From positions 23,982 to 87,981 of the forward strand of contig JAUYIW010000067.1 in the NCBI GenBank assembly GCA_030688135.1: a stretch of DNA of 64,000 bases. Reading direction: 5' to 3'. This DNA comes from Candidatus Uhrbacteria bacterium (GTDB taxonomy: Bacteria; Patescibacteriota; Patescibacteriia; UBA9934). Made by a program: the position numbers and the translations under genes. The notes beneath the pieces were generated by a model that ran no database searches, was not told the DNA's origin, and was given only the letters and a program-made list of their open reading frames with translations. Shown here piece by piece: positions 1 to 64,000 of this stretch; positions within the stretch are counted from its first letter, which is position 1, and the number at the start of each line of letters is the position of its first letter.

Positions 1-16
1 ACGAATTTCTGTGCGT

Positions 17-1642
17 TTAGTCTTGGTTGGCCAGCGCTGTTTCTGCGGGCAACTCACCGCGCAAGTAGTCGAACAGCGTACCAGCCTCGAAGTGCTCGAG
101 CATGCTGTCGACCAAATTGACCAACCTCTCACTACCACCCAGGTAATTATGTTGCTGTCCTGTAACATGCATTCCTGGCAGGTTATGCCAATATGCGAAA
201 TCCTTAAAGCCGTGCAACTTCTCCTTGTTTGCACGCAAGAATGCCATGGTGTCAGCAACCATTTCACCCATCAACGGGAACACGCCAGTATCGCTCCAAC
301 GGCCAATAAAGAACATGTACGGCACGCCCTTTTTGAAGCCAAATAGGAACGGGTCGATAAGTGCCTGCCAAGCTGGATCTTGCCACTCACGCCCAGCAAT
401 ATCGTGGTACGGGGTGAAAATCACCACGTAATCGAAATGCTGCTTGGCCTTCATGATGGCTCGCAAAATGTGCGGCGGAATTACATCGCCCTGGTACTGA
501 GCCAAGCGCCTGGTTCGACGATTGAAGATTTGGTACAGGTTGGCAAATTCTTGCGTGCCGAGCAGGCTCGCAAAATACTGCACCGCTACGTCTGGTTGCG
601 GATCTGACTGATTCCAGGTGTCTGGCAGGCTATCCTTGGCCTCGATAAACCACACCGGAGCAGCCACCAACAGATCGGCCACGTGCGCGATGGGAATCAC
701 CGAGCATGGCTGTAGCAACTCTGCGTCCCGCAAGAACCGCACCGTTTCGGTAAACAGCCTCGAAGATTGGAGTTGTGCCTCCATAGTTCCCGCCTCGCCG
801 AAACCAGTTCGGTTCCTGCGAATATTCAGGCTACTGGGACTGCCAACCAGCATATGCAGAGCCGAAATCGACATGCGGCTTCCTGGCGACAACACACCAA
901 CTTGTCGTAAGTTCTGCAACACAGCGATGGTGGAGAGAAACAGCGCGTACTCGCTCTCAATGAGCGAAGCCTGCGTAGCGAAACCAAGTTCGCTCTGCAT
1001 GCTAACTGCCATCTCTACCGAGCGCTTCTCGGCCTCGCTACCAGCTGCATCGAGGTCGAATACGACATCGTAGGTAGAAAGTCCAGTGAAGGTTTCTTCT
1101 AGAAACTTAGCCACCAACTCTCGAGCATCGTCCGCATCTTGAATCTCGACTAGCTCGTCGAGCTCGATGCCAATCACTTGCTTGAGTGGCTTGTTGGCAA
1201 TTGCTTTCCGCACCTGCTCGGCCGGAATCGCCTTCACTCGTTTGTGGTAGGCATAGCGCCGAACCAAGCTTGGCAGCTGAGCAGCCTCTCCCTGCAAAAC
1301 AGGAAGGTATACAGCATTCGACACGCCGATTGCTCGAAACTTGCCTTCGCGCTTGTTATCACCGATGAGCGTAAACTCAACCATGGCTCCAACAGTCAAC
1401 GTAAAATCGCTCTCGTCCTGATGCACGAAAACATCTCCGTTGGTATCGAACTGCTCACCCTCGATGGTGGTGATGTTATTGATGAATCCGTAACCATTGG
1501 GCATTTCGACAACTGTGCCGATAAGCCTTGGAAGCACACGGACTGTGGCCTCGGGCCTTGAAAGAACACTTGCAACAGGCATTGCTGACTCCAGTAACGA
1601 CCAGACAGCAGGAAAACCAACAGATTTGGCCCCTGAACTCAT
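17..1642 (-). CDS. hypothetical protein with N-terminal cold-shock (CSD/OB-fold) domain; high-GC island gene
   Basis: 541-aa ORF. The motif GTVVEMPNGYGFI...DVFVHQDES matches the cold-shock domain signature (GxVKWFNxxKGFGFI...DVFVH). GC content is far above the AT-rich genome background. The rest of the protein is unrecognised. The true start may be an internal Met. Confidence 0.5.
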   Translation of the reverse strand: MSSGAKSVGFPAVWSLLESAMPVASVLSRPEATVRVLPRLIGTVVEMPNGYGFINNITTIEGEQFDTNGDVFVHQDESDFTLTVGAMVEFTLIGDNKREGKFRAIGVSNAVYLPVLQGEAAQLPSLVRRYAYHKRVKAIPAEQVRKAIANKPLKQVIGIELDELVEIQDADDARELVAKFLEETFTGLSTYDVVFDLDAAGSEAEKRSVEMAVSMQSELGFATQASLIESEYALFLSTIAVLQNLRQVGVLSPGSRMSISALHMLVGSPSSLNIRRNRTGFGEAGTMEAQLQSSRLFTETVRFLRDAELLQPCSVIPIAHVADLLVAAPVWFIEAKDSLPDTWNQSDPQPDVAVQYFASLLGTQEFANLYQIFNRRTRRLAQYQGDVIPPHILRAIMKAKQHFDYVVIFTPYHDIAGREWQDPAWQALIDPFLFGFKKGVPYMFFIGRWSDTGVFPLMGEMVADTMAFLRANKEKLHGFKDFAYWHNLPGMHVTGQQHNYLGGSERLVNLVDSMLEHFEAGTLFDYLRGELPAETALANQD

Positions 1643-1669
1643 GCTGTCGTCAACGCATGAATTAAGCTT

Positions 1670-1698
1670 GTTTTATCATATTTATTGAACTTTGTCAA
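1670..1698 (-). promoter_or_regulatory. putative promoter with CTTGACAAAG -35 context for the CSD-protein gene
   Basis: The minus strand reads CTTGACAAAGTTCAATAAATATGATAAAAC upstream of the ATG at 1642. The -35 TTGACA is clear; the -10 is weak. Confidence 0.3.
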
Positions 1699-1774
1699 GC
1701 TTAGGACTTACTATGGATGTTGAGCTTGACAGAGGTCTCTATTTATTACCAACGTGGCTTTGTGATTGAAAAAA

Positions 1775-1812
1775 AGAAACGCACCCGACAAGGCAGGTGC
1801 GCCTGTGGATGC
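1775..1812 (-). terminator. rho-independent terminator downstream of the 1828..2730 gene
   Basis: The minus strand reads GCGCACCTGCCTTGTCGGGTGCG followed by TTTCTTTTTTT. Confidence 0.55.
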
Positions 1813-1827
1813 GTAGAGCCCCGGACT

Positions 1828-2730
1828 CTAGCCCGGAGCGAAAATGAGCGGATAGTTCACGACCACGATGCCGCCACCATTGGGCTTGGGGAACTGAAGC
1901 TTGCGGAACTCGCCAGCGATACAGCTCTCGACCGTCGGGTCGTTCATGGTCGAGGAGCTCGTCTCCGCCTTGGAGACACTCCCGTTCTTCGCAATGACGA
2001 ACTTGGTCACGACCTTGCCACCGAGCTCTGGGTCCTTCTCGAGCTCGCGCTGGTAGCAGTAACGGATCTGGTTCATATGTCGCTTGATCACCGCGTCGAT
2101 GAGTGACTTGTCAAGCGCGCCCATGATGATCGGGTCGCCACCAACCATACCACCACCCAGGCCATAGTTCCGAGATCCGAGGCCGCTACCGTAGCCAGAC
2201 GAACCATCGCTGCGACCCTTGGTCCCGAGACCACCGAGACCTTCGGCTGTGCCGCCACCTCCGAGACCGGAGCTCTTGGAGCCAAGGCCACCAGAGCCGA
2301 TCTGGGTGCCCTTGGCACCGATCAACCCCCCGATACCACTGGTGAGGTCTGCGTCGAACCTAATGGAGCCGAACACACCGTCGAACTCGGAGCCGTCACG
2401 AAGTCCCCCGAGCACACCGGCATTCTCCTTGATCTCCTTGTCGAGCTCACGCTTCTGCATCTCGACCTTGTTGCCCTTCGCCTTTACCACATCGGCCGAA
2501 GCGGGCGCTTTGGGCTTCGAGGCCTGAACCGGGTCGGGCGTCGACGCGGACTGCTCTACCGGTGCGACGACAATGTCATCAGCTGGTGTCTCGATTTTCT
2601 TTACGAGTAACGCCGCATCTGCTTGCCTCTCGAGCGCTTCGAACTCATCGAGAACGTCTTGTACGTCGTCAGCCTTCGCAGTGGACGTTGTGGCGAAAAC
2701 CGCCAGGAAAAGAATGAATGCATAACGCAT
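1828..2730 (-). CDS. secreted Gly-rich protein with TonB-C-terminal-like (AgmX/PglI-type) C-terminal domain
   Basis: N-terminal signal peptide (MRYAFILFLAVFATTSTAKA). Central Gly/Ser-rich low-complexity region. The C-terminus (DPIIMGALDKSLIDAVIKRHMNQIRYCYQREL...GGIVVVNYPLIF) resembles the TonB C-terminal / AgmX-PglI fold. High GC. Confidence 0.5.
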   Translation of the reverse strand: MRYAFILFLAVFATTSTAKADDVQDVLDEFEALERQADAALLVKKIETPADDIVVAPVEQSASTPDPVQASKPKAPASADVVKAKGNKVEMQKRELDKEIKENAGVLGGLRDGSEFDGVFGSIRFDADLTSGIGGLIGAKGTQIGSGGLGSKSSGLGGGGTAEGLGGLGTKGRSDGSSGYGSGLGSRNYGLGGGMVGGDPIIMGALDKSLIDAVIKRHMNQIRYCYQRELEKDPELGGKVVTKFVIAKNGSVSKAETSSSTMNDPTVESCIAGEFRKLQFPKPNGGGIVVVNYPLIFAPG

Positions 2731-2783
2731 GTATCACCTCTGTTTTTGAAAGAAACTTACGTACTTCAGTGTACGTAAGACGG

Positions 2784-2815
2784 ATTATAATAGCAATAAA
2801 CCCAACTTTTGTCAA
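2784..2815 (-). promoter_or_regulatory. sigma70-like promoter (TTGACA-N17-TATTAT) with shared TTGACAAAAG context
   Basis: The minus strand reads GTTTGACAAAAGTTGGGTTTATTGCTATTATAAT upstream of the 1828..2730 gene. It is followed by the palindrome CTTACGTACTTCAGTGTACGTAAG (2754-2781) in the 5' leader. Confidence 0.45.
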
Positions 2816-3065
2816 ACTACGGAGGGAGGATCATACAGCAACCAATCAATACCCCGGGTACAGATGAATCAGAACCTGACTAAAGCCCGAATGAAAGTAT
2901 TTTAAACAAAAAGCAGGCCACTAAACCCGCTTTCTACAATATTTGACATTTGAGCTTTCTGATTTGATATTTCGCCTGCATCCTTAACCTCTTCAGCGTC
3001 CGAGTAATCTCTCTTTAACCTCTCCACAATCAGTATAACCTCTCTCCACCTTCCGAGCACCCAAA

Positions 3066-4418
3066 TTACCCCAACCTCCTTCTAACAATATCTACCACTT
3101 TCTTAGCATCAACAATTTCCTGTCCACCTGACTCCATATCACGAATAATAATCGTGCCATCTAAAACTTCTTTCTGACCAAGAATAAGTGATAGTTTTGC
3201 TTCCATTTTGTCTGCTAACTCAAGCTGAGCTTTTAGCGATCCCTTACCAAACGCTTCAGCGACTGGAATTCCCGATACTCTAAACTCCTCAAACATAGCA
3301 AGCCCTTTTCTGCGTGCAGCGTCGCCAAGTTGCGCAAAAAATACATCAACCGTTCTACGCTTTGGAACATCTACTCCCTTATTCTTCATTGCAAGAATAA
3401 CTCGCTCAATTCCAACAGCCGCACCCATTGCAGGAACATCATCTCTCCCACCAAGTAATGGTATTAGGCCGTCATAACGACCACCTCCGGCAAGAGAACT
3501 TTGAGACTTCGACTCTTCGTCACCCTGCGACTCTTCTGCAACAGGTAATATCTCAAACACAGTGCGAGAATAGTAATCAAGTCCACGAACCAAAAATGGA
3601 TCAAGCTCATAGGCAACATCGACTTCATCCAGGTACTCCAATACCTTCATTAGATTTTGCTTTGAAGTTTCATCGATCCAATCAAGAATCTGTGGAGCAT
3701 TTTCACGTAACTCGTCCATTCCTTCTTCTTTTGAATCAAGTAATCGTAAAGGATTTTTTGTTAAACGCTTCTTGTCAACGTCGGATAGCTTGCTCCTGAA
3801 CTGCTTAAAGTAACTTGCAAGCTCCATTACATACTCCCTGCGTGATTCAGAAGTCCCGATTGAGTTGATTTTTACAACCGTATCAAGTCCAAGCTCTTTC
3901 ATGAATCTATCAAGCATTATAATAACCTGTGCATCGATTACAGGCTCAGCTGAGCCGATTGCCTCGAGCCCCCATTGATGAAATTGTCTATAACGTCCAG
4001 ACTGTGGGCGGTCATAACGAAACATTGGACCAAAGTACCAAAGCTTTACAGGCTGTGGTAAATTTAACATTCCGTGCTCAATATATGCTCGAGCAACTTG
4101 CGCAGTGGCCTCAGGCCGCATCGTTACACGATCATTCCCCTGATCGGTGAACGAAAACATTTCTTTTTCTACAATATCAGTTCCCTTTCCAACTGAACGC
4201 TCAAATAAAACAGTCTTCTCAAGCATTGGTAAACGTATTCTTCCAAAACTGTAATCGGTAGAAATTTTCCTTGCAGTGTCTTCTACAAGATTCCAATACG
4301 CCTGTTCTTCAGGTAAAATATCTCGGAAACCTCGCAAATGTTCTGGAGTTTTGCTTTTCTTTTTTGAAGAATCATCCACCTTCTCCAACTTATTCATTTC
4401 ATCTTTTTTTGCAGGCAT
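3066..4418 (-). CDS. hisS: histidyl-tRNA synthetase
   Basis: Class II aaRS motifs are present (RGFRDILPEE, RPEATAQVARAY, FGPMFRYDRPQSGRYRQFHQ, GGGRYDGL). 450 aa. Confidence 0.9.
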   Translation of the reverse strand: MPAKKDEMNKLEKVDDSSKKKSKTPEHLRGFRDILPEEQAYWNLVEDTARKISTDYSFGRIRLPMLEKTVLFERSVGKGTDIVEKEMFSFTDQGNDRVTMRPEATAQVARAYIEHGMLNLPQPVKLWYFGPMFRYDRPQSGRYRQFHQWGLEAIGSAEPVIDAQVIIMLDRFMKELGLDTVVKINSIGTSESRREYVMELASYFKQFRSKLSDVDKKRLTKNPLRLLDSKEEGMDELRENAPQILDWIDETSKQNLMKVLEYLDEVDVAYELDPFLVRGLDYYSRTVFEILPVAEESQGDEESKSQSSLAGGGRYDGLIPLLGGRDDVPAMGAAVGIERVILAMKNKGVDVPKRRTVDVFFAQLGDAARRKGLAMFEEFRVSGIPVAEAFGKGSLKAQLELADKMEAKLSLILGQKEVLDGTIIIRDMESGGQEIVDAKKVVDIVRRRLG

Positions 4419-4447
4419 ATTAAGTATTGAATATGGTTTAGTGAAAA

Positions 4448-5131
4448 TTAGAAATTATAATCAGGAGAAGTGAATGTGCTTATACGTTCAAATGGAAGTC
4501 CACGAATCCAAACTTTTCCAACAATACTTTCTTCATCGACTGGTCCAAATTTTCGTGAATCAAAACTTGAATCTCTGTTGTCGCCTAACAAGTAATACTC
4601 GTCTGCACCTAGAATCACACGCTCATGCCCTTCTGTATAATCTTCTATGTAGGATTCGCTTAATGATGTTCCATTTGGGTACTCACTGTTAAAAACAGTA
4701 ATAACACCGTCTAAAATTTCTACTGTTTCTCCGGGTAAACCTATTATTCTCTTAATGTAAAATTGACTTTCGTTGCCGGGTGGCCTAAAAACAACAATCT
4801 CGCCACGCTGAGCATCTTTAAATCTATAAGTTACTTCGTCAATAATTAAGTAATCATTTTCGTAATAATTCGGCTCCATTGAAGCCCCACGAACAATAAA
4901 TGGCTTAATAAGGAAGTATCGAACTGGAACTATTATCGCAGCCGCAACTATAACAACTTGCAAGACTTCAACAATAAACAGGACAACCGCGCCAAGAGTA
5001 GCCCCGAAGACTCGGTATGCAAAAGGTTCCTTGATATCTTGTCGTCGTTTGAAAAGCATAGTTTGTAATAGGGGCGGCCCATTGTGACCGCCCGCTTGCT
5101 TAAATTCCTCCGAATACACGCACAATATCAC
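4448..5131 (-). CDS. lepB: signal peptidase I (S26 family)
   Basis: N-terminal TM segment. The catalytic Ser box (VRGASMEPN) and the GDNRDSSFDSR box are both present. Confidence 0.85.
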   Translation of the reverse strand: MILCVYSEEFKQAGGHNGPPLLQTMLFKRRQDIKEPFAYRVFGATLGAVVLFIVEVLQVVIVAAAIIVPVRYFLIKPFIVRGASMEPNYYENDYLIIDEVTYRFKDAQRGEIVVFRPPGNESQFYIKRIIGLPGETVEILDGVITVFNSEYPNGTSLSESYIEDYTEGHERVILGADEYYLLGDNRDSSFDSRKFGPVDEESIVGKVWIRGLPFERISTFTSPDYNF

Positions 5132-5249
5132 AGTTTTTTGCTCTTTGCAAGGGAGTGAGCTTGATCCCGCATTCTATACTCAATGCACCACTCATCGGGA
5201 AAAACGCTCAATCGGCACAATCTCAGTCCAATACAATCCAAACACACAG

Positions 5250-5267
5250 TCCAACATCTAGCGTTGA
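5250..5267 (-). repeat. isolated copy (reverse orientation) of the 18-bp iteron TCAACGCTAGATGTTGGA at the edge of high-GC island 1
   Basis: The plus strand reads TCCAACATCTAGCGTTGA. This is the reverse complement of the motif found three times at 40243-40378. Confidence 0.6.
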
Positions 5268-5470
5268 CATATCAGCGCGGAGTACTCAAGAATTGCGATG
5301 CACACTCCACGCATCCTCCTGGCCGCCATAGCTTTAGCGACGGTGGCTGAACGCGCGAACTCCGGCAACATTGCAATCTGAGAGATTTCGGTGACACATA
5401 TCCTTAAACACGTATTCATGAACCTACTCTCCAGTGTTATTTTACCAAACTTTTTCTAAAATAAAAGAGC

Positions 5471-5506
5471 CCCTCGAAAACTTCAGTCAAAGACTTCAGT
5501 TTTCGA
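5471..5506. terminator. GC-rich hairpin (CCCCTCGAAAAC...GTTTTCGAGGGG)
   Basis: Perfect 12-bp inverted repeat near the 3' boundary of the minus-strand island-1 operon. Confidence 0.4.
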
Positions 5507-5570
5507 GGGGCAGGTCGCACTTTTTCAGATGTGGCGAGTCCGCTTCGCGGACGAAGAACCAAGGACCAAG

Positions 5571-5610
5571 CCTGCCTGCTGCCTGCCTGCCGGCAGGCAG
5601 GGCAGGCAGG
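5571..5610. repeat. perfect GC-rich palindrome built from CCTGCCTGCC units
   Basis: The sequence is CCTGCCTGCTGCCTGCCTGCCGGCAGGCAGGGCAGGCAGG. A related (CCTGCCTG)n-CCGGC tract recurs at 40045-40069 beside another high-GC island. Confidence 0.7.
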
Positions 5611-5685
5611 TCCAAAGATCTCCGAGCGCCAAGCTACCAAGCGTGCCCCGTACCGAGCTATGCTCTGGTGCGGGGTTCCAAGTGC

Positions 5686-6387
5686 CTACTCCCAGAGGAC
5701 AGACAACGACGTGAAATAGAACCAGTCGTCGAGGCGGCGGGCGTCCAGGCGCGCCCAGTCACTGTGACGGTCGACGCTCGGCGAGTCCATCCACGCATCG
5801 CAGTCGGGGACGTTCAGCTCGAGACCGCAGGCCAGAACCCACGGAACGGTATCGCCGTCGATCTGGCGAACCCAGTCGGGGTCTTGCGCGGCAGCGTAAA
5901 ATACGGCGAAGTGTGCCGAATCCTTGCCACGCACGGCCTTGGCGACCGTTCCGTCCTTGCGGTTGAAGTGCGCGCCGAGGTCCACGACCTCGATGCGCAC
6001 GCAATCGCGGTAGACGGGTACGATCGTGTTGCCACCCTCGTCCTGCAGGTATCGAACACGATTTTCGTCGATCCCACTGGCGTAGGCGAGATCCCACTGC
6101 CAGAAGTCCGTTCCGAAAGTGTCGCGCATGCGGTCGCGGGCGTAGGGCAGCAACTCATGCGCAAGACCGTCACCGAGATACGGCGACACTACGATGTTCA
6201 GCATGTTGTTGTTCTGGCTCTCTGCGTTGAACCGCGCAATGCGACTCTCGGCTTCCTTCTGCGCCGAGTCGATCATACCTCCCTTCACCCCCGGCCAGCT
6301 CCGTACCATTTCGAGCTTGTCCTTGAGTGGGCGGAATCGGCCGTGGATGAGGCGGAAAGCGTCGTGCTTGCGCATGGTGACGAGCAT
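5686..6387 (-). CDS. hypothetical protein (high-GC island 1)
   Basis: 233-aa ORF with balanced composition. The overlapping plus-strand 369-aa ORF is an Arg/Ala/Val-rich GC shadow. A hairpin (CCCCGTACC...GGTGCGGGG) follows the stop. No family recognised. Confidence 0.45.
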   Translation of the reverse strand: MLVTMRKHDAFRLIHGRFRPLKDKLEMVRSWPGVKGGMIDSAQKEAESRIARFNAESQNNNMLNIVVSPYLGDGLAHELLPYARDRMRDTFGTDFWQWDLAYASGIDENRVRYLQDEGGNTIVPVYRDCVRIEVVDLGAHFNRKDGTVAKAVRGKDSAHFAVFYAAAQDPDWVRQIDGDTVPWVLACGLELNVPDCDAWMDSPSVDRHSDWARLDARRLDDWFYFTSLSVLWE

Positions 6388-6390
6388 GGC

Positions 6391-6510
6391 CTACACCGCT
6401 TTCGGAGTTTGGCTGAGCTTCTTCGCATCTTCAGCCGTGAGCCCTGCCGCGTTAAGAACACGGTAGAGCTCGATTTCGGTTCCCTTGTCTATTTTGTAAA
6501 GGCTGGCCAT
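6391..6510 (-). CDS. small ORF (39 aa) immediately upstream of, and in frame with, the 233-aa ORF
   Basis: The sequence is MASLYKIDKGTEIELYRVLNAAGLTAEDAKKLSQTPKAV. A GGAGG motif lies 8 nt upstream. A TAG stop plus one codon separate it from the downstream ATG in the same frame. Confidence 0.25.
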   Translation of the reverse strand: MASLYKIDKGTEIELYRVLNAAGLTAEDAKKLSQTPKAV

Positions 6511-6669
6511 GTGGCTTACCCTCCTTGTTTCGCCGTCGGCTAACCTTACACCCTGAACTTACAGGAGTCTGACTGACCAGTTTGTTAAATACGGCTCTTT
6601 GAAGTCGATAAACTACAAAAAGCCATATTCAACATTAAAACTTGGTATTATTATATTAATGAACAAGGC

Positions 6670-6701
6670 ATGAATATAGCATTTATTAGCGATTTTGTCA
6701 A
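6670..6701 (-). promoter_or_regulatory. sigma70-like promoter (TTGACA-N17-TATATT) for the island-1 minus-strand operon
   Basis: The minus strand reads CTTGACAAAATCGCTAATAAATGCTATATTCATGCC. It shares the CTTGACAAA context with the other island promoters. Confidence 0.45.
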
Positions 6702-6775
6702 GTCTACTCAGCTAAAATTAGCCAATATTCTGGTGACGTCTCTAAGAGACGTCCCTTTTCTCTTATTTTATTCAA

Positions 6776-6925
6776 GATCCTCCGCTCACCGAGAGATCCT
6801 TCATCGGCTCTATTTTTTTAGGATGTCCTGCTCCCTCAGGATGTCCTACTCCGCCGGCCACCTCAGCGTCAGAATAACCCCTTCGCATCCAGAATAACCC
6901 CTCCGCCAATCGTATAACCCCATTG
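6776..6925. repeat. dispersed repeat, family E, copy 1
   Basis: AGATCCTTCATCGGCTCTA...CCTCAGGATGTCC...CCACCTCAGCGTCAGAATAACCCCTTCG. It is followed by three short ATAACCCC repeats. A second copy lies at 22884-22995. Confidence 0.6.
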
Positions 6926-7056
6926 CATTCGAACCAATCCCCCTCCCAAAACACAGCCCCTTTGCGCCCCTTTCAAATTTCGACTATAATATTGCAAGCA
7001 GAGGCTACCCTTGATATTTTTCGATCTGGAAATACATACCATATAGTGAAACAAGT

Positions 7057-8538
7057 ATGAATGACGACAACTCGGTTGATTTTCTAAAAAAGAAATACAA
7101 CCTGGCACCTGATCGCAATAGCGCCAAACGTCAAAAAAAGGTTTTACGAACTGCAGGCGTTTTTTTGACTCTTATTGCACTTGGCGGTGTCTTTTTTTCA
7201 TACAACATTTCTAAAATAGCCATTGAGCCAGCATCAGACAGCGGAGGGTTTTCTATACTTTCATCTTTCCGCAGACTTGTTACAAGTGATGAAAAAGAAC
7301 TTATTGGCGAAGAAGACGATCGCATAAACTTCCTTCTAATGGGAATTGGTGGCGCTGGCCACGACGGACCCGAACTTACAGATACATTAATGTTCGCAAG
7401 TTTCCGCCCATCTACAAACAAAATCGGAATTATGTCTATTCCGCGTGACCTTATTGTTCCAATCCCAGGTTACGGTTATCAAAAAATTAATCACGCAAAC
7501 GCCTACGGAGAACTTAACGAAGATGGCGCTGGCCCGGAACTTGCAACAGAAGTTATAAGTGAACTTTTAGACCAAGAAATCCACTACACTGTTAAAGTTG
7601 ACTTTCAGGGCTTCGAGGATTTGATCGACGCGATTGGTGGAATCAATGTTTTTGTTGAACGTTCATTTGTTGATCCAACATATCCAACTGACGACCACTT
7701 AACTGAATTTATTGAATTTGAAGAAGGCTGGAAGAAAATGGATGGTGATTTTGCACTAAAGTACGCTCGTTCTCGCCACGGCACAAATGGTGAAGGCTCT
7801 GATTTTGCACGCGCTGCGCGTCAACAAAATATTTTAATGGCTGTAAAAGATAAAATGCTCTCCCCTTCTGTTTTACTAAATCCAGGTAAACTTAATAGTC
7901 TAATTGAAACATTTAAAGACAACGTTAAAACTAATCTTACCTTTTGGGAAATGATTAAACTGGCTCGTTATGCACCAGACGTTAATACTGAAAACATCAA
8001 CCACGAGGTTTTAGATGCAAGTTCGGAAAGTCCGCTTTACTCTACAACGATCAACGGTTCATACGTGCTAATGCCAAAACTCGATAACTGGTCAGAAGTT
8101 CGATCGATTGCAGAAAATATATTTACAGCAAGTAGCTTAAATGGATCTGAAGTAGCTGAAGCTACAAAACCAATGGAATCTGCGCGCGTAGAAATCCAAA
8201 ACGGTACAAGCCTATCTGGTCTAGCGTTTGAAACGTCCCAACTTCTTGCAAGTTCTGGCGTTGAGGTTGTAAAAATTGGCAACGCTGAATCTCGAGGATA
8301 TACCAAAACAATCATCTACGATTTAACAGAAGGCGAAAAATCAGACGGTTTAAACGTATTAAAGGAGTTTTTAGGAGCAGATGTTGCCATGTCTACTACC
8401 GGATGGATATTTTCGGACGAAGTTGTCCCTCGCGAGCTCAGTGTTGGAACTCCAGGAGTTGATCTTGCAACATCTGATGAAGCTATTGACTTTTTGATCA
8501 TTTTAGGGGAGAATACGGCAAACTTGGTAATGCGGTAA
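7057..8538 (+). CDS. LytR-CpsA-Psr (LCP) family cell-envelope phosphotransferase
   Basis: N-terminal TM segment. LCP core motifs are present (INFLLMGIGGAGHDGPELTDTLMFASF, IPRDL, ALKYARSRHG, RQQNIL), followed by a LytR_C-like C-terminal domain. Confidence 0.8.
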   Translation: MNDDNSVDFLKKKYNLAPDRNSAKRQKKVLRTAGVFLTLIALGGVFFSYNISKIAIEPASDSGGFSILSSFRRLVTSDEKELIGEEDDRINFLLMGIGGAGHDGPELTDTLMFASFRPSTNKIGIMSIPRDLIVPIPGYGYQKINHANAYGELNEDGAGPELATEVISELLDQEIHYTVKVDFQGFEDLIDAIGGINVFVERSFVDPTYPTDDHLTEFIEFEEGWKKMDGDFALKYARSRHGTNGEGSDFARAARQQNILMAVKDKMLSPSVLLNPGKLNSLIETFKDNVKTNLTFWEMIKLARYAPDVNTENINHEVLDASSESPLYSTTINGSYVLMPKLDNWSEVRSIAENIFTASSLNGSEVAEATKPMESARVEIQNGTSLSGLAFETSQLLASSGVEVVKIGNAESRGYTKTIIYDLTEGEKSDGLNVLKEFLGADVAMSTTGWIFSDEVVPRELSVGTPGVDLATSDEAIDFLIILGENTANLVMR

Positions 8539-8654
8539 CTGCAAGGGTCCTAAGATGTACAGATCAGTACGAATATACAAATATATAGATAAATTTGAAC
8601 CAGAAATCTGTATATCTGTAAAAATCCGTACATCCTCGGTACCTTGCTACTTCT

Positions 8655-10022
8655 ATGACCCCTCCAAAAATTGCAATAATAGGTAGAACAAACGTCGGGA
8701 AATCGACGCTTTTTAATCGTTTAGTTGAGGCCCAAAAATCCTTGGTGTCTGAAGTCCCCGGAACTACCAGAGATAGATTTGAAGCAGACTGTATTTGGCG
8801 TGGAAAAGTTGTACGACTTATAGACACTGGTGGACTTGATACAAAAGCATCTGATCAAATTGAGCGCGACATTGCGCTTCAGGCTCGCGCAGCAATCAAG
8901 GAAGCAGATGTAATACTTTTTATTGTTGACGCAATAGCAGGATTGCAAAAAGAAGACAGAGATCTTGCTAAGGAATTAATGAAAACAAAAAAGCCAGTTA
9001 TCGTAGCTGCAAACAAAGCCGATAACGCCAGGATTCGCTCAAGGCTAACCGACAAAGAATGGTTTAACTGGTCACTCGCAACTCCGATGGCAGTTTCTGC
9101 AAAACAAGGAATTGGTGCTGGTGATTTGCTAGATGAAATATTTAATAAGCTAAAAGAGATCGGACTTGAGCCAACAGAAATCTCCGAAATCGCACTTACA
9201 CGTGTGGCTGTTGTTGGACGACCGAACGTTGGCAAGTCTTCCCTACTAAACGCTGCTCTTGGAGAACACAGATTTATAACATCGGAAATAGAACACACAA
9301 CACGCGAACCAAACGATACCTTAATGAGCGTTGACGGTCATGATTACCTTTTTGTAGATACTGCCGGTGTTCGAAAAATGGCGCGCGTAAACGCAGGAAA
9401 TTCAAAACTCGAAAAGTCAGGTGTAGACAAAACACTTCGTGCAGTTCGCAGAGCTGACGTTGCATTGTTTGTAATCGACATCACAAAAAAAATATCTTCG
9501 CAAGACAAACATCTTGCGGGAATGCTAGCAGCAGCTGGAGCAAGTACAATTTTGATCGCAAATAAATGGGACCTTATTCCTGACAAAGACTCAAAAATGA
9601 TTAATGAGTACGAAAGATATCTTCGTGCTATGCTCCCAATGCTCGACTACGCGCCAATATTATTCACGTCTGCCCTAACCGGTCAACGTGTCCAAACGCT
9701 ATTCGATATAATCGATAAAGTTTACCAAAGTCGGTTTACACAACTTACTAAAAATGAAACTCGCGAGTTTATTAGTCGTGCAATTGTGAAACACAAACCA
9801 TCACGAGGAAAAGGTATTGCACACCCTCATATTCGTTACTTTGAACAAGGTAATGTAAACCCGCCAACATTCTTCCTTGGACTAAAACAAGCCCGCAAAG
9901 ATGTTTTGGCAGATTCTTATCTTAGATTTTTAGAAAACCAACTTAGAAAAAGTTTTGATTTTGAAGGTACGCCGATTCGAATTGTAGTAAAATCTCGAAC
10001 TAGAACCGTAGAAGAGAAATAA
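8655..10022 (+). CDS. der: ribosome-associated GTPase Der (EngA)
   Basis: Two tandem GTPase domains, each with a P-loop (GRTNVGKST and GRPNVGKSS), followed by a KH-like C-terminal domain. Confidence 0.9.
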   Translation: MTPPKIAIIGRTNVGKSTLFNRLVEAQKSLVSEVPGTTRDRFEADCIWRGKVVRLIDTGGLDTKASDQIERDIALQARAAIKEADVILFIVDAIAGLQKEDRDLAKELMKTKKPVIVAANKADNARIRSRLTDKEWFNWSLATPMAVSAKQGIGAGDLLDEIFNKLKEIGLEPTEISEIALTRVAVVGRPNVGKSSLLNAALGEHRFITSEIEHTTREPNDTLMSVDGHDYLFVDTAGVRKMARVNAGNSKLEKSGVDKTLRAVRRADVALFVIDITKKISSQDKHLAGMLAAAGASTILIANKWDLIPDKDSKMINEYERYLRAMLPMLDYAPILFTSALTGQRVQTLFDIIDKVYQSRFTQLTKNETREFISRAIVKHKPSRGKGIAHPHIRYFEQGNVNPPTFFLGLKQARKDVLADSYLRFLENQLRKSFDFEGTPIRIVVKSRTRTVEEK

Positions 10023-10120
10023 AATACAAACCCTAAATTCTAGACTCTAACCTCTAAATAAATCCAAAATTCAAATTTATTTAGGATTTCTGTTTCGAGC
10101 TTAAAATTTATATGACCCTA

Positions 10121-10173
10121 CTGATAACTGGTCTTGGAAACCCAGGCAAAAAATATCAAAGCACACGCCACAA
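10121..10173 (+). repeat. partial duplicate of the pth 5' end (remnant)
   Basis: CTGATAACTGGTCTTGGAAACCCAGGCAAAAAATATCAAAGCACACGCCACAA mirrors pth codons 3-20. A 24-nt stretch is identical to 10275-10298 and the rest has diverged. Confidence 0.6.
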
Positions 10174-10236
10174 ACCACCCCAAACCCATCCTGAGGAGCA
10201 CTGCATTTCAACGACGAAGGATCTTTTGCAAAAAAT

Positions 10237-10803
10237 ATGACAAAACTTATTGTAGGATTAGGTAATCCCGGCTCAAAATATCAAAGCACACGCCACAATC
10301 TAGGCTTTATGATACTCGACCGCTTGGCTGAAAAGCTCAATGCTAGCTGGAGCGAGGATTTAAAAACATTGGCCGATGTCGCTGAACTTAATCTTGACGG
10401 TGTTAAGGTAATTTTAGCAAAGCCAATGACGTACATGAATAAGTCTGGCGAAGCTGTTGGTGCGCTAGCGCGGAAGTTTAAAGTTGAGTCTGGTGATGTC
10501 TGGGTAGCGCATGATGATGTTGACCTTCCATTTGGTCGATTGCGCGTTCGGCTTGATGGTTCTGCCGGCGGGCACAAAGGGGTTCAAAGTGTAATTGATA
10601 GTCTTCAAGCTAATGATTTTGTACGTTTAAAAGTTGGAGTTGGCGGAACACCTGAAAAAATGGCACTTGAAGATTGGGTGCTCTCAAAGTTCACAAAAGA
10701 AGAGCTCGATGTGTTAGAAGGATTAGTGGAGCAAGTAACAAATAAAATAATAGACGCGATTAAGTCTGGAAGTTTAGAAAATATAACCGAGAACCTTGAG
10801 TAA
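10237..10803 (+). CDS. pth: peptidyl-tRNA hydrolase
   Basis: LIVGLGNPGSKYQSTRHNLGF N-terminal signature. The conserved His/Asp catalytic region is present. 188 aa. Confidence 0.9.
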   Translation: MTKLIVGLGNPGSKYQSTRHNLGFMILDRLAEKLNASWSEDLKTLADVAELNLDGVKVILAKPMTYMNKSGEAVGALARKFKVESGDVWVAHDDVDLPFGRLRVRLDGSAGGHKGVQSVIDSLQANDFVRLKVGVGGTPEKMALEDWVLSKFTKEELDVLEGLVEQVTNKIIDAIKSGSLENITENLE

Positions 10804-10832
10804 GGGCAGGCCAGCATGTCTGCCCTTTTGGT
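10803..10832 (+). terminator. rho-independent terminator after pth
   Basis: AGGGCAGGCCAGCATGTCTGCCCT hairpin followed by TTTTGG. Confidence 0.55.
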
Positions 10833-11073
10833 TAATTCACTGCACCATTTCTACGACGGCGTTTGTCGGGAGGAGAAATCTTTTTTTCTTGTCATCCTGA
10901 CCCTAAGCGAGCCGTAGGCGAGTCGAAGGGGAAGAATCTTTCACTGACAGAATGCGGACTTTTAAGAATGTAAGTTTATTGGGTCACCTTGCTATAAATG
11001 CATATTTGACTCAGTCGGCAGAAAAATACTGTACTCCGGCTACCAATTTTAGCTAATCTCAGCCAAGTGGACT

Positions 11074-11102
11074 TGACAAAAGTGGTTATTTATGATATAT
11101 TA
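11074..11102 (+). promoter_or_regulatory. near-consensus sigma70 promoter (left arm of the island-3 inverted repeat)
   Basis: CTTGACAAAAGTGGTTATTTATGATATATT has TTGACA, a 16-17-nt spacer and TATATT. It is a 29-nt inverted repeat of 12038-12066. Confidence 0.55.
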
Positions 11103-11166
11103 TTAAGTTCCAAAAATGGCCAAACCGTGGCCAGCAACCTTTCAACCCAAAAAAATGGAGGCCAAA

Positions 11167-11616
11167 ATGGCCACCGAAGACGCACACGAATTCATGTTGA
11201 ACCTGGTAGCAGATCAGGCAACCCGAATGGCTATCCTGGCTGCGGGCGGCACGATCGAGCCCAAGGAGTACTATGGAGCAGAGTACCACCACGTAGTGCT
11301 CCCGATGGAAAGCCTGCTCGAGGAGCGAATCCTATATGGAGATGGCCCCATGCGCTACGTCGGCCTCTGCAAGCTGATTGACGGCCAGTGGATCAAGGTC
11401 GCCCCCGCCAATCGCGAGTCGCTCGACCAAATCGGACAGATCGCCCTTTGCGATCTGGACGAAGAGATCCAGCTGTGGACCGATCGCCGTGAGCGACTGC
11501 GCAGAGCCGGAGTCCACATACGCCCAGACTGGGCGGTAGGACTCGCTCCGCATCCGGACTTCCCCGACCCCAGGGGCACAATCCCCGGAGTCAGGCCGGC
11601 TTGCCTCGAATCCTGA
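11167..11616 (+). CDS. hypothetical protein (high-GC island 3)
   Basis: The start was chosen at the ATG preceded by GGAGG (ATGGAGGCCAAAATG). About 150 aa with balanced composition. The longer 11116 start has no RBS. No family recognised. Confidence 0.4.
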   Translation: MATEDAHEFMLNLVADQATRMAILAAGGTIEPKEYYGAEYHHVVLPMESLLEERILYGDGPMRYVGLCKLIDGQWIKVAPANRESLDQIGQIALCDLDEEIQLWTDRRERLRRAGVHIRPDWAVGLAPHPDFPDPRGTIPGVRPACLES

Positions 11617-11665
11617 TCGGCACTGACCCCCGAGTGACGCAAGTCATTCGGGGGTCGTTCTTTTT
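11617..11665. terminator. bidirectional rho-independent terminator shared by convergent genes
   Basis: CCCCCGAGTGACGCAAGTCATTCGGGGG hairpin followed by TCGTTCTTTTTTAT. Confidence 0.6.
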
Positions 11666-11726
11666 TATATGAAAACCGCCCACACAAAAGTGCAGGCGGT
11701 GTCGGGCAGGATGCCCTAGTGCCGAA

Positions 11727-12017
11727 CTATCCGGCGAGTTGCTCGAGAATCCGCTCGAGCTCGGGTTCGGCCGTCAAGTTAGTCGAGTAGACCACACCGT
11801 CCTCAGTAAGTACGTAGTACCCAACGAGACCGGCGCGAACCGCTATCACCTTGTTGGCAATGGTCGACCAGCCTTGAGTGGTCTCGAGATGACCGCCATC
11901 CTGCCATCCCATGAGTCCACCCCCAACTGCGTAGCAGTCAAAAACGTGGCCGACGGATGCGATTGAGAAAACCGACGCCACAAATGCGGCAAAAAAGATC
12001 TGGATCCAGCTTCTCAT
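11727..12017 (-). CDS. small secreted hypothetical protein (high-GC island 3)
   Basis: 96 aa with an N-terminal signal peptide (MRSWIQIFFAAFVASVFSIASVG). An AAGGAG RBS precedes the ATG. It is convergent with the 11167 gene. Confidence 0.4.
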   Translation of the reverse strand: MRSWIQIFFAAFVASVFSIASVGHVFDCYAVGGGLMGWQDGGHLETTQGWSTIANKVIAVRAGLVGYYVLTEDGVVYSTNLTAEPELERILEQLAG

Positions 12018-12037
12018 TTTGTCTCCTTTTATGTTTC

Positions 12038-12066
12038 AAGACAAATGAATATATCACAAATAACCA
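12038..12066 (-). promoter_or_regulatory. near-consensus sigma70 promoter (right arm of the island-3 inverted repeat)
   Basis: The minus strand reads GTTGACAAAAGTGGTTATTTGTGATATATT followed by an AAGGAG RBS. Confidence 0.55.
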
Positions 12067-12499
12067 CTTTTGTCAACCTCAAATCCCTAATTCCTATGAC
12101 TAATAACCTACCGGACAACCACATTTTGTTGCCCTACACGTTTTATAATCTCTAAATCCCAAATATATGCTAAAATGCTCTAAACCTCTCCGTTTGTCGT
12201 TTAACCCCTCTTTAACCCCTTAGCAACCTGAATAACCTCCCTCAAATGCCCCAAAATTCAGACCTCAAATGCTGACTAGTAACGAGCGTTTAACTATACT
12301 TATCAACCAATAATTTACTCTTTGTCGCCTTTCTGAGCACGCCCGGATTTGGTCGGGCAGGAGGCAGGAATAGCATTTTTAACCCTTGCATAACTTTTAT
12401 TAAAACCTGAAATATAGAATACAAGGCGTCCAAAATGCCCTGACGTATACCTGACCTAATGCCGGGCAGGCGCAGGATGGAGAAGTAAACAATTAGAAT

Positions 12500-13576
12500 A
12501 TGTCTTCCGACCTCAAATACTGGCTTGCGCTGAATGTGTACCCAAAATTCGGTCCAAAATCATTGGCCCGACTTTTTAACTATTTCGATTCAATGGAAGA
12601 GGCATTTTCTGCGCCATTAAGCGAAATCAAGCAAGCTGGCATTCCAGAAAAAATAGCTCAAGGCTTCACCGAAATGCGCGAAAATATAAATCCTAACGCC
12701 ACCCTTGCCGAGCTTGAACAACACGGCTTTAACGCAATCACGCTTGCCGACCCAAACTATCCTGCTCACCTTAAACAAATTTACGACCCACCGGCTGTTA
12801 TAAATATTTGGGGTACGCTTCCCTCTTCTGAAATCGCTCATCTTGCAGTTGTAGGATCTCGCCAAGCAACTCCGTACGGCCTTAGAGTTACGCGCGGTTT
12901 AATAGAAGAAGTTGCAGAAGCGGGCGTTGTGATTGTAAGTGGTCTAGCATATGGAATCGATGAAGTAGCTCACCTTGCAACAGTAAATGTTCGTGGACTT
13001 ACCGTGGCAGTTCTCGCGTCTGGCCTTTTAAGCATTAACGGCCGACAAAAAGCAATAGCACAAAAAATTGTACAAACTGGCGGAGCGGTCATTAGTGAAT
13101 TCTCGTTAAATGCCCCAGGCCAAAAACAAAACTTCCCTTTTCGAAACCGTGTTATAAGTGGAATGTGCCAAGGTACGCTAGTTGTGGAAGCTGCAGAAAA
13201 ATCTGGTTCGCTTATTACTGCACGCACAGCAATGGAACAAAACCGCGAGGTTTTCGCAATCCCCGGTCCAATAACGTCGCCAACTTCGTACGGCACAAAT
13301 AATCTAATAAAATTTGGCGCCACACCGGTAACTTGCGCAGAAGATATTTTAGATGGTCTTAATATTGAATCGCGCCCTAATGCAAAGCCTAAACCAAAAC
13401 CAGCCTCAACCGAAGAAGCATTAATTATAGAAACTCTTTCCAAGCAACCAGTACACATCGATAACATTACGCGAATTACTAAACTCCCACCTAATAAAGT
13501 TAGCAGTACGCTCTCACTCATGGAAATAAAAGGCAGGGCTCGCCATGTTGGGGGGAGATACTATATACTAGTTTGA
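12500..13576 (+). CDS. dprA: DNA processing protein DprA (Smf)
   Basis: Rossmann-like DprA core motifs: VVGSRQATPYG, IVSGLAYGID, SGSLITAR, FAIPG. Confidence 0.85.
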   Translation: MSSDLKYWLALNVYPKFGPKSLARLFNYFDSMEEAFSAPLSEIKQAGIPEKIAQGFTEMRENINPNATLAELEQHGFNAITLADPNYPAHLKQIYDPPAVINIWGTLPSSEIAHLAVVGSRQATPYGLRVTRGLIEEVAEAGVVIVSGLAYGIDEVAHLATVNVRGLTVAVLASGLLSINGRQKAIAQKIVQTGGAVISEFSLNAPGQKQNFPFRNRVISGMCQGTLVVEAAEKSGSLITARTAMEQNREVFAIPGPITSPTSYGTNNLIKFGATPVTCAEDILDGLNIESRPNAKPKPKPASTEEALIIETLSKQPVHIDNITRITKLPPNKVSSTLSLMEIKGRARHVGGRYYILV

Positions 13577-13637
13577 CAAGAAGCTCGAAATCCTAAAATC
13601 TAAATCCTAAATAAACTCAAAATCCAATCTGCAAAAT

Positions 13638-14930
13638 TTGAATTTTCGATCTATGCCAAATTTCAAAATAGCATACGACTCTCTGCTCAGTCTTTCAAAC
13701 CTTCAACTAAGGCAATATTCAGATTCAAAAATAGAACTTAAGCGATCGCTTGCTAGAACAAAGACATTACTAAAATTACTTGGAAGTCCCGAAGAGAAAC
13801 TTAAATTTGTTCACATTACAGGAACAAGTGGTAAAGGATCCGTTGCAAATATGATGCATCAAATTCTTGTAGCAGATGATCGCAAAGTTGGAACGTACAC
13901 CTCGCCACATTTAACAAGTTACCTTGAGCGATTTCAGATTAACGACAAATTCATCGACCCAGAACTACTAGCCAGATGTATTCTCGATGTTATTAATGCT
14001 TACTCGCGCCTCCTTGGTAAAGGTGAAAGCGAATTATCATTTTTTGAACTCTCTACCGTTTTAGCTCTTTATGCGTTTCATGAAGCCGGTTGCAAATGGT
14101 GCGTATTGGAAGTTGGATGTGGCGGTCGATACGACGCAACAAATATAATCCCAACGCCAAAGATTGCAATAATTACAAACGTGGATAAAGACCACACAGA
14201 AATACTAGGTGATTCACTTTCAAAAATTGCTTACGAAAAAGCTGGCATAATAAAAAATAAAGGCTTTGTTCTTTGTGGAGAATCAAGGCCTGCGCTACGT
14301 AAGATTTTCATGAAAGAAGCAATCCAAACTCAAGCAGCATTATTTTTTATCAATCAACCTACTTCTGAAATTATAGATGGTAAGTTCGGTCTACATCAGC
14401 AACACAATGCCGCGCTTGCCGAACGCGCTGCCTTTGAGCTTGGAGTTGACCCTCATGTGATAGCGTCCACGCTTAAGAACTTCAAAAAACCAGCATGCAG
14501 ATTTGAAACAGTTCAAAATAATCCTTTGTTAATTCTTGACGGCGCTCATAGCCCGGCAAAAATTAAAGCCGCAGTACGAATGATCAAAAAACTAAATCAA
14601 CCAGTGCATATTTTATTTGGTTGTACTGCTACAAAAGATGCACAAGAATTGATAGATCAACTAAATGAAGTTGCAAAAACAATAACAACAACACGATTTA
14701 CAACAACATTCCGAAAGGCTTCAAATCCGGCACGGCTTCTTTCTTTTGTACAAAAAAGTAAACGGGCTGGATTTTTTCTAGATCCGCAAGAAGCGCTAGA
14801 GCACATTAGGAAACTCACAAAAAATGGTGAGGCTATTGTTGTAACCGGTTCACTTTATCTTGCCGGAGAGCTCAGAGCCGAGTGGGTTTCTGAATCTGAG
14901 ATCTTAAAAAAACGATCAAATAGCTTGTAA
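13638..14930 (+). CDS. folC: folylpolyglutamate synthase / dihydrofolate synthase (Mur ligase family)
   Basis: P-loop ITGTSGKGS. TSPHL motif. Mur-ligase middle and C-terminal domains. Confidence 0.75.
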   Translation: MNFRSMPNFKIAYDSLLSLSNLQLRQYSDSKIELKRSLARTKTLLKLLGSPEEKLKFVHITGTSGKGSVANMMHQILVADDRKVGTYTSPHLTSYLERFQINDKFIDPELLARCILDVINAYSRLLGKGESELSFFELSTVLALYAFHEAGCKWCVLEVGCGGRYDATNIIPTPKIAIITNVDKDHTEILGDSLSKIAYEKAGIIKNKGFVLCGESRPALRKIFMKEAIQTQAALFFINQPTSEIIDGKFGLHQQHNAALAERAAFELGVDPHVIASTLKNFKKPACRFETVQNNPLLILDGAHSPAKIKAAVRMIKKLNQPVHILFGCTATKDAQELIDQLNEVAKTITTTRFTTTFRKASNPARLLSFVQKSKRAGFFLDPQEALEHIRKLTKNGEAIVVTGSLYLAGELRAEWVSESEILKKRSNSL

Positions 14931-15037
14931 TCATAAGCGAACGCAATAATAAGTAAAATGCTCCCGACCAACGCGGGAGTATTGTTTTTTACATCCTCGA
15001 ATGTGTATTGATTTATATTGTGTCCACGCAACCCTAA

Positions 15038-15054
15038 GGGTTGCGGTTGCGAAT
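15038..15054. repeat. REP-like 17-nt palindrome GCAACCCTAAGGGTTGC (copy 1)
   Basis: Perfect palindrome. One of four copies flanking the RAYT gene. Confidence 0.75.
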
Positions 15055-15150
15055 CACAATGTTATCAACACTTGACTTACTTGCTAAAAAATGCTAAAAA
15101 TAAAGTACTCCCCATTACTGCGGGAGTTTTATTTATGCATTCTCGCATAT

Positions 15151-15167
15151 GCAACCCTAAGGGTTGC
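15151..15167. repeat. REP-like palindrome (copy 2)
   Basis: GCAACCCTAAGGGTTGC, directly abutting the ATG at 15168. Confidence 0.75.
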
Positions 15168-15188
15168 ATGCATACAACATACAAGAAT

Positions 15189-15848
15189 ATGCGAGAGCTT
15201 TCGTTCTACAATTCCGGTTTTTTCCACGTCTATAACCGAGGTGTTGATAAACGAGATACCTTTCTGAAAAAGATCGACTGGTTACGTTTTCTACAAATGA
15301 TGGTGTCCGTTAATGACTCAGGAAATAAACGAAAGCGATTTCCTTTGAGAGACAAAACGAACATAGTGCAGAGTGACGAACCTTACGTGCAAATACACTG
15401 CTATACGCTTATGCCAAATCATTTTCATATCTTGTTGGAGCAGCTTGTTGAAGATGGAATTTCAAAATTTATGGGTAGATTATCTAATGGCTATACAAAG
15501 TATTTCAATAAACGTAATAAACGCTCTGGTAGTCTATTCGAAAGTACATTTAAGGCAAGAGAAATCTGTGGTACTGCTGACCTTATTAATATATCCAGAT
15601 ATATTCATCTAAACCCACTTAGCGTGATTAGACCGAAATGGAAAATACAAGGAATCGTCAACTGGCACGATACATTGAATTTTTTAGAACAGTATCCATG
15701 GTCTAGCTACCAGTCATACATGGACATAAATAAGCAACCGTTTGTCGAATCAGATAGAATTATGAGCTGCTTTTCAGGTGCACAAGACTATAAGCAGTTT
15801 ATGCAAGAGTGGACCCCCACAGACCCCAGAGACTTTGTGCAACCCTAA
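15189..15848 (+). CDS. REP-associated tyrosine transposase (RAYT; IS200/IS605-like Y1 HUH transposase)
   Basis: The HUH motif is present (IHCYTLMPNHFHILLEQ). The N-terminal FHVYNRG block and a downstream Tyr region (YIHLNPL) are also present. The gene is flanked by four REP-like palindromes. The start could be at 15168; the annotated 15018 start would run through two palindromes. Confidence 0.7.
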   Translation: MRELSFYNSGFFHVYNRGVDKRDTFLKKIDWLRFLQMMVSVNDSGNKRKRFPLRDKTNIVQSDEPYVQIHCYTLMPNHFHILLEQLVEDGISKFMGRLSNGYTKYFNKRNKRSGSLFESTFKAREICGTADLINISRYIHLNPLSVIRPKWKIQGIVNWHDTLNFLEQYPWSSYQSYMDINKQPFVESDRIMSCFSGAQDYKQFMQEWTPTDPRDFVQP

Positions 15849-15855
15849 GGGTTGC
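15839..15855. repeat. REP-like palindrome (copy 3; overlaps the RAYT stop)
   Basis: GCAACCCTAAGGGTTGC. Confidence 0.75.
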
Positions 15856-15884
15856 ACAACAGAAAACCAATCTTTACTGGTTAG

Positions 15885-15901
15885 TCATAGTGCGTGCAAC
15901 C
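15885..15901. repeat. REP-like palindrome (copy 4; centre base flipped, i.e. opposite orientation)
   Basis: GCAACCCTTAGGGTTGC. Confidence 0.7.
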
Positions 15902-16127
15902 CTTAGGGTTGCACATGAATGTTGCACTTGCTTAACGATGAGTATATATTTGACAACTTGCACCTATATACTGCATTATGCCCCGTAGAGAAACTTCGAA
16001 GTTCTTCTACGGGGTATGTGGGCATTGTCTCAGAAGTCTGAAAGTCTAAAGTCTGAAAGTCCCCAGTCCCCCGACCACTCCTGTTCCATCGTCAACGATC
16101 AATAGTCAATAGTTTCGCAATCCGCTT

Positions 16128-18407
16128 ATGACCAAACTACTCATTGTAGAGTCTCCAACAAAGGCCAAGACAATTAAGAAATTCCTCGGTAGTGAATACG
16201 AGGTTATTTCGTCTTATGGTCATATTCGTGATTTGCCCAAAAAAGAAATGGGAGTAGATATGGAGCATGGTTTTGCTCCTCAGTATGTTGTGCCAGACGA
16301 TAAGAAACAACGTGTAAACGATCTCAAGCGCGCTGCAAAAACAGCAGATGAAATCTATCTGGCTACTGACGAAGACCGCGAAGGAGAAGCGATCGCATGG
16401 CATATTGCCGAGGTTCTTAAAATCGATCCAAAAAATGCTAAGAGAATTACTTTTCACGAAATTACAAAGCACGCAATCGAAGCAGCTCTAAAGGATGCTC
16501 GCAAACTCTCAATGGACCTAATAGACGCTCAGCAAGCAAGACGTATTCTTGATCGTCTTGTTGGTTATGAGCTTTCACCATTTTTGTGGAAAAAAGTTCG
16601 TCGTGGACTTTCTGCAGGCCGTGTTCAGTCTGTTGCAATTCGCATTATTGTTGATCGCGAACGCGAACGTCAAGCATTTAAAACCGATGAGTATTGGACT
16701 ATTGATGGTGAGTTTAAAAAAGATAGTGAAGCATTCGAAGGCAAGCTGTCTCAAATCGACGGAAAGAAACTTAAAAAACTTGCCATTAAAAATCAAGCGG
16801 AAGCTGCAAAAATTGTTGACGACCTAAAAGATGCTGAATATAAGATCGCATCAGTTGAAAAAAAGCACGCAAGCAAAAAACCGCCAACGCCTATTACAAC
16901 ATCAACACTGCAACAAGAAGCAAACAACAAACTCGGATATGGCGCAAAGCAAACAATGACCATTGCGCAAAAACTGTACGAAACCGGTCGCATTACTTAC
17001 ATGCGAACCGACTCGTTAAACTTGGCTGAAAAATTCTTGGCTGAGGCTCAAGATTTTATTTCATCAAACTATGGACCGGATTATGCCAAGGGCTCACAAA
17101 CTTATAAAACAAATAAAAAAGGAGCGCAAGAAGCTCATGAAGCAATAAGACCTACCGACCCTTCTGCAACTCCTGAGTCACTAAAAGGTACAATTGAAGT
17201 TGGTCAGTGGAAACTTTACAACTTGATTTGGCGTCGCACGATGGCAAGTCAAATGCCTGCAGCAAAACTTGAACGCACAGGAATTGATATTAATGCAAAA
17301 AACTATACCTTCCGAGCAAGTGGAAGCATTATTGTTTTCGATGGTTTTATGAAGATTTACAGAAGTGCCAAAGAAAAGTTATTACCAGCTCTTACCGAAG
17401 GCGACAGTGTTGAAGCACAAAAAATAAATCCAGTTCAGCATTTTACAGAACCGCCTGCAAGATATTCTGACGCAACGTTGGTTAAAACTCTTGAGGAACA
17501 TGAAATCGGCAGACCTTCAACATACGCTCCAACAATTCACACAATTATTTCACGCGGTTATATTGACAGGGATGACAATAAAAAACTATACCCTCTCGAT
17601 ATTGCAATGATTGTAAACGATCTTTTAGTTGAGCATTTTGAAAACATTGTAAACTTAGATTTTACAGCTAAGATGGAAAGAACGCTTGACGAAATAGCTG
17701 AAGGAAAAGTCGAATGGGTTCCAATGCTTGAAGCCTTTTACGTACCATTTCATAAAAATCTGGAAGAAAAATCTGGTTCTTTAACGCGCGACGATGTTAT
17801 GCCTGCGCGTGAGCTTGGCAAAGATCCAAAAACTGGAAAAATGATTTTTGTTCGCTCGGGAAGATTTGGTCCATATATTCAACTTGGTGACTGGAGTGAA
17901 GAAGATAGGAAAGAAAAAATCAATAAACCGAAAATGGTTTCTCTTACAAAAGAAATGAACCATGAAACCGTAACATTCGAAGACTCGCTTGAACTATTAA
18001 AACTTCCGCGTACGGTTGGCGCAATGCCTGATGGAGAAAAAATTACAGCGCAAATTGGACCATACGGACCATACCTAAAAGCAGGCAAAACCAATGCGTC
18101 AATTCCCGAAGGTGAAGACCTACTTACGGTTAGTGAAGAACGAGCGCGGGAAATCATTAAAGAGTCAGCTGAACTTAAAAAGCAACGCGACACTCCACTT
18201 GCTGAACTTGGAAAAGATCCAAACTCAAACGGAGATATAGTAATTAAAACCGGACGATACGGACCATACGTTACCGATGGTAAAACAAATGTATCTATAA
18301 AAAAAGATGTTGAGCCAAGCTCGATTACCTCTGAAGTGGCAATCGAAATGCTAGAGAATAAAAGAAAAAACCCAGGCAGAGGACGTTGGGGAAAAAAGAA
18401 AGAGTAA
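16128..18407 (+). CDS. topA: DNA topoisomerase I
   Basis: TOPRIM N-terminus (LLIVESPTKAKTIKKFLG, DEDREGE). Type IA core with active-site Tyr region. C-terminal repeated GR(F/Y)GPY motifs. Confidence 0.92.
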   Translation: MTKLLIVESPTKAKTIKKFLGSEYEVISSYGHIRDLPKKEMGVDMEHGFAPQYVVPDDKKQRVNDLKRAAKTADEIYLATDEDREGEAIAWHIAEVLKIDPKNAKRITFHEITKHAIEAALKDARKLSMDLIDAQQARRILDRLVGYELSPFLWKKVRRGLSAGRVQSVAIRIIVDRERERQAFKTDEYWTIDGEFKKDSEAFEGKLSQIDGKKLKKLAIKNQAEAAKIVDDLKDAEYKIASVEKKHASKKPPTPITTSTLQQEANNKLGYGAKQTMTIAQKLYETGRITYMRTDSLNLAEKFLAEAQDFISSNYGPDYAKGSQTYKTNKKGAQEAHEAIRPTDPSATPESLKGTIEVGQWKLYNLIWRRTMASQMPAAKLERTGIDINAKNYTFRASGSIIVFDGFMKIYRSAKEKLLPALTEGDSVEAQKINPVQHFTEPPARYSDATLVKTLEEHEIGRPSTYAPTIHTIISRGYIDRDDNKKLYPLDIAMIVNDLLVEHFENIVNLDFTAKMERTLDEIAEGKVEWVPMLEAFYVPFHKNLEEKSGSLTRDDVMPARELGKDPKTGKMIFVRSGRFGPYIQLGDWSEEDRKEKINKPKMVSLTKEMNHETVTFEDSLELLKLPRTVGAMPDGEKITAQIGPYGPYLKAGKTNASIPEGEDLLTVSEERAREIIKESAELKKQRDTPLAELGKDPNSNGDIVIKTGRYGPYVTDGKTNVSIKKDVEPSSITSEVAIEMLENKRKNPGRGRWGKKKE

Positions 18408-18450
18408 AAGAATAAACCGCCAATTTTACTTGGCGGTTTATTCTTATTTT
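18406..18450 (+). terminator. rho-independent terminator after topA
   Basis: AAACCGCCAATTTTACTTGGCGGTTT hairpin followed by ATTCTTATTTTTT. Confidence 0.65.
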
Positions 18451-18551
18451 TTACCCGGTGGTTTATAATTTGGAGTTAATAGACATTTAAAGTTGGTGAA
18501 TATCCCGTTTCTCTTCTAACTTTAGCGATAATCTGGAATACTTACGGTCGT

Positions 18552-19550
18552 ATGATCATAAGTGGACCAAAAAAGAGATGCTCGATGTGCTCTAAAACCA
18601 TGCAGCGATGGGGTCGACATCCGTCTGGTAAACAACGCTGGAGGTGTAAGAATTGTGAGAGTTCAAGTATCCGTAGTCGCAAAGACAACCGCCACAAAAA
18701 GCGGTTGTCTTTGTTTGTGCGCTGGCTCACCAGTAAGGCGGCGTTGGATGACTTGGTAACACAAGAAGGCATCACGTTGAGAACCATGACGAGATGGTTT
18801 ACTCCATTTTGGGATCACCCACCACAACCAGACATTCAGATAGGTGTGAGGGTTCTGGTTCTCGACGGAACGTCTGTGATGAAACGAGTGTGTATGCTCC
18901 TCATTGGAGGTGATGCAGACAACGGTCGACCTGTTTCATGGATGGATTGTCCTCGAGAGTGTTACGACTCCTGGGTCGTGTTCTTGAGAGATCTTTCTTG
19001 GAGAGGCATGATCCCTGAAGTGGTCGTCTGTGACGCACAGCGTGGCCTTTTAAAGGCTATTCGTGAAATATGGCCTCAAGTGAAGGTTCAGAGATGTCTG
19101 ATCCATATCGTGAGACAAGCCTGTACTTGGTTGACTAGAAACCCTAAGACCAAAGCTGGTCGAGAGCTTCTTGCCCTGGTTAAAGAACTGCCTCGTCTCC
19201 AGACCAAGCGACAGAAACGTCGGTGGGTCAGGAATTTTTGGAGATGGTATAGACGACACGAGGCGTTTCTCAAAGAACGTAGCTACAGCCCTTCCGGAAA
19301 GTGGTGGTATACCCACCGACGGTTACGAGGCACTCGCTCACTTCTCAAAAACGCCCTGCCTGACTTGTTTCGGTTTGTGACAGACCCATCCATACCAAAA
19401 ACCTCCAACCATGTGGAAGGAGGTTTAAATGCTCGACTTAAGGAACTATTCCGCTGTCATCGAGGCTTTTCACTTCAAAGGAAACTTATTCTTGCTGCCT
19501 GGTATCTAGCATTGAGACAGGGTCAAAAACCAACTTTAAATGTCTATTAG
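18552..19550 (+). CDS. transposase, IS1595-like (N-terminal Zn-ribbon plus DDE domain)
   Basis: N-terminal CxxC...CxxC zinc finger (CSMCSKT...RCKNCES). Size is 332 aa. The C-terminal motif TSNHVEGGLNARLKELFR resembles the N-x-x-E...K signature of IS1595/ISXO2-type DDE transposases. Confidence 0.6.
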   Translation: MIISGPKKRCSMCSKTMQRWGRHPSGKQRWRCKNCESSSIRSRKDNRHKKRLSLFVRWLTSKAALDDLVTQEGITLRTMTRWFTPFWDHPPQPDIQIGVRVLVLDGTSVMKRVCMLLIGGDADNGRPVSWMDCPRECYDSWVVFLRDLSWRGMIPEVVVCDAQRGLLKAIREIWPQVKVQRCLIHIVRQACTWLTRNPKTKAGRELLALVKELPRLQTKRQKRRWVRNFWRWYRRHEAFLKERSYSPSGKWWYTHRRLRGTRSLLKNALPDLFRFVTDPSIPKTSNHVEGGLNARLKELFRCHRGFSLQRKLILAAWYLALRQGQKPTLNVY

Positions 19551-19610
19551 CTCATAATTTGTAATAGTTAAGCTAATCGTTAACCGAAGACTCGCCGCCT
19601 TTCCGAGCAA

Positions 19611-19644
19611 TCACCCAATTAAAATATTTTCGAAACCGGGTTTC
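19611..19644. repeat. perfect 34-bp palindrome AAAATATTTTCGAAACCGGGTTTCGAAAATATTT
   Basis: The 16-bp arms are perfectly complementary. It lies between convergent genes and may be a bidirectional terminator or IS end structure. Confidence 0.7.
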
Positions 19645-19668
19645 GAAAATATTTGGGCATTAGGCGGT

Positions 19669-20241
19669 TTATTTCTTTCCTTGAGTCTTCTTGGACTCTT
19701 CCCCACGTAAATTTAATGGATCCATTCTCTTTACAAATCCTCCCCATGGATCACCAATAATGTTATTGAACCATTTTGCCGCACCCCAAACCTTTTGAAA
19801 AGCAATAACCCCAACAAGCGTAGCGCCTGCCGCAAAACCACCAACAACCCCCAAAGGCTTTGCTACTTTTCTTGCGCCATATTTAACCGGCGTCTCCACC
19901 ATTAGTTTTGTACCACGCGCAGCACTACCAACAACATCCATGGCCTCAGCTCCAACATTACCTGCCTTATCGAGCACGTCAACAACATTCTCTGCAAACT
20001 GAGCCTGTTCGGGATGTGCCGCTCCGTATTCAGATGTCTTCTCCCCCGCAGCTTCGAGCGCTGCATCGCGAGCCCTAGCCGCGGCTTCAAGCGCTTTTTC
20101 CTTCACCTTACCAGCCTCTACTGCTAATTCACGAGCGGCTTGTTTAGTATCATATTTTGCAATATCCAATGTTGACGCCACTGTTTTCTCAATGGTGCTT
20201 GAATCTAAATTTGGCCTTGTTTCCGGTGATCCTGGAGTCAT
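19669..20241 (-). CDS. hypothetical Ala-rich protein with C-terminal TM helix
   Basis: 190-aa ORF. It has an Ala/Glu-rich helical region and a hydrophobic segment (PLGVVGGFAAGATLVGVIAF). No family recognised. Confidence 0.4.
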   Translation of the reverse strand: MTPGSPETRPNLDSSTIEKTVASTLDIAKYDTKQAARELAVEAGKVKEKALEAAARARDAALEAAGEKTSEYGAAHPEQAQFAENVVDVLDKAGNVGAEAMDVVGSAARGTKLMVETPVKYGARKVAKPLGVVGGFAAGATLVGVIAFQKVWGAAKWFNNIIGDPWGGFVKRMDPLNLRGEESKKTQGKK

Positions 20242-20342
20242 ATGTATATATACTACCTAAATCCTTGCATTTAGGCAAAAAAATGCTACTCTATATATAC
20301 GCCACATTATTTAATATGCTAGAGTTGGCCTTTTTGTAAACT

Positions 20343-21830
20343 ATGGCAAACGTAAGATCAGCAAAAACTCAATTTTCTATTCTAAAAGCAAAGCTTCCTA
20401 GCGACAGATATAGCGAGGAGGAGGTTGAGGTTATAAAACACGCGCACGAAGTTGCAAAGCAAGCGCACGAAGGCCAGACTCGCCTTACTGGTGCGCCATA
20501 TTTTGAGCATGCTTTTGGAACTGCCATGAAACTAGTTGATATGCAATTGCCATTCGAGGTTATTGCAGCCGGTCTTTTGCATGATGTGCTAGAAGACGCT
20601 GATATTAGTGAAGAGGAGATGAAAAAAGAGTTCGGCGAAGATATTACGAATTTAGTTAAAGGTGTTACAAAACTTGGACGAGTTCAGTACAGAGGGCTTG
20701 AGCGCTATGCCGAAAATCTACGTAAGATGTTTATTGCAATGGCTAAAGATGTCCGTGTAATCTTTATTAAGTTTGCAGACCGTATGCACAATATGGAAAC
20801 GCTTTATGTGTTGCCAGAACAAAAACGTAAACGAATTTCAAAAGAAGTTATGGAGATTTATGCTCCAATTGCCAACCGTCTTGGAATGGGAGAATATCGA
20901 GGACTATTTGAAGACTATGCTTTTAAATACCTGAATCCTAAGGAGTATAACTGGACTAAGCACTTACTTGAACAACGAGTTACAAAATTTGGTCCAGCAA
21001 TGAAGCAATCTCAAAAAGAAACCTTGGAAGCGCTCGAGGAAAATAAAATCTACCCTAATTCTCTTCATGGAAGAATTAAATACTGTCACAGCCTTTTTAG
21101 AAAACTCCAGCGCTATGACAATGACATCAATAAAGTATATGACATCGTTGCAATCCGCGTGATTGTAGACGACGTTACTGACTGCTACGCGGCGCTTGGA
21201 ATTATTCACGGCCTTTATACCCCGCTTGCTGGCAGGATTAAAGATTATATTTCTAGGCCAAAACCAAATGGATATAAGTCTTTGCATACTACTGTGTTTA
21301 GTGAAGATGGTTCAATTTTAGAATTCCAAATCCGCACACTTGAAATGCACGAGGAAGCGGAATACGGTGTGGCTGCTCATTGGCGATACAAAGAAGGACG
21401 AAAATTGCGTGAACGAAAAGTGAAATGGATGGAAGAATTAACCGAAATTCAAAAAGAAATTAGCGAAGGCGATCCGTTGGCAAAGATCGATGAACTTAAG
21501 CTAGATATGTTTAAGAATCGTATTTTTGTATTTTCGCCTAACGGTGATGTTTTTGATTTACCCGAAGCCTCTACCCCTGTGGATTTTGCATATGCCGTCC
21601 ACACCGATGTAGGAAATAAAGCATCGAGCGCTAAGGTGAATCATCAAATGGCAAACCTAGATGCTGTATTGAAATCTGGTGATATGGTTGAAATTACGGT
21701 TGATAAAAATCGAAAAACTCCAAACCCGGATTGGTTAAAATTTGTAAAAACCTCTCACGCCAGAAGCAAAATTAAAGAAGCTATAAAACGAAATCGAAAG
21801 TCATTTTTTGGAACGTTGATGAATCGATAG
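20343..21830 (+). CDS. RelA/SpoT homolog (RSH) (p)ppGpp synthetase/hydrolase, short form
   Basis: HD hydrolase motif (LLHDVLEDA). Synthetase domain (YKSLHTTV, AAHWRYKEG). TGS-like domain (GDMVEITVDKNRKTPNPDWLKFVKTSHARSKI). No ACT domain. Confidence 0.85.
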   Translation: MANVRSAKTQFSILKAKLPSDRYSEEEVEVIKHAHEVAKQAHEGQTRLTGAPYFEHAFGTAMKLVDMQLPFEVIAAGLLHDVLEDADISEEEMKKEFGEDITNLVKGVTKLGRVQYRGLERYAENLRKMFIAMAKDVRVIFIKFADRMHNMETLYVLPEQKRKRISKEVMEIYAPIANRLGMGEYRGLFEDYAFKYLNPKEYNWTKHLLEQRVTKFGPAMKQSQKETLEALEENKIYPNSLHGRIKYCHSLFRKLQRYDNDINKVYDIVAIRVIVDDVTDCYAALGIIHGLYTPLAGRIKDYISRPKPNGYKSLHTTVFSEDGSILEFQIRTLEMHEEAEYGVAAHWRYKEGRKLRERKVKWMEELTEIQKEISEGDPLAKIDELKLDMFKNRIFVFSPNGDVFDLPEASTPVDFAYAVHTDVGNKASSAKVNHQMANLDAVLKSGDMVEITVDKNRKTPNPDWLKFVKTSHARSKIKEAIKRNRKSFFGTLMNR

Positions 21831-22090
21831 AAGAACATTCAAAATGTTAAAGTCGATCAGATTAATTTTGACGATTAAAATAGAATCACCAGACCCGCCT
21901 TGTCATTACGAAGAGGCCGTTTTTCGTGACGAAGTAATCTATCTTTTCTGCCATCCTGAGGAGCTCGTAATGGATCATACGCAATTTGGGTGGAGAATGC
22001 ATAGAGGCCAAAGGTTAGCTCAACCGGTAAAAACAGCGAATCTCTTGCTTTCTACCATCTCGAACCCGACTTAACTTTCTGCTGTCGGGC

Positions 22091-22200
22091 GAGAGATCTT
22101 TCGAACCCCACCATCTCGAGGAGCTTGCAATCCACGACGAGAGATCTTTCGAACCCCACCATCTCGAGGAGCTTGCAATCCACGACGAGAGATCTTTCGC
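22091..22200. repeat. 48-bp tandem repeat, about 2.3 copies
   Basis: The unit GAGAGATCTTTCGAACCCCACCATCTCGAGGAGCTTGCAATCCACGAC is repeated head-to-tail. Confidence 0.8.
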
Positions 22201-22359
22201 GGTTCGTTGAGATCTCCGAAAGATTTCTCCTCGCGACCTACAGACTCGTCGAAATGGTAACTTTCCACTTATTAAATAGATCAAACAAATCCTAACCTGG
22301 CAGATTGGACGAGTCCTCCACCCAAATTGCGTATGACCCCTAGTAATCTGCGACGAATG

Positions 22360-22780
22360 GATCTCTCAGTCGCTTTGCTCCTTCGAGATGGTAAAGTGCG
22401 AAAAAATTGCTTTGTCGTAAACCGCGAGCTCCTAGTAATGCGTATTTTGTCTTTGCGAGGAATCTACTTATCGTGACGAAGCAAACTCTTCGGTTAGAGT
22501 GCAGAAAGATTGCTTCGGACCGAACTGCATAGTCCTCGCAATGACGAAAAAGATCTCTCAGTCGCTTCGCTCCTTCGAGATGGTAAAGTGCGAAAAAATT
22601 GCTTTGTCGTAAACCGCGAGCTCCTAGTAATGCGTATTTTGTCTTTGCGAGGAACCTGCTTATCGTGACGAAGCAAACTCTTTGGTTAGAGTTCAGAAAG
22701 ATTGCTTCGGACCGAACTGCATAGTCCTCGCAATGACGAAAAAGATCTCTCAGTCACTTTGCTCCTTCGAGATGGTGAGA
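22360..22780. repeat. 192-bp tandem repeat, about 2.2 copies
   Basis: Unit starts at 22360, 22552 and 22744 are near-identical (GATCTCTCAGTCGCTTTGCTCCTTCGAGATGGTAAAGTGCG...). They share the core GATCTCTCAGTCG..CTCCTTCGAGATGG with the MITE-like family C. Confidence 0.8.
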
Positions 22781-22883
22781 GAGAGTCGAGGGCATTCAAC
22801 TCGGTCGGGATAACAATTTAAAAACCGATCACTCGATCGGTATATTTTTGTAATATTTAGACTCTCAACTTCATTTAACAAAC

Positions 22884-22995
22884 CTCTTCAGCATCCAGAT
22901 AGATCCTTCGTCGGCTCTACCTCCTCAGGATGTCCGGCAATGCCCTCCACCTCAGCGTCGGAATAACCCCTTCGTACATCGCATAACCTCTGTGT
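22884..22995. repeat. dispersed repeat, family E, copy 2
   Basis: AGATCCTTCGTCGGCTCTACCTCCTCAGGATGTCC...CCACCTCAGCGTCGGAATAACCCCTTCG matches 6776-6925. Confidence 0.6.
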
Positions 22996-23036
22996 TACCT
23001 GCTTAACGATTCCTACTTACCCTAAACTACCCTCTC

Positions 23037-23894
23037 CTAATCTGTTAATCGATTCAATAACTCCTTAAGCTCTTCCTTTGAATAAAAATGAATCGTAATT
23101 TTACCGCTTCCGGCTTTCAAATCAACCGTAACCTTAGTACCAAGCGACTCACGCAAGTCAGCTTCCATCGCTGCTACATTCGGGTCAACTGCCTTGGCAA
23201 CTTTTGTTCGCGCTCCAGCCTTAGCTTCGGCCTGACGCACAGTCATTCCACCAGCCAGCATTTGCTTAAACAACTCATCCCTACGTAGAACATCGGACTC
23301 TGCGAGCAAAGTCCTAGCATGACTCTTTGTAATCTTTCCAGACGATAGTGCTTCAAGCATTTCATCGCTCAAATCAAGCAAGCGCACAGTATTTGCAACA
23401 TGAGGCCTACTCTTCCCCACTCGCTTTGCAACATCATCTTGAGATAGTGAAAACTGGTCAATAAGTGCCTGATAGGCCTGTGCTTCTTCAATAGGATTCA
23501 AATCTTGACGCTGAATATTTTCAATCAAAGCAAGTTCGAGCTTCTGCTGATCGTTAGCTCTGCGTATTACAACTGGAACCATTTTAAGCCCCAACATTCT
23601 TGAAGCACGAAGTCGTCGCTCGCCGGCAATAAGCTCATAAGTATCCTCGGCAATTCTAGTAACCACCAATGGTTGTAAAATTCCATGCTCTTTAATTGAG
23701 CTTAAAAGATCCTCCAAATCTGATGGAGAGAAAAATTTTCTCGGCTGATGTGGATTTTCTACAATTGAATCAACCGGCACCTCTGTCGGCTCTGCGCTCG
23801 CGGCACGACCAGCATCTGTTTCCGGTGGTGGTGCAATTTTCTGCGGTATAAGAGCTCCAAGCCCCCTACCGAGTCCTCCTGTTGGTTTTGTCAT
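23037..23894 (-). CDS. parB: chromosome partitioning protein ParB (Spo0J)
   Basis: ParB N-terminal box (LIAGERRLRASRMLG) and an HTH region. Confidence 0.88.
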   Translation of the reverse strand: MTKPTGGLGRGLGALIPQKIAPPPETDAGRAASAEPTEVPVDSIVENPHQPRKFFSPSDLEDLLSSIKEHGILQPLVVTRIAEDTYELIAGERRLRASRMLGLKMVPVVIRRANDQQKLELALIENIQRQDLNPIEEAQAYQALIDQFSLSQDDVAKRVGKSRPHVANTVRLLDLSDEMLEALSSGKITKSHARTLLAESDVLRRDELFKQMLAGGMTVRQAEAKAGARTKVAKAVDPNVAAMEADLRESLGTKVTVDLKAGSGKITIHFYSKEELKELLNRLTD

Positions 23895-24019
23895 ATCGTG
23901 GGAAATTCTAAGTCCTAAATTATAAGCTCTAAAAAAATCTTAAGTTTTAAATTCAAAAATAATTTTGGATTTTGAAATTAAAATTTATTTAGGATTTAAC
24001 GTTTCTAATTTAGAGTTTA

Positions 24020-24787
24020 CTAATTCAGGTCTTCTCGCATCAAAAACTCGCGTGCGAGGCGTTCGTATGATTTTGCGGCTTTTGAATTTGGATCGTAGTG
24101 TAAAATTGATTTTCCAAAACTTGGTGCTTCGGCTAATCGAATACTACGAGGAATTACAGAGCGGAAAATCTTTTCAGGAAAATATTTGTATAGCTCCTGT
24201 AGCACTTGATTCGAAAGTTTTGTACGTGGATCAAACATTGTGATTACCGCGCCCATAATACCAAGATCGGGCTTGAGTGACTGCCGTATTAAACCAATAG
24301 TATTCATAAGCTGTCCCAACCCTTCAAGCGCGTAGTACTCAGCTTGTACTGGAATCAATACGCTGTCTGCTGCAACAAGACCGTTAATGGTGAGCATACC
24401 TAGCGTTGGTGGATTATCGATTAGCACGTAATCGTAATCGTTTCTAACTTCGAGCAAAGCCTGATGTAACTTTTTCTCTCTGTTAAACTCATTTACAAGC
24501 TCTACGCTTGCGCCAGCTAAATTAGGACCAGCTGGCAATAAAAACAAACCTTCGTGCGCAGTTGGAACAATTAAATCCTTTGTGGGATGTGTGCCTGCCA
24601 TTGCTTCGTAAGTCCCTAGCGTATCTGAAATATCATGCCCAAAGCCACTGGAAGCATTGCCCTGAGGGTCAAGATCAACCAAAAGAACAAACTTTCCAAA
24701 GTGCGCTAAATAAGCCGCCAAGTTCATTGCCGTGGTCGACTTCCCCACTCCGCCTTTCTGATTTACTACTGAAACAATATGAGCCAT
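24020..24787 (-). CDS. parA: chromosome partitioning ATPase ParA (Soj)
   Basis: Deviant Walker A (NQKGGVGKSTTAMNLA). 255 aa. Confidence 0.9.
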   Translation of the reverse strand: MAHIVSVVNQKGGVGKSTTAMNLAAYLAHFGKFVLLVDLDPQGNASSGFGHDISDTLGTYEAMAGTHPTKDLIVPTAHEGLFLLPAGPNLAGASVELVNEFNREKKLHQALLEVRNDYDYVLIDNPPTLGMLTINGLVAADSVLIPVQAEYYALEGLGQLMNTIGLIRQSLKPDLGIMGAVITMFDPRTKLSNQVLQELYKYFPEKIFRSVIPRSIRLAEAPSFGKSILHYDPNSKAAKSYERLAREFLMREDLN

Positions 24788-24883
24788 AATCTTGTACTAG
24801 TATAGCACGAGAAATCTTAAATTTAAAATCATAAATCCTAAATAAATATGAGTGCCGTCTCTGACTTATTCCTTTTATTCCCC

Positions 24884-25010
24884 TGAATTACGAAACTCGA
24901 TGAGATTTGCGTGAACGGGCTGTCGATCCCGGTGAACCCTACTAAAACGTAGGGAGAACAGGGGCGACGGGCGCCCATGAACGCAAAGATCGCGAGTTTC
25001 GTAATTCAAG
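24884..25010. repeat. GC-rich ~130-bp structured element with terminal inverted repeats, family A copy 1
   Basis: CTGAATTACGAAACTCG...GCGTGAACGGGCTGTCGATCCCGGTGAACCCTACTAAAACGTAGGGAGAA..GGGGCGACGGGCGCCC.TGAACGCAAAGATCGCGAGTTTCGTAATTCAAG. Confidence 0.7.
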
Positions 25011-25012
25011 AT

Positions 25013-26245
25013 TTATTCGTATCTCAATGCCTCGATAGGGTCGAGCTTAGCAGCCCTACGTGCAGGATAGATTCCAAAAACTACACCAACAGTAGTAGCT
25101 ACAAATACTCCAAGAAAAACTGCGCTAATAGGAACCGTTGGCTCCCAGCCATCAAGATAATATCCTACTGCATAACTTGCTACAACTGAAAACACAACAC
25201 CAAGCACTACCCCAATGATTCCTCCAAACATAGTCAGAAGCACAGCCTCGAGTAAAAACTGCTGTAAAATCTCCTTGTACGTGGCGCCAACAGATTTACG
25301 CAAACCAATTTCTTTTGTACGCTCCGTTACAGAAACTAACATGATATTCATGATTCCAATTCCACCAACGACAAGCGAAATAGCAGCGATTGAAACTAAA
25401 AGCAAAGATAACACCGAACCAACAACGCCAATAATTTCAACAGCATCACTTTGAGACGAAACAAAGAAGTCATCTTTTTCAGGAACGCCTTCAGGATTGT
25501 CTAAATTGTGAGTATCACGAAGTGTGAAGCGCGCTTCATCCTTAGCGTTATCGATGTCTCCAATAGCCCTGGCTGAAATATACGTAACATGGTCCACTCC
25601 AAAAATATCTCTTTGCGCAGTTGTGATAGGTACCGCAATCTGTGTATCGAGATTTTGAAAAAATCTAGTACCCTGCTCTGGGAAGACCCCAATAACGCGC
25701 AGGCTCGTGCTTTTAATTTTTATGCGCTCACCAATAGGGTCCTGGTCACCAAATAAATCCACAGCAATCTCGCTACCAAGAACTGCTACCCGCGCATAAG
25801 AACCAACGTCAGATTCATCTAAAAATCTACCATTTAGAACTTCCGAAGGGAAAACATCAATGTATCCCTCTGTTGTTCCTATTACTTGTGTAAAAGTGCT
25901 TTCCTGCTCACGGCTTACTGTTGAAGTTGACTGCAAGATTGGAGTTATAGAAGAGAACACAGCTACTTTTTCCAGTGCATCAACGTCGTCTATATCGAGT
26001 GACCGCTCGATGAATGGATCTGGCGGACCAGCGGTTGGATCGCCAGCAGCAGGTTCAATAAAAACTAAATCAGCACCAAGATCAGCGACTTGATTCAAGA
26101 TTAGTCCTTCGGCGCTACGTCCCACAGAAAACATTATAATAACAGCAGCTATGCCAATAACAATCCCAAGAATAGTTAAAATTGACCGAGATTTATTGGT
26201 CTTAAGAGATGTTGATGAAGTTTCGAGTAAGTCAGACCATTTCAT
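25013..26245 (-). CDS. ABC transporter permease (FtsX/MacB family)
   Basis: N-terminal TM segment, large extracytoplasmic domain, C-terminal FtsX 4-TM domain. 410 aa. Confidence 0.8.
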   Translation of the reverse strand: MKWSDLLETSSTSLKTNKSRSILTILGIVIGIAAVIIMFSVGRSAEGLILNQVADLGADLVFIEPAAGDPTAGPPDPFIERSLDIDDVDALEKVAVFSSITPILQSTSTVSREQESTFTQVIGTTEGYIDVFPSEVLNGRFLDESDVGSYARVAVLGSEIAVDLFGDQDPIGERIKIKSTSLRVIGVFPEQGTRFFQNLDTQIAVPITTAQRDIFGVDHVTYISARAIGDIDNAKDEARFTLRDTHNLDNPEGVPEKDDFFVSSQSDAVEIIGVVGSVLSLLLVSIAAISLVVGGIGIMNIMLVSVTERTKEIGLRKSVGATYKEILQQFLLEAVLLTMFGGIIGVVLGVVFSVVASYAVGYYLDGWEPTVPISAVFLGVFVATTVGVVFGIYPARRAAKLDPIEALRYE

Positions 26246-26344
26246 AGGTGTGCGTCACAGAACTACAGACTATACAGAGCTACGGACTGACTGCCACAAT
26301 AAGTTAGTAAGTCTATAAGCCTTGTAGGCCTGTAACCAAATTTA

Positions 26345-27073
26345 TTATTTTGCAAATTTATGTGTCCTGCGCCTGCTAACAGCTTCATCTGAAACAATAT
26401 TTCCATCTCGAACTCTAACAATGCGTTTCGCAAACTCCGCAGCTTCTTGTTCATGAGTTACCATAATCACAGTATGACCTGCTTCATTCAAATTTTGAAA
26501 AATCTGTAAAATCTCAAGTCCAGATTGAGTATCTAGATTTCCAGTTGGTTCATCTGCAAAAATAATTGATGGATTATTTACAAGTGCCCTAGCGATTGCA
26601 ACACGCTGACGCTCGCCACCAGAGATTTGATTAGCAATGTGTTCTGTACGATGTCCCAACCCAACGTTTTCCAATGCCTTCTTAGCGCGCGCTATACGCT
26701 CTGGACGCGGAACTTCGGCATAGAGCATAGGAAGCATAGTGTTTTCAAGAACCGTAGTGTTAGAGATAAGATTAAAAAACTGAAATACAAATCCTACTTC
26801 GTCTCTTCGAAGATATGCTAATTCGTTGTCGCCTAATTCCGACACATCCTTACCTTTAAACCTATAGCTACCAGATGTCAGGCGATCTAGAAACCCAAGT
26901 ATATGCATAATTGTTGACTTACCTGATCCCGAAGGTCCCATAAGCGCAACAAATTCACCTTCCTCTATATCAAGAGTGACACCGTGAAGAACCGGCGTCA
27001 CTACTTCTCCATTAACATATTTTTTGGTCACGTCCTTTAATTCAATCAACGTGTTTGCCATACTAATAAACAA
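26345..27073 (-). CDS. ABC transporter ATP-binding protein (MacB/LolD-like)
   Basis: Walker A (GPSGSGKST), ABC signature (LSGGERQRVAIARAL) and Walker B (IIFADEPT). Confidence 0.88.
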   Translation of the reverse strand: MFISMANTLIELKDVTKKYVNGEVVTPVLHGVTLDIEEGEFVALMGPSGSGKSTIMHILGFLDRLTSGSYRFKGKDVSELGDNELAYLRRDEVGFVFQFFNLISNTTVLENTMLPMLYAEVPRPERIARAKKALENVGLGHRTEHIANQISGGERQRVAIARALVNNPSIIFADEPTGNLDTQSGLEILQIFQNLNEAGHTVIMVTHEQEAAEFAKRIVRVRDGNIVSDEAVSRRRTHKFAK

Positions 27074-27095
27074 TTACCAAAAGTGATTCCCGGTA

Positions 27096-28928
27096 TTAAC
27101 GAACCGTCACAATTATATCCTCCCCTTCTATAAGACCTGAAATAATTTCCACCTTTCCTTCGTCTGCTTTAAGTCCAATGTCGACTACTACTTCATCATA
27201 ATTATTTCCACGAGGAGTCCGAACATAGCGAACACCATCGCTCTCCAATACTGACCTACGAGGAACAAACAATACGTCTGCAACTTGCTCAGTTGTAATA
27301 GTAACGTCGGCCGACATTCCAGGCTTTAGTTCAAGAGGAGGGTTATCTTCTGCAAAGAAGATTCCAACTTCATAGAACACAACACCTTCAACTTTTGTTT
27401 CAGCTGGATCGATCGTTCCTACAAATCCATCAAATGATATATATTCACCAAAAGCATCGAATGTAATTGTTGCAGGATCATTTAGCGAGACCTTTGCTAT
27501 GTCAGATTCGGAAACGTCGAGCACAACCTGAAATTCATCTTCAATTGTTTGCACTGTAATGACTGACGTCGCCGGAGATGCCTGCTCGCCAATTTCGATT
27601 TCAATATTTGTTACCTTACCGTTAATTGGAGAAACAATCTCTGCCTTTGCCAAACGAGCATACGCTGCATCTAGATCGGCCTGCGACCTTCTGACATCTG
27701 CCTGATAGGCTGCTAAATCAACAGCGCGAGGATCAGCGATAAGATCGCCAAGTGTTGCTTGTGCCTTTGTAAGCGAAGCTTCTGCTTGCTCGAATGCCGC
27801 GAGCGAAGCTGCAACTTGGCTAGCTTCGGAGGCCTCAGCTTTGATTAAATCCTGTTCAGATTTTGCTAAATTGTTGCGTGCGTTATCTTCTGCGACATTG
27901 GTATCGATAATTGCATTTGCATACGATTGACGAGCGAGGAAAAATGAAGCCTCTTCATTCTGAATTTGCGTACGAGCAGAATTGATCGTAGTTTTTAGTG
28001 CCAATAAATCAGTTATTGAAAAATCAGCATCTTCTAAAATTGTCGCATCGAGAGCTTGATGAGTATAAAGAAGTGCAAGCGCCGAATCTTCAAGAGCTGT
28101 TTCAAGAAATTCAGCCGCTGCGTTAACATCAGTATCATCGGAATCTGCGCTTAACACAAAAACCGCATCCTCTGCAATGTCCCGACTAGCGCGAGCAAAG
28201 CCAAAATATCTGTTCGCGTGATATAAAGTAGAAGGATCAGCTGACGCAAGCATATCGAAAAAATCAATATTCAAGAGTCCATTTTCGATTCCTAAAACTT
28301 GATCAGCTTCGGAAAGTCCTGCGCGTATCTCTATCGTTGCCGACTTCATTGCGTTTACATAATCTTCCTTAGTGTCAGATAAATCTTGAATGTTTGAAGC
28401 AAGCACGTTAGCTAAGTCATCTTCTTTAGTATCAAGTGCAATTTCTGCAATTCGCACTGTTGCTGCCTCTGTTGCTTGAATGTGAGTGTAATCTGATTCT
28501 GCGGCAGAGAGCGCAACTTCTGCAATAGTGATGTCTGCCATTTTTACAGCAATAGCTTCTGAACCTGCTCCGGCTAATTCGAGATTTAGATTAGCATGAG
28601 CAATATCTAGCGCCTGCTCTGCCTGCCTAGCCTGAGCTCCGAGTTCATCAGCCTCCAAAACTGCCAAGTAATCTCCTATCGCAACCTCATCGCCGACATC
28701 TACAAAGATCTCTTCTACATTACCGGAAATTTGAAAAGATAGTTCAACTTTATCAAGCGATTCCAATTCTCCAGTTGCCTCAACTGTTTGTATTAGATTT
28801 CCACGAGTAACTTTATCTAGTACAAACTCTTGACCGCTCCCCTGTCTAGTTAGAACAAAAATTGCAATCACAACAATTATAACAATCACGCCAGTAACCG
28901 ATAGCCATAGCTTTTTAGGTAATTTCAT
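27096..28928 (-). CDS. HlyD/MacA-family membrane fusion (periplasmic adaptor) protein with extended coiled-coil
   Basis: N-terminal TM anchor. Biotinyl-lipoyl-like half-barrel (GDEVAIGDYLAVLEADE). Very long Ala/Glu/Gln-rich coiled coil. C-terminal beta-barrel. It is the operon partner of the two ABC genes. Confidence 0.7.
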   Translation of the reverse strand: MKLPKKLWLSVTGVIVIIVVIAIFVLTRQGSGQEFVLDKVTRGNLIQTVEATGELESLDKVELSFQISGNVEEIFVDVGDEVAIGDYLAVLEADELGAQARQAEQALDIAHANLNLELAGAGSEAIAVKMADITIAEVALSAAESDYTHIQATEAATVRIAEIALDTKEDDLANVLASNIQDLSDTKEDYVNAMKSATIEIRAGLSEADQVLGIENGLLNIDFFDMLASADPSTLYHANRYFGFARASRDIAEDAVFVLSADSDDTDVNAAAEFLETALEDSALALLYTHQALDATILEDADFSITDLLALKTTINSARTQIQNEEASFFLARQSYANAIIDTNVAEDNARNNLAKSEQDLIKAEASEASQVAASLAAFEQAEASLTKAQATLGDLIADPRAVDLAAYQADVRRSQADLDAAYARLAKAEIVSPINGKVTNIEIEIGEQASPATSVITVQTIEDEFQVVLDVSESDIAKVSLNDPATITFDAFGEYISFDGFVGTIDPAETKVEGVVFYEVGIFFAEDNPPLELKPGMSADVTITTEQVADVLFVPRRSVLESDGVRYVRTPRGNNYDEVVVDIGLKADEGKVEIISGLIEGEDIIVTVR

Positions 28929-29012
28929 AACGCAGGCACAGTATCACTAATTTGCTATATTGAAAAGAGTATATAGGTACCATAATTAGACCTTGGACAC
29001 TCTTCGAATACA

Positions 29013-29062
29013 AAAAAACGTCTCAAAAAGAGATGTTTTTTTTGGTTGCGGGGATCGAATTT
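29013..29062 (-). repeat. duplicated terminator hairpin plus truncated tRNA-Met 3' end
   Basis: AAAAAACGTCTCAAAAAGAGATGTTTTTTT followed by TGGTTGCGGGGATCGAATT duplicates 29199-29246 (the terminator plus 3' end of the tRNA-Met). The region between the copies (29060-29190) has no complete cloverleaf. Confidence 0.55.
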
Positions 29063-29198
29063 TCACATCGCTCACCTTAGTTCGCTCTCCATAAGGGCTT
29101 CCGCCCCTCTGGCGGCCAGCTAAGCTGGCCTGTCACCCCCATTAAGTAAGTGGGACATTCCCCCTTACCATCCCCCTGGTTCAAATCCTTCAAAAACA

Positions 29199-29227
29199 AA
29201 AAAACGTCTCTAAAAGAGATGTTTTTT
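29199..29227 (-). terminator. rho-independent terminator downstream of tRNA-Met (minus strand)
   Basis: ACGTCTCTAAAAGAGATGT hairpin flanked by A/T runs. Confidence 0.55.
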
Positions 29228-29304
<77 letters not shown>

Positions 29305-29349
29305 GGACGATAATACTTAAAAGCGACTATATTGTCAAGTTTATGCCTG

Positions 29350-29497
29350 ATATCGAGACTGTTCTAATACTCTTTTTTCCATCTCGAAGGAGTCTTCGAC
29401 TGAGAGATCTTTCGTGCTTCCTAAGGATTTCTCATCGGCCGGTTCAACGGGCCTTTCCGAAATAGTGAGATTTTAAGTATTAGAACTGTCTCGATAT
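29350..29497 (+). repeat. MITE-like element, family C copy a (about 140 bp with terminal inverted repeats)
   Basis: It begins ATATCGAGACTGTTCTAATACT and ends AGTATTAGAACTGTCTCGATAT. The interior shares CCATCTCGAAGGAG..CGACTGAGAGATC with the tandem repeats at 22.1-22.8 kb. Confidence 0.7.
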
Positions 29498-29544
29498 CTA
29501 TTGACTAAAAATCATTTTTTTGGTATAGTTCCCCCACAATTTAA

Positions 29545-29631
29545 GTCGCGGTGGCGGAACTGGCAGACGCGCAGGACTCAAAATCCTGTGGTGGCAACAC
29601 CGTGAGGGTTCGATTCCCTCCCGCGGCACCA
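29545..29631 (+). tRNA. tRNA-Leu (anticodon CAA)
   Basis: 87-nt class II tRNA. Acceptor GTCGCGG/CCGCGGC. Anticodon stem CAGGA/TCCTG with loop CTCAAAA. Long variable arm. T-arm GAGGG-TTCGATT-CCCTC. Encoded CCA. Confidence 0.8.
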
Positions 29632-29827
29632 TAATTACAAACCGAAGTTTCTAAATTAATGATTGAAGCCAGGGCTATGCAGTTTGAGACTAGTTTAAAT
29701 AATGAGCCAGAACGTTCTAAATTGGATGAAGTTTTGATGCGCTGCGAGCACCGCAAAAAGACGTACTAAATGTACGTCGTTGAGGAGCGGAGCAGTAAAT
29801 CAAAAATTCGCCGATTTAGGACGTTAT

Positions 29828-29904
29828 GGCTGGGTAGCTCAGTCGGTTAGAGCGAAGGACTCATAAGCCTTAGGTCGTGGGTTCGATTCCCACCCCAGCC
29901 ACCA
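29828..29904 (+). tRNA. tRNA-Met (anticodon CAT), elongator-type (or tRNA-Ile2 if lysidinylated)
   Basis: 77 nt. Acceptor GGCTGGG/CCCAGCC. D-arm GCTC-AGTCGGTTA-GAGC. Anticodon loop CTCATAA. T-arm GTGGG-TTCGATT-CCCAC. Encoded CCA. One A-G mismatch closes the anticodon stem. Confidence 0.75.
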
Positions 29905-30034
29905 AAATGACCACTTCGAAAGAAGCGGTCATTTTGTTACAAGCAAGCCAACTGCTTGGCTTGCGAAGTAATCAAGCACACAACCTAAAGGAGATGTGGA
30001 GGAAAGTATTTCCCTCACTTTTCCTAAAAAATAA

Positions 30035-30601
30035 CTATAAAACCAGCCGGCTACGACTCTTCCCACTCGCCTCCCATTCCGCCTTGAATCTTACCTTTTC
30101 TTCTATAGGGATTTTGTTGTTGTATAGATTTAGCACAGTAACTCCATCCGGAATATTCTCAATCTTTGGGATTTGGTTTTTGGATAGATTTAGCCTTGTG
30201 ACTCCTTCTATGCGTTTAAAGAATGGTGGTATCAACTCTATTCCTTCGCCATAAAGATCTAGCTCGGCATTAAGCGAAATAATCTCGCCGTATTCGGTGA
30301 ACTCAAAAAGCTCTTCTACCATTTCTTTGTTTAGGCCAATATCTTCAAAATATGCAGTAACCTCTACGCGCGTTAGTTTTTCTTTTATATTTTCCGCTTC
30401 TACAGCGCGTATTGCTTCCATTTCTTCCTCTGTAAACCGATGTTCCGGAATCGGCTCTTCCGCCTTTTTGGCAGTTTTACCGGACAAACGCCTCATTTCC
30501 GCTTCAGGTCCCAAAACACTACCAATAAAAGCAGCATCGTCAGGGTTTAGCTTCCTAGGTTCCTTAAATGGGTTTTCTAATGATTGTGGCATATACACCA
30601 T
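30035..30601 (-). CDS. small leucine-rich-repeat (LRR) protein
   Basis: The C-terminal half contains tandem LxxLxLxxNxI-type repeats (LNLSKNQIPKIENIPDGVTVLNLYNNKIP). 188 aa. The N-terminal part is acidic. Confidence 0.5.
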   Translation of the reverse strand: MVYMPQSLENPFKEPRKLNPDDAAFIGSVLGPEAEMRRLSGKTAKKAEEPIPEHRFTEEEMEAIRAVEAENIKEKLTRVEVTAYFEDIGLNKEMVEELFEFTEYGEIISLNAELDLYGEGIELIPPFFKRIEGVTRLNLSKNQIPKIENIPDGVTVLNLYNNKIPIEEKVRFKAEWEASGKSRSRLVL

Positions 30602-30846
30602 CTTACCTTATTTTAATACTATTTGTCATTACTACTTACATTGCAATCGTAAAGTAAAAATACTTTGTACTATGGCCTAAAAGCAATATGATCATATTAA
30701 ACAAGATAATTGCAATACTACGCAGAATAGTCTATTAAATGCTCCTTATTGGCGATATCACCTATGTGCGTATACCTAGGTTATATTTTAGATCCATTAA
30801 TAAACCACCCTTTAGCCTACCGCGAATTAGTGTGGTTTCCATTGCG

Positions 30847-30985
30847 CGAGACCGTTCTAATACTTAAAATCTCACCATTTCGAGGAGGTCTATTATATCG
30901 GCCGACGAGAAATCTTTAGAAGGCACGAAAGATCTCTCAGTCGAAGACTCTTTCGAGATGGGAAAAAGGAGTATTAGAACGGTCG
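30847..30985 (-). repeat. MITE-like element, family C copy b (inverted relative to copy a)
   Basis: CGAGACCGTTCTAATACT...AGTATTAGAACGGTCG. The interior is approximately the reverse complement of copy a. Confidence 0.7.
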
Positions 30986-31036
30986 GACTAGGGCGCCTTT
31001 GTTTTTCGATACTTTAGTGCTATACTATTATCAATT

Positions 31037-31498
31037 ATGACCATAACAACTCACACAGCAATCGGTGCGGCAATCGGATTCAGTGTTGGAAATCCTTACC
31101 TTGGATTTGGGCTTGGTCTTATCTCTCATCTACTGGTTGATATGATTCCGCATGGAGATAGTTTGATTGCGGAAGAATTTCGTATACATAAAAAAAGGAA
31201 AAGGGCATTCAGACTTGGTACAACAGACGCGCTATTCGCACTCCTTCTTGCACTATTCATATTCAATCTTCCGCACGTTACATCAACAATGACAGTTTCT
31301 CTAGCAATTGCAGGAAGTATTTTTCCCGACCTTATCGTTGGCCTGCATGACGCAACAAAAAGTAAGTATCTGAAAAGAGCGGTAAAAGTTCATTGGTTTT
31401 TTCATGACTTTTTTATCAAGCGCTATCACGACGTAAAGCTAACTAACAGCTTACTATTGCAGGCTGGGCTCGTGGCCATAATCATGAATATACTGTAA
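31037..31498 (+). CDS. membrane protein, possibly YdjM/DUF457-like metal-dependent hydrolase
   Basis: Multiple TM helices. The His-containing motif LLVDMIPHGD is reminiscent of the YdjM family. This is a weak assignment. Confidence 0.35.
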   Translation: MTITTHTAIGAAIGFSVGNPYLGFGLGLISHLLVDMIPHGDSLIAEEFRIHKKRKRAFRLGTTDALFALLLALFIFNLPHVTSTMTVSLAIAGSIFPDLIVGLHDATKSKYLKRAVKVHWFFHDFFIKRYHDVKLTNSLLLQAGLVAIIMNIL

Positions 31499-31549
31499 AT
31501 AAAAATCGAGATAATGACCTAGTCAAATACTCGATATCGTTTTCAACGG

Positions 31550-32056
31550 TTAAAATAAAATATCTGCGCTCAGGCTTACTGAAGAAACAATAATACCGGC
31601 AACAATGATTCCAAGTAACTCACCTATTAGCGCATAACGAACCGGAACTTTCAGCGCTACCGCTGCAAGCGTTGCAGTCCAAAGACCGGTAAACGGTAAA
31701 GGCAGTGCTGTAAATAGAAAAAGTGCAAGTGCTCCATAACGGGCATATTTTTCTTTTACCCTACCCTCTGCTCTATCGATTGATGAATCAATTAGACGTG
31801 TTAGGGAAGGCAAATACTTTGCAGTAACCCTACGAAGAGAATTTAGTCCGTAATATAGTGGGAAAAATGGTAGAAAATTTCCAATGATTGCGAGCCCAAA
31901 AGCGTTCAATGGATTAATTGTCCAAATATACACGGCAACAGGAATAGCAAGCCTAAGTTCTCCAACAGGCGTAGCCGCAAGTAAGATAGTTGCAAGCCAT
32001 GTTGGGAACTGACCTAAAAAATTTATGATGGTGTCTAACATAATGCCAAATTTCAA
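31550..32056 (-). CDS. hypothetical polytopic membrane protein
   Basis: 168 aa with 4-5 predicted TM helices. No diagnostic motif. Confidence 0.45.
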   Translation of the reverse strand: MKFGIMLDTIINFLGQFPTWLATILLAATPVGELRLAIPVAVYIWTINPLNAFGLAIIGNFLPFFPLYYGLNSLRRVTAKYLPSLTRLIDSSIDRAEGRVKEKYARYGALALFLFTALPLPFTGLWTATLAAVALKVPVRYALIGELLGIIVAGIIVSSVSLSADILF

Positions 32057-32108
32057 AATCCAAATATCAAATATTTTTGATTTGACATTTGAGCTTTGAC
32101 ATTAGTCA

Positions 32109-33089
32109 TTACTCCCCCGGCCACTTGTATACTTTAAACGCCCAACTAGCAAGACCCTTGGCTTCTTGAACTCGAGTGTCCTTTGATTCTGAGCCCATAA
32201 CAATCACATAAATTTTGTCACTGCCTTTTTCTATACTACTCACGAGAACATAGCCTGCTTGTGGCAAATATCCAGTTTTGCCACCCGCTATATCAAACTC
32301 TCCGGTGTTTAGAAAACTTTCTAGTAACAAGTTGGTATTTTCAATTGTAACCGAGCGTCCGCTTAAGTGCTGAACAGTTATAACCGACGTTGTCATAAAC
32401 TTTTGGATTGTCGCCACATCTTCGGCCGCACGAAGCAGCTTTACTAAATCCCAAGCTGTAGACATGTTTGTTGAATCGATTCCGGTCGGATCGGTAAAGG
32501 TCGAATTCTTCATACCCAATTCTTCTGCCTTTGAATTCATCCTTGCAATAAATTCCTCGCGCGTTAACCCTGAAAATCGCATAAGCGCCTCGGTTGCCGT
32601 ATTGTCAGAACCAACAAGGCTTGCAGCAAGAACATCTTCTAATTCTATGCCATCGTAAAATGCAAGATAAACTCTTCCTCCTTCTATCAAATCAAGCGTT
32701 GGATCTAGGGTTACTATCTGGTTCATATCCGGATCAGCTTCTAAAAATACTAAAGCGCTCATCAACTTTGTAACGCTACCGATTGAGCGTACCTGATACG
32801 GATGCTTACCTAGCAATATCATTCCGCTCTCAGCATCGACTACCAACGCGCTCTGTGCCGTTGTTACAATTCCGTATGAATCTGAATCAACCTTTATAGG
32901 ATAATCTTCAGGATGTCTATCCCCTGCTACGGGCAAGCTTACACCATACGCAGAGAGAGTCTCCGTTTCAAAAAAATCTATTGGCTCACCCGCAACCCCT
33001 GCCTGCCATTCAAAATAAGAAGCATCCGCTGGAATAAGCTGAGTAAATACTGTGGCTATAACTAATTGTCCAACAAGTTTTAGAATCAT
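32109..33089 (-). CDS. D-alanyl-D-alanine carboxypeptidase (serine-type, PBP5/DacA-like)
   Basis: SxxK (GSVTKLM), SxN (SDNTATE) and KTG (GKTGY) motifs are present in the correct order, with an N-terminal signal/TM segment. Confidence 0.8.
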   Translation of the reverse strand: MILKLVGQLVIATVFTQLIPADASYFEWQAGVAGEPIDFFETETLSAYGVSLPVAGDRHPEDYPIKVDSDSYGIVTTAQSALVVDAESGMILLGKHPYQVRSIGSVTKLMSALVFLEADPDMNQIVTLDPTLDLIEGGRVYLAFYDGIELEDVLAASLVGSDNTATEALMRFSGLTREEFIARMNSKAEELGMKNSTFTDPTGIDSTNMSTAWDLVKLLRAAEDVATIQKFMTTSVITVQHLSGRSVTIENTNLLLESFLNTGEFDIAGGKTGYLPQAGYVLVSSIEKGSDKIYVIVMGSESKDTRVQEAKGLASWAFKVYKWPGE

Positions 33090-33116
33090 AATGACAAAGG
33101 GTAAGATGTAACAGAA

Positions 33117-33674
33117 TTACTCTTCCGGTGAATCAAAAACTGTACTTAACATTTCTGTGATCTTTTCATTGCCATTGAACTGCTCGTAATCTGGCAAATC
33201 AACAGCAGAAGAAATCCCAAGATGGCGCATCATCTCCGTTGAGAGTGAGTAGGTCATTTGCAAGCGATCGACATCTTCCTTTTCAACAACTAGTCCTCGC
33301 ATAAGAAGATTGCGCAAAATAATACTGCAATTAACTCCACGAACATGTTCAATTTCTGGCCTAGTAATTGGGCCCCTGTAAGCAATAATTGTTAATGTCT
33401 CAAGCTGAGGTCGCGTAAGCTCTCCTTCCATCTCTTCCTTACTCATCTTTGAAGTTACATCTGTGAAATCAGGATTCGAAGCTAACTCCACAGCAGCCTC
33501 GCCAACTACAACTCTAATCCCTGAATCTAATGAATTCCGAACCTCGGCAAGTTGATTGACATGGCCGTGAACATCTTCCTCTTTTATACCTAATAGCTTA
33601 GCAAGCTTTGAATAAGAAACCGGCCTAGTTGATAGGAATAATACTGCTTCAATTTTTGCTGCGAGCTCGTTCAT
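33117..33674 (-). CDS. scpB: segregation and condensation protein B
   Basis: Tandem winged-helix domains (IEAVLFLSTRPVSYSKLAKLLG; ITRPEIEHVRGVNCSIILRNLLMRGLV). It lies downstream of scpA. Confidence 0.85.
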   Translation of the reverse strand: MNELAAKIEAVLFLSTRPVSYSKLAKLLGIKEEDVHGHVNQLAEVRNSLDSGIRVVVGEAAVELASNPDFTDVTSKMSKEEMEGELTRPQLETLTIIAYRGPITRPEIEHVRGVNCSIILRNLLMRGLVVEKEDVDRLQMTYSLSTEMMRHLGISSAVDLPDYEQFNGNEKITEMLSTVFDSPEE

Positions 33675-33715
33675 AAGTGAATACTGGAGTAAATAGGTAG
33701 TAGACGATGATAAAA

Positions 33716-34411
33716 CTATATGCGTTGGATTGTAATCTCACCACCTTTTTGCTTAGCTGTCACAATTTGCCTGCGCATAAGTTCGAGTAGTGCCAAGAAG
33801 CTTACCACAACTTCCGCTTTGTTAGAAGCGCCAACTATGATGTCTTGGAACTTCATACTTGCCCTTGATTGAATCGCTTTTGTAAGCTCGCTCAACCGTT
33901 CCTCAACAGATTTTATTCGTATGATTGATGCTTTCTGAAGCGCAAAGAATGGCTCTAACTTCTTCATTAGCGATTCAAAAGCCGAATGCAAATTGCTAAT
34001 TGTAACATTTTCAGGCGCATTAAAAGTTGGCTCATTTGACCTTACACGAATAAACGGCCTAGCAAATGAGTGACGCTCTCCGGTATATAACTCCTCTAAC
34101 TTTTCAGCAGAACGAACAAACATTCTGTAAAGCCTTAGCTGATCTTCAAGGCTTGCCACTTCGGTATCCTCTTCTTCGATTCTAAGGTATGGCATTAATT
34201 GGCGACTTTTTAGATAGATGAGACGCGATGCAACTACCAAAAAATCAGCAAGCTCGTTAGTGTTAACTTCATTTTCATCGAGATATTTCAAATATTCGTC
34301 TGCAATACCGGCAAGCGCGACGTCTTTAATCTCAAGCTTTTGTGAGTCCAGTAATTCCAAAAGCAACCCTAATGGGCCTGAATAAGCGGTTTGTTCTACT
34401 TTAAATTCCAT
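33716..34411 (-). CDS. scpA: segregation and condensation protein A (kleisin)
   Basis: N-terminal FSGPLGLLLELL-type motif and C-terminal winged-helix motif (VSFLALLELMRR). Confidence 0.85.
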   Translation of the reverse strand: MEFKVEQTAYSGPLGLLLELLDSQKLEIKDVALAGIADEYLKYLDENEVNTNELADFLVVASRLIYLKSRQLMPYLRIEEEDTEVASLEDQLRLYRMFVRSAEKLEELYTGERHSFARPFIRVRSNEPTFNAPENVTISNLHSAFESLMKKLEPFFALQKASIIRIKSVEERLSELTKAIQSRASMKFQDIIVGASNKAEVVVSFLALLELMRRQIVTAKQKGGEITIQRI

Positions 34412-34553
34412 AAAGCTATTTTAGCATATTTTGGTGTTTTTGTGAGGTGTAAAAATCTAGAAAGTGATAGAATTACAAAACGGTAAAATTTGATACAAGA
34501 TTGAAAAGTCGCCCCAATTTACGCTACTCTCATGCCACAATAACTAACGTTCC

Positions 34554-34736
34554 TTGGGGACTTCAATGAACTTTGAAAAAATTTTGTTTAGAATTGCTAT
34601 AGCTCTTTGCGCCGGATTCGTGTTTGGAGTTTTGCCATTTATGATAGCGGATAGCAACTGGCATGTTAGGGATCCGCTCGGACCATTCGAGATGCCAGAT
34701 CCGCTCCCAGAAGTATGCATGCCAGAAACAGTTTAA
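34554..34736 (+). CDS. small hypothetical membrane peptide (60 aa)
   Basis: One hydrophobic helix (IAIALCAGFVFGVLPFMIA). It is the only ORF in a 400-bp gap. Weakly supported. Confidence 0.2.
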   Translation: MGTSMNFEKILFRIAIALCAGFVFGVLPFMIADSNWHVRDPLGPFEMPDPLPEVCMPETV

Positions 34737-34819
34737 CCAATCGTTACGGCGGGTTCGTTTATCCTGGACTGTAGTACCTACAAAAACTCAATCTGGGCAA
34801 ACGGTGAAGTCTGGATTAC

Positions 34820-34948
34820 CTTGAATTACGAAACTCGCGATCTTTGCGTGAACGGGCTGTCGATCCCCGTGAACCCTACTAAAACGTAGGGAGAATGGGG
34901 GCGACGGGCGCCCGTGAACGCAAAGATCGCGAGTTTCGTAATTCAAAA
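34820..34948. repeat. GC-rich structured element, family A copy 2 (has a perfect 29-bp outer stem)
   Basis: CTTGAATTACGAAACTCGCGATCTTTGCG ... CGCAAAGATCGCGAGTTTCGTAATTCAAG encloses the GTGAACGGGCTGTCGATCCCCGTGAACCCTACTAAAACGTAGGGAGAATGGGGGCGACGGGCGCCCGTGAA core. Confidence 0.7.
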
Positions 34949-35074
34949 GGATTAAGACCTTTGGCAATAGGCCATACAACCCACTCAGCCACTACACTAT
35001 GTCCTTCCCCTATCCGAATCTCGTCGCATACCAGACGCTCCCCCGCGTCGGTTTTTTTCTTTCTATTCTAAGTA

Positions 35075-35090
35075 CCCTTCGCACGAAAGG
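35075..35090. repeat. short palindromic repeat CCCTTCGCACGAAAGG(G) followed by TCCTAAGATT
   Basis: Copies occur at 35075, 35387 and (reverse complement) 56089. The first two bracket the ArsR-family gene. Confidence 0.6.
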
Positions 35091-35114
35091 TCCTAAGATT
35101 AGGAGATTTAAAAA

Positions 35115-35375
35115 TCAAATAATCGACAATAACATAGTGCTTACCGGATTCTGAGTACCCCGAACGCTATACACTACGCCAAAGCCGTTTTGCCAACGAT
35201 CAATAATCCCGGCATCATACAAAATACGTAAATGCTTTGAAGTTGAACGATATGACAAGCCAATTTCTCTAGCAATGTCATCCACAAAAATACATGGATT
35301 CATTTTTAAAATCCGCAATAACGAAAGTCTTCTCTGGCTTGCAAAGGCTTTTAAAATTTTCTCAAGTTGTTCCAT
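35115..35375 (-). CDS. ArsR-family winged-helix transcriptional regulator
   Basis: HTH region RRLSLLRILKMNPCIFVDDIAREIGLSYRSTSKHLRILYDAGII. 86 aa. Confidence 0.6.
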   Translation of the reverse strand: MEQLEKILKAFASQRRLSLLRILKMNPCIFVDDIAREIGLSYRSTSKHLRILYDAGIIDRWQNGFGVVYSVRGTQNPVSTMLLSII

Positions 35376-35386
35376 ATCTTTAGTAC

Positions 35387-35401
35387 CCTTCGCACGAAGG
35401 G
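35387..35401. repeat. short palindromic repeat CCCTTCGCACGAAGGG (copy 2)
   Basis: Same motif as at 35075 and 56089. Confidence 0.6.
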
Positions 35402-35633
35402 ACCGATAGAAATTTACAAAAATAAAACCCCATAAAAAACTTGGGGAGTCTTTTCACGTCCATTTAATTTTCGTTTACATTGAATACTTGATCAGAAACA
35501 ATAATCTAATCTACTTCTATGTTTACACAAAATATAACTCATGTCAAAGCCCTCTGGGGACAACTGTCAAAAAAGGTCGGCACATTGCCGACCTTTTATC
35601 AGGCAGGCGACCATAAAGGTCGCCCCTACACTG

Positions 35634-37031
35634 TTACTTATCAATTTTAATATGAACTTCTTTAAGGGTCTTCTCTGGCAACGCACTCGGCGCATCCATC
35701 ATTAAATCCCGAGCGCTTCCGTCTTTAGGGTATGCAATAACTTCACGAATATTTGGCTCCCCTGCCATTATCATTACAATCCTATCGATACCAGGAGCAA
35801 ATCCTCCATGTGGAGGCGCACCGTATTCAAACGCCTCAAGAATATGACCAAATTTTGCCTGTTGCTCAGCTTCACCAATCTCTAAAAGATCAAAAATTCT
35901 TTTCTGCATGTCCCGCTCATGAATTCTAATCGATCCTGAGCTCAACTCAAATCCATTTAAAACTAGGTCGTAAGCATTAGCGCGAATAGAAAATAAATCT
36001 TCACCATTCATGAGTTTTTCTTTGTCTTCCTCTTTTACAGAACAAAATGGATGATGCACTGCGTCTATTTTACCCTCTTCATTTTTCTCAAACATTGGAA
36101 AATCCAGAATCCAGCAAAATGCTAACTCATTTGGATCGTCCTTGTTTTCTCGCAAGTCAGGCTTATCTGTCCCATACTTCTCCATCGCCTCAGCGTGCGT
36201 AAGACGAGTGAATGGATTTGAAGTAAGTGTCTTATCTGGAAATAACTTTTTAACCAGCTCTAGAAACATCTCTTCTGTGTACTCTAAAATATCTTCCTGT
36301 GTAACAAAAGACATTTCATAATCAAGCTGAGTAAATTCAGGCTGTCTATCTCCACGCTGATCTTCATCGCGGAAACATCTTGCAATTTGGAAATATCTTT
36401 CAAATCCAGCCACCATAGAAAGTTGCTTGAACTGCTGAGGCGACTGTGGTAATACGTAAAATTTACCCTCATGAAGCCTGGATGGAACAATGTACTCGCG
36501 CGAACCCTCGGGAGTTCCCTTCATAAGTATTGGAGTCTCAATCTCAACAAATCCATTTGCATGCATGTACTCGCGAAAGAAAGTAATAATCTTGTCTCGC
36601 ATTCTTATATTTCTTTGCATTCGCTCAGTTCGAAGGTCAAGATACCTGTATTTTAGTCTCAACTCCTCGTTTATAGTCATTGTGTCTTTATCGACTTCAA
36701 ATGGTGGAGTCTTAGCCTCGTTTAAAACCTTAATAGACTTTGCCAAAAGCTCAACTGTGCCAGTAGCAAGGTTTGAATTTATTTGCTTTTCTCCACGAGC
36801 CTGAACTATACCTTCAATTTCCACCACCCACTCCGGCCGAAGGGTTTGCGCAATCGACGTTGCTTCTTCCCCAAGATCTGCCGGAACGCCAACAATTTGC
36901 AACAAGCTATCCTTGTCACGAAGGTCAAAAAACATGATCTTTCCCATATCACGTCGCGCATGAATCCATCCGGCTACTTTTACTGTTTCGCCAACTTTGC
37001 TTACAGTTTCTGAAGTAAATATACGTTTCAT
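35634..37031 (-). CDS. aspS: aspartyl-tRNA synthetase (short bacterial-type, lacking the GAD insertion domain)
   Basis: N-terminal OB anticodon-binding domain. Class II motif 2 QIARCFRDEDQRGDRQPEFTQLD is AspRS-specific. Motif 3 GGFAPGIDRIVM is present. At 465 aa it is about 125 aa shorter than typical bacterial AspRS. Confidence 0.85.
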   Translation of the reverse strand: MKRIFTSETVSKVGETVKVAGWIHARRDMGKIMFFDLRDKDSLLQIVGVPADLGEEATSIAQTLRPEWVVEIEGIVQARGEKQINSNLATGTVELLAKSIKVLNEAKTPPFEVDKDTMTINEELRLKYRYLDLRTERMQRNIRMRDKIITFFREYMHANGFVEIETPILMKGTPEGSREYIVPSRLHEGKFYVLPQSPQQFKQLSMVAGFERYFQIARCFRDEDQRGDRQPEFTQLDYEMSFVTQEDILEYTEEMFLELVKKLFPDKTLTSNPFTRLTHAEAMEKYGTDKPDLRENKDDPNELAFCWILDFPMFEKNEEGKIDAVHHPFCSVKEEDKEKLMNGEDLFSIRANAYDLVLNGFELSSGSIRIHERDMQKRIFDLLEIGEAEQQAKFGHILEAFEYGAPPHGGFAPGIDRIVMIMAGEPNIREVIAYPKDGSARDLMMDAPSALPEKTLKEVHIKIDK

Positions 37032-37106
37032 ATTGATTTTATATTGGAACCGGGCCTCTCGGTTCGTTTGATCATGAATACAGTTTACATTGGGTTGGGT
37101 TTGATA

Positions 37107-37928
37107 TCAAGCGGATTGTTCTGTATTCGCCTGTTCTAATTGCCTCTCCTTATCTTCCAACACTCCGGCCCAAAATGGTACATCTGAATCAACTGGGAGA
37201 TGGAAAACCATTAAATCGTGCACTATGCGAGCATATGCGTCTAAATCATCTGCCAATAACGATGGTTTTAGAAGATCGGGATACCCTGCACCGCGCGCAA
37301 AGCGCAATAACTTTACAACCTCTTCTCGAATTGGCCTGGCAGAAAACCATTCCTCCGGCTTTTCGCTCAAACAATCACTACAAACCAAACCACCCTTATC
37401 GGCATGCCAACGAAAGGAAAGAGGCATTACTTTCTGTTTACATTGAATACAATCATTCAACTGAACGTCATAACCCAAGTGACGCATAATCCGCAATGCA
37501 AAACTACCAAGAATGAAAGTAGCACGAACCGGAGTAACGCTAAACTGAGAATCTACAAACTCTAACCAATCAAGAAGTTCGGCATATAAACATGGGTCAT
37601 AATCATGTTCGCGCGTGTGTTTATTAAGAAGCGACAAAGATGTCTGGATTAGCAATCGCTTATCAAGCGATTCTCTAATATTTGCAAAACCTTTTATACG
37701 CTCAACAGAAATAACAGTGGTAGAGCGTTTACCGCGTACGATTTCAATGTCAACGATTGCAAAAGGCTCTAAGTGTGCGGCGAGCTTAGCCTTACCCTTA
37801 CGCGCTCCACGACCAAGAAAACTCACCTTACCGTTGTCGGGGGTGAGTGCTGTGTACATACGGTCAGCTTCTCGAAATGGTTCAGAAGTCAAAACAATCG
37901 CTTCAGTTTTTAGTGTGGACCAGGACAT
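37107..37928 (-). CDS. recO: DNA repair protein RecO
   Basis: N-terminal OB fold (EAIVLTSEPFREADRMYTALTPDNGKVSFLGRGARK). C-terminal Cys4 zinc motif (CIQC...CSDC). Confidence 0.8.
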   Translation of the reverse strand: MSWSTLKTEAIVLTSEPFREADRMYTALTPDNGKVSFLGRGARKGKAKLAAHLEPFAIVDIEIVRGKRSTTVISVERIKGFANIRESLDKRLLIQTSLSLLNKHTREHDYDPCLYAELLDWLEFVDSQFSVTPVRATFILGSFALRIMRHLGYDVQLNDCIQCKQKVMPLSFRWHADKGGLVCSDCLSEKPEEWFSARPIREEVVKLLRFARGAGYPDLLKPSLLADDLDAYARIVHDLMVFHLPVDSDVPFWAGVLEDKERQLEQANTEQSA

Positions 37929-38074
37929 TGGAGGGATTATTCATTACCTTACAGCCCAGTTTATTATCGATCTGCAGGGTTTATTAAAAATACGACCATT
38001 TATTATTGTACTGCCCTTATATTAATAAACATTCGTCTCCTGCGATAACCCTAGATTCTCATTAATAAACTTAT

Positions 38075-38203
38075 CTTGAATTACGAAACTCGATGAGATT
38101 TGCGTGAACGGGCTGTCGATCCCCGTGAACCCTACTAAAACGTAGGGAGAACGAGGGCGACGGGTGCCCGTGAACGCAAAGATCGCGAGTTTCGTAATTC
38201 AAG
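38075..38203. repeat. GC-rich structured element, family A copy 3
   Basis: CTTGAATTACGAAACTCGATGAGATTTGCGTGAACGGGCTGTCGATCCCCGTGAACCCTACTAAAACGTAGGGAGAACGAGGGCGACGGGTGCCCGTGAACGCAAAGATCGCGAGTTTCGTAATTCAAG. Confidence 0.7.
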
Positions 38204-38230
38204 GAAACTTAAGCTTCTTGTAAATAAACT

Positions 38231-38626
38231 CTACTGTGTAGCACGCTTCTCATCAAGAAATCCCTGCAATATCAACATTGCCGCCAGGGCGTCTTCTTCC
38301 ACATCACTTCCCTCCTCTTCCTGTATACGCTGACTTTCTGCAGATGTATAACTTTCATCCACGGAATGCACTACAAGTCCTGCTTCGCGTAAGGCATCTA
38401 TAAAACTCTGTGTAATTTCCAACTGTTCTCCGGAGTAATCGCCGGTAGGAAGCGGAACACCAACAACTAATTCATCCACGCCTTCAAGCTCCATAAACTG
38501 TTTGATGTCTTCAATTGTGTGGGGCGTATTTGCAATAACATCAACAGGTGACGCAATGCCAGTTTCGCTGTCGCCAAGTGCAAGGCCAATTTTTGATAGA
38601 CCGTAGTCTATTCCAAGGTATTTCAT
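38231..38626 (-). CDS. ruvX: Holliday junction resolvase-like protein RuvX (YqgF)
   Basis: MKYLGIDYGLSKIGLALGD N-terminus in the RNase H-like fold. 131 aa. Confidence 0.88.
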   Translation of the reverse strand: MKYLGIDYGLSKIGLALGDSETGIASPVDVIANTPHTIEDIKQFMELEGVDELVVGVPLPTGDYSGEQLEITQSFIDALREAGLVVHSVDESYTSAESQRIQEEEGSDVEEDALAAMLILQGFLDEKRATQ

Positions 38627-38745
38627 AAAACTAAAAGTGAAAAAGGTGAAAAAAGTTATGTAGTAAGCTGAAGAGGTTAGTTAGGATGCGGAAAGGTTAT
38701 TTCGACAAACGCAGGGGTTATACGACAAGCGTAGGAACTGACTGG

Positions 38746-39240
38746 CTACTGGCTACTATCTACTTCGCCACTTGGAAGCTCAGTTCGCTCAGCCTCGGGG
38801 ATAGCTAAGAAATCCGGTCTGACAACAGTGCCATCGACTTCAACCGGAAGATCATCATTTACAACAAAAATACCATCACCATTATCTGCATGCAAAAGTG
38901 CAATGTAGCGGTAACCTGGCAACATTTCTTCGGTGAGATTAATTTTTAAATTTTCGTAAACGCCAATGTCAAGATAATCTGAAGTTCCAACAATTGCTGC
39001 AGGAGCGCCTGCGCCACCAGTTGCGAGCGTTTCATGAATTGTAATAAATCCTGGGGCAACAAGCTCGGTACTTAGCATTACAAAATCAATCTGATCCTGA
39101 TCCTCTACTGTTATTGATCCGCCTCCAACGTCGATTGGCACGTAATCAAGCTGAGGTGCCTCTGGGGCAAACATAAAATAACTGCCAAGAGCTGCAACTA
39201 CTGCAACTACTGCGAGAAGTGTTAGTATATCTTTTTTCAT
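38746..39240 (-). CDS. hypothetical secreted/membrane-anchored protein
   Basis: N-terminal TM/signal segment (ILTLLAVVAVVAALGSYFMF). 164 aa. No family recognised. Confidence 0.4.
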   Translation of the reverse strand: MKKDILTLLAVVAVVAALGSYFMFAPEAPQLDYVPIDVGGGSITVEDQDQIDFVMLSTELVAPGFITIHETLATGGAGAPAAIVGTSDYLDIGVYENLKINLTEEMLPGYRYIALLHADNGDGIFVVNDDLPVEVDGTVVRPDFLAIPEAERTELPSGEVDSSQ

Positions 39241-39339
39241 AAATAATATTTGATTACCAAATCATACTATCACAAATTTGAACAAAGCGAAAATTGGCTA
39301 AAACTAGCCTAGTTATAATGGTCTAAATGGTCTAATCGT

Positions 39340-39368
39340 TTGACAGAACGGCAATTTTGTTCTATAGT
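39340..39368 (+). promoter_or_regulatory. near-consensus sigma70 promoter (TTGACA-N17-TATAGT) for the island-4 gene
   Basis: TTGACAGAACGGCAATTTTGTTCTATAGT. It is followed by a ~150-nt GC-rich structured leader (39369-39519) containing the hairpin GCCCTTTTGAAAAAGGGC just before the RBS. Confidence 0.5.
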
Positions 39369-39519
39369 ATGCCGTTAGTCTGTGCTTTCAGCACCCCACT
39401 TTCTTTTTGCCTATTTGGCTTAAATAAGCAGAAAGAAGGCGGGAACAAGCACTCATTTTCCTCTTTGCCGACGGTCGGTGAGGAGTGAGCCCTTTTGAAA
39501 AAGGGCGGGAGATAAACAG

Positions 39520-39996
39520 ATGAGTAAGTTCGAAGGTTCCCGTGCCATGGCGCACCTCCTGGATCAGCTCGGCGACGAGCGCTTCGCAGCTCTGATCGAC
39601 TCGGCCAACACCGGGAAGGTCAAGGAGCTCTGCGATGCCCTCGTGAGGAATACACCCTCTCTCCCGACGGAGATGACGATCAATGGCCGCACCTACGATA
39701 TCCTCGGCTTCCTGCGGGAAGACGAGACGTCGGTGCTCAACCACGAGATGATCACGCGCGCCAAGAACATGAACGCCCACCTCGGGGAGGACGACTGCGA
39801 GTACCTGCTGGACAACCAGCAGGATATCCCCGTGAGTTTGCGGCGCAAGGTCGTGTTCGTCTTCACCTACTGGCGTGGCTCCGGCGACTCCGAGGATGTC
39901 TGCTACGTCTTTTGGGACCACGTCGTCTGGTTTCGGAGCTGGGACAGGGGCTTCAGCATCTGGAGTGGCGACTATCGGGTGCTCCGTCGCAAGTAG
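39520..39996 (+). CDS. hypothetical protein (high-GC island 4)
   Basis: 158 aa with balanced composition. An RBS-like GGGAGATAAACAG precedes the ATG. The antisense 177-aa ORF is a GC shadow. No family recognised. Confidence 0.45.
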   Translation: MSKFEGSRAMAHLLDQLGDERFAALIDSANTGKVKELCDALVRNTPSLPTEMTINGRTYDILGFLREDETSVLNHEMITRAKNMNAHLGEDDCEYLLDNQQDIPVSLRRKVVFVFTYWRGSGDSEDVCYVFWDHVVWFRSWDRGFSIWSGDYRVLRRK

Positions 39997-40004
39997 TCCC
40001 TCGG

Positions 40005-40069
40005 GTCCTTGTGACCTTTGCCCTTGGCATTGGTCACAAGGACACCTGCCTGCCTGCCTGCCTGCCGGC
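40005..40069. repeat. hairpin GTCCTTGTGACC...GGTCACAAGGAC followed by a (CCTGCCTG)n-CCGGC tract
   Basis: Same GC-rich CCTGCCTGCC motif as the palindrome at 5571-5610. Confidence 0.6.
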
Positions 40070-40124
40070 TTGATTCCTTCCCGCCGTCAGGCGGGTCGGT
40101 ACCGCCGAGGAGGCTACCCTCATA

Positions 40125-40170
40125 CACCCCGCACTGGATTCGTCCACGCGGGGTGTTTTATTTTATGTTA
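40125..40170 (+). terminator. rho-independent terminator closing high-GC island 4
   Basis: CACCCCGCACTGGATTCGTCCACGCGGGGTG followed by TTTTATTTTAT. Confidence 0.6.
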
Positions 40171-40242
40171 CAATTCCATTCGGAAAGTAAATGTTTCAGT
40201 CACGGCTACAGTTTTGGGCGATTGAACCTACACACACCTTGT

Positions 40243-40378
40243 CAACGCTAGATGTTGGACTGTGCGTGCACAAAATACCAACACCTGGGGTTGGTAATGA
40301 TTAACAACGCTAGATGTTGGACTTTCTCATATGAGCCATATATTAAAGGATCCGGCTCTGTCAACGCTAGATGTTGGA
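40243..40378 (+). repeat. three direct copies of the 18-bp iteron-like motif (T/A)CAACGCTAGATGTTGGA, spaced about 58-61 bp
   Basis: Copies at 40243-40260, 40304-40322 and 40361-40378. The motif is a near-palindrome CAAC-N7-GTTG around a central CTAG. A fourth copy lies at 5250-5267. Confidence 0.7.
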
Positions 40379-40485
40379 GACTCGTATAATCGAAATGGAA
40401 CAGACGTTATAATGCAATTGCATTAACACATAACAATCTGGGGGAATTTTTTTAAAAAAATATCTGAATAGCTACCTCATTAAGA

Positions 40486-40516
40486 CCAAATCTAAAAGCC
40501 GGCTCACTTGCCGGCT
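40486..40516. terminator. bidirectional terminator downstream of map
   Basis: AAAAGCCGGCTCACTTGCCGGCTTTT, a perfect hairpin flanked by A/T runs. Confidence 0.6.
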
Positions 40517-40525
40517 TTTAGATTG

Positions 40526-41308
40526 TTAAATTTTTATCTCAGGTTGTAGCGTTAATATCTCCGGTCCGTCTTCGCCGATAACAATCGTTACTTCATAGTG
40601 AGCCGCGTCTGATCCGTCAACGGTAGTAATTGTCCAGCCATCTTCCAATGTTTCAATATCGTCTGATCCGGTTGTAATCATTGGCTCAATAGCCAAACAC
40701 ATTCCAATTTTAATTTCCTGATCTGGGAATTTTTTTGTTCTGTAATTTGGAATATGAGGTTTTTCATGCACCTCATGCCCAACGCCATGCCCTACTAAGG
40801 CACGCACAATGCCATATTTTTTCAAATCGATTACATCTTCTACCGCCGCACCAATATCCGATATCATATTTCCAACTACTGCAGCATCGACGCCCACATA
40901 AAGCGCATCACGAGTTAAACGCATAAGTTCAAGCTTTTCTTTAGATACATTTCCAACCGGAACTGTAACAGCCATATCTACACACATATCTTCGTACCAA
41001 AGGCCAATATCTAGACCAACAATGTCTCCCTCTTCCAATGTTATATCTCGGCCACCAACACCATGAACAATCTCATTATTTCTTGAAATACAAAGAGTTG
41101 ATGGAAAAGGAGTACCTCCACCACTTCCAAATCCCTTAAATGAAGGCTTACCTCCACCCTCTAGAATCGCCTGCTCGGCAATAGAATCAAGTTCACGCAT
41201 AGTAACGCCAGGCTTTGTAGCATCAACCGCCGCTTGCAATGCACGTGACAGCAATGCGCCACCTTTGCGCATACTTTCGATTTCTTTAATTGTTTTTATA
41301 AGTGCCAT
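40526..41308 (-). CDS. map: methionine aminopeptidase, type I
   Basis: Pita-bread fold with metal ligands (D..D..H..E..E in the conserved order). 260 aa. Confidence 0.9.
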   Translation of the reverse strand: MALIKTIKEIESMRKGGALLSRALQAAVDATKPGVTMRELDSIAEQAILEGGGKPSFKGFGSGGGTPFPSTLCISRNNEIVHGVGGRDITLEEGDIVGLDIGLWYEDMCVDMAVTVPVGNVSKEKLELMRLTRDALYVGVDAAVVGNMISDIGAAVEDVIDLKKYGIVRALVGHGVGHEVHEKPHIPNYRTKKFPDQEIKIGMCLAIEPMITTGSDDIETLEDGWTITTVDGSDAAHYEVTIVIGEDGPEILTLQPEIKI

Positions 41309-41367
41309 ATGATTTTGCTAGTTACCTACTGATGTACTAATTTTTACTGATATACAGATCGAGTAGC

Positions 41368-41925
41368 TTATTCAGAAAAACTGAGTGCTTCGTTTACTCG
41401 TTCAGAGATCTCCTCTATAGTTCCAATGCCATTTATAATCTTCGCAATCCCCTGCTTTTGATATTCGTCGATAATAGGAGTCGTGTCTTCTTCGTAAATC
41501 TCAAGTCTACGAGCAATTTTCTCCGACGTGTCATCAACTCGCTTTTCAATTTCTGCACGTTTCAAAAGCCGGCGCATAGATTCATCATTAGGCACATCGA
41601 TTACCAAGAGCGCCGAAGGCTGATCGAACTGCTTGTATACTTCATATTGCGCACGATTCCTTGGATAGCCATCAAGAATATAACCAATCTGAGCGTCAGG
41701 TTGATCTAAACGTTTTTTCAAAACTTGAAGTGCAACATTGTCTGGTACTAATTCACCCTGATCAATAGTTCTCTTAATCTCTAACCCTAATTCACTTTGA
41801 GATTCAGTTTCATTACGTAAAAGCTGACCCATCGAAAGCGCTGGAATATTTAATTTTTCCGCTAATATGTTCGCCTGTGTCCCCTTGCCACTACCCTGAG
41901 GGCCAAGGATTAGAATTTTGTGCAT
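41368..41925 (-). CDS. adk: adenylate kinase (short, without Zn-lid)
   Basis: P-loop GPQGSGKGTQ, NMP-binding region, 185 aa. Confidence 0.9.
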   Translation of the reverse strand: MHKILILGPQGSGKGTQANILAEKLNIPALSMGQLLRNETESQSELGLEIKRTIDQGELVPDNVALQVLKKRLDQPDAQIGYILDGYPRNRAQYEVYKQFDQPSALLVIDVPNDESMRRLLKRAEIEKRVDDTSEKIARRLEIYEEDTTPIIDEYQKQGIAKIINGIGTIEEISERVNEALSFSE

Positions 41926-42271
41926 AATTCCGTATGCTAAAGTTTATTATTTATCGCCTTGATTGCTTGTAGTGCAAAGTTTAATATCTGGCGACGTAGT
42001 GTATTGATATTTGATATTTGCCAACACTACTGCAGGTCACGTAGGAACAATCCCTTGTGATTGTCAGCTCGCTTATAGTACACCTTAAGGCAGATTTTTC
42101 AATAGTATTAAAACGAGCCTCTTCCGGCTCGCTGTTATTGCTAATTGTTCGTAGATCGACCTGATAACACAATCGATCGTTCGTCTTACGGCTATGCGTT
42201 CATTGCTCGCTCTGCTCGCGTTCGTCTATCCGTGACACTCCGTAAATCATCCGTGACAATCCGTGCCTTAT

Positions 42272-43537
42272 CTACATGTCGTATCGCCTCATAGTAACTT
42301 GAGACTCAACCTGTTTAACTATATCAATTACAACCGATACAATGATAAGAATTGCAGCACCACCAACGATTAAATTAGGACTTCCTGTAACTTCCTGCAC
42401 AATAAGAGGCAAAACGGCTATTGCGCCAAGGAATGCTGCACCAGTCAAAAGGATTCGATTCTTAACCCAGTTTAGATACTTTGCTGTTTGTGCACCAGGT
42501 CGAATACCAGGAATGAAACCACCCTGCTTCTGCAAATTCTCAGCAACATTTTCTGGTTTAAAAATCACGCCCGCGTAGAAGAAAGTAAAGACAAAGACAA
42601 GTGTGAAATACAAGATTGCGTAAAACGCACTATTCCCAAATGCCTGCAACACAAATTCCGCTACACTGCGAATGAATTCAGTTCTGGCGTTCACAAAAAA
42701 CTGTGCGACAAGTGGAGGAAATACAACAACAGAAATCGCAAAGATAATAGGAATCATTCCTCCCATATTAACTCGAATCGGTAAATGCGAAGTTACTTTA
42801 GTGCTAGTGACTCCCTGCACTCCACGTGCATACTGTACTGGAATATTACGCTGTCCTTCGTTTACCACTACCACCGTAACCACGGTTACAATTGAAAGTA
42901 TAACGAACAATACAATGTTAAAAAGGTCTGCCGATGTGTATGTGGCCAATGTTCTTTGTATAAAGCTAGGAAAACCAGAAACAATGCCCGCAAGAATTAA
43001 AATAGAAATACCGTTCCCAACATTACGCTCGGTAATAAGTTCACCAAGCCACATTAAGAAAATTGTTCCAGCAGCCATTGATATGAGCGCAGTTATCATT
43101 GTAAAACCGCTTACATCGAAGCCTCCAATCGCTCCTGCCTGTTGGCCAAACAATTTAATAAGTCCAAATCCCTGCACAAATGCAAGCGGAGCAGTAGCAT
43201 AACGAGTCCATTTGTTAATTTTTTGTCTTCCCTGCTCTTCTTTTTGCAATTCTTCAAACTGCGGGAATATCATTCCAAGAAGCTGAAAAATAATCGAGCT
43301 AGTAATGTACGGTGCAACGCCAAGTGCAACAATAGAAAAATTCTCAAGCGTACCACCTGAGAAAACATTCAAGAGTCCGAGAAATTGGTTTGAACCGAGC
43401 ATTGAAGAGATTCCAGATGCGTCAATTCCAGGTACGGTAATATGAGCTGCAACACGGAAAATCGTAAGGGTAAACAAAATGAAAAGCAAACTATTACGAA
43501 GCTCCTTTACTTTAAATATCCGCTTTAGCATCTCCAT
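42272..43537 (-). CDS. secY: preprotein translocase subunit SecY
   Basis: 10-TM topology with conserved SecY motifs (GISILILAGIV, plug region). 421 aa. Confidence 0.92.
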   Translation of the reverse strand: MEMLKRIFKVKELRNSLLFILFTLTIFRVAAHITVPGIDASGISSMLGSNQFLGLLNVFSGGTLENFSIVALGVAPYITSSIIFQLLGMIFPQFEELQKEEQGRQKINKWTRYATAPLAFVQGFGLIKLFGQQAGAIGGFDVSGFTMITALISMAAGTIFLMWLGELITERNVGNGISILILAGIVSGFPSFIQRTLATYTSADLFNIVLFVILSIVTVVTVVVVNEGQRNIPVQYARGVQGVTSTKVTSHLPIRVNMGGMIPIIFAISVVVFPPLVAQFFVNARTEFIRSVAEFVLQAFGNSAFYAILYFTLVFVFTFFYAGVIFKPENVAENLQKQGGFIPGIRPGAQTAKYLNWVKNRILLTGAAFLGAIAVLPLIVQEVTGSPNLIVGGAAILIIVSVVIDIVKQVESQVTMRRYDM

Positions 43538-43549
43538 AATTTGAATATC

Positions 43550-43987
43550 CTATTTTGCTGAAACATTACCTCCAGCGGCTGTAATTTTTTCTACAGCTGA
43601 TTTTGAAACCTTACAACCCTTAACTTTAACTGCAATTCTTATTTCACCGTCTCCTAAAATCTTTACTCCATCCTTTTTTGATGCAATTAACTTTTTATCC
43701 AATAGTGTCTGTGGGCTTACTACATCATCCTTCTTAAATGCAGAATCAATACCTCCAAGGTTAACTACCGCTGGCTTGCCTGCTTGAGATTGAAACCCTC
43801 GCACCTTAGGAGTCGCAAGCATAAGCGAACGAAGCCCAAGACGCTTTAAACCGCCAACACCTGAACGAGACTTTTGTCCCTTATGTCCACGACCAGAAGT
43901 CTTACCACCAGTAAAACCACGCCCAAGGCGTTTCTTAGACTTCTTAGAACCTTCTGATGGTTTTAAATTATTTAGTGTTAATGGCAT
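43550..43987 (-). CDS. rplO: 50S ribosomal protein L15
   Basis: KKRLGRGFTGGKTSGRGHKGQKSRSG Gly/Arg-rich N-terminus. No L30 gene lies between S5 and L15, as is typical of CPR. Confidence 0.9.
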   Translation of the reverse strand: MPLTLNNLKPSEGSKKSKKRLGRGFTGGKTSGRGHKGQKSRSGVGGLKRLGLRSLMLATPKVRGFQSQAGKPAVVNLGGIDSAFKKDDVVSPQTLLDKKLIASKKDGVKILGDGEIRIAVKVKGCKVSKSAVEKITAAGGNVSAK

Positions 43988-44025
43988 ATATTTATATTAT
44001 CAATCTTTACAGTAAAACCATCAAC

Positions 44026-44616
44026 TTATTTATGATCGCTTACTGCGACTTCTTCCACAGCTTTTATGCTAACTGTCTTCACTTTTTTCGCACCCTCCTC
44101 ACCCTTCAAAGATCGCAACGCCACAAAAGTCGCTTTAGCATTATTTATTTTGCTGTCTGATCCTAAAATCTTTGAAACAGCATTTGGAACGCCAGCAAAT
44201 TCAAGTACCATTCGCACAGCTCCGCCAGACTTTAGTCCTGTACCTTCCGGAGCTGGTTTCAGCATTATCTCAGCTGCACCAAACTTACTAAGTATAGCAT
44301 GTGGAATAGTTCCGTTAATAAGTGGAACGGTTACAAGATTTTTCTTTGCCTGTTTAAAAGCCTTTTCTACAGAGGCTGCAACGTCTGCTCCTTTCGCAAT
44401 ACCCATTCCAACTCTACCTTTACGATCACCAATAATAAGACATGTTCGGAATCGCATGCGCTTTCCGCCTTTTGTGACACGCGTAACGCGAGCAAGCTCA
44501 AGAATACGTTGCTCAAATTCACGCTCTTCACGCTGTTTACCGCGGCGTCGAGGTCTTGCATTCTTTATGCTACCGCGTTTCTTTTTATCAGTGTTCTCTT
44601 CAAACATACAAATCAA
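44026..44616 (-). CDS. rpsE: 30S ribosomal protein S5
   Basis: dsRBD-like domain plus the S5 C-terminal domain (VTKGGKRMRFRTCLIIGD). Confidence 0.9.
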   Translation of the reverse strand: MICMFEENTDKKKRGSIKNARPRRRGKQREEREFEQRILELARVTRVTKGGKRMRFRTCLIIGDRKGRVGMGIAKGADVAASVEKAFKQAKKNLVTVPLINGTIPHAILSKFGAAEIMLKPAPEGTGLKSGGAVRMVLEFAGVPNAVSKILGSDSKINNAKATFVALRSLKGEEGAKKVKTVSIKAVEEVAVSDHK

Positions 44617-44979
44617 TTAAAACTTCAAACCTCCCTCACGTGCTGCGTCTGCTAATGCTTTAACGCTGCCATGATACTTATAAGGACCTCTGTCAAAAAC
44701 TACTGATTCGATACCAGCTGATACGGCTGCCTTTGCAACTTCTGCCCCAACTAGTGCTGCTACTTCTACCGGCTTCTTGCCATCTACCTTAAGCTTAATG
44801 TCTGAAGCTGAAGCAAGAGTTTTTCCAGCAGCGTCATCTATAACCTGAACTGAAATATGCTTAAGAGATTTAGAAACCGAAAGACGTGGGCGCTCTGCAG
44901 TGCCTCGAATCTTAGCACGCGTTCGTCTTGCACGAAGCGTAGTTGTCTTTCTCTTTTTTTGTAATTTTTTTGCTTCCAT
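44617..44979 (-). CDS. rplR: 50S ribosomal protein L18
   Basis: [18 protein letters not shown] ... [11 protein letters not shown]. Confidence 0.9.
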
Positions 44980-44984
44980 ACTTT

Positions 44985-45533
44985 TTAATCAGACTTAGCG
45001 GCCTTACCCACCTTGCGGCGAACCACTTCGTCAGTATAGCGGAATCCTTTACCCTTATAAGGTTCAGGTTTTTTTAGTCCTCGGATTTCTGCAGCGACAT
45101 GACCAACTAATGCAGTGTCTACTCCACTAATAGTAATAACGTTGCCTTCGACACTGGCGTTAATGCCATCAGGAATCTTAAACTCAACCTCGTGTGAAAA
45201 TCCTAGCTTCATAACAAGCTTTGAGCCCTGCAAGTTCATTCGAAAACCAACTCCATTTAGCTCCAATGCTTTTGACCAGCCCTCCGTAACACCATGAATC
45301 ATATTCGCTAAAAGTGCACGCATAGTCCCCCACATGGCAGCGTCTCCCTTAGGATCTTTAACGGTCACCTCTAGGAGATCTCCATTTTCACCGGTTTTCT
45401 TTTCAACCGTTGCACACTCATGCAGGACGAGTTCCAACTCGCCCTTAGGTCCCTTAACTTTTACAGTCTGGCCGTTAATTTCTACAGCAACACCGCTTGG
45501 GACTAATATGGATTTTTTTCCTATTCGTGACAT
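44985..45533 (-). CDS. rplF: 50S ribosomal protein L6
   Basis: MSRIGKK start, two alpha/beta domains, PEPYKGKG motif. Confidence 0.9.
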
Positions 45534-45678
45534 ATTATGTTAGATATTTGCTGCCTAGAAATTAGAGAATAGTTAATGTTGTGCTCAGAATTCTGTTTGA
45601 AAATAACACGCTTTTGCTACTTTCAGTTTCTACTATTTGTAACTAATCTCCATTCTCCAGACAGCTTCTTTCAATTCT

Positions 45679-46080
45679 TTAGAACACCTCGCAAATTACT
45701 TCACCACCCAGTCTTCGCTTCCTTGCGGCCACGTTTGTCATTAGACCGTTTGGAGTTGAAACAATAGTTAATCCAAATCCTGATCTTATAGTTCTCAAGT
45801 CGTCTGCGCTTGAATAAATTCTAGATCCGGGCTTACTGATTCTACGAACAGATGTAATCGCAGGCTCCTTACTTCTTGAATACTTCAAATGAATCCGAAG
45901 TGTCGGCTTTATAGCATTCTCTAGCTTCTCGGCCCTACTAACATAACCTTCTTGCTCTAAAATTTTCGCAATAGCGAACTTCATCTTAGAAAAAGGCATA
46001 TCAGCAACACCCTTCCGAATAACGGAAGCATTGCGAATGCGAGTTAACATGTCTGAAATTGGATCTGTCATCATATGCAT
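45679..46080 (-). CDS. rpsH: 30S ribosomal protein S8
   Basis: DPISDMLTRIRNA N-terminus. Confidence 0.9.
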   Translation of the reverse strand: MHMMTDPISDMLTRIRNASVIRKGVADMPFSKMKFAIAKILEQEGYVSRAEKLENAIKPTLRIHLKYSRSKEPAITSVRRISKPGSRIYSSADDLRTIRSGFGLTIVSTPNGLMTNVAARKRRLGGEVICEVF

Positions 46081-46179
46081 TAGAGATCGGCTGTTTGAAA
46101 ATTGGAAATTAGTAATGAGAAACTATCTTCAGCGATCTATTACTACTCTCTAATTTCCAAACAGCTCTTTTCTACATTT

Positions 46180-46365
46180 TTACCAGCTTGCTTTTTTTAT
46201 TCCGGGGATCTCACCCTTATTTGCTAATTCACGGAAACAAATACGGCACAGCCCAAACGCGCGCATAAAGAATCTGTTACGTCCGCAGTTCCAACATCTA
46301 TTCACCTTGCGGCTCATAAACTTTGGCTGCTTTTTTGACTTTGCAATTTGGTTCTTTGTTGCCAT
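46180..46365 (-). CDS. rpsZ: 30S ribosomal protein S14 type Z (zinc-binding)
   Basis: 61 aa with CxxC...CxxC (CWNCGR...CRIC). Confidence 0.9.
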
Positions 46366-46366
46366 A

Positions 46367-46912
46367 CTATTTCTCGTTTTTCTTAAATGGGAACTTTAGC
46401 GACTTAAACAGCGCCAAGCCTTCTTCCTTATTCTCTGCTGATGTCGTAATAGTTACTTGAAGGCCGTGAATCTTTTCGATTGCATCAACACTAATTTCTG
46501 GAAATGCAATATGCTCACGGAACCCGTAATTAAAGTTTCCTGCTGAATCAATCGCTGTTTCAGGGATTCCTCTAAAGTCACGAATTCGAGGGAAAACTAC
46601 ATTCACAAGCTTGCTAACAAAATCCCACATACGCTCACCTCGAAGCGTAACCATGGCTCCAACAACAAGTCCCTCACGAACTTTAAAGCCAGCAATAGAC
46701 TGTCGGGCTTTAGTTTCAACAGGCTTTTGTCCAGAAATACGCCCTAAAGTGTCTAGGATTGTTTCAATGAACTTTGGATCTTTCTTGCTACTTAGCCTGC
46801 TGTTTATCGTAACCTTGGTTATAGTTGGAGTATTCAAAAGACTCTTACGGCCAAGCTCTTCTTTAAGCGCCGGTGCAATACTTGTTTGAAATTGTTTTTT
46901 CAATTCGCTCAT
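46367..46912 (-). CDS. rplE: 50S ribosomal protein L5
   Basis: Conserved L5 core ([14 protein letters not shown]). Confidence 0.9.
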
Positions 46913-46913
46913 A

Positions 46914-47231
46914 CTATTCTAAATCTTCAAGACCTTTTTTAGTCTTAAGTATTCTAACTTTTGTCTTTTTTGAATCGCGCTCAATAAACTTATAAGCAAC
47001 ACGACCTTCGCCAGCCTTTCCAATAACTCGTACATTTGAAGCGTCTATTGGTGCAAAGTAATCAATACGTTGTCCAGCTGTGTTACCTCGTCGTTTTAGA
47101 TGTTTTACAGCCTTATTGATTTCTTCAATAACAACTTTATTGAGATTTGGAAAAACCTGCAGGACCTTTCCGGTCTTGCCTTTATCTTTACCTGCGGTAA
47201 CTCTTACATTGTCGCCAGTTTTAATCTTCAT
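46914..47231 (-). CDS. rplX: 50S ribosomal protein L24
   Basis: KIKTGDNVRVTAGKDKGKTGKV KOW motif. Confidence 0.9.
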   Translation of the reverse strand: MKIKTGDNVRVTAGKDKGKTGKVLQVFPNLNKVVIEEINKAVKHLKRRGNTAGQRIDYFAPIDASNVRVIGKAGEGRVAYKFIERDSKKTKVRILKTKKGLEDLE

Positions 47232-47240
47232 ATTATATTA

Positions 47241-47343
47241 CCAGGTTCCTACTGATGTACTGATAGCTACAGATTTACTAATTGGATTTAGCCGCTTGTC
47301 GATCTGTATATCTGTAATAATCTGTACATTAGTAGGGTCCTTG
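47241..47343. repeat. ~100-bp palindromic spacer element, family D copy 1 (L14/L24 gap)
   Basis: Terminal inverted repeats CCAGGTTCCTACTGATGTAC ... GTACATTAGTAGGGTCCTTG. Inner core CGATCTGTATATCTGTA. Confidence 0.65.
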
Positions 47344-47354
47344 TTTTTCGCATG

Positions 47355-47726
47355 TTATAGCACCTCTGGTGCAAGAGAGATAATTTTAGTATATCCTAGG
47401 CCTCGTAATTCTCGTGCAACTGGGCCGAAGATTCGAGTTCCCTTCATGTCTTTGTTGCCCTTGTCGATAATTACTGCCGCATTTTCTCCAAATCTTATGT
47501 AAGAGCCGTCTGGTCTTCGGATTTCTTTTTTTGTACGTACGAGAACTGCATGCACGATGTCACTCTTCTTAACATTACTGTGCGGAACAGCCTCTTTTAC
47601 CACAGCTGTAACAACATCCCCAAGACAAGCATAACGCTTCTTATACCCACCGAGTACCCTAATAACCATAAGCCTCTTGGCTCCAGTATTATCCGCTACG
47701 TTTATCATTGATAGATGCTGTAACAT
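47355..47726 (-). CDS. rplN: 50S ribosomal protein L14
   Basis: [17 protein letters not shown] start. Confidence 0.92.
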
Positions 47727-47734
47727 ATTTTATA

Positions 47735-48010
47735 TTAGTTCTCGATCTGTACTATCCTCCAGTGCTTATCTTTAGAAATTGGACGCGTTTCTTCAATAGT
47801 AACCTTATCGCCTATCTTTGCAGAATTCAGAGAATCATGCGCTTTAAACTTTTGACTTACAGTATAGCGCTTATTATATTTTGGATGAACCATAGCTCGC
47901 TGAACTCGAACAACGACGGTTTTGTCCATCTTATCTGATACTACCGTACCAATCAGGCGTCGGCGTTTTACATTGTTATTCTCTTCAGTCATACGATAAT
48001 TAGTTTTCAA
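47735..48010 (-). CDS. rpsQ: 30S ribosomal protein S17
   Basis: OB fold ([16 protein letters not shown]). Confidence 0.9.
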
Positions 48011-48209
48011 TCACTTTATCAGAGCCTTCTAACTGGCTAATCCTAGTCTCTATCCGTGCAATTAGCTTCTTTTTCTTCCTTACACTCCTCACATCCTTTA
48101 ACTGATTCACAGAAAGTTTCAACCTTAATTCATGCAAGCTTGAACGCTCTTCGCTAAGAATCTTCTTGAGCTCATTTGCGCTCTTTTTTTCAAGTTCTTT
48201 CCATTCCAT
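48000..48209 (-). CDS. rpmC: 50S ribosomal protein L29
   Basis: 69 aa, helical, L29-like ([13 protein letters not shown]). Confidence 0.85.
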
Positions 48210-48346
48210 ACCCGGTTGAACAACTTTGAATTAGTGTATGATATTAAGCTTTTTTTAGTAATTGGTCAAGTACCGAGCATTTCGCTCTATACCATTTTGC
48301 AATGACAACCTATGAAAAGGCTTTCCAAGGTCGTACTGCTGGCATA

Positions 48347-48760
48347 CTACTGTCTGATGACAAACTTAGTTTTGGTTGGTAGCTTATGCGCAGCAAGTCT
48401 AAACGCCTCGCGAGCCAAATCTTCCGTAACTCCATCCATTTCAAACATTACTGTACCAGCTCTCACAGGTGTCATGTAGTAATCGACTCCTCCCTTACCT
48501 TTACCCATCGGAGCTTCAGCACCATGACTAGTGATTGGATGATCTGGGAAAATACGAATCCATATCTTACCGCCGCGCTTCACATGCCTTGTCATTGCGC
48601 GACGAGCTGCCTCGATTTGACGTGCGGTTACCCACGACTCTGTTATAGCCTTCAAGCCAAAGCTTCCGAAAGCAACTTCGGTCTTTTGCGAAGCCACACG
48701 ATCGCCTTTTGTGCGTCGCTTGTGCAACTTGCGGTATTTCATTTTCTTAGGCATCAACAT
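48347..48760 (-). CDS. rplP: 50S ribosomal protein L16
   Basis: [16 protein letters not shown] start and the RMGKGKG motif. Confidence 0.92.
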
Positions 48761-48781
48761 ATGATCTTTTTCAAGTCGTGT

Positions 48782-49477
48782 TTATTTCTTTTGATGTGCT
48801 ACAGAGCCGGAAGCCGATTCTTTTTTTTCATCTTCTTCTTCAAAGATTTCTCCCTTATAAATCCAAACCTTTATTCCTATAGTACCGTAAATCGTTCTAG
48901 CTGGAATACGAGCGAAATCAACGTCGGCTCGTAGATTGTGAAGAGGGATACTGCCTTCCGAAACCGTTTCGCTTCTTGCAATTTCTGCACCATTCAAACG
49001 GCCAGCAATCGTGATTTTAACTCCCTTTGCTCCGCCTTTCATTACTTTTTCTATCGCCATTTTCATTGAACGTCGAAATGGAAGTCGCTTTTCAATTTCT
49101 TGCGCTATCTGTTGCCCTACAATTCTCGAAGACAACGCTGGCTTAGAAACTTCTTGAATATTGATATTAATATTTGTGCGACGTCCTCTGAAAAACTTAT
49201 CTTTAATCTTTTTCTTTAATTCTTCTGCTCCTGCGCCGGCTCTACCAATAATGAAACCAGGTTTAGCAGATGCAATAGTTACATTTATAGTATCGGCTGT
49301 ACGATCGATATACACAGCGTCAACGCTAGCTTCTTTCAATTGCTTTTTCAGAAAATCACGAAGCTTAACATCTTCCTCAAGATAAGAAACAAAATTCTTG
49401 CGGGGAGCAAACCACTTGGAGTCCCAGCTATATATAGTTGACAGTCGGAAAACTTTTGGATGAATCTTTCGTCCCAT
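48782..49477 (-). CDS. rpsC: 30S ribosomal protein S3
   Basis: MGRKIHPKVFRL start, KH domain, and an acidic/Lys-rich C-terminal tail. Confidence 0.92.
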   Translation of the reverse strand: MGRKIHPKVFRLSTIYSWDSKWFAPRKNFVSYLEEDVKLRDFLKKQLKEASVDAVYIDRTADTINVTIASAKPGFIIGRAGAGAEELKKKIKDKFFRGRRTNININIQEVSKPALSSRIVGQQIAQEIEKRLPFRRSMKMAIEKVMKGGAKGVKITIAGRLNGAEIARSETVSEGSIPLHNLRADVDFARIPARTIYGTIGIKVWIYKGEIFEEEDEKKESASGSVAHQKK

Positions 49478-49492
49478 ATATAATATTGAATC

Positions 49493-49936
49493 TTATTTAC
49501 TATCTTTTACGCTTTTTGGCTTAGACGCTACAACCTTGTCTTCTTTTACAACCTTATCACTAGCGCCCTTTGCAACAACAGCCTTCTTTGCTTTTCCTTT
49601 TTCTTCTTTTACGTCTACACCAATCGTAATATGTGACATTCTATAGCGAATCGTAGCCGCTGTTCCACGAGCTCGTGGGGCAAATCTTTTAATAGTTGGC
49701 CCCTCATTAACTGAAGCTAATGATACGAACAGCTTTTCCGTATCGATATCAAAGTTATTCCTTGCATTAGCTATAGCAGAATTAAGAGTCTTAAGCACTG
49801 GCTTTGCAGCTGCCTTCTTGCTAAACATAAGCTGTCTGCGAGCATCCTCAATCGGTAAGCCACGCACAAGATCAACCACAAGGCGAGTCTTGCGTGGTGA
49901 CATATGAATAAATTTTGCAGTAGCTTTAACTTGCAT
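49493..49936 (-). CDS. rplV: 50S ribosomal protein L22
   Basis: Conserved L22 core with a Lys-rich C-terminal extension. Confidence 0.88.
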   Translation of the reverse strand: MQVKATAKFIHMSPRKTRLVVDLVRGLPIEDARRQLMFSKKAAAKPVLKTLNSAIANARNNFDIDTEKLFVSLASVNEGPTIKRFAPRARGTAATIRYRMSHITIGVDVKEEKGKAKKAVVAKGASDKVVKEDKVVASKPKSVKDSK

Positions 49937-49948
49937 ATTTTTCTAGCA

Positions 49949-50245
49949 TTACCTCTTTGGAGGTGAAGAAGGAGGAGCGGCATCAATTGTCTTACCCCCA
50001 TGTCTAATAAATCGACGTGTTGGCGAAAACTCTCCAAGTTTATGGCCAACCATACTTTCCTGGACCTTTATCTGAATAAAATCTTTTCCGTTATGCACGC
50101 CAAAAGTCAACCCAACCATCTGTGGAGTTATCGTACTTGAACGTGCCCATGTTTTAACGACAGTTTTGTCGTTAGGCATCAATTTTGATACCTTTTCCAT
50201 GAGCTTTAGATCAACGTATGGTCCTTTTTTAAGACTTCTAGACAT
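49949..50245 (-). CDS. rpsS: 30S ribosomal protein S19
   Basis: [12 protein letters not shown] start, GHKLGEF motif. Confidence 0.92.
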
Positions 50246-50257
50246 AGGTTTCGATTA

Positions 50258-50339
50258 CCAGGCTCCTACTAATGTACCAATTGTCACTGATGTACAGATC
50301 CGTAAATCTATATTAATCAGTATATTAGTAGGAACCTGG
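50258..50339. repeat. palindromic spacer element, family D copy 2 (L2/S19 gap)
   Basis: CCAGGCTCCTACTAATGTAC ... TATATTAGTAGGAACCTGG. Confidence 0.65.
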
Positions 50340-50352
50340 TAGTTTTTTTGTG

Positions 50353-51189
50353 TTAACGTTTCTTACTCTTACGTCTTGATATAATGAATTTATTTGTAAC
50401 TTTGTTGCGACGAGTCTTAACTCCCAGCGCCGGCTTTCCTGTTGGGGTCTTAGGACGTTTAAGTCCAATCGGGTTCCTACCTTCACCTCCTCCATGAGGG
50501 TGATCGACTGGGTTCATGGCCTTACCTCGTACAGTTGGTCGAATGCTACGATGACGCGTGCGTCCTGCCTTTCCCCATCGAACAAGTCGCCAATCAGGAT
50601 TTGATACATTACCAATCGTTGCCATGCACGTCTTTGGGACTGTCCTTACCTCGCTTGAAGGCAATTTAAGCGTTGCATAATCGCCTTCTACCGCCATTAG
50701 CGTTGCGCCAGTACCAGCTCCACGAACTAGCTGTCCGCCCTTACCTGGCTGAATTTCAATATTAATGACCTGAATTCCAAGAGGAATCTTCTCAAGAGGA
50801 AAACGATTTCCAACTTGTGGTTCGCTAAACTCTCGTGATGTTATGATCTTTGAACCAACCTTCAAACCTTGTGGCGCAAGGATGTATCGCTTTTCTCCGT
50901 CAGCATATACAACTAATGCAATTCGTGCCCCACGATTTGGATCGTACTCAATAGTACTAACGGTCGCTTCAATATCAAGTTTATCAAACTTCCAATCTAT
51001 GATTCTGATTCCGCGCTTTACTCCACCCCCTCGGTGACGAACCGCTATTTTTCCATTTGCTCGTCCTGCCTGTTGCTTTCTATGCTTCAGAAGTGGCTTA
51101 TACGGACTCTTCGACGTTACGTCATCAAAAGTCTGAACGCTTGATTTGCGCCTTCCGGGTGTAGTTGGTTTGTGGACTCGTATTCCCAT
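50353..51189 (-). CDS. rplB: 50S ribosomal protein L2
   Basis: Conserved L2 C-terminal block NPVDHPHGGGEG. Confidence 0.95.
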   Translation of the reverse strand: MGIRVHKPTTPGRRKSSVQTFDDVTSKSPYKPLLKHRKQQAGRANGKIAVRHRGGGVKRGIRIIDWKFDKLDIEATVSTIEYDPNRGARIALVVYADGEKRYILAPQGLKVGSKIITSREFSEPQVGNRFPLEKIPLGIQVINIEIQPGKGGQLVRGAGTGATLMAVEGDYATLKLPSSEVRTVPKTCMATIGNVSNPDWRLVRWGKAGRTRHRSIRPTVRGKAMNPVDHPHGGGEGRNPIGLKRPKTPTGKPALGVKTRRNKVTNKFIISRRKSKKR

Positions 51190-51207
51190 ATTTATTGATA
51201 TACTAGT

Positions 51208-51299
51208 ACCCTACAGAAGTACTGATTGTGACCGATTTATTTATAATCCGACTTCAGATCTGTGAATCAGTACCAATCAGTACGTCAGTAGGTTCCCTG
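51208..51299. repeat. palindromic spacer element, family D copy 3 (L23/L2 gap)
   Basis: ACCCTACAGAAGTACTGATTG ... CAATCAGTACGTCAGTAGGTTCCCTG. Confidence 0.6.
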
Positions 51300-51306
51300 T
51301 TTCTCT

Positions 51307-51759
51307 TTATACTCCATCAAATACATCTATCGTTGTTCCATTTGGTAGCTTTATAAGCGCTTTTTTTACATCACTTCGCTTACCGCTCACTCTACCAAAA
51401 TTCAATCGCTTGCCTCGTACGTTAATTATATTAACGCTCTCTGGAATAACGTGATACATTTCTTTAAATGCCTGTTTCACGGCAACGCGATTTGTATTTG
51501 GATGGACTCGGAAAACCATCACTCCCTTATCAGACAACTGAGCAGTCTTTTCTGAAACTATTGGTTCCAAGATTGTATTCAGTGACCTTGCGCTCGCTGA
51601 AATTACCATCTTCTTTTCTTTGGTTTCAACCTTCTTTGCTACAGGCTTCTTTACAGCATCCTTCTCATCCTTAACTTCCGCAACATCAACAAGCTGCTTT
51701 GTTACGCCAGTAGATTCAGTCTGTTCATTCTTCTTTTTGAATTTATCGAAAAAATTCAT
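51307..51759 (-). CDS. rplW: 50S ribosomal protein L23 with Lys-rich N-terminal extension
   Basis: The C-terminal ~95 aa match L23 (VSEKTAQLSDKGVMVFRV...). An extra ~50-aa N-terminal region is Lys/Glu-rich. Confidence 0.85.
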   Translation of the reverse strand: MNFFDKFKKKNEQTESTGVTKQLVDVAEVKDEKDAVKKPVAKKVETKEKKMVISASARSLNTILEPIVSEKTAQLSDKGVMVFRVHPNTNRVAVKQAFKEMYHVIPESVNIINVRGKRLNFGRVSGKRSDVKKALIKLPNGTTIDVFDGV

Positions 51760-51763
51760 AAAT

Positions 51764-52396
51764 TTATCTTGCGTAATTCTTTATGATCTGTTCAATTGCA
51801 GCCTTTGAAGCTAACACATACGGATATTTTGCAATATCGCGAACGTTCAAACTTCCAGCGCTAATTGTTTCAGTATCCTTAACATTGCGAGCTGCACGCA
51901 CAAAAGCCTTCTCATCTGCAGTTGTAACTATAAGTGCCTTTTTTCCAGCGCCCGGAAGACTATTTCGCATTTGCGCAACTGTCTTGGTCTTCATATCTTC
52001 CGCGCTGATATCTTCTATAGCAACTAGTAAATCTGAAGCTACTTTATCGGACAAAATCATTGCTAATGCACCCTTTCTTGCCTTCTTGTTTATTTTCTTT
52101 CCAAAAACTCTTAAAATAGTTGGACCAAATGTTACTCCACCACCAATCCAAATAGGCGATCGACTTGAGCCGTGACGTGCCCTACCTGTTCCTTTTTGCT
52201 TCCATGGCTTGCGTCCGCCACCTCGTACCTCACTCCTATCTTTCGTGTTGGCGATACGAATTCGTCCGTTTTCAACCTGAGCGATAATAGCCTCATGAAC
52301 AAGTGAAGATTTTACTTTCACGCCAAACAACCCTTCCGGCAAATCCATTGTGCCAGACTTTGAGCCATCTATTTTATATACATTTACTTGTGCCAT
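51764..52396 (-). CDS. rplD: 50S ribosomal protein L4
   Basis: Conserved L4 core (KPWKQKGTGRARHGS). Confidence 0.92.
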   Translation of the reverse strand: MAQVNVYKIDGSKSGTMDLPEGLFGVKVKSSLVHEAIIAQVENGRIRIANTKDRSEVRGGGRKPWKQKGTGRARHGSSRSPIWIGGGVTFGPTILRVFGKKINKKARKGALAMILSDKVASDLLVAIEDISAEDMKTKTVAQMRNSLPGAGKKALIVTTADEKAFVRAARNVKDTETISAGSLNVRDIAKYPYVLASKAAIEQIIKNYAR

Positions 52397-53007
52397 ATAT
52401 CTCCCATTGAAGTTGTTATCACTACAAAGCTTCCTCGACTTCCGGGAACCGCTCCCTTAATCGCTATAATATTATTAGCTTTGTCGACATTAACTATTTC
52501 TAGATTTTTTACGGTAACTTGGTCTCCACCCATTCTGCCACCCATTCTAGTTCCTTTAAACACTCTCTGAGGACCGCCAGCACCAATGGATCCTGGCATT
52601 CTAAGCTGATCTTTGTGTCCATGAGAAGCAGGTCCTCCGTGGAATCCATGACGCTTTACAACTCCCTGAAACCCTTTACCTTTTGAAATTCCACTCACGT
52701 TAACAGACTCACCAGCCTCAAAGGTGTCCGCGCAGATCTTCTGACCTTTTTCAAAAGTTTCACCTTCAGAAAGTTCAAATTCACGAACATATGCAAAATT
52801 TCCAAGATCTTTCCAGTCTTTCTTTTGAGGTTTATTTACTGACTTTGATGTACCGTAACCAAGAACAGCGGCCTGCCTTCCTGCAGGATTAGTTCTCACC
52901 GTTGTAACAGTACATGGACCAGCCTCTATTAGAGTAACCGGAACAACGCCTCCGTCTTCACGGAAAAATTGAGTCATTTCTAATTTTCTTCCAAGAATAG
53001 CTTTCAT
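52384..53007 (-). CDS. rplC: 50S ribosomal protein L3
   Basis: MKAILGRKLEMTQ start, FKGTRMGGRMGG motif. Confidence 0.92.
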   Translation of the reverse strand: MKAILGRKLEMTQFFREDGGVVPVTLIEAGPCTVTTVRTNPAGRQAAVLGYGTSKSVNKPQKKDWKDLGNFAYVREFELSEGETFEKGQKICADTFEAGESVNVSGISKGKGFQGVVKRHGFHGGPASHGHKDQLRMPGSIGAGGPQRVFKGTRMGGRMGGDQVTVKNLEIVNVDKANNIIAIKGAVPGSRGSFVVITTSMGDIWHK

Positions 53008-53436
53008 ATTTCTTCTAGCTGGCTAATGAAAAACCAGAAGTCGTTAAACATCATTCAGATATTCAACAGCTTCTAGTCTAAGTAAAACAACATTTGTACT
53101 TAGATTTTTTTTGATTTCGAATGATTCCTTTCTTAATTCCTCTTGAATCGTCGGGGAGGGTATCCTTCGTGTGCTTAACGATAACTTTAAACTATAACTA
53201 TAACTTTGGATGTGAGAAATTTCGATATTCTTGAATTCCTTAGTTATGGTGATTGTAAATGTTACGTCCTCCGTAATGCACGGACCTAACTCCTCGGTTC
53301 AAATGGGAATGTTTGAGTCACAAGCTGGAAATTGCTAGCCGGAAATTACTTTCGACCTTCTCCGGCCGTGAGAACTGAGCCGTATTCGGCACAGCATCTT
53401 ACAGCCGGAAACTCTCAACTTGTAACTCGTTATTAT

Positions 53437-53784
53437 TTACATCTTAATTTCGATGTCGACGCCTGCTGGCAGATTGAGTGTCATCAATGAATCAACAGTG
53501 CCTTCTGATGGGCTAAGAATGTCAATGAGACGCTTATGAATCCTCATTTCATACTGGTCTCGAGACGTCTTATGAACAAAAGTTGAACGGTTCACAGTAA
53601 AACGACGCTTTTCGCTAGGAAGTGGTATTGGCCCTAAAACCGTTGCACCACTTCGCTTTGCTGTCTTGATGATGGTATCAGCAGCAGAGTCGATTATTTT
53701 GTGATCGTACGCGCGAATTTTAATTCTAATTCGCTGCTTCGCTTCCTCCTTAGCATTTTCAGTTGTTGTGTTGGCGTCTGCCAT
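53437..53784 (-). CDS. rpsJ: 30S ribosomal protein S10
   Basis: [30 protein letters not shown]. Confidence 0.92.
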
Positions 53785-53849
53785 AGAAATGTACGAAAAA
53801 GTTCAGAACGCAAGCGAGGAAGGGGCCAAGCCCCTTCCTCGATGCATTT

Positions 53850-55034
53850 TTATTCAATAATCTTTGTAACAACACCAGCTCCAACGGTTCGTCCACCTTC
53901 ACGAATAGCAAATCTCATCTCTTCTTCGATTGCAATTGGCTGGATGAGTCCTACTTCAACGTTTACAGTGTCGCCAGGCATAACCATTTCAACTCCTTCA
54001 GGAAGTGAAATAATATCACCTGTAACGTCAGTTGTTCGAATGTAAAACTGAGGCTTATAACCCTTGAAGAATGGCTTATGACGTCCACCTTCTTCCTTTG
54101 TTAGGGCATAAATCTTTGCTTCAAACTTGGTGTGAGGCTTAACAGTTCCAGGAGTAGCAAGCACCATTCCGCGCAATACGTCATCTTTCTTGATGCCGCG
54201 GAGGAGAATACCTGCATTGTCGCCTGCCATACCTTTGTCTAGCAACTTGTTAAACATTTCGATTCCAGTAACAACTGTCTTTGCAGTGTCGCGAATACCA
54301 ACTATTTCAACATCATCGTTCAAGTTGATTATACCGCGCTCAATACGACCAGTAACAACAGTTCCACGGCCTTCAATTGAGAAAACGTCCTCAATAGGCA
54401 TTAGGAATGACTTTTCTGTGTCACGTACTGGCTGTGGAATGTATTCATCAAGAGCCTTCAATAAATCCTTAATTGGCTTTATCGCCTCTTCATCAGTTGG
54501 ATTCTCTGCTGCCTTAAGAGCAGAACCACGAATAATTGGAGTTTCATCTCCTGGGTACTCGTACTGCTTCAAAAGATCTCGGATTTCCTCTTCAACAAGG
54601 TCAATAAGCTCAGGATCGTCAACCATGTCAACCTTATTTAGGAAAACAACGATTGTAGGCACACCAACCTGACGAGCAAGAAGAATGTGCTCACGAGTCT
54701 GAGGCATTGGACCATCAGCTGCTGAAACCACTAAGATCGCACCGTCCATCTGGGCGGCACCAGTGATCATATTCTTAACATAGTCAGCGTGACCCGGACA
54801 ATCTACATGGGCGTAGTGACGAGTTGCTGATTCGTATTCAACGTGAGACGTTGAGATTGTAATACCGCGCTCTCTTTCCTCAGGAGCGTTATCGATTTGG
54901 TCAAACGCTTTTTTCTGTGAGTCTGGAGAAAAAAGGCCGGAAAGTGCTGCAGTAAGCGTGGTCTTACCATGGTCAACGTGACCAATAGTTCCTACGTTTA
55001 CGTGCGGCTTTGATCGATCAAACTGTTCTGCCAT
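53850..55034 (-). CDS. tuf: elongation factor Tu
   Basis: [18 protein letters not shown] and NKVD GTPase boxes. 394 aa. Confidence 0.97.
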
Positions 55035-55306
55035 ATAATTAATGACTTATTGTTTGCGGTTCAAGACAAATTTGCCTTAAAACCTAATAAAATTATGATT
55101 TACGTAAGTGACGAGAGTATAGCAAAAGCCTGAAAATATTGCAAGTCCCATGCGGTGAATTAGTCCTCAGCCTATCATCATAACTATATTAAACATGTTC
55201 TTTGCTAAGCTTAGCTAATTTGTTAATTCTGAAGCCTATCTATAAACAACTAGATTTTCGGAAGTAAGGAAAAGGTTTTTTGAAATAGATTTTGCATTTT
55301 CACGAT

Positions 55307-55702
55307 CTACTCAATCGGCTCAAGATAGAACCGCTCCTCTCCAGGCTCAAAATCACTATCCTTAGGTTCAATTCCCTCTTCAACTGCCTTTTCAGCTTCA
55401 AACTCTTCCATTGCTGTGGTAGTCATTGCATTCAGCTCATCAATTGATTGAATTGGATCGTCGTCCTCTTCATCAAAACCTCCCTCCCATTCCATCGCTG
55501 GCATCGCGCTACCATTAAACGGTATTTCCTCTATTTCATCATAGTCATTGCCAGTCCATTCAAAATCTTCTTCAGCGCCCAAAAGGCATTCATACTGATC
55601 GACAGGCATTATTACAACCGGCTCGCCTTCACCAGCAACTATAAGTGTATCGCCTGTGCGTTGTGCTAAACGAATTAAACGCTGTAGTTGATTATTCTCC
55701 AT
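55307..55702 (-). CDS. hypothetical acidic protein inserted between fusA and tuf
   Basis: About 132 aa starting at MENNQLQRLIRLAQRTGDTLIVAGEGEPVVIMPVDQYECL. The C-terminal half is extremely Asp/Glu-rich. The N-terminal part of the longer 55987 ORF is Arg-rich and overlaps a repeat, so it is excluded. Confidence 0.4.
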   Translation of the reverse strand: MENNQLQRLIRLAQRTGDTLIVAGEGEPVVIMPVDQYECLLGAEEDFEWTGNDYDEIEEIPFNGSAMPAMEWEGGFDEEDDDPIQSIDELNAMTTTAMEEFEAEKAVEEGIEPKDSDFEPGEERFYLEPIE

Positions 55703-56088
55703 AGTTTTAGACAAACATTGATTATGTCGCCATCTTAACGCATCTGTAGAAGGAGTCAAGAGGTGGTAGATTGGCAATGGTAAATTAGCTTTTGGCCACT
55801 TGCCATTAGCTCGTGCAACCCATCCATATATCTGTACTGCAACCTGCCCTGAGCGAAACGATCCTGAGCCTGTTGAAGGAGAGTGAAGTCGAAGGGTATA
55901 TCCGTAACGAAATAAAAAAACTCCAGACTTTGTCAATCTCATGGGGGCGACCTTTAGGTCTCCCGCAAGCGGACGGCATACTGCCACAGGTGACTCGGGC
56001 AGTCCGCCTTCAATGAACAGTGGCGGAAATATCGTCCATACACTTAACTACCATTCACATGTCCTAGAGACGTGAAATCTCTTTAGGA

Positions 56089-56104
56089 CCTTTCGTGCGA
56101 AGGG
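56089..56104. repeat. short palindromic repeat CCTTTCGTGCGAAGGG plus TCCTAAGATT (copy 3)
   Basis: Same family as 35075 and 35387. Confidence 0.6.
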
Positions 56105-56283
56105 TCCTAAGATTGGTAGACGCCTTACTTTTGAGGATGAATGAGAGCAGTAACAAAAAGGCGAGCCTTTCGACCCGCCTTTAAATCTCTATTTAACCCC
56201 CTAACTTCCCTCAAACTCTCTCACATTGCTCGCGTTGGTCGATCTGTAGTTCCGTATAGTCTGTAGGTCTGTAACGATGTACC

Positions 56284-58368
56284 TTACGCTCCACGCTTCT
56301 CAATGATCTCTTTGGCAACGTTCCCTGGAACTTCCTGATACTCGTGGAATTCCATTGAGTAACTAGCGCGACCCTGAGTCATGGAACGAAGCGCTGTAGC
56401 GTAACCAAACATTTCAGCAAGTGGAACAATCGCGGCTACTGTCTTCACGTTTCCGCGCTCTCCCATTTCCTGAATTTGCGCACGCTTTGAATTCAAATCT
56501 CCAACAACTGTACCCAAGAACTCTTCAGGAGTAACAGCTTCAACTTTCATCATAGGCTCCAATAGTACTGGTCTTGCCTTCCTCGCCGCTTCCTTAAAAG
56601 CCATCGATCCAGCCATCTTAAACGCTGATTCATTCGAGTCCACTTCATGGTACGAGCCATCAAAAACTGTTGCTCTAATGTTGATTAGCGGATAACCAGC
56701 TATAACACCGCGGTCGAGCGATTCTTTTACACCCTTTCCAATGGCCGGAATGTATTCCTTTGGAATAGATCCACCTTTAATTTGATCGATAAACTCAAAG
56801 TTTGGACCATCCGGTTCTGTGATTGGTTCAACGCGCAACCAACAGTGACCATATTGTCCGCGTCCACCAGACTGCTTAACATACTTTCCTTCTCCCTCTG
56901 CAGTTTCACGAATAGTTTCGCGGTAGCTTACTTGAGGACGACCAACAGTGGCATCAACATTAAACTCGCGCTTCATGCGGTCAATAATAATTTCCAAATG
57001 AAGCTCACCCATTCCAGAAATAATTGTCTGTAATGTGTCTTCGTCGGTTCGAATTCGGAAAGTTGGGTCTTCTTCTGCAAGCTTTTGAAGCGCCATACCG
57101 AGTCTTTCCTGGTCAGCCTTTGTTTTTGGTTCAATTGCCTGTGAAATAACCGGCTCTGGGAAAGTAATTGATTCAAGAACTATTGGATCTGTTGGATCGC
57201 AAAGCGTATTTCCAGTTGTAGTATGTTTTAGCCCAACAGCTGCAGCAATTTCTCCAGCATAAACCTCGTTTACATCCTCTCGAGTATTTGCATGCATTCT
57301 AACAATTCGTGAAATTCTTTCTTTCTCGCCAGTAGATGTATTCAATACATAACTTCCGGCCTGGAGCGTTCCAGAATAAACTCTAAAGAAAGCAAGCTTT
57401 CCAACAAATGGATCAGTTGCAATTTTAAATGCAAGCGCTGAAAATGGAACTTCATCCTTTGCTTCGCGAATAATTTTTGTATCTTTATCTGCTGGATCAA
57501 AACCTTCAACTGGAGGCACGTCGAGCGGCGAAGGTAAATAGTCAACCATTGCGTCGAGTAAAAGCTGAACTCCCTTGTTCTTTAAAGCAGAACCAATAAG
57601 TACTGGAAAAATATCAAGTGAAATAGTGGCTTTGCGCAATATTCTCTTTAAATCATCAAATGCAATTTCAGCTCCAGCCAAATACTGTTCCATTGCACCT
57701 TCATCGTTCTCTACAATAGCCTCGATTAACTGCCCTCTCCATTTCTTTGCAGTAGCTGCGTATTCTTCTGGGATATCAATTTCTTCAACATCTTTACCAA
57801 GATCATCTCTGTACATAAATGCCTTCATGCGCAAAAGATCGATAATACCGATGAAGTTATCTTCGGTACCAATTGGAATCTGAATAGGATGTGCATTTTT
57901 TGTAAGTCTTGCGTGAATCGAATCTAAATCTTTGTAAAAATCTGCTCCAGTACGATCAAGCTTATTAATAAAGCAAATTCGTGGAACATGATATTTATCA
58001 GCCTGATGCCAAACAGTTTCAGACTGTGGCTCTACGCCAGCGACACCATCAAAAACAGTAACACCGCCATCAAGCACTCGAAGAGATCGCTCTACTTCAA
58101 CAGTAAAGTCAACGTGCCCTGGGGTGTCAATAATATTTATTCTGTGGTCCTTCCAAAAACAGGTTGTAGCAGCAGATGTGATTGTGATTCCACGTTCACG
58201 TTCCTGTTCCATCCAGTCCATCTCAGCTTCACCTTCATGAACTTCACCAATTTTGTGTTTCTTGCCAGTATAGAACAAGATACGCTCGGTGGTAGTTGTT
58301 TTACCAGCGTCAATATGAGCAATAATTCCTGTGTTGCGAATATTACTTAATGGAAAGTCACGGGGCAT
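56284..58368 (-). CDS. fusA: elongation factor G
   Basis: [20 protein letters not shown] and NKLD GTPase boxes plus domains II-V. 694 aa. Confidence 0.97.
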
Positions 58369-58567
58369 ACGGGGGAAAAATTTATTATCGAGTAGCCTTA
58401 GTTTATTAACGGTTTGCGAAATTTATTACCAGTATGCTAACGTTTATTAGCTGGCGACTTGTGTTTATTGCCTCGATCGGTACATCTGTATATCTGCACA
58501 CGATCCGTACATCTTCGATCCCTTGCTATCAAAATGAGTAAATGCGATACCTGCCGCACGAAGCTCA

Positions 58568-59038
58568 TTATCGTTTTGCGAAATGAGCGAAGGCGCGGTT
58601 GGCCTCTGCCATTCTCTGGACATCTAGCTTCTTCTTAATTGCGTCTCCTTCATTGTTAAATGCAGCAATGATTTCCACAGCTAGCTTTTGAGCCATTGGC
58701 TTACCCTTTTTTGATCTTGCTATTGTAATCATCCATTTGAGCGCAAGCGAATATCTACGTTCACCTCTTACAGGGATAGGGATTTGATAGTTTGCACCAC
58801 CAACTCTTCGAGATTTAACCTCCATGCTTGGTGTTACGTTCTTAATTGCAGTTTCAAATACATCAACAGGATCTTGCTTGGTCTCAGCTGAAATTATATC
58901 GAATGCGTCATAAACAACGCGCTCTGCGGTAGATTTCTTGCCATCGTACATTAAATAGTTAGTAAGTTTCGCAAGCAAAACGTTACCGTATTTTACGTCA
59001 GGCTCTATTATTCTTTTCTGTGCTTGTTTTCCGCGCAT
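58568..59038 (-). CDS. rpsG: 30S ribosomal protein S7
   Basis: Conserved S7 fold ([17 protein letters not shown]). Confidence 0.92.
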
Positions 59039-59133
59039 ATTTATTTAGCAATGTTTGCTTCATTAGACTCTTAGCTTCATTGGCTTCAACTGCGGTTCCC
59101 CGGCAAGCTATAAGCTAAAAGCTATCAGCTAGT

Positions 59134-59553
59134 TTATTTCTTTGGTTTCTTAGTTCCGTATTTGCTTCGACTCTGATTCCTGCCATCAATTCCAGTAGTG
59201 TCATATCGACCACGTACAATGTGGTAACGCACACCAGGAAGGTCTTTAACTCGTCCTCCACGAATCATAACGATTGAGTGCTCTTGGAGATTATGCCCTT
59301 CTCCTGGAATATAAGCGTTAACTTCTGTTCCATTTGATAGTCTTACACGAGCATACTTACGAAGCGCAGAGTTAGGCTTCTTTGGAGTCATGGTTGTAAC
59401 CTTCACACAAACTCCACGCTTAAATGGAGCTCCTTTTCGGAGGGTTGTTCGCTTACGGTGCAGTGTGTCGAGTGTGTACTGCATTGCCGGTGATTTTGAC
59501 TTCTTCGTCGAAGTCTTTCGACCCTTTCTTACAAGTTGGTTTATTGTTGGCAT
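59134..59553 (-). CDS. rpsL: 30S ribosomal protein S12
   Basis: [12 protein letters not shown] start, [10 protein letters not shown] motif. Confidence 0.97.
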
Positions 59554-59724
59554 AGCTGTATCTGAATTCTGATATTTGAATATCCGAGTTTAAATAAAAA
59601 TAGATGGCCGAAATGTACCATAGCCACTAAATTTCGTCAATATTTGGTTACTCACACAACTAAATCGGCAACACGGCTCCAATTTAGCAAAAAAGCCTTA
59701 AATTACAGGGGCTGGTAGCTTTGT

Positions 59725-60426
59725 TCATCCAAATATCAAACTGAATAGCAACAGGCAGTTCTCCCCTACTAATAAGTCACAAAGCATGTACGCTGGCCAG
59801 CTTACAAAAAAGAACACGTTAAAAGCCGGCGATATAATCGATATTAGTACCAAAACGATTAAAACCTGAGGTCCGTACGTCGCAATTGCGTTCCTGAACT
59901 TTTGATGCTTTGGTTTTACTAAAAGTGCATCAACTAGCTTTGAACCATCAAGCGGATGAACTGGAATAATATTAAAGAAAAGCAGGAACAAGTTAATAAT
60001 AACAAGAAGCACTAGAAATACCGGGAGTAGCGTGGACGACGTAAGTAGATCGGTCATGGAAAGAATTCGGAGTGCAATTGCAGCAAGCGATGCCAAAATC
60101 AAATTCGCCAAAGGCCCGGCAAGCGCAATATAAACTGCATCAACTTTTGGATTCTTTAGATTGTATGGATTGAACGGAACCGGCTTTGCCCAACCAAACC
60201 CTAAAAGTATAAGCGGAATGAGTCCCATTGGATCAATGTGAGCGATTGGGTTCAATGTGAGCCGACCAGCGTTTGCTGCAGTTGGGTCACCCTTTAAGTG
60301 CCCCGCAAGCGCATGCGCAAATTCATGCACTGTGATCGACATAAAAATAACCACAATCCAAACAATCGCGATTGCCGGTGAGTTGTATAGTAGAGTTAAG
60401 AACATATTGCCAATATAATATATCAA
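59725..60426 (-). CDS. peptidase M50-family membrane metalloprotease (site-2-protease-like)
   Basis: HExxH (VHEFAHAL) inside a TM helix, multiple TM segments, LDGSK-type motif (HPLDGSKL). 233 aa. Confidence 0.75.
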   Translation of the reverse strand: MIYYIGNMFLTLLYNSPAIAIVWIVVIFMSITVHEFAHALAGHLKGDPTAANAGRLTLNPIAHIDPMGLIPLILLGFGWAKPVPFNPYNLKNPKVDAVYIALAGPLANLILASLAAIALRILSMTDLLTSSTLLPVFLVLLVIINLFLLFFNIIPVHPLDGSKLVDALLVKPKHQKFRNAIATYGPQVLIVLVLISIISPAFNVFFFVSWPAYMLCDLLVGENCLLLFSLIFG

Positions 60427-60440
60427 TTTAAGCTTTTTGA

Positions 60441-61361
60441 CTACCCGTCAATCGATCTCCAACTCGACAAATCCCTCCCTAATAAATCCTCAACATAACG
60501 AATATCTTCTTCGAACTGTGGTAGCAATTCACTTCTCAATGCTCTATCCAATTCAGGCCTCGATTTACTAGCGCCAATCCTTCGAATCCTCTCCTTCAAT
60601 TTTCCAAGAGGCCTTCTAATTGAAACTGGAAGATTACGCACAGCACCAGTAAAGCTTACCGCCTCCATTACACGTTGTAGCTTCCTAAATCGCGGAATAT
60701 AGGCCTGATTAGACTCATGTTTAAAATCTAGCTTGATATCGGGATCGACATTTAAAAACTTACAAATTCTATTCATCTGCCCTTCCGTGTCTCTTCGAAG
60801 GTCTTCCGAAAGTAAAACCAAAATCTGCTCGCTCGGAAAAAGTTTAAAAAACCTTTCTAAATGAGTCTTGTAAGAACTAACATCTATGTAATACTGCAAT
60901 CTTGGATGATTCTCGTGAACCATTTCTTTAAAACTAGGAAAATATTTCTTTTTAAAACCATACCTATTTTCATGCCAATATTCTGAAAAAACTCGCGCCA
61001 CCGGATCACGAAGCAAAAAAATCAATTTTATATCTGGCATAAACTTGTAGAGCATTTCTGCTGAATCAGGAAAATATAAATATTGAACCGAGGCTTCGCC
61101 AATGGCTCTCTGTGTATCGTTTGGATTGAATTGAGACTTATACCAATCCCAACCTTTATAAAAAGTTCCAGACCCAAGAGGATCAACTCCGAACTCGTCT
61201 CCAATAAGTGATCCACGCTCAAACTCGCCTTTAAACTCTGAAAAAAATGTAATTTCTTTTGGATTTGAAACAAAAACTTCAGGATGCGAACTTAGATAAT
61301 CTGCAAGCGAAGTTGTACCGCACTTGGGCGCGCCAGCAATAATAAAATTCGGTAATGCCAT
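60441..61361 (-). CDS. PAPS-dependent sulfotransferase
   Basis: 5'-PSB motif IIAGAPKCGTTSL and 3'-PB motif LLRDPVARVFSEYWH. 306 aa. Confidence 0.8.
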   Translation of the reverse strand: MALPNFIIAGAPKCGTTSLADYLSSHPEVFVSNPKEITFFSEFKGEFERGSLIGDEFGVDPLGSGTFYKGWDWYKSQFNPNDTQRAIGEASVQYLYFPDSAEMLYKFMPDIKLIFLLRDPVARVFSEYWHENRYGFKKKYFPSFKEMVHENHPRLQYYIDVSSYKTHLERFFKLFPSEQILVLLSEDLRRDTEGQMNRICKFLNVDPDIKLDFKHESNQAYIPRFRKLQRVMEAVSFTGAVRNLPVSIRRPLGKLKERIRRIGASKSRPELDRALRSELLPQFEEDIRYVEDLLGRDLSSWRSIDG

Positions 61362-61362
61362 A

Positions 61363-62127
61363 TTAATTACTAACTATAAAATGTGGATTTCTTAAATCTT
61401 CTTTATTGTACCTCATTCTCTCCAGACCCTCGACAGTCAGCACACTTCCCCCTGCCTCTTCAACAATAATCTGCGCTGCCGCAGTATCCCATTCCATAGT
61501 TGTGCCAAGACGAGGATAAACATCTGCCGCCCCTTCAGCAACTGCTAAAAACTTTCTGGTGCTGCCAAACTGTTTAATTTCAGGGCTGATATACTCTTCC
61601 ATATACTTTACAGTTTCTTCGTTCATGTGATTTCGGGACGCTACAATCCTTACGTTTCCGTTAGGCTTTTCAGATACATGAATCATCTCAGTTTTTTCTC
61701 CTACTTCTAAAAACGCACCGCCTCCACTTACAGCGTAATACAATAAACCATGCGCTGGAACTAAAACTACACCAAGAATAGAAATCCCACTTTCAATAAG
61801 AGCAATATTAACAGTAAAGTCCCCAGTCCTTGCAATAAATTCCTTTGTGCCATCGATTGGATCAACTAGCCAAAAATCTTTCCATTCCTTTCGCTCATTG
61901 TAAGAAACGCTATCCCCTTCTTCGCTAAGAACTGGTAGCCCAGTTCGCGAAAGAATATCAAAAATTATTTCATGAGAGCGCCTATCCGCAATGGTTATTG
62001 GCGAATTGTCATCTTTTATTTCAACACCAAAGTTACTCGATAAATAAACATCCATTATTGAATCAGAAGCGACCTCTGCAGCTTCTTTTGCAATACTCAA
62101 ATATTTTCCTAATTCATCGATCAACAT
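61363..62127 (-). CDS. cysQ: 3'(2'),5'-bisphosphate nucleotidase CysQ (inositol monophosphatase family)
   Basis: Metal-binding motifs LSEEG and WLVDPIDGTKEF. 254 aa. Confidence 0.8.
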   Translation of the reverse strand: MLIDELGKYLSIAKEAAEVASDSIMDVYLSSNFGVEIKDDNSPITIADRRSHEIIFDILSRTGLPVLSEEGDSVSYNERKEWKDFWLVDPIDGTKEFIARTGDFTVNIALIESGISILGVVLVPAHGLLYYAVSGGGAFLEVGEKTEMIHVSEKPNGNVRIVASRNHMNEETVKYMEEYISPEIKQFGSTRKFLAVAEGAADVYPRLGTTMEWDTAAAQIIVEEAGGSVLTVEGLERMRYNKEDLRNPHFIVSN

Positions 62128-63361
62128 ATGAATGTATCATCCCTGCTGCCACAGTATTATTTGTCTCAGGGTCAATCAGAATAATGCTACCGGTTGATTT
62201 ATTGTTCCTGTATGTATCAAAACACACTGGATCTTGTGTGATTATTCTAGCGCGAATAATGTCGTTCGCTACAACTTCTTTGGTATCCTGCATTCGACTC
62301 AAAGAATGAATGTCAACTTTGTAAATAACTTCCGATACCGCAGCCTTAGTCTCCTTGGATGTCTGACGAATTAAATATGATTTTTGGCGGTCAAATGGTT
62401 GGTCATCCAACCAGCACATCATAACATCAAACTGCGTGCCAACTTGTGGACGATTATTTATTCTTACAAGCATATCTCCACGCATAACTTGAATATCATC
62501 CTCAAGCTCAATTGCCACAGACATGCCTACAGAAGCCTCATTGAGTTGGCTCTTAGCAAGACTAATTTCTAAAATTCTCGATGTAATTCCGGACGGCAAA
62601 ACCATTACTTCATCTCCTTTTCTTAAAGACCCGCTAGCTACTCTTCCAAGAATCATGTTCCGGTCATTTTGTGTAAATACCATTTGAATAGGAAATCTTG
62701 CATCAATATTATTTCCATCTCCAGAAATATGAATATTATCTAACAAATAACTAAGAGTTGGGCCGTCGTACCATGGCATATTAGCTGACCGAGTTACTAC
62801 CCCATCTCCACAAAGCGCACTCATTGGAATAAAATGAATGTCATTTATGTCCAACTTGGAAGAAAATTCTCGGAAACTTTCAACAATATTATCAAATACT
62901 TTTTGATCATAGTTAGCCTTATCCATCTTGTTCACGCAAAGCACAAGGTGAGAAACTTGCAAAAGCGATGCAATGTAAGCGTGACGTTTTGTTTGTTCCT
63001 GAATCCCTTCTTGCGCGTCAATCAAAATCAAAGCAACATTTGCGGTTGAAGAACCAGTAAACATATTTCTGGTGTATTCAAAGTGTCCAGGGCAATCAGC
63101 AAGTATAAACTTGCGTCGTTCAGTTTCAAAATACCTATAGGCAACATCGATCGTTATTCTCTTTTCTTGTTCTGCGGCAAGCCCATCAGTAAAAAGCGAA
63201 AAATCTAAAGACTCAAAACCTCGCTCCTTACTGGCGCGTGTCACAGATTCCACCTGATCTTCATAAACCGAACCGGAATCAAATAGCAGGCGACCAATCA
63301 AGGTGCTCTTACCGTCGTCCACTGAACCGATTGTAACTAATCTAAGAAGCTCCTTATTCAT
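62114..63361 (-). CDS. cysN: sulfate adenylyltransferase subunit 1 (GTPase) CysN
   Basis: GSVDDGKSTLIGRLL, DCPGHFEY and NKMD boxes. The likely start is MNKELLRLVTIG at 63361. There is no APS-kinase fusion. Confidence 0.85.
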   Translation of the reverse strand: MNKELLRLVTIGSVDDGKSTLIGRLLFDSGSVYEDQVESVTRASKERGFESLDFSLFTDGLAAEQEKRITIDVAYRYFETERRKFILADCPGHFEYTRNMFTGSSTANVALILIDAQEGIQEQTKRHAYIASLLQVSHLVLCVNKMDKANYDQKVFDNIVESFREFSSKLDINDIHFIPMSALCGDGVVTRSANMPWYDGPTLSYLLDNIHISGDGNNIDARFPIQMVFTQNDRNMILGRVASGSLRKGDEVMVLPSGITSRILEISLAKSQLNEASVGMSVAIELEDDIQVMRGDMLVRINNRPQVGTQFDVMMCWLDDQPFDRQKSYLIRQTSKETKAAVSEVIYKVDIHSLSRMQDTKEVVANDIIRARIITQDPVCFDTYRNNKSTGSIILIDPETNNTVAAGMIHSYVDR

Positions 63362-63362
63362 A

Positions 63363-64000
63363 TTAAAAATATCCAGCCCTTTTTCTATCTTCCATTGCCG
63401 AAGTAGACAACTTGTCATCAACTCTTGAACCACGTTCACTCTGCTTTGCAACCTCAAGCTCTGCAATTATCTCCTGAATGGTATTAGCTTTTGAACAAAC
63501 AGCGCCAGTGCACGTTATATCGCCAACTGTTCTAAACCTTACAGTCATGATTTTTGATTCCTCACTCGTTTGCTTATCTAAAATACCTTCGTCTGCCAAA
63601 ATCACACCATTACGGCTAAAACACTTTCGATTATGCGCAAAATATAACTCGGGAACAACTAGTCGTTCTTCCTGAATATATCGCCATACATCCAACTCGG
63701 TCCAATTGCTAATTGGAAATGCCCTAAAATGCTCGCCATCTTTGATTCTACCGTTAAATAAATTCCAAATTTCAGGTCGCTGATTGTTAGGTTGCCATCC
63801 ACCGCCTACATCGCGATGAGAGAAAAATCGCTCTTTTGCACGCGCTTTTTCTTCGTCACGTCTGCCTCCACCTATTGCAGCATCGAATGTATTATCTGCG
63901 ATTGCTCGCTTGAGGGCTATGCTTTGCAATGAGTTTCTGCTCGAATCCAAAGCCTCTTCGGCCACTCCAGTGTTGATAAGGTCCTGCACACTGCCAACTA
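63363..64000 (-). CDS. cysD: sulfate adenylyltransferase subunit 2 CysD (C-terminal part; 5' end beyond window)
   Basis: GGGRRDEEKARAKER...NQRPEIWNLFNG...SNWTELDVWRYI...VRFRTVGDITCTGAV aligns with the CysD C-terminal half. The ORF is open at the window edge. Confidence 0.8.
   Translation of the reverse strand, partial: VGSVQDLINTGVAEEALDSSRNSLQSIALKRAIADNTFDAAIGGGRRDEEKARAKERFFSHRDVGGGWQPNNQRPEIWNLFNGRIKDGEHFRAFPISNWTELDVWRYIQEERLVVPELYFAHNRKCFSRNGVILADEGILDKQTSEESKIMTVRFRTVGDITCTGAVCSKANTIQEIIAELEVAKQSERGSRVDDKLSTSAMEDRKRAGYF

Follow-up and report, generated by a model that had tools for sequence, protein, structure and literature searches.

Type II MITEs of prokaryotes are defined as elements shorter than 500 bp with 4–30-bp inverted repeats, direct repeats flanking young copies and stable stem-loop transcripts, and their similarity to insertion sequences is limited to the ends (PMC10969869). 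Examples include Chunjie in Geobacter and QMITE2 in Coxiella burnetii, the latter found mainly in 3′ untranslated regions (PMC10969869). Typical MITEs are AT-rich, and the taxa named in a 2024 review of the prokaryotic elements do not include the CPR (Patescibacteria) (PMC10969869). A full-text literature search likewise found no description of MITEs in Patescibacteria.

The Correia elements (CREE/NEMIS) of Neisseria are also non-coding, 100–200 bp long, closed by ~26-bp terminal inverted repeats and present in many intergenic copies. They duplicate TA on insertion, and no cognate transposase is known for them. Correia elements are co-transcribed with neighboring genes as stable hairpins, which are cleaved by RNase III at the inverted repeats (PMC10969869). 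The ERIC (IRU) sequences of Enterobacteriaceae and Vibrionaceae are imperfect palindromes of ~127 bp in transcribed intergenic regions, whose copy number varies widely and whose orientation can affect mRNA stability (PMC10969869). The REP/BIME-RAYT and IS200/IS605 elements, finally, are short extragenic palindromes recognized as imperfect hairpins of one strand. HUH/Y1 systems of this kind make no target duplication and have no long terminal inverted repeats, and the enzymes acting on single-stranded hairpins (IS608, RAYTs) read strand asymmetry and mismatched loops.

Here we analyze a 64-kb stretch of Candidatus Uhrbacteria DNA (the window) that contains three copies of a short palindromic repeat. 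These repeats are very probably copies of a MITE that makes 7-bp target duplications. MITEs are an already known kind of element; this new member of the kind belongs to the CPR-wide superfamily described below. In its size and rod-like fold the window element is very near ERIC; in being a non-coding intergenic repeat with long terminal inverted repeats it is like the Correia elements, and as a short extragenic palindrome it is like the REP/BIME group. It differs from Correia elements in its 7-bp duplication, its host phylum and the occurrence of one end pair on many unrelated interiors. It is set apart from ERIC by its target duplication, its ends and the group of bacteria that carry it; ERIC forms a single sequence family, whereas the families found here share ends only. 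The window element has no known sequence relationship to the Correia or ERIC consensus. Unlike REP/BIME and IS200/IS605 elements, it combines a 7-bp duplication with 17–29-bp inverted repeats. A cyanobacterial origin, suggested by base composition, and identity with the Nezha MITE were considered and rejected: the window RecO is 100% identical to a protein of a Candidatus Uhrbacteria MAG, and the relatives are all from the CPR.

Three copies of one element

The original prediction, made from the sequence of the window, described three near-identical, GC-rich, intergenic copies in one orientation, and this description holds. All three are on the plus strand and measure 130–131 bp, within the size range of a prokaryotic MITE (<500 bp). 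A conserved core running from TTGAATT to AATTCAA (24883–25009, 34821–34946 and 38076–38202) is extended by two bases on each side (YY...RR), each copy ending in YY-TTGAATTACGAAACTCG as an inverted repeat. Copy 1 (24881–25011, 131 bp) reads CC, CTGAATTACGAAACTCG ... CGAGTTTCGTAATTCAA, GA, its core starting with CTGAATT, a single mismatch within the left repeat. Copy 2 (34819–34948, 130 bp) has a perfect 29-bp terminal inverted repeat (34821–34849 and 34918–34946). Copy 3 (38074–38204, 131 bp) reads TC, TTGAATTACGAAACTCG ... CGAGTTTCGTAATTCAA, GG, and in copies 1 and 3 the terminal inverted repeat measures 17–18 bp. The earlier placement of the copies, with repeats of 18–29 bp, was therefore right in essence, but the limits shift to those given here and the repeats become 17–29 bp.

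The elements have a GC content of 52–53%, against about 41% in their flanks (0.40–0.42 over 500 bp) and 0.43 in the window. Their interiors reach 58–60% in a 43% GC genome, unlike the typical AT-rich MITE. The insertion sites are AT-rich and intergenic. All neighboring genes are on the minus strand, namely an ftsX/macB-like gene and parA at copy 1, an ArsR-type HTH gene and scpA at copy 2, and ruvX and recO at copy 3. The distance to a stop codon is 0 bp for copy 1 and 19 bp for copy 3, a position resembling that of QMITE2. Coding capacity is absent; the open reading frames that run through the hairpin, up to 70 aa long and already dismissed as proteins in the original prediction, are spurious.

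Exact occurrences of a central 27-mer number three in the window, with zero expected from shuffles, and the 17-mer end (≤1 mismatch) occurs six times, as three inverted pairs; no additional or partial copies were found within the 64 kb. A fourth copy in the same genome lies just outside the window, on a short contig of the same sample, and short-read contigs from that sample end exactly inside the copies.

Target-site duplications

Duplications of TA or TTA had been suggested as the sign of MITE insertion. The flanks carry 7-bp direct repeats of variable sequence instead, which were absent from the original prediction and were found in this follow-up. Copy 1 is bordered by TTTATTC at 24874–24880 and again, identically, at 25012–25018, placed 2 nt outside the core, which is the offset of the whole family; the right duplication takes in the final codon and the stop (25013–25015, minus strand) of the ftsX/macB-like gene at 25013–26245. 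Copy 3 is bordered by AAACTTA at 38067–38073 and 38205–38211, and the stop codon of ruvX lies 19 bp from the right repeat. These two copies match at 7/7 positions and copy 2 at 6/7, with GGATTA at 34813–34818 and 34949–34954; the 2-nt offset from the core holds for all three.

The same pattern extends to related elements. Exact flanking repeats of at least 6 bp are present in 10 of the 13 copies of the window subfamily (subfamily A), every one of a different sequence. Across the 78 complete elements described in the next section, an exact 7-bp direct repeat occurs at the family offset in 27, and a repeat with at most one mismatch in 37, while a shuffled-partner control on the same 78 averages 0.6 and never exceeds 3; for 8-mers the number of direct repeats drops to 6.

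These duplications also bear on the possibility of transposition as a folded DNA single strand through an HUH/Y1-type enzyme, in the manner of REP/BIME-RAYT or IS200/IS605 TnpA. The strand asymmetry of the imperfect hairpin and its conserved mismatched loops, described below, are what such an enzyme would read, but the elements are bordered by 7-bp duplications that differ in sequence from site to site, and their most conserved part is the 17–19-bp terminal inverted repeat. Moreover, the element flanks show no enrichment of any gene family, Y1/RAYT-like genes included. We regard movement of this kind as very improbable.

Shared ends across CPR genomes

Among the matches listed, the shared 17-mer end closes at least 78 complete elements of 110–390 bp, with at least 25 kinds of interior, in 40 MAGs. 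With one exception, all of these are labeled as Patescibacteria or are unclassified. No complete element was found in 16 clearly non-CPR loci, which carry a lone 17-mer; by an arithmetic estimate, 596 Gb read on both strands should hold ~70 matches to a 17-mer by chance. The loci were collected by exact match to one end, so that the ends look conserved partly by construction. Over 174 ends the consensus reads (C/T)(T/C)TTGAATTACGAAACTC. The ~19-bp ends are shared by Saccharibacteria, Parcubacteria-type lineages, Uhrbacteria, Magasanikbacteria, Doudnabacteria and others. They belong to a CPR-wide superfamily that is apparently undescribed, and there has probably been gene flow between the lineages that share them.

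The interiors are wholly different between subfamilies, which have the ends alone in common. Further copies of the window subfamily do exist beyond the window; ten were found, from a Uhrbacteria MAG and from metagenomes, giving 13 in total. Their comparison revises one detail. The left arm shared by copies 1 and 3 had been read as a variant; it is indeed shared, but it is the family consensus (11/12 copies), and copy 2 is the derived form, its left arm being the exact complement of its own right arm, unlike in the other 11 copies. Relative to co-directional neighboring genes, 25 elements of all types are antisense and 15 sense, a split that is not significant (p = 0.15); the main family alone divides more suggestively, 15 to 5, and subfamily A is roughly even.

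Recurrence in independent assemblies, from other samples and other genomes, argues against explaining the copies by chance, by faulty assembly or by the ordinary segmental duplication of a single intergenic hairpin. The derivation of the sequence from a metagenome-assembled genome is all that speaks for such an origin, and we consider it extremely improbable given that shuffles predict zero matches and that the flanking 7-mers differ from copy to copy and the neighboring genes are unrelated. Inverted repeats, the lack of coding capacity, dispersed copies in several genomes and target-site duplications instead support the MITE, which the original prediction had named beside a small structured RNA, a ribozyme and a protein-binding RNA.

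Fold and covariation

Each window copy is predicted to fold into a single long hairpin of −69 to −92 kcal/mol (z = −9.8 to −14.8). The rod-shaped hairpin of copy 1 has a free energy of −69 kcal/mol (z = −9.8), that of copy 2 −91.7 kcal/mol (z = −14.8) and that of copy 3 −78 kcal/mol (z = −13.3). The window subfamily as a whole folds as one such rod, in which pairing is kept in 95.1% of cells and 11 of 50 pairs have changed on both sides, values reached by 0 of 500 shuffles; the covariation that was to be looked for among the copies is thus present. In the main family the conserved fold is Y-shaped, and 15 of its pairs carry changes in both partners. The better-folding strand is constant, in 12/12 subfamily copies and 31/32 main-family copies. 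Three tandem G·A (GA/GA) internal loops are kept in 11/12, 12/12 and 10/12 subfamily copies while the stems vary. A plain MITE model does not predict a strand-biased fold, or conserved G·A loops amid covarying helices.

All of these features would fit an element that is primarily a functional structured RNA, either a small RNA gene or a cis-acting site for processing, stability or protein binding, multiplied in the genome; the hairpin and its G·A loops would then be the selected product, which is partly compatible with mobility. The excess of G·U over A·C in the subfamily points the same way when counted by cell (35 vs 8), but counted by column the events balance (8 vs 7). The apical loop of the subfamily hairpin is not conserved, the orientation of the elements relative to genes is statistically unbiased, as given above, and no promoter-like or terminator-like consensus was found in or beside the copies. 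No Rfam 15 family reached its gathering score on the window or on five related loci, and the ribozyme models did not match the element, so that a ribozyme or a known RNA family is unsupported. The sole Rfam match on the element at E ≤ 10, mir-708, scores 29 bits, far below its gathering score of 71, and is a generic hairpin match. The complete difference of interiors among subfamilies with common ends further indicates that the ends, rather than the fold, are selected.

The covariation and the strand-asymmetric fold are real, yet palindrome correction at the DNA level can also yield them. Copy 2 shows such a correction over multiple bases, able to mimic covariation. Because palindrome correction can produce both, covariation and asymmetry are on their own insufficient to establish a functional RNA, and a primarily RNA-based role appears unlikely to us.

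A near-invariant 19-nt terminal helix, the tandem G·A loops, the covarying helices and a strand bias in two independent subfamilies also point to another reading. There is a small though appreciable chance that the working form of these CPR-wide mobile hairpins is one strand, of RNA or of DNA, folded in a specific way. The features would then reflect either a strand-specific transposition intermediate, handled by an undescribed enzyme, or an RNA used by the host or the element. The transposase may, on such an account, have escaped recognition or have its gene in a phage or the host bacterium, for instance, rather than in the CPR cell itself.

Search for a transposase and an empty site

The ~0.9 Mb of loci examined, which were drawn from the matches listed, yielded neither an autonomous insertion sequence nor a transposase with these ends. 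No element match appeared among the listed matches to phage and plasmid collections, and viral contigs gave one lone chance match. Over all loci, long inverted pairs of the end are chance pairs only, one of them, for example, within a peroxiredoxin gene; unpaired ends run into ordinary genes such as those for EF-Ts and SmpB, and no long repeat common to several loci was found. An rve-type transposase beside the syntenic region of one relative (L115) was rejected as a partner since it has no similar end.

A second syntenic relative (L116) shares the gene order DUF7282-ruvX-recO-asnS-scpA; its spacers measure only 45 and 25 bp, and neither orthologous position holds the element. At 63% RecO identity its divergence is too great for the target 7-mer to be aligned, and no precise empty site (same flanks, single 7-mer) was found among relatives at 63–73% RecO identity.

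The MITE reading suggests the following mechanism. A transposase acting in trans would bind the ~19-bp ends, cut the target with a 7-bp stagger and insert the element, and repair of the resulting gaps would make the duplication. The enzyme is most likely of the DDE type because the duplication length is fixed and the ends are inverted. The presence of one end pair on at least 25 different small elements implies a transposase activity shared among lineages. The element would spread selfishly and persist at harmless sites, directly behind stop codons and between genes of the same direction. Complementarity of the palindrome arms may be maintained partly by template-switch "quasipalindrome correction" at replication, of which copy 2 would be an example, and selection against disruptive structures may contribute as well.

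Implications

By analogy with other bacterial MITEs, a hairpin of −70 to −90 kcal/mol in the mRNAs of neighboring genes could alter RNA processing or stability. Patescibacteria have tiny, streamlined genomes. In these organisms the repeats break short-read CPR assemblies and create spurious ORF calls, and they are usable as strain-typing markers. The elements also offer a handle on the mobilizing enzyme in bacteria that so far do not grow in isolation.

Copies in the window and their flanking duplications

The three copies in the window are all intergenic and all in + orientation, with neighboring genes on the - strand. With the element taken as the conserved core plus two extra terminal bases, copy 1 (core 24883-25009, element 24881-25011) is found between an ftsX/macB-like gene and parA, copy 2 (core 34821-34946, element 34819-34948) between an ArsR-type HTH gene and scpA, and copy 3 (core 38076-38202, element 38074-38204) between ruvX and recO. 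The window contains exactly three occurrences of the central 27-mer GTGAACCCTACTAAAACGTAGGGAGAA, versus none in 100 shuffles, the end sequence CGAGTTTCGTAATTCAA forms three inverted pairs, and pairwise identity is 94-96%, confirming the original prediction of three near-identical copies. Their intergenic placement, single orientation and elevated GC content were also correctly described (copies 52-53%, interiors 58-60%, flanks 40-42%). No additional whole or partial copy was found in the window. A fourth copy, oriented like the other three, is found ~0.5 kb to the left of the window (last 26 nt of Logan contig L118). Short-read contigs from SRR13727534 (L103, L114 and L118) terminate exactly inside copies, indicating that the element breaks assemblies.

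Each copy is bracketed by a direct repeat positioned two bases outside the core on each side, and the repeated sequence differs per copy: TTTATTC for copy 1 (24874-80 and 25012-18), GGATTA for copy 2 (34813-18 and 34949-54; 6/7 positions) and AAACTTA for copy 3 (38067-73 and 38205-11). The original prediction had proposed a search for TA/TTA duplications; flanking duplications, which it had not noticed, are present, but their length is 7 bp. The 7-mer duplicated at copy 1 covers the upstream gene's last codon together with its stop codon. Here the element inserted at the stop codon, which the duplication left intact.

A superfamily with common ends across CPR

An exact-match scan with the 17-mer end, covering one genome per species, identified at least 102 loci, most of them in Patescibacteria (CPR) MAGs, where the 17-mer and an inverted copy of it delimit a complete small element. 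Defining a complete element as two ends, each with at most 3 mismatches, 90-400 bp apart, we found at least 78 in at least 40 MAGs among the matches listed. These MAGs include Saccharibacteria, Nomura-, Taylor-, Wolfe-, Vogel-, Campbell- and Yanofskybacteria, the "Parcubacteria group," Paceibacterota, Uhrbacteria, Magasanikbacteria, Doudnabacteria, unclassified "bacterium" MAGs, and one labelled Gammaproteobacteria. This last MAG ("uncultured Gammaproteobacteria bacterium") harbors two complete elements with CPR-type ends (locus L078, 675-888 and 4798-4925), representing either a mis-binned CPR contig or transfer outside CPR. None of the 16 clearly non-CPR loci among the matches listed has a complete element; each contains a lone 17-mer, as expected by chance given the roughly 70 matches that our arithmetic predicts in 596 Gb.

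Among the at least 78 elements listed, at least 25 unrelated types of interior can be distinguished. The largest, the main family, comprises 40 elements among the matches listed, with a full length of typically 140-147 bp. The window type, subfamily A, comprises 6 among the matches listed, three of them in a Candidatus Uhrbacteria MAG; scanning metagenomes for its subfamily-specific right end added at least 7 full copies and one truncated copy. In several main-family elements from different MAGs, the tips of inner hairpins carry an inserted perfect palindrome of 20 bp, CCTGCCTGCCGGCAGGCAGG (L022 6244-6402; L026 2273-2430 and 2934-3071; L080 6150-6306), apparently another repeat, smaller still, that targets hairpin loops.

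At an offset of two bases on both sides, 27 of the at least 78 elements listed are flanked by an exact 7-bp direct repeat, and 37 by one with at most one mismatch; with the right flanks shuffled, the count averaged 0.6 and never exceeded 3. The count falls to 6 when 8 bp are required, and the termini are therefore YY...RR (most commonly CT...AG) and the duplication 7 bp. Target sites are AT-rich and approximate the pattern T-W-A-W-T-W-A. In subfamily A, 10 of 13 copies are flanked by exact repeats of 6 bp or more (for example, TAGATCA, TTATTTT, TGTTTTA, CATTGAG and TCTTGTA). By its duplication, inverted ends, small size, lack of coding capacity and dispersed copies, the window element is a MITE (definition in PMC10969869). 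Its superfamily is CPR-wide and is characterized by the ends CTTTGAATTACGAAACTCG and target duplications of 7 bp.

Corresponding sites in related genomes

The window RecO shares 100% identity with a protein encoded on a 93.8-kb contig of an NCBI Candidatus Uhrbacteria MAG. The syntenic relative L116 (63% RecO identity) retains the window gene order DUF7282-ruvX-recO-asnS-scpA-scpB, and the element is found in neither spacer examined, ruvX-recO (45 bp) or asnS-scpA (25 bp). In a closer relative, L115 (73% RecO identity), the ruvX-recO spacer contains a different insert, an ORF amid many AAGCTC/GAGCTT short repeats (3383-4000); judging by eye from its translation, we take the product to resemble the four-helix-bundle proteins of 23S rRNA intervening sequences. 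This spacer is thus a recurrent landing site for different insertions. These comparisons show that the window insertions are lineage-specific; both relatives are too diverged for use as precise empty sites.

Other repeats are found in the window. A ~22-bp palindrome (GGACCTTTCGTGCGAAGGGTCC-like) occurs on both sides (35071-35106 and 35382-35417) of the 86-aa ArsR-type HTH gene (35115-35375) and again at 56085-56120. L115 has the gene and flanking palindromes in the same arrangement (palindromes at about 6530-6560 and about 6880), and both are absent from L116, with its 25-bp asnS-scpA gap; the arrangement suggests insertion of a small gene cassette with palindromes at its ends. Downstream of the parB stop codon (23037) are two tandem arrays, one of two 100% identical 48-bp repeats (22090-22185) and one (22360-22776) in which a 192-bp unit occurs twice in full and once more for its first 33 bp, at 97% identity. 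Ahead of three tRNA genes, a 41-bp repeat containing a hairpin (AAACGTCTC..GAGATGTTT) and a T-run occurs twice, the copies being 186 bp apart (29002-29247 and 29231-29901).

Fold, covariation and the question of a functional RNA

Copies 1-3 each form one long rod hairpin (-69 to -92 kcal/mol, z = -9.8 to -14.8). An alignment of twelve subfamily A copies yields one common rod hairpin of 50 pairs with 95.1% of cells paired, versus 30-45% in slid controls. The covariation sought on the basis of the original prediction was found, with both-side changes in 11 pairs and the observed values reached by 0/500 shuffles. The inner hairpin CCCTAC/GTAGGG is replaced by CCCTAT/ATAGGG or ACGTCC/GGACGT in other copies, and in three copies the inverted repeat opens with a G/C pair instead of T/A. 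Three internal loops consist of tandem G·A on both arms, kept in 11/12, 12/12 and 10/12 copies. The G·A-purine strand (+ in the window) gives a better fold than the opposite strand in 12/12 subfamily A copies, as does the analogous strand in 31/32 main-family copies, and RNA and DNA energy parameters agree on this. Main-family elements conserve a Y-shaped fold in which 15 pairs are changed on both sides.

Among subfamily A copies (for example, window 34823-34846 and 34925-34930), GATC is present just inside the right inverted repeat (AAAGATCGCG) in 12/12 and in the left interior (GTCGATCC) in 6/12; the left subterminal arm lacks it in 11/12. Methylation matters at IS10 and IS50 ends.

Fold and covariation by themselves do not show a functional RNA, for six reasons. 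The elements match none of the Rfam 15 families and ribozyme models; among the possibilities originally raised, the MITE is supported and a ribozyme or known RNA has no support. A promoter or terminator consensus scan at the copies found none. Orientation relative to co-directional neighboring genes is not significantly biased (25 antisense, 15 sense, p = 0.15) and splits about evenly in subfamily A. Departures from pairing are G·U in 8 columns and A·C in 7, taken as equal; the excess by cell (35 G·U versus 8 A·C) is due mostly to two fixed wobble pairs. The left arm of copy 2, relative to the consensus, has a deletion and several substitutions that make it the exact complement of the right arm, the perfect palindrome already recognized in the original prediction. 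This is the signature of template-switch quasipalindrome correction, an established replication-error mechanism, through which changes that appear compensatory can arise even when no fold is under selection. Finally, the pair of ends is the sole part common to all subfamilies, which points to an end-recognizing protein. Given the strand-asymmetric covarying fold and conserved G·A loops, there is a small probability that the element has an important function in single-stranded form, as RNA or DNA.

Proposed mobilization and relation to known elements

The 7-bp duplication and inverted ends are directly observed; DDE-type chemistry and supply in trans are inferred. A transposase would bind the roughly 19-bp ends, cut AT-rich intergenic targets with a 7-bp stagger and insert the element, and gap repair would produce the duplication. 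Within the fetched loci, we found no autonomous element (long end pairs with a duplication) and no common long repeat; the element flanks showed no gene enrichment, unpaired ends led into ordinary genes, and phage and plasmid collections gave no match. Not finding the enzyme is not unusual, since type II MITEs have only their ends in common with any insertion sequence (PMC10969869).

No paper in the open-access literature text contains the end sequence, and none was found there on MITEs or insertion sequences in Patescibacteria. A REP/RAYT or IS200/IS605-type assignment was rejected because such elements have no target duplication and no such inverted ends, both of which are present here. The taxa in a 2024 review of prokaryotic MITEs do not include CPR (PMC10969869). 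The kind of element is known, and the family appears to be undescribed. Its closest analogues are the Correia (Neisseria) and ERIC (enterobacteria) elements, similar in size, palindromic and non-coding, which are co-transcribed with their neighbors and have reported RNase III or RNase E effects; QMITE2 of Coxiella is found mainly in 3' untranslated regions (PMC10969869). Unlike Correia and ERIC, the window element has a 7-bp duplication instead of TA, a GC-rich interior, a CPR host range, and many unrelated interiors behind one pair of ends.

What the first reader, a model, noticed from the sequence alone, without database searches (positions are those of the whole stretch)
29350..30985. Inverted MITE-like pair bracketing tRNA-Leu, tRNA-Met and an LRR-protein gene (composite-transposon-like)
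Two ~140-bp elements lie at 29350-29497 and 30847-30985. Each has terminal inverted repeats (ATATCGAGACTGTTCTAATACT...). They are in inverted orientation relative to each other and enclose a 1.35-kb segment. That segment carries tRNA-Leu(CAA), tRNA-Met(CAT) and a small leucine-rich-repeat protein gene.

The element interior shares its core (CCATCTCGAAGGAG..CGACTGAGAGATC) with the 48-bp and 192-bp tandem repeats at 22.1-22.8 kb and with segments at 6776-6925 and 22884-22995. Immediately upstream there is a duplicated terminator plus tRNA-Met 3' fragment (29013-29062 versus 29199-29246). That is a footprint of tRNA-targeted integration or rearrangement.
Basis: seen in the sequence. Interest (0 to 1): 0.5.

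Follow-up and report, generated by a model that had tools for sequence, protein, structure and literature searches.

The report
Two small foldback repeats, not a transposon
Two copies of a roughly 140-bp hairpin-forming, MITE-like repeat have landed in the promoter spacers of an old tRNA gene cluster in an uncultivated Uhrbacteria (CPR) genome; they do not form a composite transposon, so the finding is largely ordinary.

Summary
E1 (29349-29498) and E2 (30847-30986) are 86% identical and mutually inverted. Each has a 15-23 nt terminal inverted repeat and folds far better than shuffled sequence. The duplicated terminator plus tRNA-Met 3' fragment is also real.

The composite-transposon reading is not supported. 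The window comes from a Candidatus Uhrbacteria MAG. Four related genomes carry the same tRNA-Met/Leu/Met cluster next to the same 153-aa gene. None has E, the LRR-like ORF or the duplication. E1 sits exactly between the two conserved divergent -35 boxes of tRNA-Met and tRNA-Leu: 162 nt apart here, 31-33 nt in relatives. It is therefore an insertion into a resident cluster. No target duplication flanks the pair.

The interior of E is two inverted copies of a 45-50 nt module, M. M also builds the 48-bp and 192-bp tandem arrays at 22.1-22.8 kb, giving 12 copies in the window and none in relatives. The "LRR" ORF is an orphan with good coding statistics and only sub-threshold LRR hits.

Best reading: a lineage-specific, non-autonomous foldback (MITE/REPIN/BOX-like) repeat, inserted twice. 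No cognate transposase was found. Interest is low to moderate.

The parts
29349..29498 (+). Element E1: 150-bp foldback / MITE-like repeat. It has a 23-nt terminal inverted repeat, GATATCGAGACTGTTCTAATACT. The outer palindromic GATATC could be a 6-bp target duplication. Homology with E2 spans 29354-29493.
   Evidence: RNA fold z=-7.0; DNA fold z=-6.2.
30847..30986 (-). Element E2: the second copy, inverted relative to E1, with a 15-nt perfect TIR (GACCGTTCTAATACT). It lies 35 nt upstream of the conserved extended -10 (TGCTATACT) of the 153-aa gene.
   Evidence: Promoter comparison with L008.
29375..29417 (+). Module M, left half of E1 (CCATCTCGAAGGAG-TCTT-CGACTGAGAGATCTTTCG).
   Evidence: nhmmer E=1.9e-10; alignments.
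29419..29472 (-). Module M, right half of E1, inverted. It is the ATTTC/GAAAT variant.
   Evidence: nhmmer E=1.3e-9.
30868..30921 (+). Module M in E2 (ATTTC/GAAAT variant).
   Evidence: nhmmer E=2.5e-11.
30923..30966 (-). Module M in E2 (ATCTC/GAGAT variant).
   Evidence: nhmmer E=4.3e-10.
29228..29304 (-). tRNA-Met(CAT), called 'Met1'. It is initiator-like by its resemblance to E. coli tRNA-fMet; that comparison is from memory and was not tested. It is a resident gene with orthologues in L008, L013 and L015.
29310..29338 (-). Promoter of Met1 (TTGACA-17-TATTAT), conserved in L008. It abuts the left side of E1.
29501..29529 (+). Promoter of tRNA-Leu (TTGACT-17-TATAGT with TG), conserved in L008. 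It starts 2 nt after E1.
29545..29631 (+). tRNA-Leu(CAA), a resident gene, 88-92% identical to the copies in L008, L013, L015 and L017.
29828..29904 (+). tRNA-Met(CAT), called 'Met2', a resident gene, 91-96% identical to the copies in relatives.
30035..30601 (-). Orphan 188-aa ORF, annotated in NCBI as the 185-aa hypothetical protein Q8P30_04035. It has two roughly 20-aa LRR-like repeats at residues 127-166 and codon statistics like real genes of this genome.
   Evidence: 60-nt DNA repeat D2.
29002..29062 (-). Copy A of the direct repeat: a bidirectional terminator hairpin plus the 3' 19 nt of Met1 (AAATTCGATCCCCGCAACC).
29063..29187 (.). Unique 125-nt G+C-rich (about 53%) segment between the two repeat copies. 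It matches nothing in the window, the relatives or the phage collection, and it is only modestly structured (z -2 to -2.8).
29188..29247 (-). Copy B of the direct repeat: the terminator plus the 3' end of the intact Met1 gene.
21972..22339 (.). A second TIR-bounded element carrying M. Its 24-nt TIR is GGATCATACGCAATTTGGGTGGAG. It encloses M(+) at 22050-22106, the 48-bp M array at 22090-22199, and M(-) at 22215-22263.
22360..22776 (-). 192-bp tandem array (2.2 copies, 96% matches). Each unit carries one M (22355-22398, 22545-22591, 22737-22780).
10843..10884 (+). Solitary, degenerate M copy just downstream of the pth terminator.
   Evidence: nhmmer E=0.0058; sequence.

Best explanation
E1 and E2 are two diverged copies (86% identical) of a lineage-specific, non-coding foldback repeat of about 140 bp. 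Each is a long imperfect palindrome: a 15-23 bp terminal inverted repeat caps two inverted copies of a 45-50 nt module, M. M also occurs as singletons and as tandem arrays elsewhere in the genome.

I read E as a non-autonomous mobile element of the MITE / REPIN / BOX kind. I infer that an enzyme encoded outside the window copied it in trans. It survives where insertion does no harm, namely in the non-transcribed spacer between divergently firing promoters.

E1 entered the 31-33 nt spacer between the -35 boxes of the tRNA-Met and tRNA-Leu promoters. E2 lies just upstream of the promoter of the 153-aa gene.

The tRNA genes between them are old residents of the locus, not cargo. The pair is not a composite transposon.

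Shown: copy structure, boundaries, foldback potential, modular make-up, absence from relatives, and insertion of E1 into a conserved promoter spacer.
Inferred: mobility in trans, the enzyme responsible, and GATATC as a target duplication.
For: (1) The elements have discrete boundaries and TIRs, and the flanks are unrelated.

(2) Foldback potential is strong, z -4.6 to -7.0 for RNA and DNA parameters alike.

(3) The closest relative, L008 (HlyD 66% and 153-aa protein 67% aa identity), has the same flanking genes and the same three tRNAs in 626 nt against 2108 nt here. It has no E, no ORF and no duplication.

(4) L013/14, L015/16 and L017/18 also carry the tRNA cluster next to the 153-aa gene and lack E and M.

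(5) The Met1 and Leu promoters are conserved in L008 and L013. Their -35 hexamers are 33 and 31 nt apart there and 162 nt apart here, and 150 of those 162 nt are E1.

(6) The interior of E is two inverted M modules. There are 12 M copies in the window and none in 18 loci from other genomes.

(7) The same genome holds a clear-cut MITE family, F: 3 copies, 92-96% identical, 37-nt TIRs and candidate 6-7 bp target duplications. It also holds an IS1249-type IS. Small TIR elements have therefore been active in this lineage.

(8) Intergenic regions that carry these repeats are greatly expanded compared with L008: 1207 versus 165 nt between relA and parB.
Against: Only two E copies are known, both in one locus. 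The rest of the genome could not be reached because the window's proteins are not in the gene-position index.

No transposase gene or IS with matching TIRs lies in the 64 kb.

A target duplication is ambiguous for E1, because GATATC is palindromic and could simply extend the TIR. None is present at E2.

The spacer sequence at the 'empty site' in relatives is not alignable, so the insertion point cannot be fixed to the base.

No homologous element was found in any public collection searched. The hits to the TIR pattern have unrelated interiors and occur at about the number expected by chance.

The differences between E1 and E2 do not show a clear pattern of structure-preserving change.
Confidence: 0.62

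Rival explanations
1. Composite-transposon-like unit. The two inverted elements act as the ends of a 1.64-kb mobile unit that carries tRNA-Leu, tRNA-Met and the LRR-like gene.
For: Two copies of the same TIR element in inverted orientation bracket a 1353-nt segment. The ORF inside is absent from all relatives.
Against: tRNA-Leu and Met2 are single-copy orthologues of genes found at this locus in four relatives, 88-96% identical, with conserved promoters that abut E1.

No direct repeat flanks the unit: the outer flanks are ...TTTATGCCT and GGACTAGGG....

The orientation of Leu-Met2 relative to Met1 and the 153-aa gene equals that in the E-free L013.

The copies are 14% diverged, so they are not a recent paired event.
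Confidence: 0.04
2. REPIN-like element. M is a REP-like hairpin and E is an inverted M doublet. Both are mobilised as single-stranded hairpins by the single-copy RAYT-like Y1 (HUH) transposase encoded at 15018-15848.
For: [quoted passage not shown]

M occurs as singletons, inverted doublets and clusters in intergenic DNA.

The ATCTC/GAGAT boxes of M show one C-G to T-A double change in 4 of 12 copies with no mixed forms (only 3 of 500 shuffles reach it).

A Y1_Tnp / REP_Tyr_transpos-like gene is present and is syntenic with one in L008.
Against: The RAYT-like gene is flanked by four copies of a different palindrome, GCAACCCTWAGGGTTGC, which occurs nowhere else in the window. No M lies next to it.

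Its NCBIfam score is below the family cut-off (42.5 versus 80 bits).

L008 has the Y1 gene but no M.

An isolated M does not fold better than shuffles (z=-0.3).

The single covarying pair may be one inherited event that merely marks a subfamily.
Confidence: 0.12
3. Not mobile. E arose in place by local inverted duplication or recombination of M-containing DNA. It persists as a structural or regulatory DNA element, for example a cruciform-prone insulator or protein-binding site between divergent promoters.
For: Both copies sit between divergently oriented transcription units. There are only two copies, both in one 1.6-kb neighbourhood. There is no clear target duplication and no cognate transposase. 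M behaves as a reusable module inside differently capped palindromes, as at 21972-22339.
Against: The boundaries are discrete and both copies share the same 15-19 nt termini. Neither E nor M is present in any relative, including at the conserved promoters that would need such regulation. One internal hairpin (GGCCGGTTCAACGGGCC in E1) is destroyed in E2, which argues against tight structural constraint.
Confidence: 0.12
4. E1 and E2 are genes for a structured small RNA.
For: Predicted folds are highly stable on both strands.
Against: No Rfam family matches even at E<=10. E1 lies between two -35 boxes that fire away from it, so no promoter reads into it. The fold is equally good on both strands, as expected of a DNA palindrome. 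There is no conservation in relatives.
Confidence: 0.03

Closest known systems
Bacterial MITEs, e.g. Neisseria Correia elements and enterobacterial ERIC/IRU (from my own knowledge)
   Same: They are 100-150 bp, non-coding and intergenic, with terminal inverted repeats and a whole-element imperfect palindrome. They often sit next to promoters and are present or absent between related genomes.
   Different: There is no demonstrated target duplication. Correia elements have TA; here there is only an ambiguous palindromic GATATC at one copy. There is no known parent IS. Only 2 copies have been seen. The interior is built from a module that also forms tandem arrays.
BOX elements of Streptococcus pneumoniae (modular boxA-boxB(n)-boxC; from my own knowledge)
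   Same: The build is modular: end modules that pair with each other surround an internal unit of about 45 nt that can be tandemly repeated. Compare the 48-bp M array inside the TIR-bounded 21972-22339 element.
   Different: There is no sequence similarity. Here the repeated module is itself present in both orientations within the element. The host phylum is different (CPR).
REPIN / RAYT systems (Bertels and Rainey; PMC3116915, PMC3337134)
   Same: E is an inverted doublet of a short hairpin module separated by a spacer, forming a long hairpin. Singlets and clusters also occur. A RAYT-like Y1 gene lies in the same genome in conserved synteny.
   Different: The palindromes that flank the RAYT-like gene are a different sequence from M. 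E also has extra terminal inverted repeats outside the doublet. Copy number is unknown.
MITE-bounded composite units such as integron mobilisation units (from my own knowledge)
   Same: Two copies of one MITE bracket genes.
   Different: Those units are flanked by a target duplication and carry foreign cargo. Here the flanks show no duplication and the tRNA 'cargo' is ancestral to the locus.
tRNA-targeted integrative elements (attL/attR formed by a repeated tRNA 3' end)
   Same: There is a direct repeat of the 3' 19-20 nt of tRNA-Met from the T-loop to the 3' end, with 21 nt of exact identity.
   Different: Only 125 nt lie between the repeats, with no integrase or other gene. The repeat also includes the terminator downstream of the tRNA. 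At best this is a decayed remnant.

Membership tests
MITE (non-autonomous TIR element) | Small (<about 500 bp) and non-coding | tested here: met
   The elements are 140-150 bp. The only ORF overlapping E1 (29268-29465, 65 aa) starts inside the tRNA-Met1 gene on its antisense strand and has no Pfam hit.
MITE (non-autonomous TIR element) | Terminal inverted repeats | tested here: met
   23 nt at 96% in E1 and 15 nt at 100% in E2.
MITE (non-autonomous TIR element) | Target-site duplication flanking each copy | tested here: inconclusive
   E1 is flanked by GATATC on both sides, but the hexamer is palindromic and may belong to the TIR. E2 has no flanking direct repeat.
MITE (non-autonomous TIR element) | Multiple dispersed copies in the genome | tested here: inconclusive
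   There are two copies in 64 kb, 1.35 kb apart.
MITE (non-autonomous TIR element) | Presence/absence relative to orthologous sites in related genomes | tested here: met
   E1 is absent from the conserved Met1/Leu divergent promoter spacer in L008 and L013. Neither E copy is present in any of the four relatives.
MITE (non-autonomous TIR element) | TIRs shared with an autonomous IS that supplies the transposase | tested here: not met
   The only DDE IS in the window (IS1249-type, 18467-19559) has unrelated 31-nt TIRs. Only the window was tested.
Composite transposon | Two copies of the same element bracket the cargo | tested here: met
   E1 and E2 are inverted with 1353 nt between them.
Composite transposon | Target duplication flanking the whole unit | tested here: not met
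   The outer flanks TTTATGCCT and GGACTAGGG share nothing.
Composite transposon | The unit is present or absent as a whole, and its cargo is foreign to the site | tested here: not met
   tRNA-Leu and Met2 are orthologous residents of the locus in L008, L013, L015 and L017 without any E.
REPIN-RAYT | Two REP-like hairpin units in inverted orientation separated by a short spacer | tested here: met
   The M_L and M_R halves occur in both E copies.
REPIN-RAYT | The same REP sequence flanks a single-copy RAYT gene | tested here: not met
   The RAYT-like ORF at 15018-15848 is flanked by GCAACCCTWAGGGTTGC four times, not by M.
REPIN-RAYT | High copy number across the genome | not testable with these tools
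   Only 64 kb of the genome is available.
tRNA-integrated genomic island (att duplication) | Direct repeat of the tRNA 3' end bounding the element | tested here: met
   29002-29062 versus 29188-29247, 92% identical with a 21-nt exact core.
tRNA-integrated genomic island (att duplication) | Integrase and cargo between the repeats | tested here: not met
   Only 125 nt of unique non-coding sequence lie between the repeats.
Leucine-rich-repeat protein (the ORF at 30035-30601) | Significant match to an LRR profile | tested here: not met
   LRR_8, LRR_1 and LRR_4 reach E 0.025-0.04 and 14.6-15 bits, below cut-offs of 20.6-27.

The most novel reading that the evidence does not exclude
M and E may be the visible part of a vertically inherited hairpin-repeat population, a REPIN-like system, in a CPR bacterium. 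The module M would be copied as single-stranded hairpins by the syntenic single-copy RAYT-like Y1 transposase. That process would generate foldback doublets (E), differently capped palindromes (21972-22339) and tandem arrays. As far as the searched literature shows, this would be the first such system described in the streamlined genomes of the Candidate Phyla Radiation. A weaker variant: the foldbacks have been co-opted as cruciform insulators between divergent promoters.
Probability: 0.1. Interest if true: 0.5.

Novelty: new member of a known kind. Interest (0 to 1): 0.25.

Why it matters
The finding matters little on its own. It shows that even a small, streamlined Uhrbacteria genome carries several families of short foldback or MITE-like repeats. 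These repeats inflate particular intergenic regions several-fold compared with a close relative.

It also corrects a tempting over-reading. tRNA genes bracketed by inverted repeats are not necessarily cargo.

Two side results may be of more use to specialists. First, the tRNA-Met/Leu/Met cluster next to a conserved 153-aa membrane-protein gene is rearranged differently in every Uhrbacteria genome examined, so it is a local rearrangement hot spot. Second, one 45-50 nt module is reused in foldbacks and tandem arrays, beside a syntenic RAYT-like gene with its own flanking palindromes.

Tried and rejected
(1) Cross-genome family defined by the TIR core. I scanned for GTTCTAATACT-N90-120-AGTATTAGAAC. 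It gave 3 loci in genome contigs, 4 in metagenome contigs and 0 in viral contigs.
- At first these looked like a conserved closing stem with variable interiors.
- They collapse to three unrelated groups: L001/L002/L007 (Saccharibacteria), L003/L004/L006 (Anaerocolumna-like) and L005.
- Their interiors show no similarity to E.
- By my arithmetic about one match per 596 Gb is expected by chance for 22 fixed bases and 31 gap lengths.
- I treat them as chance matches.

(2) Rfam at gathering and at E<=10 found nothing for E or for the 125-nt segment.

(3) Exact look-ups of three window proteins found no record. The rest of the 93.8-kb source contig and genome could not be fetched.

(4) More distant HlyD homologues (L009-L012) are not syntenic.

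(5) A homologue search for the LRR-like ORF returned only itself. It is unrelated to the 189/191-aa genes that occupy the same position in L013 and L015.

(6) blastn of E and of the 125-nt segment against the phage and plasmid collections found no match. The M pattern gave no match in viral contigs.

(7) Inversion of the tRNA block by recombination between the two inverted tRNA-Met genes was considered and dropped. Both genes are intact, non-hybrid orthologues in each genome.

(8) Recombination between E1 and E2 as the cause of the window-versus-L008 inversion was rejected. That inversion includes Met1, which lies outside the E1-E2 interval, and the window's orientation equals that of the E-free L013.

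(9) oriC or a terminus as an explanation for the 22-kb repeat region was left open. Genes converge there and GC skew turns negative after about 22 kb, but I did not pursue it.
Full report
**What is in the sequence**

The region 28929-31036 is one long intergenic stretch. It lies between a HlyD-type adaptor gene (27096-28928, minus strand) and a 153-aa membrane-protein gene (31037-31498, plus strand). ARAGORN and Rfam agree on three tRNA genes:
- tRNA-Met at 29228-29304 on the minus strand, called Met1 here
- tRNA-Leu(CAA) at 29545-29631 on the plus strand
- tRNA-Met at 29828-29904 on the plus strand, called Met2 here

- E1 is 29349-29498 and E2 is 30847-30986.
- They align in inverted orientation over 138 nt at 86% identity, E=1.5e-38.
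- Each ends in inverted repeats, 23 nt in E1 and 15 nt in E2.
- Homology stops at the element ends; the flanks do not align.
- The TIR 18-mer occurs three times within three mismatches, against 0.03 expected.
- Both copies fold far better than shuffled controls on either strand, with RNA or DNA parameters: z from -4.6 to -7.0. That symmetry is what a DNA palindrome gives.
- No Rfam family matches them even at E<=10.

The duplicated terminator plus tRNA-Met 3' end is also real and slightly longer than stated. It runs 29002-29062 versus 29188-29247, 61 nt at 92% with a 21-nt exact core, and it encloses 125 nt of unique G+C-rich sequence.

**Where the window comes from, and what relatives show**

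The HlyD-like protein and the 153-aa protein are each 100% identical to proteins of a Candidatus Uhrbacteria MAG on a 93.8-kb contig.

The closest relative with sequence available is L008 (GCA_043818555.1). Its HlyD is 66% and its 153-aa protein 67% identical at the amino-acid level. It is collinear with the window from scpA to topA.

In L008 the HlyD / 153-aa intergenic region is 626 nt, against 2108 nt in the window. It holds the same three tRNA genes, 86-96% identical and in the same internal order. It holds no E, no ORF and no duplication.

Three further Uhrbacteria lineages were found through the 153-aa protein (55-58% identity). They also have the tRNA cluster beside that gene, and again lack E, M, the 125-nt piece and the ORF.

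The cluster is arranged differently in each genome. Arrows show the direction of transcription:

| Genome | Arrangement |
|---|---|
| Window | <-Met1, Leu->, Met2->, <-ORF, 153aa-> |
| L013 | <-Met1, Leu->, Met2->, 189aa->, 153aa-> |
| L008 | <-Met2, <-Leu, Met1->, 153aa-> |
| L015 | Met1->, 325aa->, <-Met2, Leu->, 191aa->, 153aa-> |
| L017 | <-Leu, Met2->, 153aa-> |

The tRNA genes are therefore old residents of a locus that rearranges often. The window's tRNA orientation matches that of the E-free L013.

**E1 is an insertion into a conserved promoter spacer**

Consensus promoters for Met1 (TTGACA-17-TATTAT, minus strand, 29338-29310) and for tRNA-Leu (TTGACT-17-TATAGT, 29501-29529) flank E1 directly. 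Both promoters are recognisably conserved in L008 and L013.

The two -35 hexamers are 33 nt apart in L008 and 31 nt apart in L013. They are 162 nt apart in the window, and E1 accounts for 150 of those. E1 is thus an insertion between two promoters that fire away from it. This also makes an RNA role for E1 unlikely.

E2 ends 35 nt upstream of the extended -10 (TGCTATACT) of the 153-aa gene. That promoter is conserved in L008. E2 lies 245 nt upstream of the divergent orphan ORF.

**The composite-transposon reading fails**

- The supposed cargo tRNAs are orthologous residents with conserved promoters.
- No direct repeat flanks the E1...E2 unit.
- The bracketed tRNAs have the same orientation as in L013.
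- The two copies are 14% diverged.

The ORF at 30035-30601 cannot be tested this way because it exists nowhere else. A search of 5.8 billion proteins returned only itself.

The ORF's codon statistics resemble those of genuine genes in the window: +0.26 log-odds per codon in frame and negative in the other frames. It is probably a real orphan gene. It has a 60-nt internal repeat that encodes two LRR-like 20-mers. Pfam LRR models reach only E about 0.03, below their cut-offs. It is unrelated to the 189/191-aa genes at the same position in L013 and L015.

**Anatomy of E: a foldback of a reusable module**

Local alignments show that both halves of E match the 48-bp array unit, one half on each strand.

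Aligning all instances gives a module M with this consensus:

CACCAT[C/T]TCGARGGAG - variable 4-17 nt - CGAC(T)GAGA[G/A]ATCTTTCG

A profile search finds 12 copies in the window:
- two in each E copy
- one at 22050-22106
- two at 22104-22202 (the 48-bp array)
- one at 22215-22263 on the minus strand
- three in the 192-bp array
- a degenerate one at 10843-10884

No copy occurs in any of the 18 loci from other genomes.

E is therefore TIR + M(+) + short loop + M(-) + TIR.

A second element at 21972-22339 has the same plan with different 24-nt TIRs and an expanded M(+) array.

The ATCTC and GAGAT boxes of M show one concerted C-G to T-A change in 4 of 12 copies, with no mixed forms. Only 3 of 500 shuffles reach that score. 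It is a single pair and may be one inherited event that marks a subfamily. An isolated M does not fold better than shuffles.

The claimed link to 6776-6925 and 22884-22995 is not supported. Those two segments resemble each other (52 nt, 85%) but not E (p 0.02-0.16).

**Who moves it**

The enzyme is unknown. The window holds an IS1249/IS256-type IS at 18467-19559. Its 31-nt TIRs are unrelated to those of E.

The window also holds a RAYT-like Y1 transposase ORF at 15018-15848. Pfam Y1_Tnp gives E=1.3e-7. The best NCBIfam hit is REP-associated tyrosine transposase at 42.5 bits, below the cut-off of 80. Four copies of the palindrome GCAACCCTWAGGGTTGC flank it, and that palindrome occurs nowhere else in the window. 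The gene is syntenic with a Y1 gene in L008, which has its own AACCCT..AGGGTT palindromes.

E's inverted-doublet plan resembles a REPIN (PMC3337134). However, the palindromes that flank the RAYT-like gene are not M, so I give that reading about 0.12.

The same genome has a textbook MITE family, F, at 24877-25010, 34816-34946 and 38071-38204. These copies are 92-96% identical with 37-nt TIRs, a DNA fold z of -13.6, and candidate 6-7 bp target duplications that I read from the flanks. This shows that small TIR elements have been mobile in this lineage.

For E1, the palindromic GATATC on both sides could be a 6-bp target duplication or part of the TIR. E2 has none.

**The tRNA-Met 3' duplication**

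On the minus strand the order is: intact Met1, terminator, 125 nt of unique sequence, a second copy of the last 19 nt of Met1, then a second terminator and the hlyD promoter.

A repeated tRNA 3' end starting in the T-loop is the classic scar of a tRNA-targeted integrase. That statement rests on established knowledge. Here nothing but 125 non-coding nucleotides lies between the repeats. They match nothing in the window, the relatives or the phage collection, and they fold only modestly (z -2 to -2.8).

The most that can be said is 'possible decayed remnant of an integration, or a local duplication'. It is specific to this lineage, and it is independent of E.

**Searches that led nowhere**

A scan of the two large collections for the 11-nt TIR core separated by 90-120 nt returned seven loci. 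They fall into three unrelated groups whose interiors are unrelated to E. By my arithmetic about one match per 596 Gb is expected by chance. I count them as chance hits, and those scans are spent.

Phage, plasmid and viral-contig searches were empty. Literature searches found no description of MITEs or REPINs in CPR bacteria in the held library.

**Verdict**

E1 and E2 are two old copies of a lineage-specific, non-autonomous foldback repeat. It resembles MITE, REPIN and BOX elements and is a new member of that known kind. The copies inserted into promoter spacers of a resident, rearrangement-prone tRNA cluster. They are not the ends of a composite transposon.

The mechanism of spread and the enzyme are inferred, not shown. 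Interest is low to moderate at 0.25. The most novel reading still open is a REPIN-like hairpin-repeat system in a CPR genome, with probability about 0.1.

Noticed in passing
window 15018-15848 (+), with palindromes at 15028-15044, 15151-15167, 15839-15855 and 15896-15912; L008 about 15540-16034: A RAYT-like Y1 (IS200-type, HUH) transposase ORF is flanked by four copies of the palindrome GCAACCCTWAGGGTTGC, which occur nowhere else in the window. A Y1 gene sits at the same place, upstream of topA, in the relative L008 and has its own AACCCT..AGGGTT palindromes. This suggests a vertically inherited REP/RAYT-like pair in a CPR lineage.
   Followed up: partly
window 24877-25010, 34816-34946, 38071-38204: A separate MITE family, 'F', has three copies of about 131 bp that are 92-96% identical. 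They have 37-nt TIRs (TTGAATTACGAAACTCGCGATCTTTGCGTGAACGGGC), a very stable foldback (DNA z=-13.6) and candidate 6-7 bp target duplications (GGATTA; AAACTTA). The family is absent from all related loci.
   Followed up: partly
window 18467-19559: An IS1249/IS256-type insertion sequence (332-aa transposase at 18552-19550) with 31-nt TIRs lies between topA and the 190-aa gene. It is absent at this site in L008.
   Followed up: partly
window 21831-23036: The intergenic region between the convergent relA/spoT-like and parB genes is 1207 nt here, against 165 nt in L008. It is filled with a TIR-bounded element (21972-22339) and the 48-bp and 192-bp arrays, all carrying module M. Gene orientation converges here and GC skew turns negative after about 22 kb. 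I did not resolve whether this marks a replication terminus or similar site.
   Followed up: partly
window 6776-6925 and 22884-22995: A C-rich repeat (..CCTCAGGATGTCC..CCACCTCAGCGTCRGAATAACCCCTTCG..) is shared by these two intergenic segments: 52 nt at 85%, E about 1e-9. It is unrelated to E, and its nature is unknown.
   Followed up: no
L008 3633-4095; L013 4781-5266; L015 3483-5301; L017 854-1119; window 29228-29904: The tRNA-Met/Leu/Met cluster beside the conserved 153-aa gene has a different order or orientation in each of the five Uhrbacteria genomes compared. It is a recurrent local rearrangement hot spot, and no repeats at the junctions in the relatives explain it.
   Followed up: partly
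window 29760-29778 and L013 about 5122-5142: A small hairpin (GACGTAC-TAAAT-GTACGTC) in the tRNA-Leu / tRNA-Met2 spacer is conserved between the window and L013, although the rest of the spacer has diverged. It may be a processing or terminator signal.
   Followed up: no
L002 108-231 and L007 3249-3370 (Saccharibacteria): These are orthologous 120-nt palindromic elements upstream of homologous genes, with apparently compensatory differences in an inner stem (TTGAGCC/GGTTCAA versus TTGATC/GATCAA). They are unrelated to E apart from an 11-nt end match that is probably chance. L002 lies beside a serine-recombinase fragment and a tRNA-Lys, and L007 lies beside rve-type (IS481/IS3-like, judged by eye, not scanned) transposase ORFs.
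   Followed up: no
L008 6064-6462: L008 has a 23S_rRNA_IVP-family gene between hlyD and the ABC ATPase gene. The window lacks it.
   Followed up: no

What the first reader, a model, noticed from the sequence alone, without database searches (positions are those of the whole stretch)
40243..40378. 18-bp iteron TCAACGCTAGATGTTGGA: three direct copies next to one high-GC island and a fourth at the edge of another
Three copies lie about 60 bp apart in the gap between the island-4 terminator and the map terminator. A fourth copy in reverse orientation sits at 5250-5267 on the border of island 1.

The motif is a near-palindrome, CAAC-N7-GTTG around CTAG, which is typical of a dimeric DNA-binding protein site. 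It does not fit CRISPR: the copies are too short, too few and irregularly spaced. Association with the island borders suggests a recombination or attachment site, a partition or replication iteron of an integrated element, or a shared repressor operator.
Basis: seen in the sequence. Interest (0 to 1): 0.55.

Follow-up and report, generated by a model that had tools for sequence, protein, structure and literature searches.

The report
REP-like repeat at broken retroelement ends
The 18-base repeat is real, but it is probably not a replication iteron: it is a short hairpin-type repeat found only in this bacterium, and it sits exactly where two mutagenic retroelements (DGRs) lost their reverse-transcriptase halves.

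Summary
TCAACGCTAGATGTTGGA occurs four times: 40242, 40304 (one mismatch) and 40361 on +, and 5250 on -. None of 100 shuffles gave this.

The window is from a Candidatus Uhrbacteria MAG of about 41% GC. High-GC islands 1 and 4 are not integrated elements with att sites. Each is the variable-protein (target) gene of a diversity-generating retroelement (DGR). In other genomes their homologues sit beside a template repeat (TR), bAvd and a reverse transcriptase, with adenine-specific TR/VR mismatches.

This window has no TR, Avd or RT. At both loci, nucleotide homology to intact DGRs runs through the gene, hairpin, terminator and a downstream promoter, then stops 3-14 nt before the repeat.

The repeat core CAAC-N7-GTTG is shared with four palindromes that flank a RAYT-like HUH transposase gene at 15.2-15.8 kb, and with a degenerate inverted copy inside the array.

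Best reading (confidence about 0.4): a REP-like, transposase- or recombinase-recognised repeat that colonised two DGR loci and probably helped truncate them.

Replication or partition iteron, CRISPR and parS are not supported. A transposon-end relic, a recombinase core site and an operator remain open.

The motif is absent from relatives and public collections beyond chance. Interest is modest.

The parts
40240..40261 (+). Repeat copy 1 (TGTCAACGCTAGATGTTGGACT; 18-mer core 40242-40259). It begins 11-14 nt after homology to intact DGR loci is lost.
40302..40323 (+). Repeat copy 2 (TAACAACGCTAGATGTTGGACT; 17-nt core identical to the others, TGT replaced by TAA).
40359..40380 (+). Repeat copy 3 (TGTCAACGCTAGATGTTGGAGA). 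A TATAAT box follows 5 nt downstream, at 40384-40389.
5242..5269 (-). Repeat copy 4 (28 nt, 27/28 identical to copy 1; 18-mer core 5250-5267). It begins 3-6 nt after homology to the L053 DGR leader is lost. The stop codon of a 53-aa leader ORF lies inside it.
   Evidence: (I16)
40275..40296 (-). Degenerate, more palindromic inverted copy in spacer 1 (TACCAACCCCAGGTGTTGGTAT). Its 15-nt core matches both the repeat and the RAYT-flanking palindromes at 12/15 (counted by eye on alignment A5).
39340..40226 (+). Island 4, an orphan DGR variable-protein module. Parts: promoter 39340-39368; ORF 39520-39996 (158 aa); VR 39871-39994; post-VR hairpin 40007-40041; terminator 40126-40164; extended -10 TGTTACAAT 40166-40174; first ~45 nt of the DGR-RNA leader. 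It is 79% nt-identical to L044 2414-3275.
5275..6701 (-). Island 1, a second orphan DGR variable-protein module of another family. Parts: promoter 6701-6673; ORF 6510-5686 interrupted by an in-frame TAG at 6393-6391; GC palindrome ~5612-5570; terminator 5512-5465; extended -10 TGGTAAAAT 5447-5439; leader 5433-5275, 81-86% identical to the leader upstream of the TR in L053.
40381..40488 (+). Tail of the array segment: two TATAAT boxes (40384, 40408), a perfect 16-nt palindrome TAATGCAATTGCATTA (40410-40425) and an A/T palindrome (40446-40461). No gene follows before the map terminator.
15027..15913 (+). RAYT-like Y1/HUH transposase gene (likely 15190-15848). It is flanked by four palindromes [T/C]GCAACCCT[A/T]AGGGTTGC[A/G] at 15027, 15150, 15838 and 15895, which carry the same CAAC-N7-GTTG core as the repeat.
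   Evidence: (D12, I18, I25)

Best explanation
The 18-mer is the core of a 20-28-nt repeat specific to this lineage. I read it as a REP-like hairpin repeat (CAAC-N7-GTTG) that a DNA-processing enzyme recognises. The most likely enzyme is the RAYT-like HUH (Y1) transposase encoded at 15.2-15.8 kb, or a paralogue.

Copies have settled in the non-coding DNA just downstream of two DGR variable-protein genes. Breakage or recombination at or between such copies removed or displaced the template repeat, avd and reverse-transcriptase parts. One copy was left at each junction.

What is shown:
- the repeat itself and its statistics;
- islands 1 and 4 are DGR target modules without a TR, Avd or RT in 64 kb;
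- both junctions with lost homology lie 3-14 nt from the TGT end of the repeat, in the same orientation relative to the target gene;
- a RAYT-like gene flanked by related palindromes is present.

What is inferred:
- that the transposase recognises this repeat;
- that the repeat caused the truncations rather than arriving afterwards;
- that the copies are transcribed from the leftover DGR-leader promoters and may also act as REP-type 3' RNA elements.
For: 1. The repeat is real and its core is perfectly conserved, while the spacers are unrelated.
2. Homologues of the island-4 protein are DGR targets followed by TR, bAvd and RT. In L044 and L050, 15/16 and 19/19 TR/VR mismatches fall at TR adenines.
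3. Homologues of the island-1 protein are DGR targets in L053 and L051. In L053, 18/24 mismatches are at adenines.
4. Window 39341-40226 aligns at 79% and 76% nt identity to L044 and L050, and the alignment stops 11-14 nt before copy 1. Window 5433-5275 aligns at 81-86% to the L053 leader and stops 3-6 nt before copy 4.
5. The window has no TR, RT, Avd or integrase.
6. Relatives have map directly followed by DUF7282, so the whole 1.28-kb segment is an insert.
7. CAAC-N7-GTTG occurs 12 times against 0.96 expected. The hits are the four copies, the degenerate inverted copy, the four RAYT-flanking palindromes and three singles. It is the top hairpin motif in the window that is not low-complexity, and it is at chance level in 127 kb from relatives.
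8. An ungapped alignment shows invariant CAAC, loop position 2 C and GTTG, with similar flanks.
9. The transposase hits Pfam Y1_Tnp at 1.3e-7 and NCBIfam REP_Tyr_transpos at 5.7e-11. The HUH and Tyr motifs are visible by eye in the sequence.
10. All copies are extragenic and lie downstream of genes, one set between convergent terminators, as is typical for REPs.
11. An independent Logan assembly of the same organism breaks at 40254 and 40273. Its other contig end falls in a known 127-nt repeat. This fits a further copy of 40225-40302 elsewhere in the genome.
Against: - Only four copies in two loci are visible, and REP families usually have dozens. The rest of the genome could not be read.
- The repeat is a weak palindrome: a 4-bp stem plus 2 bp across a bulge, with DNA hairpin energy about -2 kcal/mol. 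The RAYT-flanking elements are perfect 19-nt palindromes.
- Overall identity between the two families is only about 13/20, which alone would not be significant in a genome-wide scan. The argument rests on the shared stem and spacing pattern. My rough estimate of this arising by chance is about 0.003.
- The RAYT score is below NCBIfam's cut-off (42.5 bits against 80).
- Three direct copies at about 60-nt spacing are not the usual inverted-doublet (REPIN/BIME) layout.
- The distance from the homology break to the hairpin differs between the two loci.
- Nothing shows that the repeat caused the deletions.
Confidence: 0.4

Rival explanations
1. Relic of a DDE transposon or IS end of the Tn7, Mu, Tn402 or IS21 type. 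The copies would be transposase-binding sites: copy 1 and copy 4 the terminal sites beginning 5'-TGT, copies 2 and 3 internal sites about 60 bp apart. Insertion or transposon-mediated adjacent deletion truncated both DGRs, and the element itself later decayed.
For: - Three of the four copies start with TGT, and the sequence 5' of it is unrelated in every copy.
- The two junction copies share 27/28 nt, while the internal copies share only 19-20 nt.
- Three spaced direct sites followed by promoter-like boxes resemble a complex transposon left end (the comparison with Tn7L, Mu and IS21 ends is from my own knowledge).
- The DGR remnants lie on the outer side of the TGT end at both loci.
Against: - No transposase gene is adjacent, and there is no inverted partner end.
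- The 'interior' side holds essential genes (map and the ribosomal operon; lepB, hisS).
- The only DDE transposase in the window (IS256/Mutator-like, 18552-19550) has unrelated terminal repeats (I14, 58).
- Binding sites within one transposon end are usually similar rather than 100% identical.
- There are no matches in the plasmid or phage collections.
Confidence: 0.15
2. Core site of a site-specific (tyrosine) recombinase: 6-7-bp inverted arms GTCAAC / GTTGGAC around a 7-bp overlap GCTAGAT. TR-avd-RT cassettes flanked by such sites were excised or moved, leaving single sites or short site arrays.
For: - The 6-7-7 geometry fits core-type sites (comparison from my own knowledge).
- Perfect identity of the central 17 nt in all copies is what strand exchange requires.
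- The position is exactly at the boundary of the missing cassette at both loci.
- Some intact DGR loci of the island-4 family carry a Phage_integrase gene just beyond the RT (L047-L049).
- One intact DGR cassette (L044) is bounded by ~75-nt inverted repeats, which hints that these cassettes move.
Against: - tblastn with the L047 integrase finds nothing in the window, and the Pfam scans of window ORFs show no recombinase.
- No such site is seen in any intact relative.
- Three direct sites about 60 bp apart would delete one another.
- The Logan contig ends do not coincide with the junctions predicted for recombination between copies (my reasoning).
Confidence: 0.12
3. Operator for a transcription factor (for example the small winged-helix protein at 35115-35375), or an RNA element. 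It would control or cap the orphaned DGR-leader promoters, which still fire into the array and toward lepB.
For: - Both loci keep an extended -10 promoter just upstream (TGTTACAAT 40166-74; TGGTAAAAT 5447-39), and the repeat is in the sense orientation at both.
- Copy 3 abuts a TATAAT box.
- On the opposite strand the repeat ends in TTGACA, giving promoter-like matches at copy 4 and, weakly and by eye, at copy 3.
- The putative 348-nt transcript folds better than shuffles, z = -3.5.
Against: - Promoter geometry differs at each copy.
- Most of the fold energy comes from the map terminator.
- There is no conservation in relatives.
- Rfam gives no match.
- This reading does not explain why the copies coincide with the homology break points.
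Confidence: 0.12
4. Replication or partition site (plasmid-type iterons or a parS-like centromere) of an integrated element.
For: - Direct repeats of iteron-like length lie next to an A/T-rich palindrome.
- ParA and ParB genes are in the window, and no canonical parS was found.
Against: - Spacing is 57-62 bp, not about 22 bp.
- There is no rep gene.
- The segment is a 1.28-kb insert made of a DGR remnant, not a replicon.
- The motif is unlike the conserved 16-bp parS palindrome.
Confidence: 0.04
5. Functionless filler. The 28-nt at copy 4 and the array copies arose as templated patches during repair of the deletions and have no activity of their own.
For: - The copy number is very small.
- The motif is absent from every other genome searched beyond chance or coding hits.
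Against: - Four copies share a perfectly conserved 17-nt core amid unrelated spacers.
- The core is shared with the RAYT-flanking palindromes.
- The assembly breaks suggest further copies.
Confidence: 0.12

Closest known systems
REP / REPIN elements and their RAYT (REP-associated tyrosine transposase) genes. Literature located (PMC3116915, PMC3337134, PMC3733652) but not read; the properties cited here are from my own knowledge.
   Same: - Short, extragenic, hairpin-capable repeats located after gene 3' ends and between convergent genes.
- A single RAYT-like HUH gene in the same genome is flanked by palindromes with the same CAAC-N7-GTTG core.
- One direct-inverted pair (copy 1 plus the spacer-1 copy) resembles a doublet.
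   Different: - Very few visible copies.
- The palindrome is weak, and no GTAG or CGTC tag is present.
- Mainly direct copies about 60 nt apart.
- The sequence is only about 65% identical to the RAYT-flanking palindromes.
- The RAYT is below the curated score.
Diversity-generating retroelements (Bordetella phage BPP-1 type; abundant in CPR bacteria). Relevant papers were listed (PMC8144416, PMC6602519) but not read.
   Same: - Islands 1 and 4 encode proteins homologous to bona fide DGR targets.
- They retain the VR, the post-VR hairpin, the terminator and the start of the TR-RNA leader.
   Different: - No TR, Avd or RT in 64 kb.
- One target carries a premature stop.
- The 18-mer is not a known DGR component and is absent from the intact loci examined.
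Complex transposon ends with several transposase-binding sites (Tn7L, Mu attL, Tn402/Tn5053, IS21). Comparison from my own knowledge.
   Same: - 5'-TGT terminus.
- Three ~20-bp direct sites spread over about 140 bp.
- The terminal sites are the most alike.
   Different: - No transposase and no opposite end.
- Sites are identical rather than merely similar.
- Essential genes lie on the 'inside'.
Plasmid replication iterons
   Same: Direct repeats of 18-22 bp.
   Different: Spacing is wrong, there is no rep gene and no origin context, and the setting is a chromosomal DGR remnant.

Membership tests
REP/RAYT repeat family | Short (20-40 nt) imperfect palindrome able to form a hairpin | tested here: inconclusive
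   CAAC/GTTG 4-bp stem plus 2 bp across a bulge, with a 7-nt loop. DNA hairpin energy is about -2 kcal/mol; 25 and 2 of 200 shuffles fold as well.
REP/RAYT repeat family | Extragenic location, typically after gene 3' ends | tested here: met
   All four copies are intergenic, downstream of terminators and in the sense orientation to the upstream gene.
REP/RAYT repeat family | A RAYT gene in the genome flanked by repeats of the same family | tested here: inconclusive
   A RAYT-like gene lies at 15190-15848 (Pfam Y1_Tnp 1.3e-7; NCBIfam REP_Tyr_transpos 5.7e-11, but 42.5 bits against a cut-off of 80). It is flanked by four palindromes that share the CAAC-N7-GTTG core but match only about 11/15 in the core.
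REP/RAYT repeat family | High copy number dispersed over the genome | not testable with these tools
   Only 64 kb of the genome is available: 4 copies plus 1 degenerate copy at two loci. The source genome is absent from the searchable collections. Assembly breaks hint at further copies.
Plasmid/phage replication iterons | Tandem direct repeats at about 22-bp, helically phased spacing | tested here: not met
   Spacing is 62 and 57 bp with unrelated spacers.
Plasmid/phage replication iterons | Adjacent gene for an initiator (Rep) protein | tested here: not met
   Neighbours are a DGR target gene, map, DUF7282 and ruvX. None of the 29 window ORFs scanned against Pfam hit a Rep family.
CRISPR array | Repeats of 23 nt or more at regular spacing, cas genes, spacers matching mobile elements | tested here: not met
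   The conserved repeat is 17-22 nt with 3 copies. None of the 29 ORFs scanned against Pfam hit a Cas family. Exact-match scans with a 22-23-nt core of each spacer found nothing in IMG/VR.
parS centromere | 16-bp palindrome TGTTNCACGTGAAACA bound by ParB | tested here: not met
   The motif is unlike parS. The only window match to parS at up to 3 mismatches is at chance level.
Integration att sites flanking an island | Direct repeat copies at both island borders | tested here: not met
   No copy (up to 7/22 mismatches) at the promoter-side border of island 1 or island 4.
DGR (applies to islands 1 and 4, not to the repeat) | Variable protein homologous to proteins that are DGR targets | tested here: met
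   82 and 20 homologues were found. Contexts with VR/TR pairs, bAvd and RVT_1 occur in L044-L049 and L053; L051 has a bAvd gene next to the target but no RVT_1 hit on record. Adenine bias is shown. The protein model has pLDDT 89 with weak C-type-lectin-like matches.
DGR (applies to islands 1 and 4, not to the repeat) | Cognate TR and reverse transcriptase (with Avd) present | tested here: not met
   There is no second copy of either VR in the window, and no tblastn hit for RT or Avd. The remaining ~30 kb of the contig and the rest of the genome could not be examined.
Complex DDE-transposon end | Inverted partner end and a transposase gene between the ends | tested here: not met
   None in the window. 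The distant copy faces outward relative to the array, and essential genes lie on the inner sides.

The most novel reading that the evidence does not exclude
The repeat is a programmed recombination or processing site that lets this small genome detach, park or re-dock a TR-avd-RT cassette next to different variable-protein genes. That would switch targeted hypermutation on or off, or share one reverse transcriptase among several targets. The enzyme could be a domesticated RAYT-type HUH protein.
Probability: 0.05. Interest if true: 0.75.

Novelty: new member of a known kind. Interest (0 to 1): 0.33.

Why it matters
The main value is reinterpretation. The conspicuous high-GC islands in this candidate-phyla-radiation genome are DGR variable-protein modules, and two of them are orphaned. 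The repeat marks precisely where their mutagenic machinery was cut away.

If the repeat is a RAYT/REP-type element, it would show REP-like repeats reshaping retroelement loci in an ultra-small genome. It would also give a concrete case of how DGRs decay or are disarmed.

The practical gain is small unless the complete genome shows that the copies link the targets to a displaced RT cassette.

Tried and rejected
**Exact-motif scans of public collections.** I scanned 185,579 species-representative genomes, JGI metagenomes and IMG/VR. They returned only single copies in unrelated settings. Several hits recur with identical flanks across contigs, which looks like conserved coding sequence (by eye, not translated). 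The source genome is not in these collections, so a genome-wide count was impossible.

**CRISPR.** Rejected. The repeats are too short and too few, no cas genes are present, and the spacers have no IMG/VR hits.

**parS.** Rejected.

**Integron attC/attI.** GTTGGAC fits the degenerate core GTTRRRY. However, the sites are only 20 nt, no IntI is present, and the match is expected by chance.

**dif/Xer site.** The shared 28 nt has no dif-like symmetry.

**Promoter reading.** The TTGACA on the reverse strand has a usable -10 at only one or two of the four copies.

**Coding reading.** The 45-aa ORF across the array and the 'CQR*' endings are inconsistent between copies.

**Hidden TR.** Sensitive blastn found no second copy of either VR in the window.

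**RNA family.** Rfam gave nothing.

**Similarity of the array to plasmids or phages.** None.

**Single-inversion model.** I tried to derive the two outward-facing junctions from one ancestral element by a single inversion. This does not work on paper.

**L039 insert.** A relative has an insert at the same map/DUF7282 junction, but it is not a recognisable remnant of either DGR target family.

**Viral-contig search for relatives of the island-4 protein.** It found none.

Full report
**1. The observation**

The 18-mer TCAACGCTAGATGTTGGA is present at 40242-40259, 40304-40321 (one mismatch) and 40361-40378 on the + strand, and at 5250-5267 on the - strand. A search allowing three mismatches expects 0.03 matches, and no shuffle reached four.

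Start-to-start spacing is 62 and 57 nt. The 17-nt core is identical in all four copies. Copy 1 and the distant copy 4 share 27 of 28 nt (I16). The sequences between copies are unrelated.

A 22-mer scan allowing 7 mismatches adds only a degenerate, more palindromic inverted copy inside spacer 1, at 40275-40296. The observation therefore stands, with the start coordinate off by one base.

**2. The setting**

The window is about 41% GC. It carries a ribosomal-protein operon ending in secY-adk-map on the - strand. The proteins identify a Candidatus Uhrbacteria MAG.

In relatives whose map protein is 72-75% identical, map is followed directly by DUF7282-ruvX-recO-aspS-scpA-scpB. The 1,285 nt between map and DUF7282 in the window (39241-40525) are therefore an insert. 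That insert holds both island 4 and the repeat array.

**3. What the high-GC islands are**

*Island 4.* It has a near-consensus promoter (39340-39368), a 158-aa ORF (39520-39996), a hairpin, and a terminator. The protein has no Pfam hit but has 82 homologues.

In L044-L049 the homologue is followed by a repeat of its own 3' end, a bAvd gene and an RVT_1 reverse transcriptase. The TR/VR mismatches fall on TR adenines in 15 of 16 cases in L044 and 19 of 19 in L050. This is the signature of a diversity-generating retroelement.

An AlphaFold model (pLDDT 89) gives weak C-type-lectin-like matches. That agrees with the usual fold of DGR variable proteins, a comparison I make from my own knowledge.

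*Island 1.* It encodes a different family with 20 homologues. In L053 two copies of this gene flank RT, bAvd and a TR, and 18 of 24 mismatches are at adenines. In the window the gene is interrupted by an in-frame TAG at 6393-6391.

*What is missing.* The window contains no second copy of either VR and no RT, Avd or integrase by tblastn. Both loci are therefore orphaned DGR targets, at least within these 64 kb.

*Islands 2 and 3.* These are other small high-GC genes, and they carry no copy of the repeat.

**4. Where the repeat sits relative to the DGR anatomy**

*Island 4.* Window 39341-40226 aligns at 79% nucleotide identity to L044 2414-3275 and at 76% to L050. The alignment covers the promoter, the gene, the post-VR hairpin, the terminator, an extended -10 box (window TGTTACAAT, relatives TGATATAAT) and about 45 nt beyond it.

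In the relatives the sequence then continues for about 180 nt into the TR. In the window homology ends at 40226-40229, and copy 1 starts at 40240.

*Island 1.* The stretch after its terminator (5433-5275, - strand), including an extended -10 TGGTAAAAT, aligns at 81-86% to the leader between target gene and TR in L053. It stops at 5275-5272, and copy 4 starts at 5269.

*Summary.* Two unrelated DGR leaders are each joined, in the same orientation, to the TGT end of the same 28-mer. Everything from there to the RT is missing. I estimate roughly 0.002 for two random insertions landing this close to both break points.

**5. A related motif in the same window**

CAAC-N7-GTTG occurs 12 times against 0.96 expected:
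- the four copies of the repeat;
- the spacer-1 copy;
- three singles, two of which lie inside long ORFs;
- the four palindromes TGCAACCCTAAGGGTTGCA at 15027, 15150, 15838 and 15895.

Those palindromes flank a 15.2-15.8-kb gene. It hits Pfam Y1_Tnp (1.3e-7) and NCBIfam REP_Tyr_transpos (5.7e-11, but below the curated cut-off). HUH and tyrosine motifs are visible in the sequence.

An ungapped alignment keeps CAAC, the second loop base and GTTG invariant, and the flanks are similar: TGTG-CAAC...GTTG-CAC against TGT-CAAC...GTTG-GAC. The spacer-1 copy matches both families at 12 of 15 core positions.

This is the strongest hairpin motif in the window that is not low-complexity. It is at chance level in 127 kb from relatives.

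**6. Interpretation**

The best-supported reading is a REP-like repeat recognised by an HUH (RAYT-type) transposase or a similar enzyme. It occupies extragenic DNA behind two DGR targets. It is implicated in the loss of their TR-avd-RT parts, for example by recombination between copies or by processing at a copy.

This explains several things:
- the extragenic, post-terminator position;
- the identical cores amid unrelated spacers;
- the inverted degenerate partner;
- the shared core with the RAYT-flanking palindromes;
- the coincidence with both break points.

An independent Logan assembly of the same organism ends at 40254 on one side and resumes at 40273. The other end of that contig falls in a known 127-nt repeat. 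With k = 31, this pattern is what a second copy of 40225-40302 elsewhere would produce. A local variant haplotype would also explain it.

The weaknesses are these:
- the copy number is small;
- the palindrome is weak;
- the layout is mainly direct copies;
- the transposase score is sub-threshold;
- nothing directly shows that the repeat caused the truncation.

I put this reading at about 0.4.

**7. Rivals**

- *Decayed complex transposon end.* It would have a TGT terminus, with terminal sites more alike than internal ones. It fits the junction geometry but lacks a transposase and a partner end.
- *Tyrosine-recombinase core site.* The 6-7-7 geometry and identical overlap fit cassette excision. 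Some intact relatives have an integrase beside the RT, and one intact DGR is bounded by ~75-nt inverted repeats. However, no recombinase is in the window, and no such site is in any intact locus.
- *Operator or RNA element.* It would act on the leftover leader promoters. This is possible but not specifically supported.
- *Replication or partition iterons, CRISPR, parS, and att duplications.* These fail defining tests.

**8. Conservation and novelty**

The motif was not found beyond chance or coding hits in species-representative genomes, JGI metagenomes or IMG/VR. It was not found in 127 kb of related loci, nor in the plasmid or phage collections. No close relative of this genome is available.

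Even so, the four copies are clearly not chance.

The finding is best filed as a new, lineage-specific member of the family of short extragenic mobile repeats, seen in an informative place. Interest is modest, about 0.33. The one reading that would be exciting is a programmed site for detaching or docking the DGR cassette. It is unsupported, and I give it about 5%.

Noticed in passing
window 39340-40165 and 5465-6701; L044 2400-3150: DGR variable-protein genes, together with their leaders and 3' hairpins, are 60-65% GC in genomes of about 40% GC, both here and in a relative. The adjacent avd and RT genes in L044 are only about 44-47% GC. The cause of this local GC excess is unexplained.
   Followed up: partly
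window 6510-5686 (-), stop at 6393-6391: The island-1 DGR target gene carries an in-frame TAG after codon 39 relative to its 262-275-aa homologues. An ATG follows two codons later. It is either a pseudogene or a split gene.
   Followed up: yes
L044 2127-2200 and 5096-5170: An intact 3-kb DGR cassette (target, TR, avd, RT) in another Uhrbacteria-like MAG is bracketed by ~75-nt imperfect terminal inverted repeats. An IS110-family transposase gene lies just outside. This suggests the whole DGR is or was a mobile unit.
   Followed up: partly
L039 6784-7473 versus window 39241-40525: A relative has a different 690-nt, 60% GC insert at the same map/DUF7282 junction. It is driven by a promoter homologous to the island-4 promoter (TTGACAGAACG...TATATT) but is otherwise unrelated. 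The junction may be an insertion hot spot.
   Followed up: partly
window 15018-15920: A RAYT-like HUH/Y1 transposase gene is flanked by two 19-nt perfect palindromes on each side, which is the classical REP-RAYT arrangement. I do not know of a described case in a CPR genome and did not check the literature.
   Followed up: partly
window 11045-12076: Island 3 consists of two convergent small high-GC genes (166 and 96 aa, no Pfam hit) with back-to-back terminators. They are driven by 29-nt promoters that are 97% identical in inverted orientation. The island-1 promoter is related (57 nt, 75%).
   Followed up: no
window 24884-25010, 34821-34947, 38077-38203: A 127-nt MITE-like repeat with 37-42-nt internal inverted arms is present in three intergenic sites. 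One copy coincides with the end of Logan contig L006.
   Followed up: no
window 22090-22185 and 22360-22776: Tandem repeats in an ORF-poor stretch: two perfect 48-nt units, and about two and a fraction 192-nt units at 97% identity. Their nature is unknown.
   Followed up: no
window 29372-29493 and 30847-30968: 122-nt inverted repeats (86% complementary), 1.35 kb apart, enclose tRNA-Leu and one tRNA-Met gene plus a 188-aa ORF with no Pfam hit. A second tRNA-Met gene (29228-29304) lies just outside the left arm.
   Followed up: no
window 5419-5258 (-); L053 10724-10551 (-): The DGR leader between target gene and TR contains a conserved small ORF (53 aa here, 57 aa in L053) with an in-frame 30-nt indel and several synonymous differences. 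It may be a real small protein. In the window its last codons and stop lie inside the repeat.
   Followed up: partly
window 41306-41367, 47229-47344, 50246-50341, 51191-51285: A family of 40-50-nt repeats (CCTACTGATGTACTGAT... and its inverse) occupies several intergenic gaps inside the ribosomal-protein operon.
   Followed up: no
window 18467-19559: An IS256/Mutator-family transposase gene (332 aa) is bounded by 31-nt inverted repeats. The repeats are unrelated to the 18-mer.
   Followed up: partly
window 35071-35417: A small ArsR/MarR-type winged-helix gene (86 aa) is inserted between aspS and scpA relative to relatives. It is flanked by copies of a hairpin repeat that also occurs at 56085-56120.
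   Followed up: no
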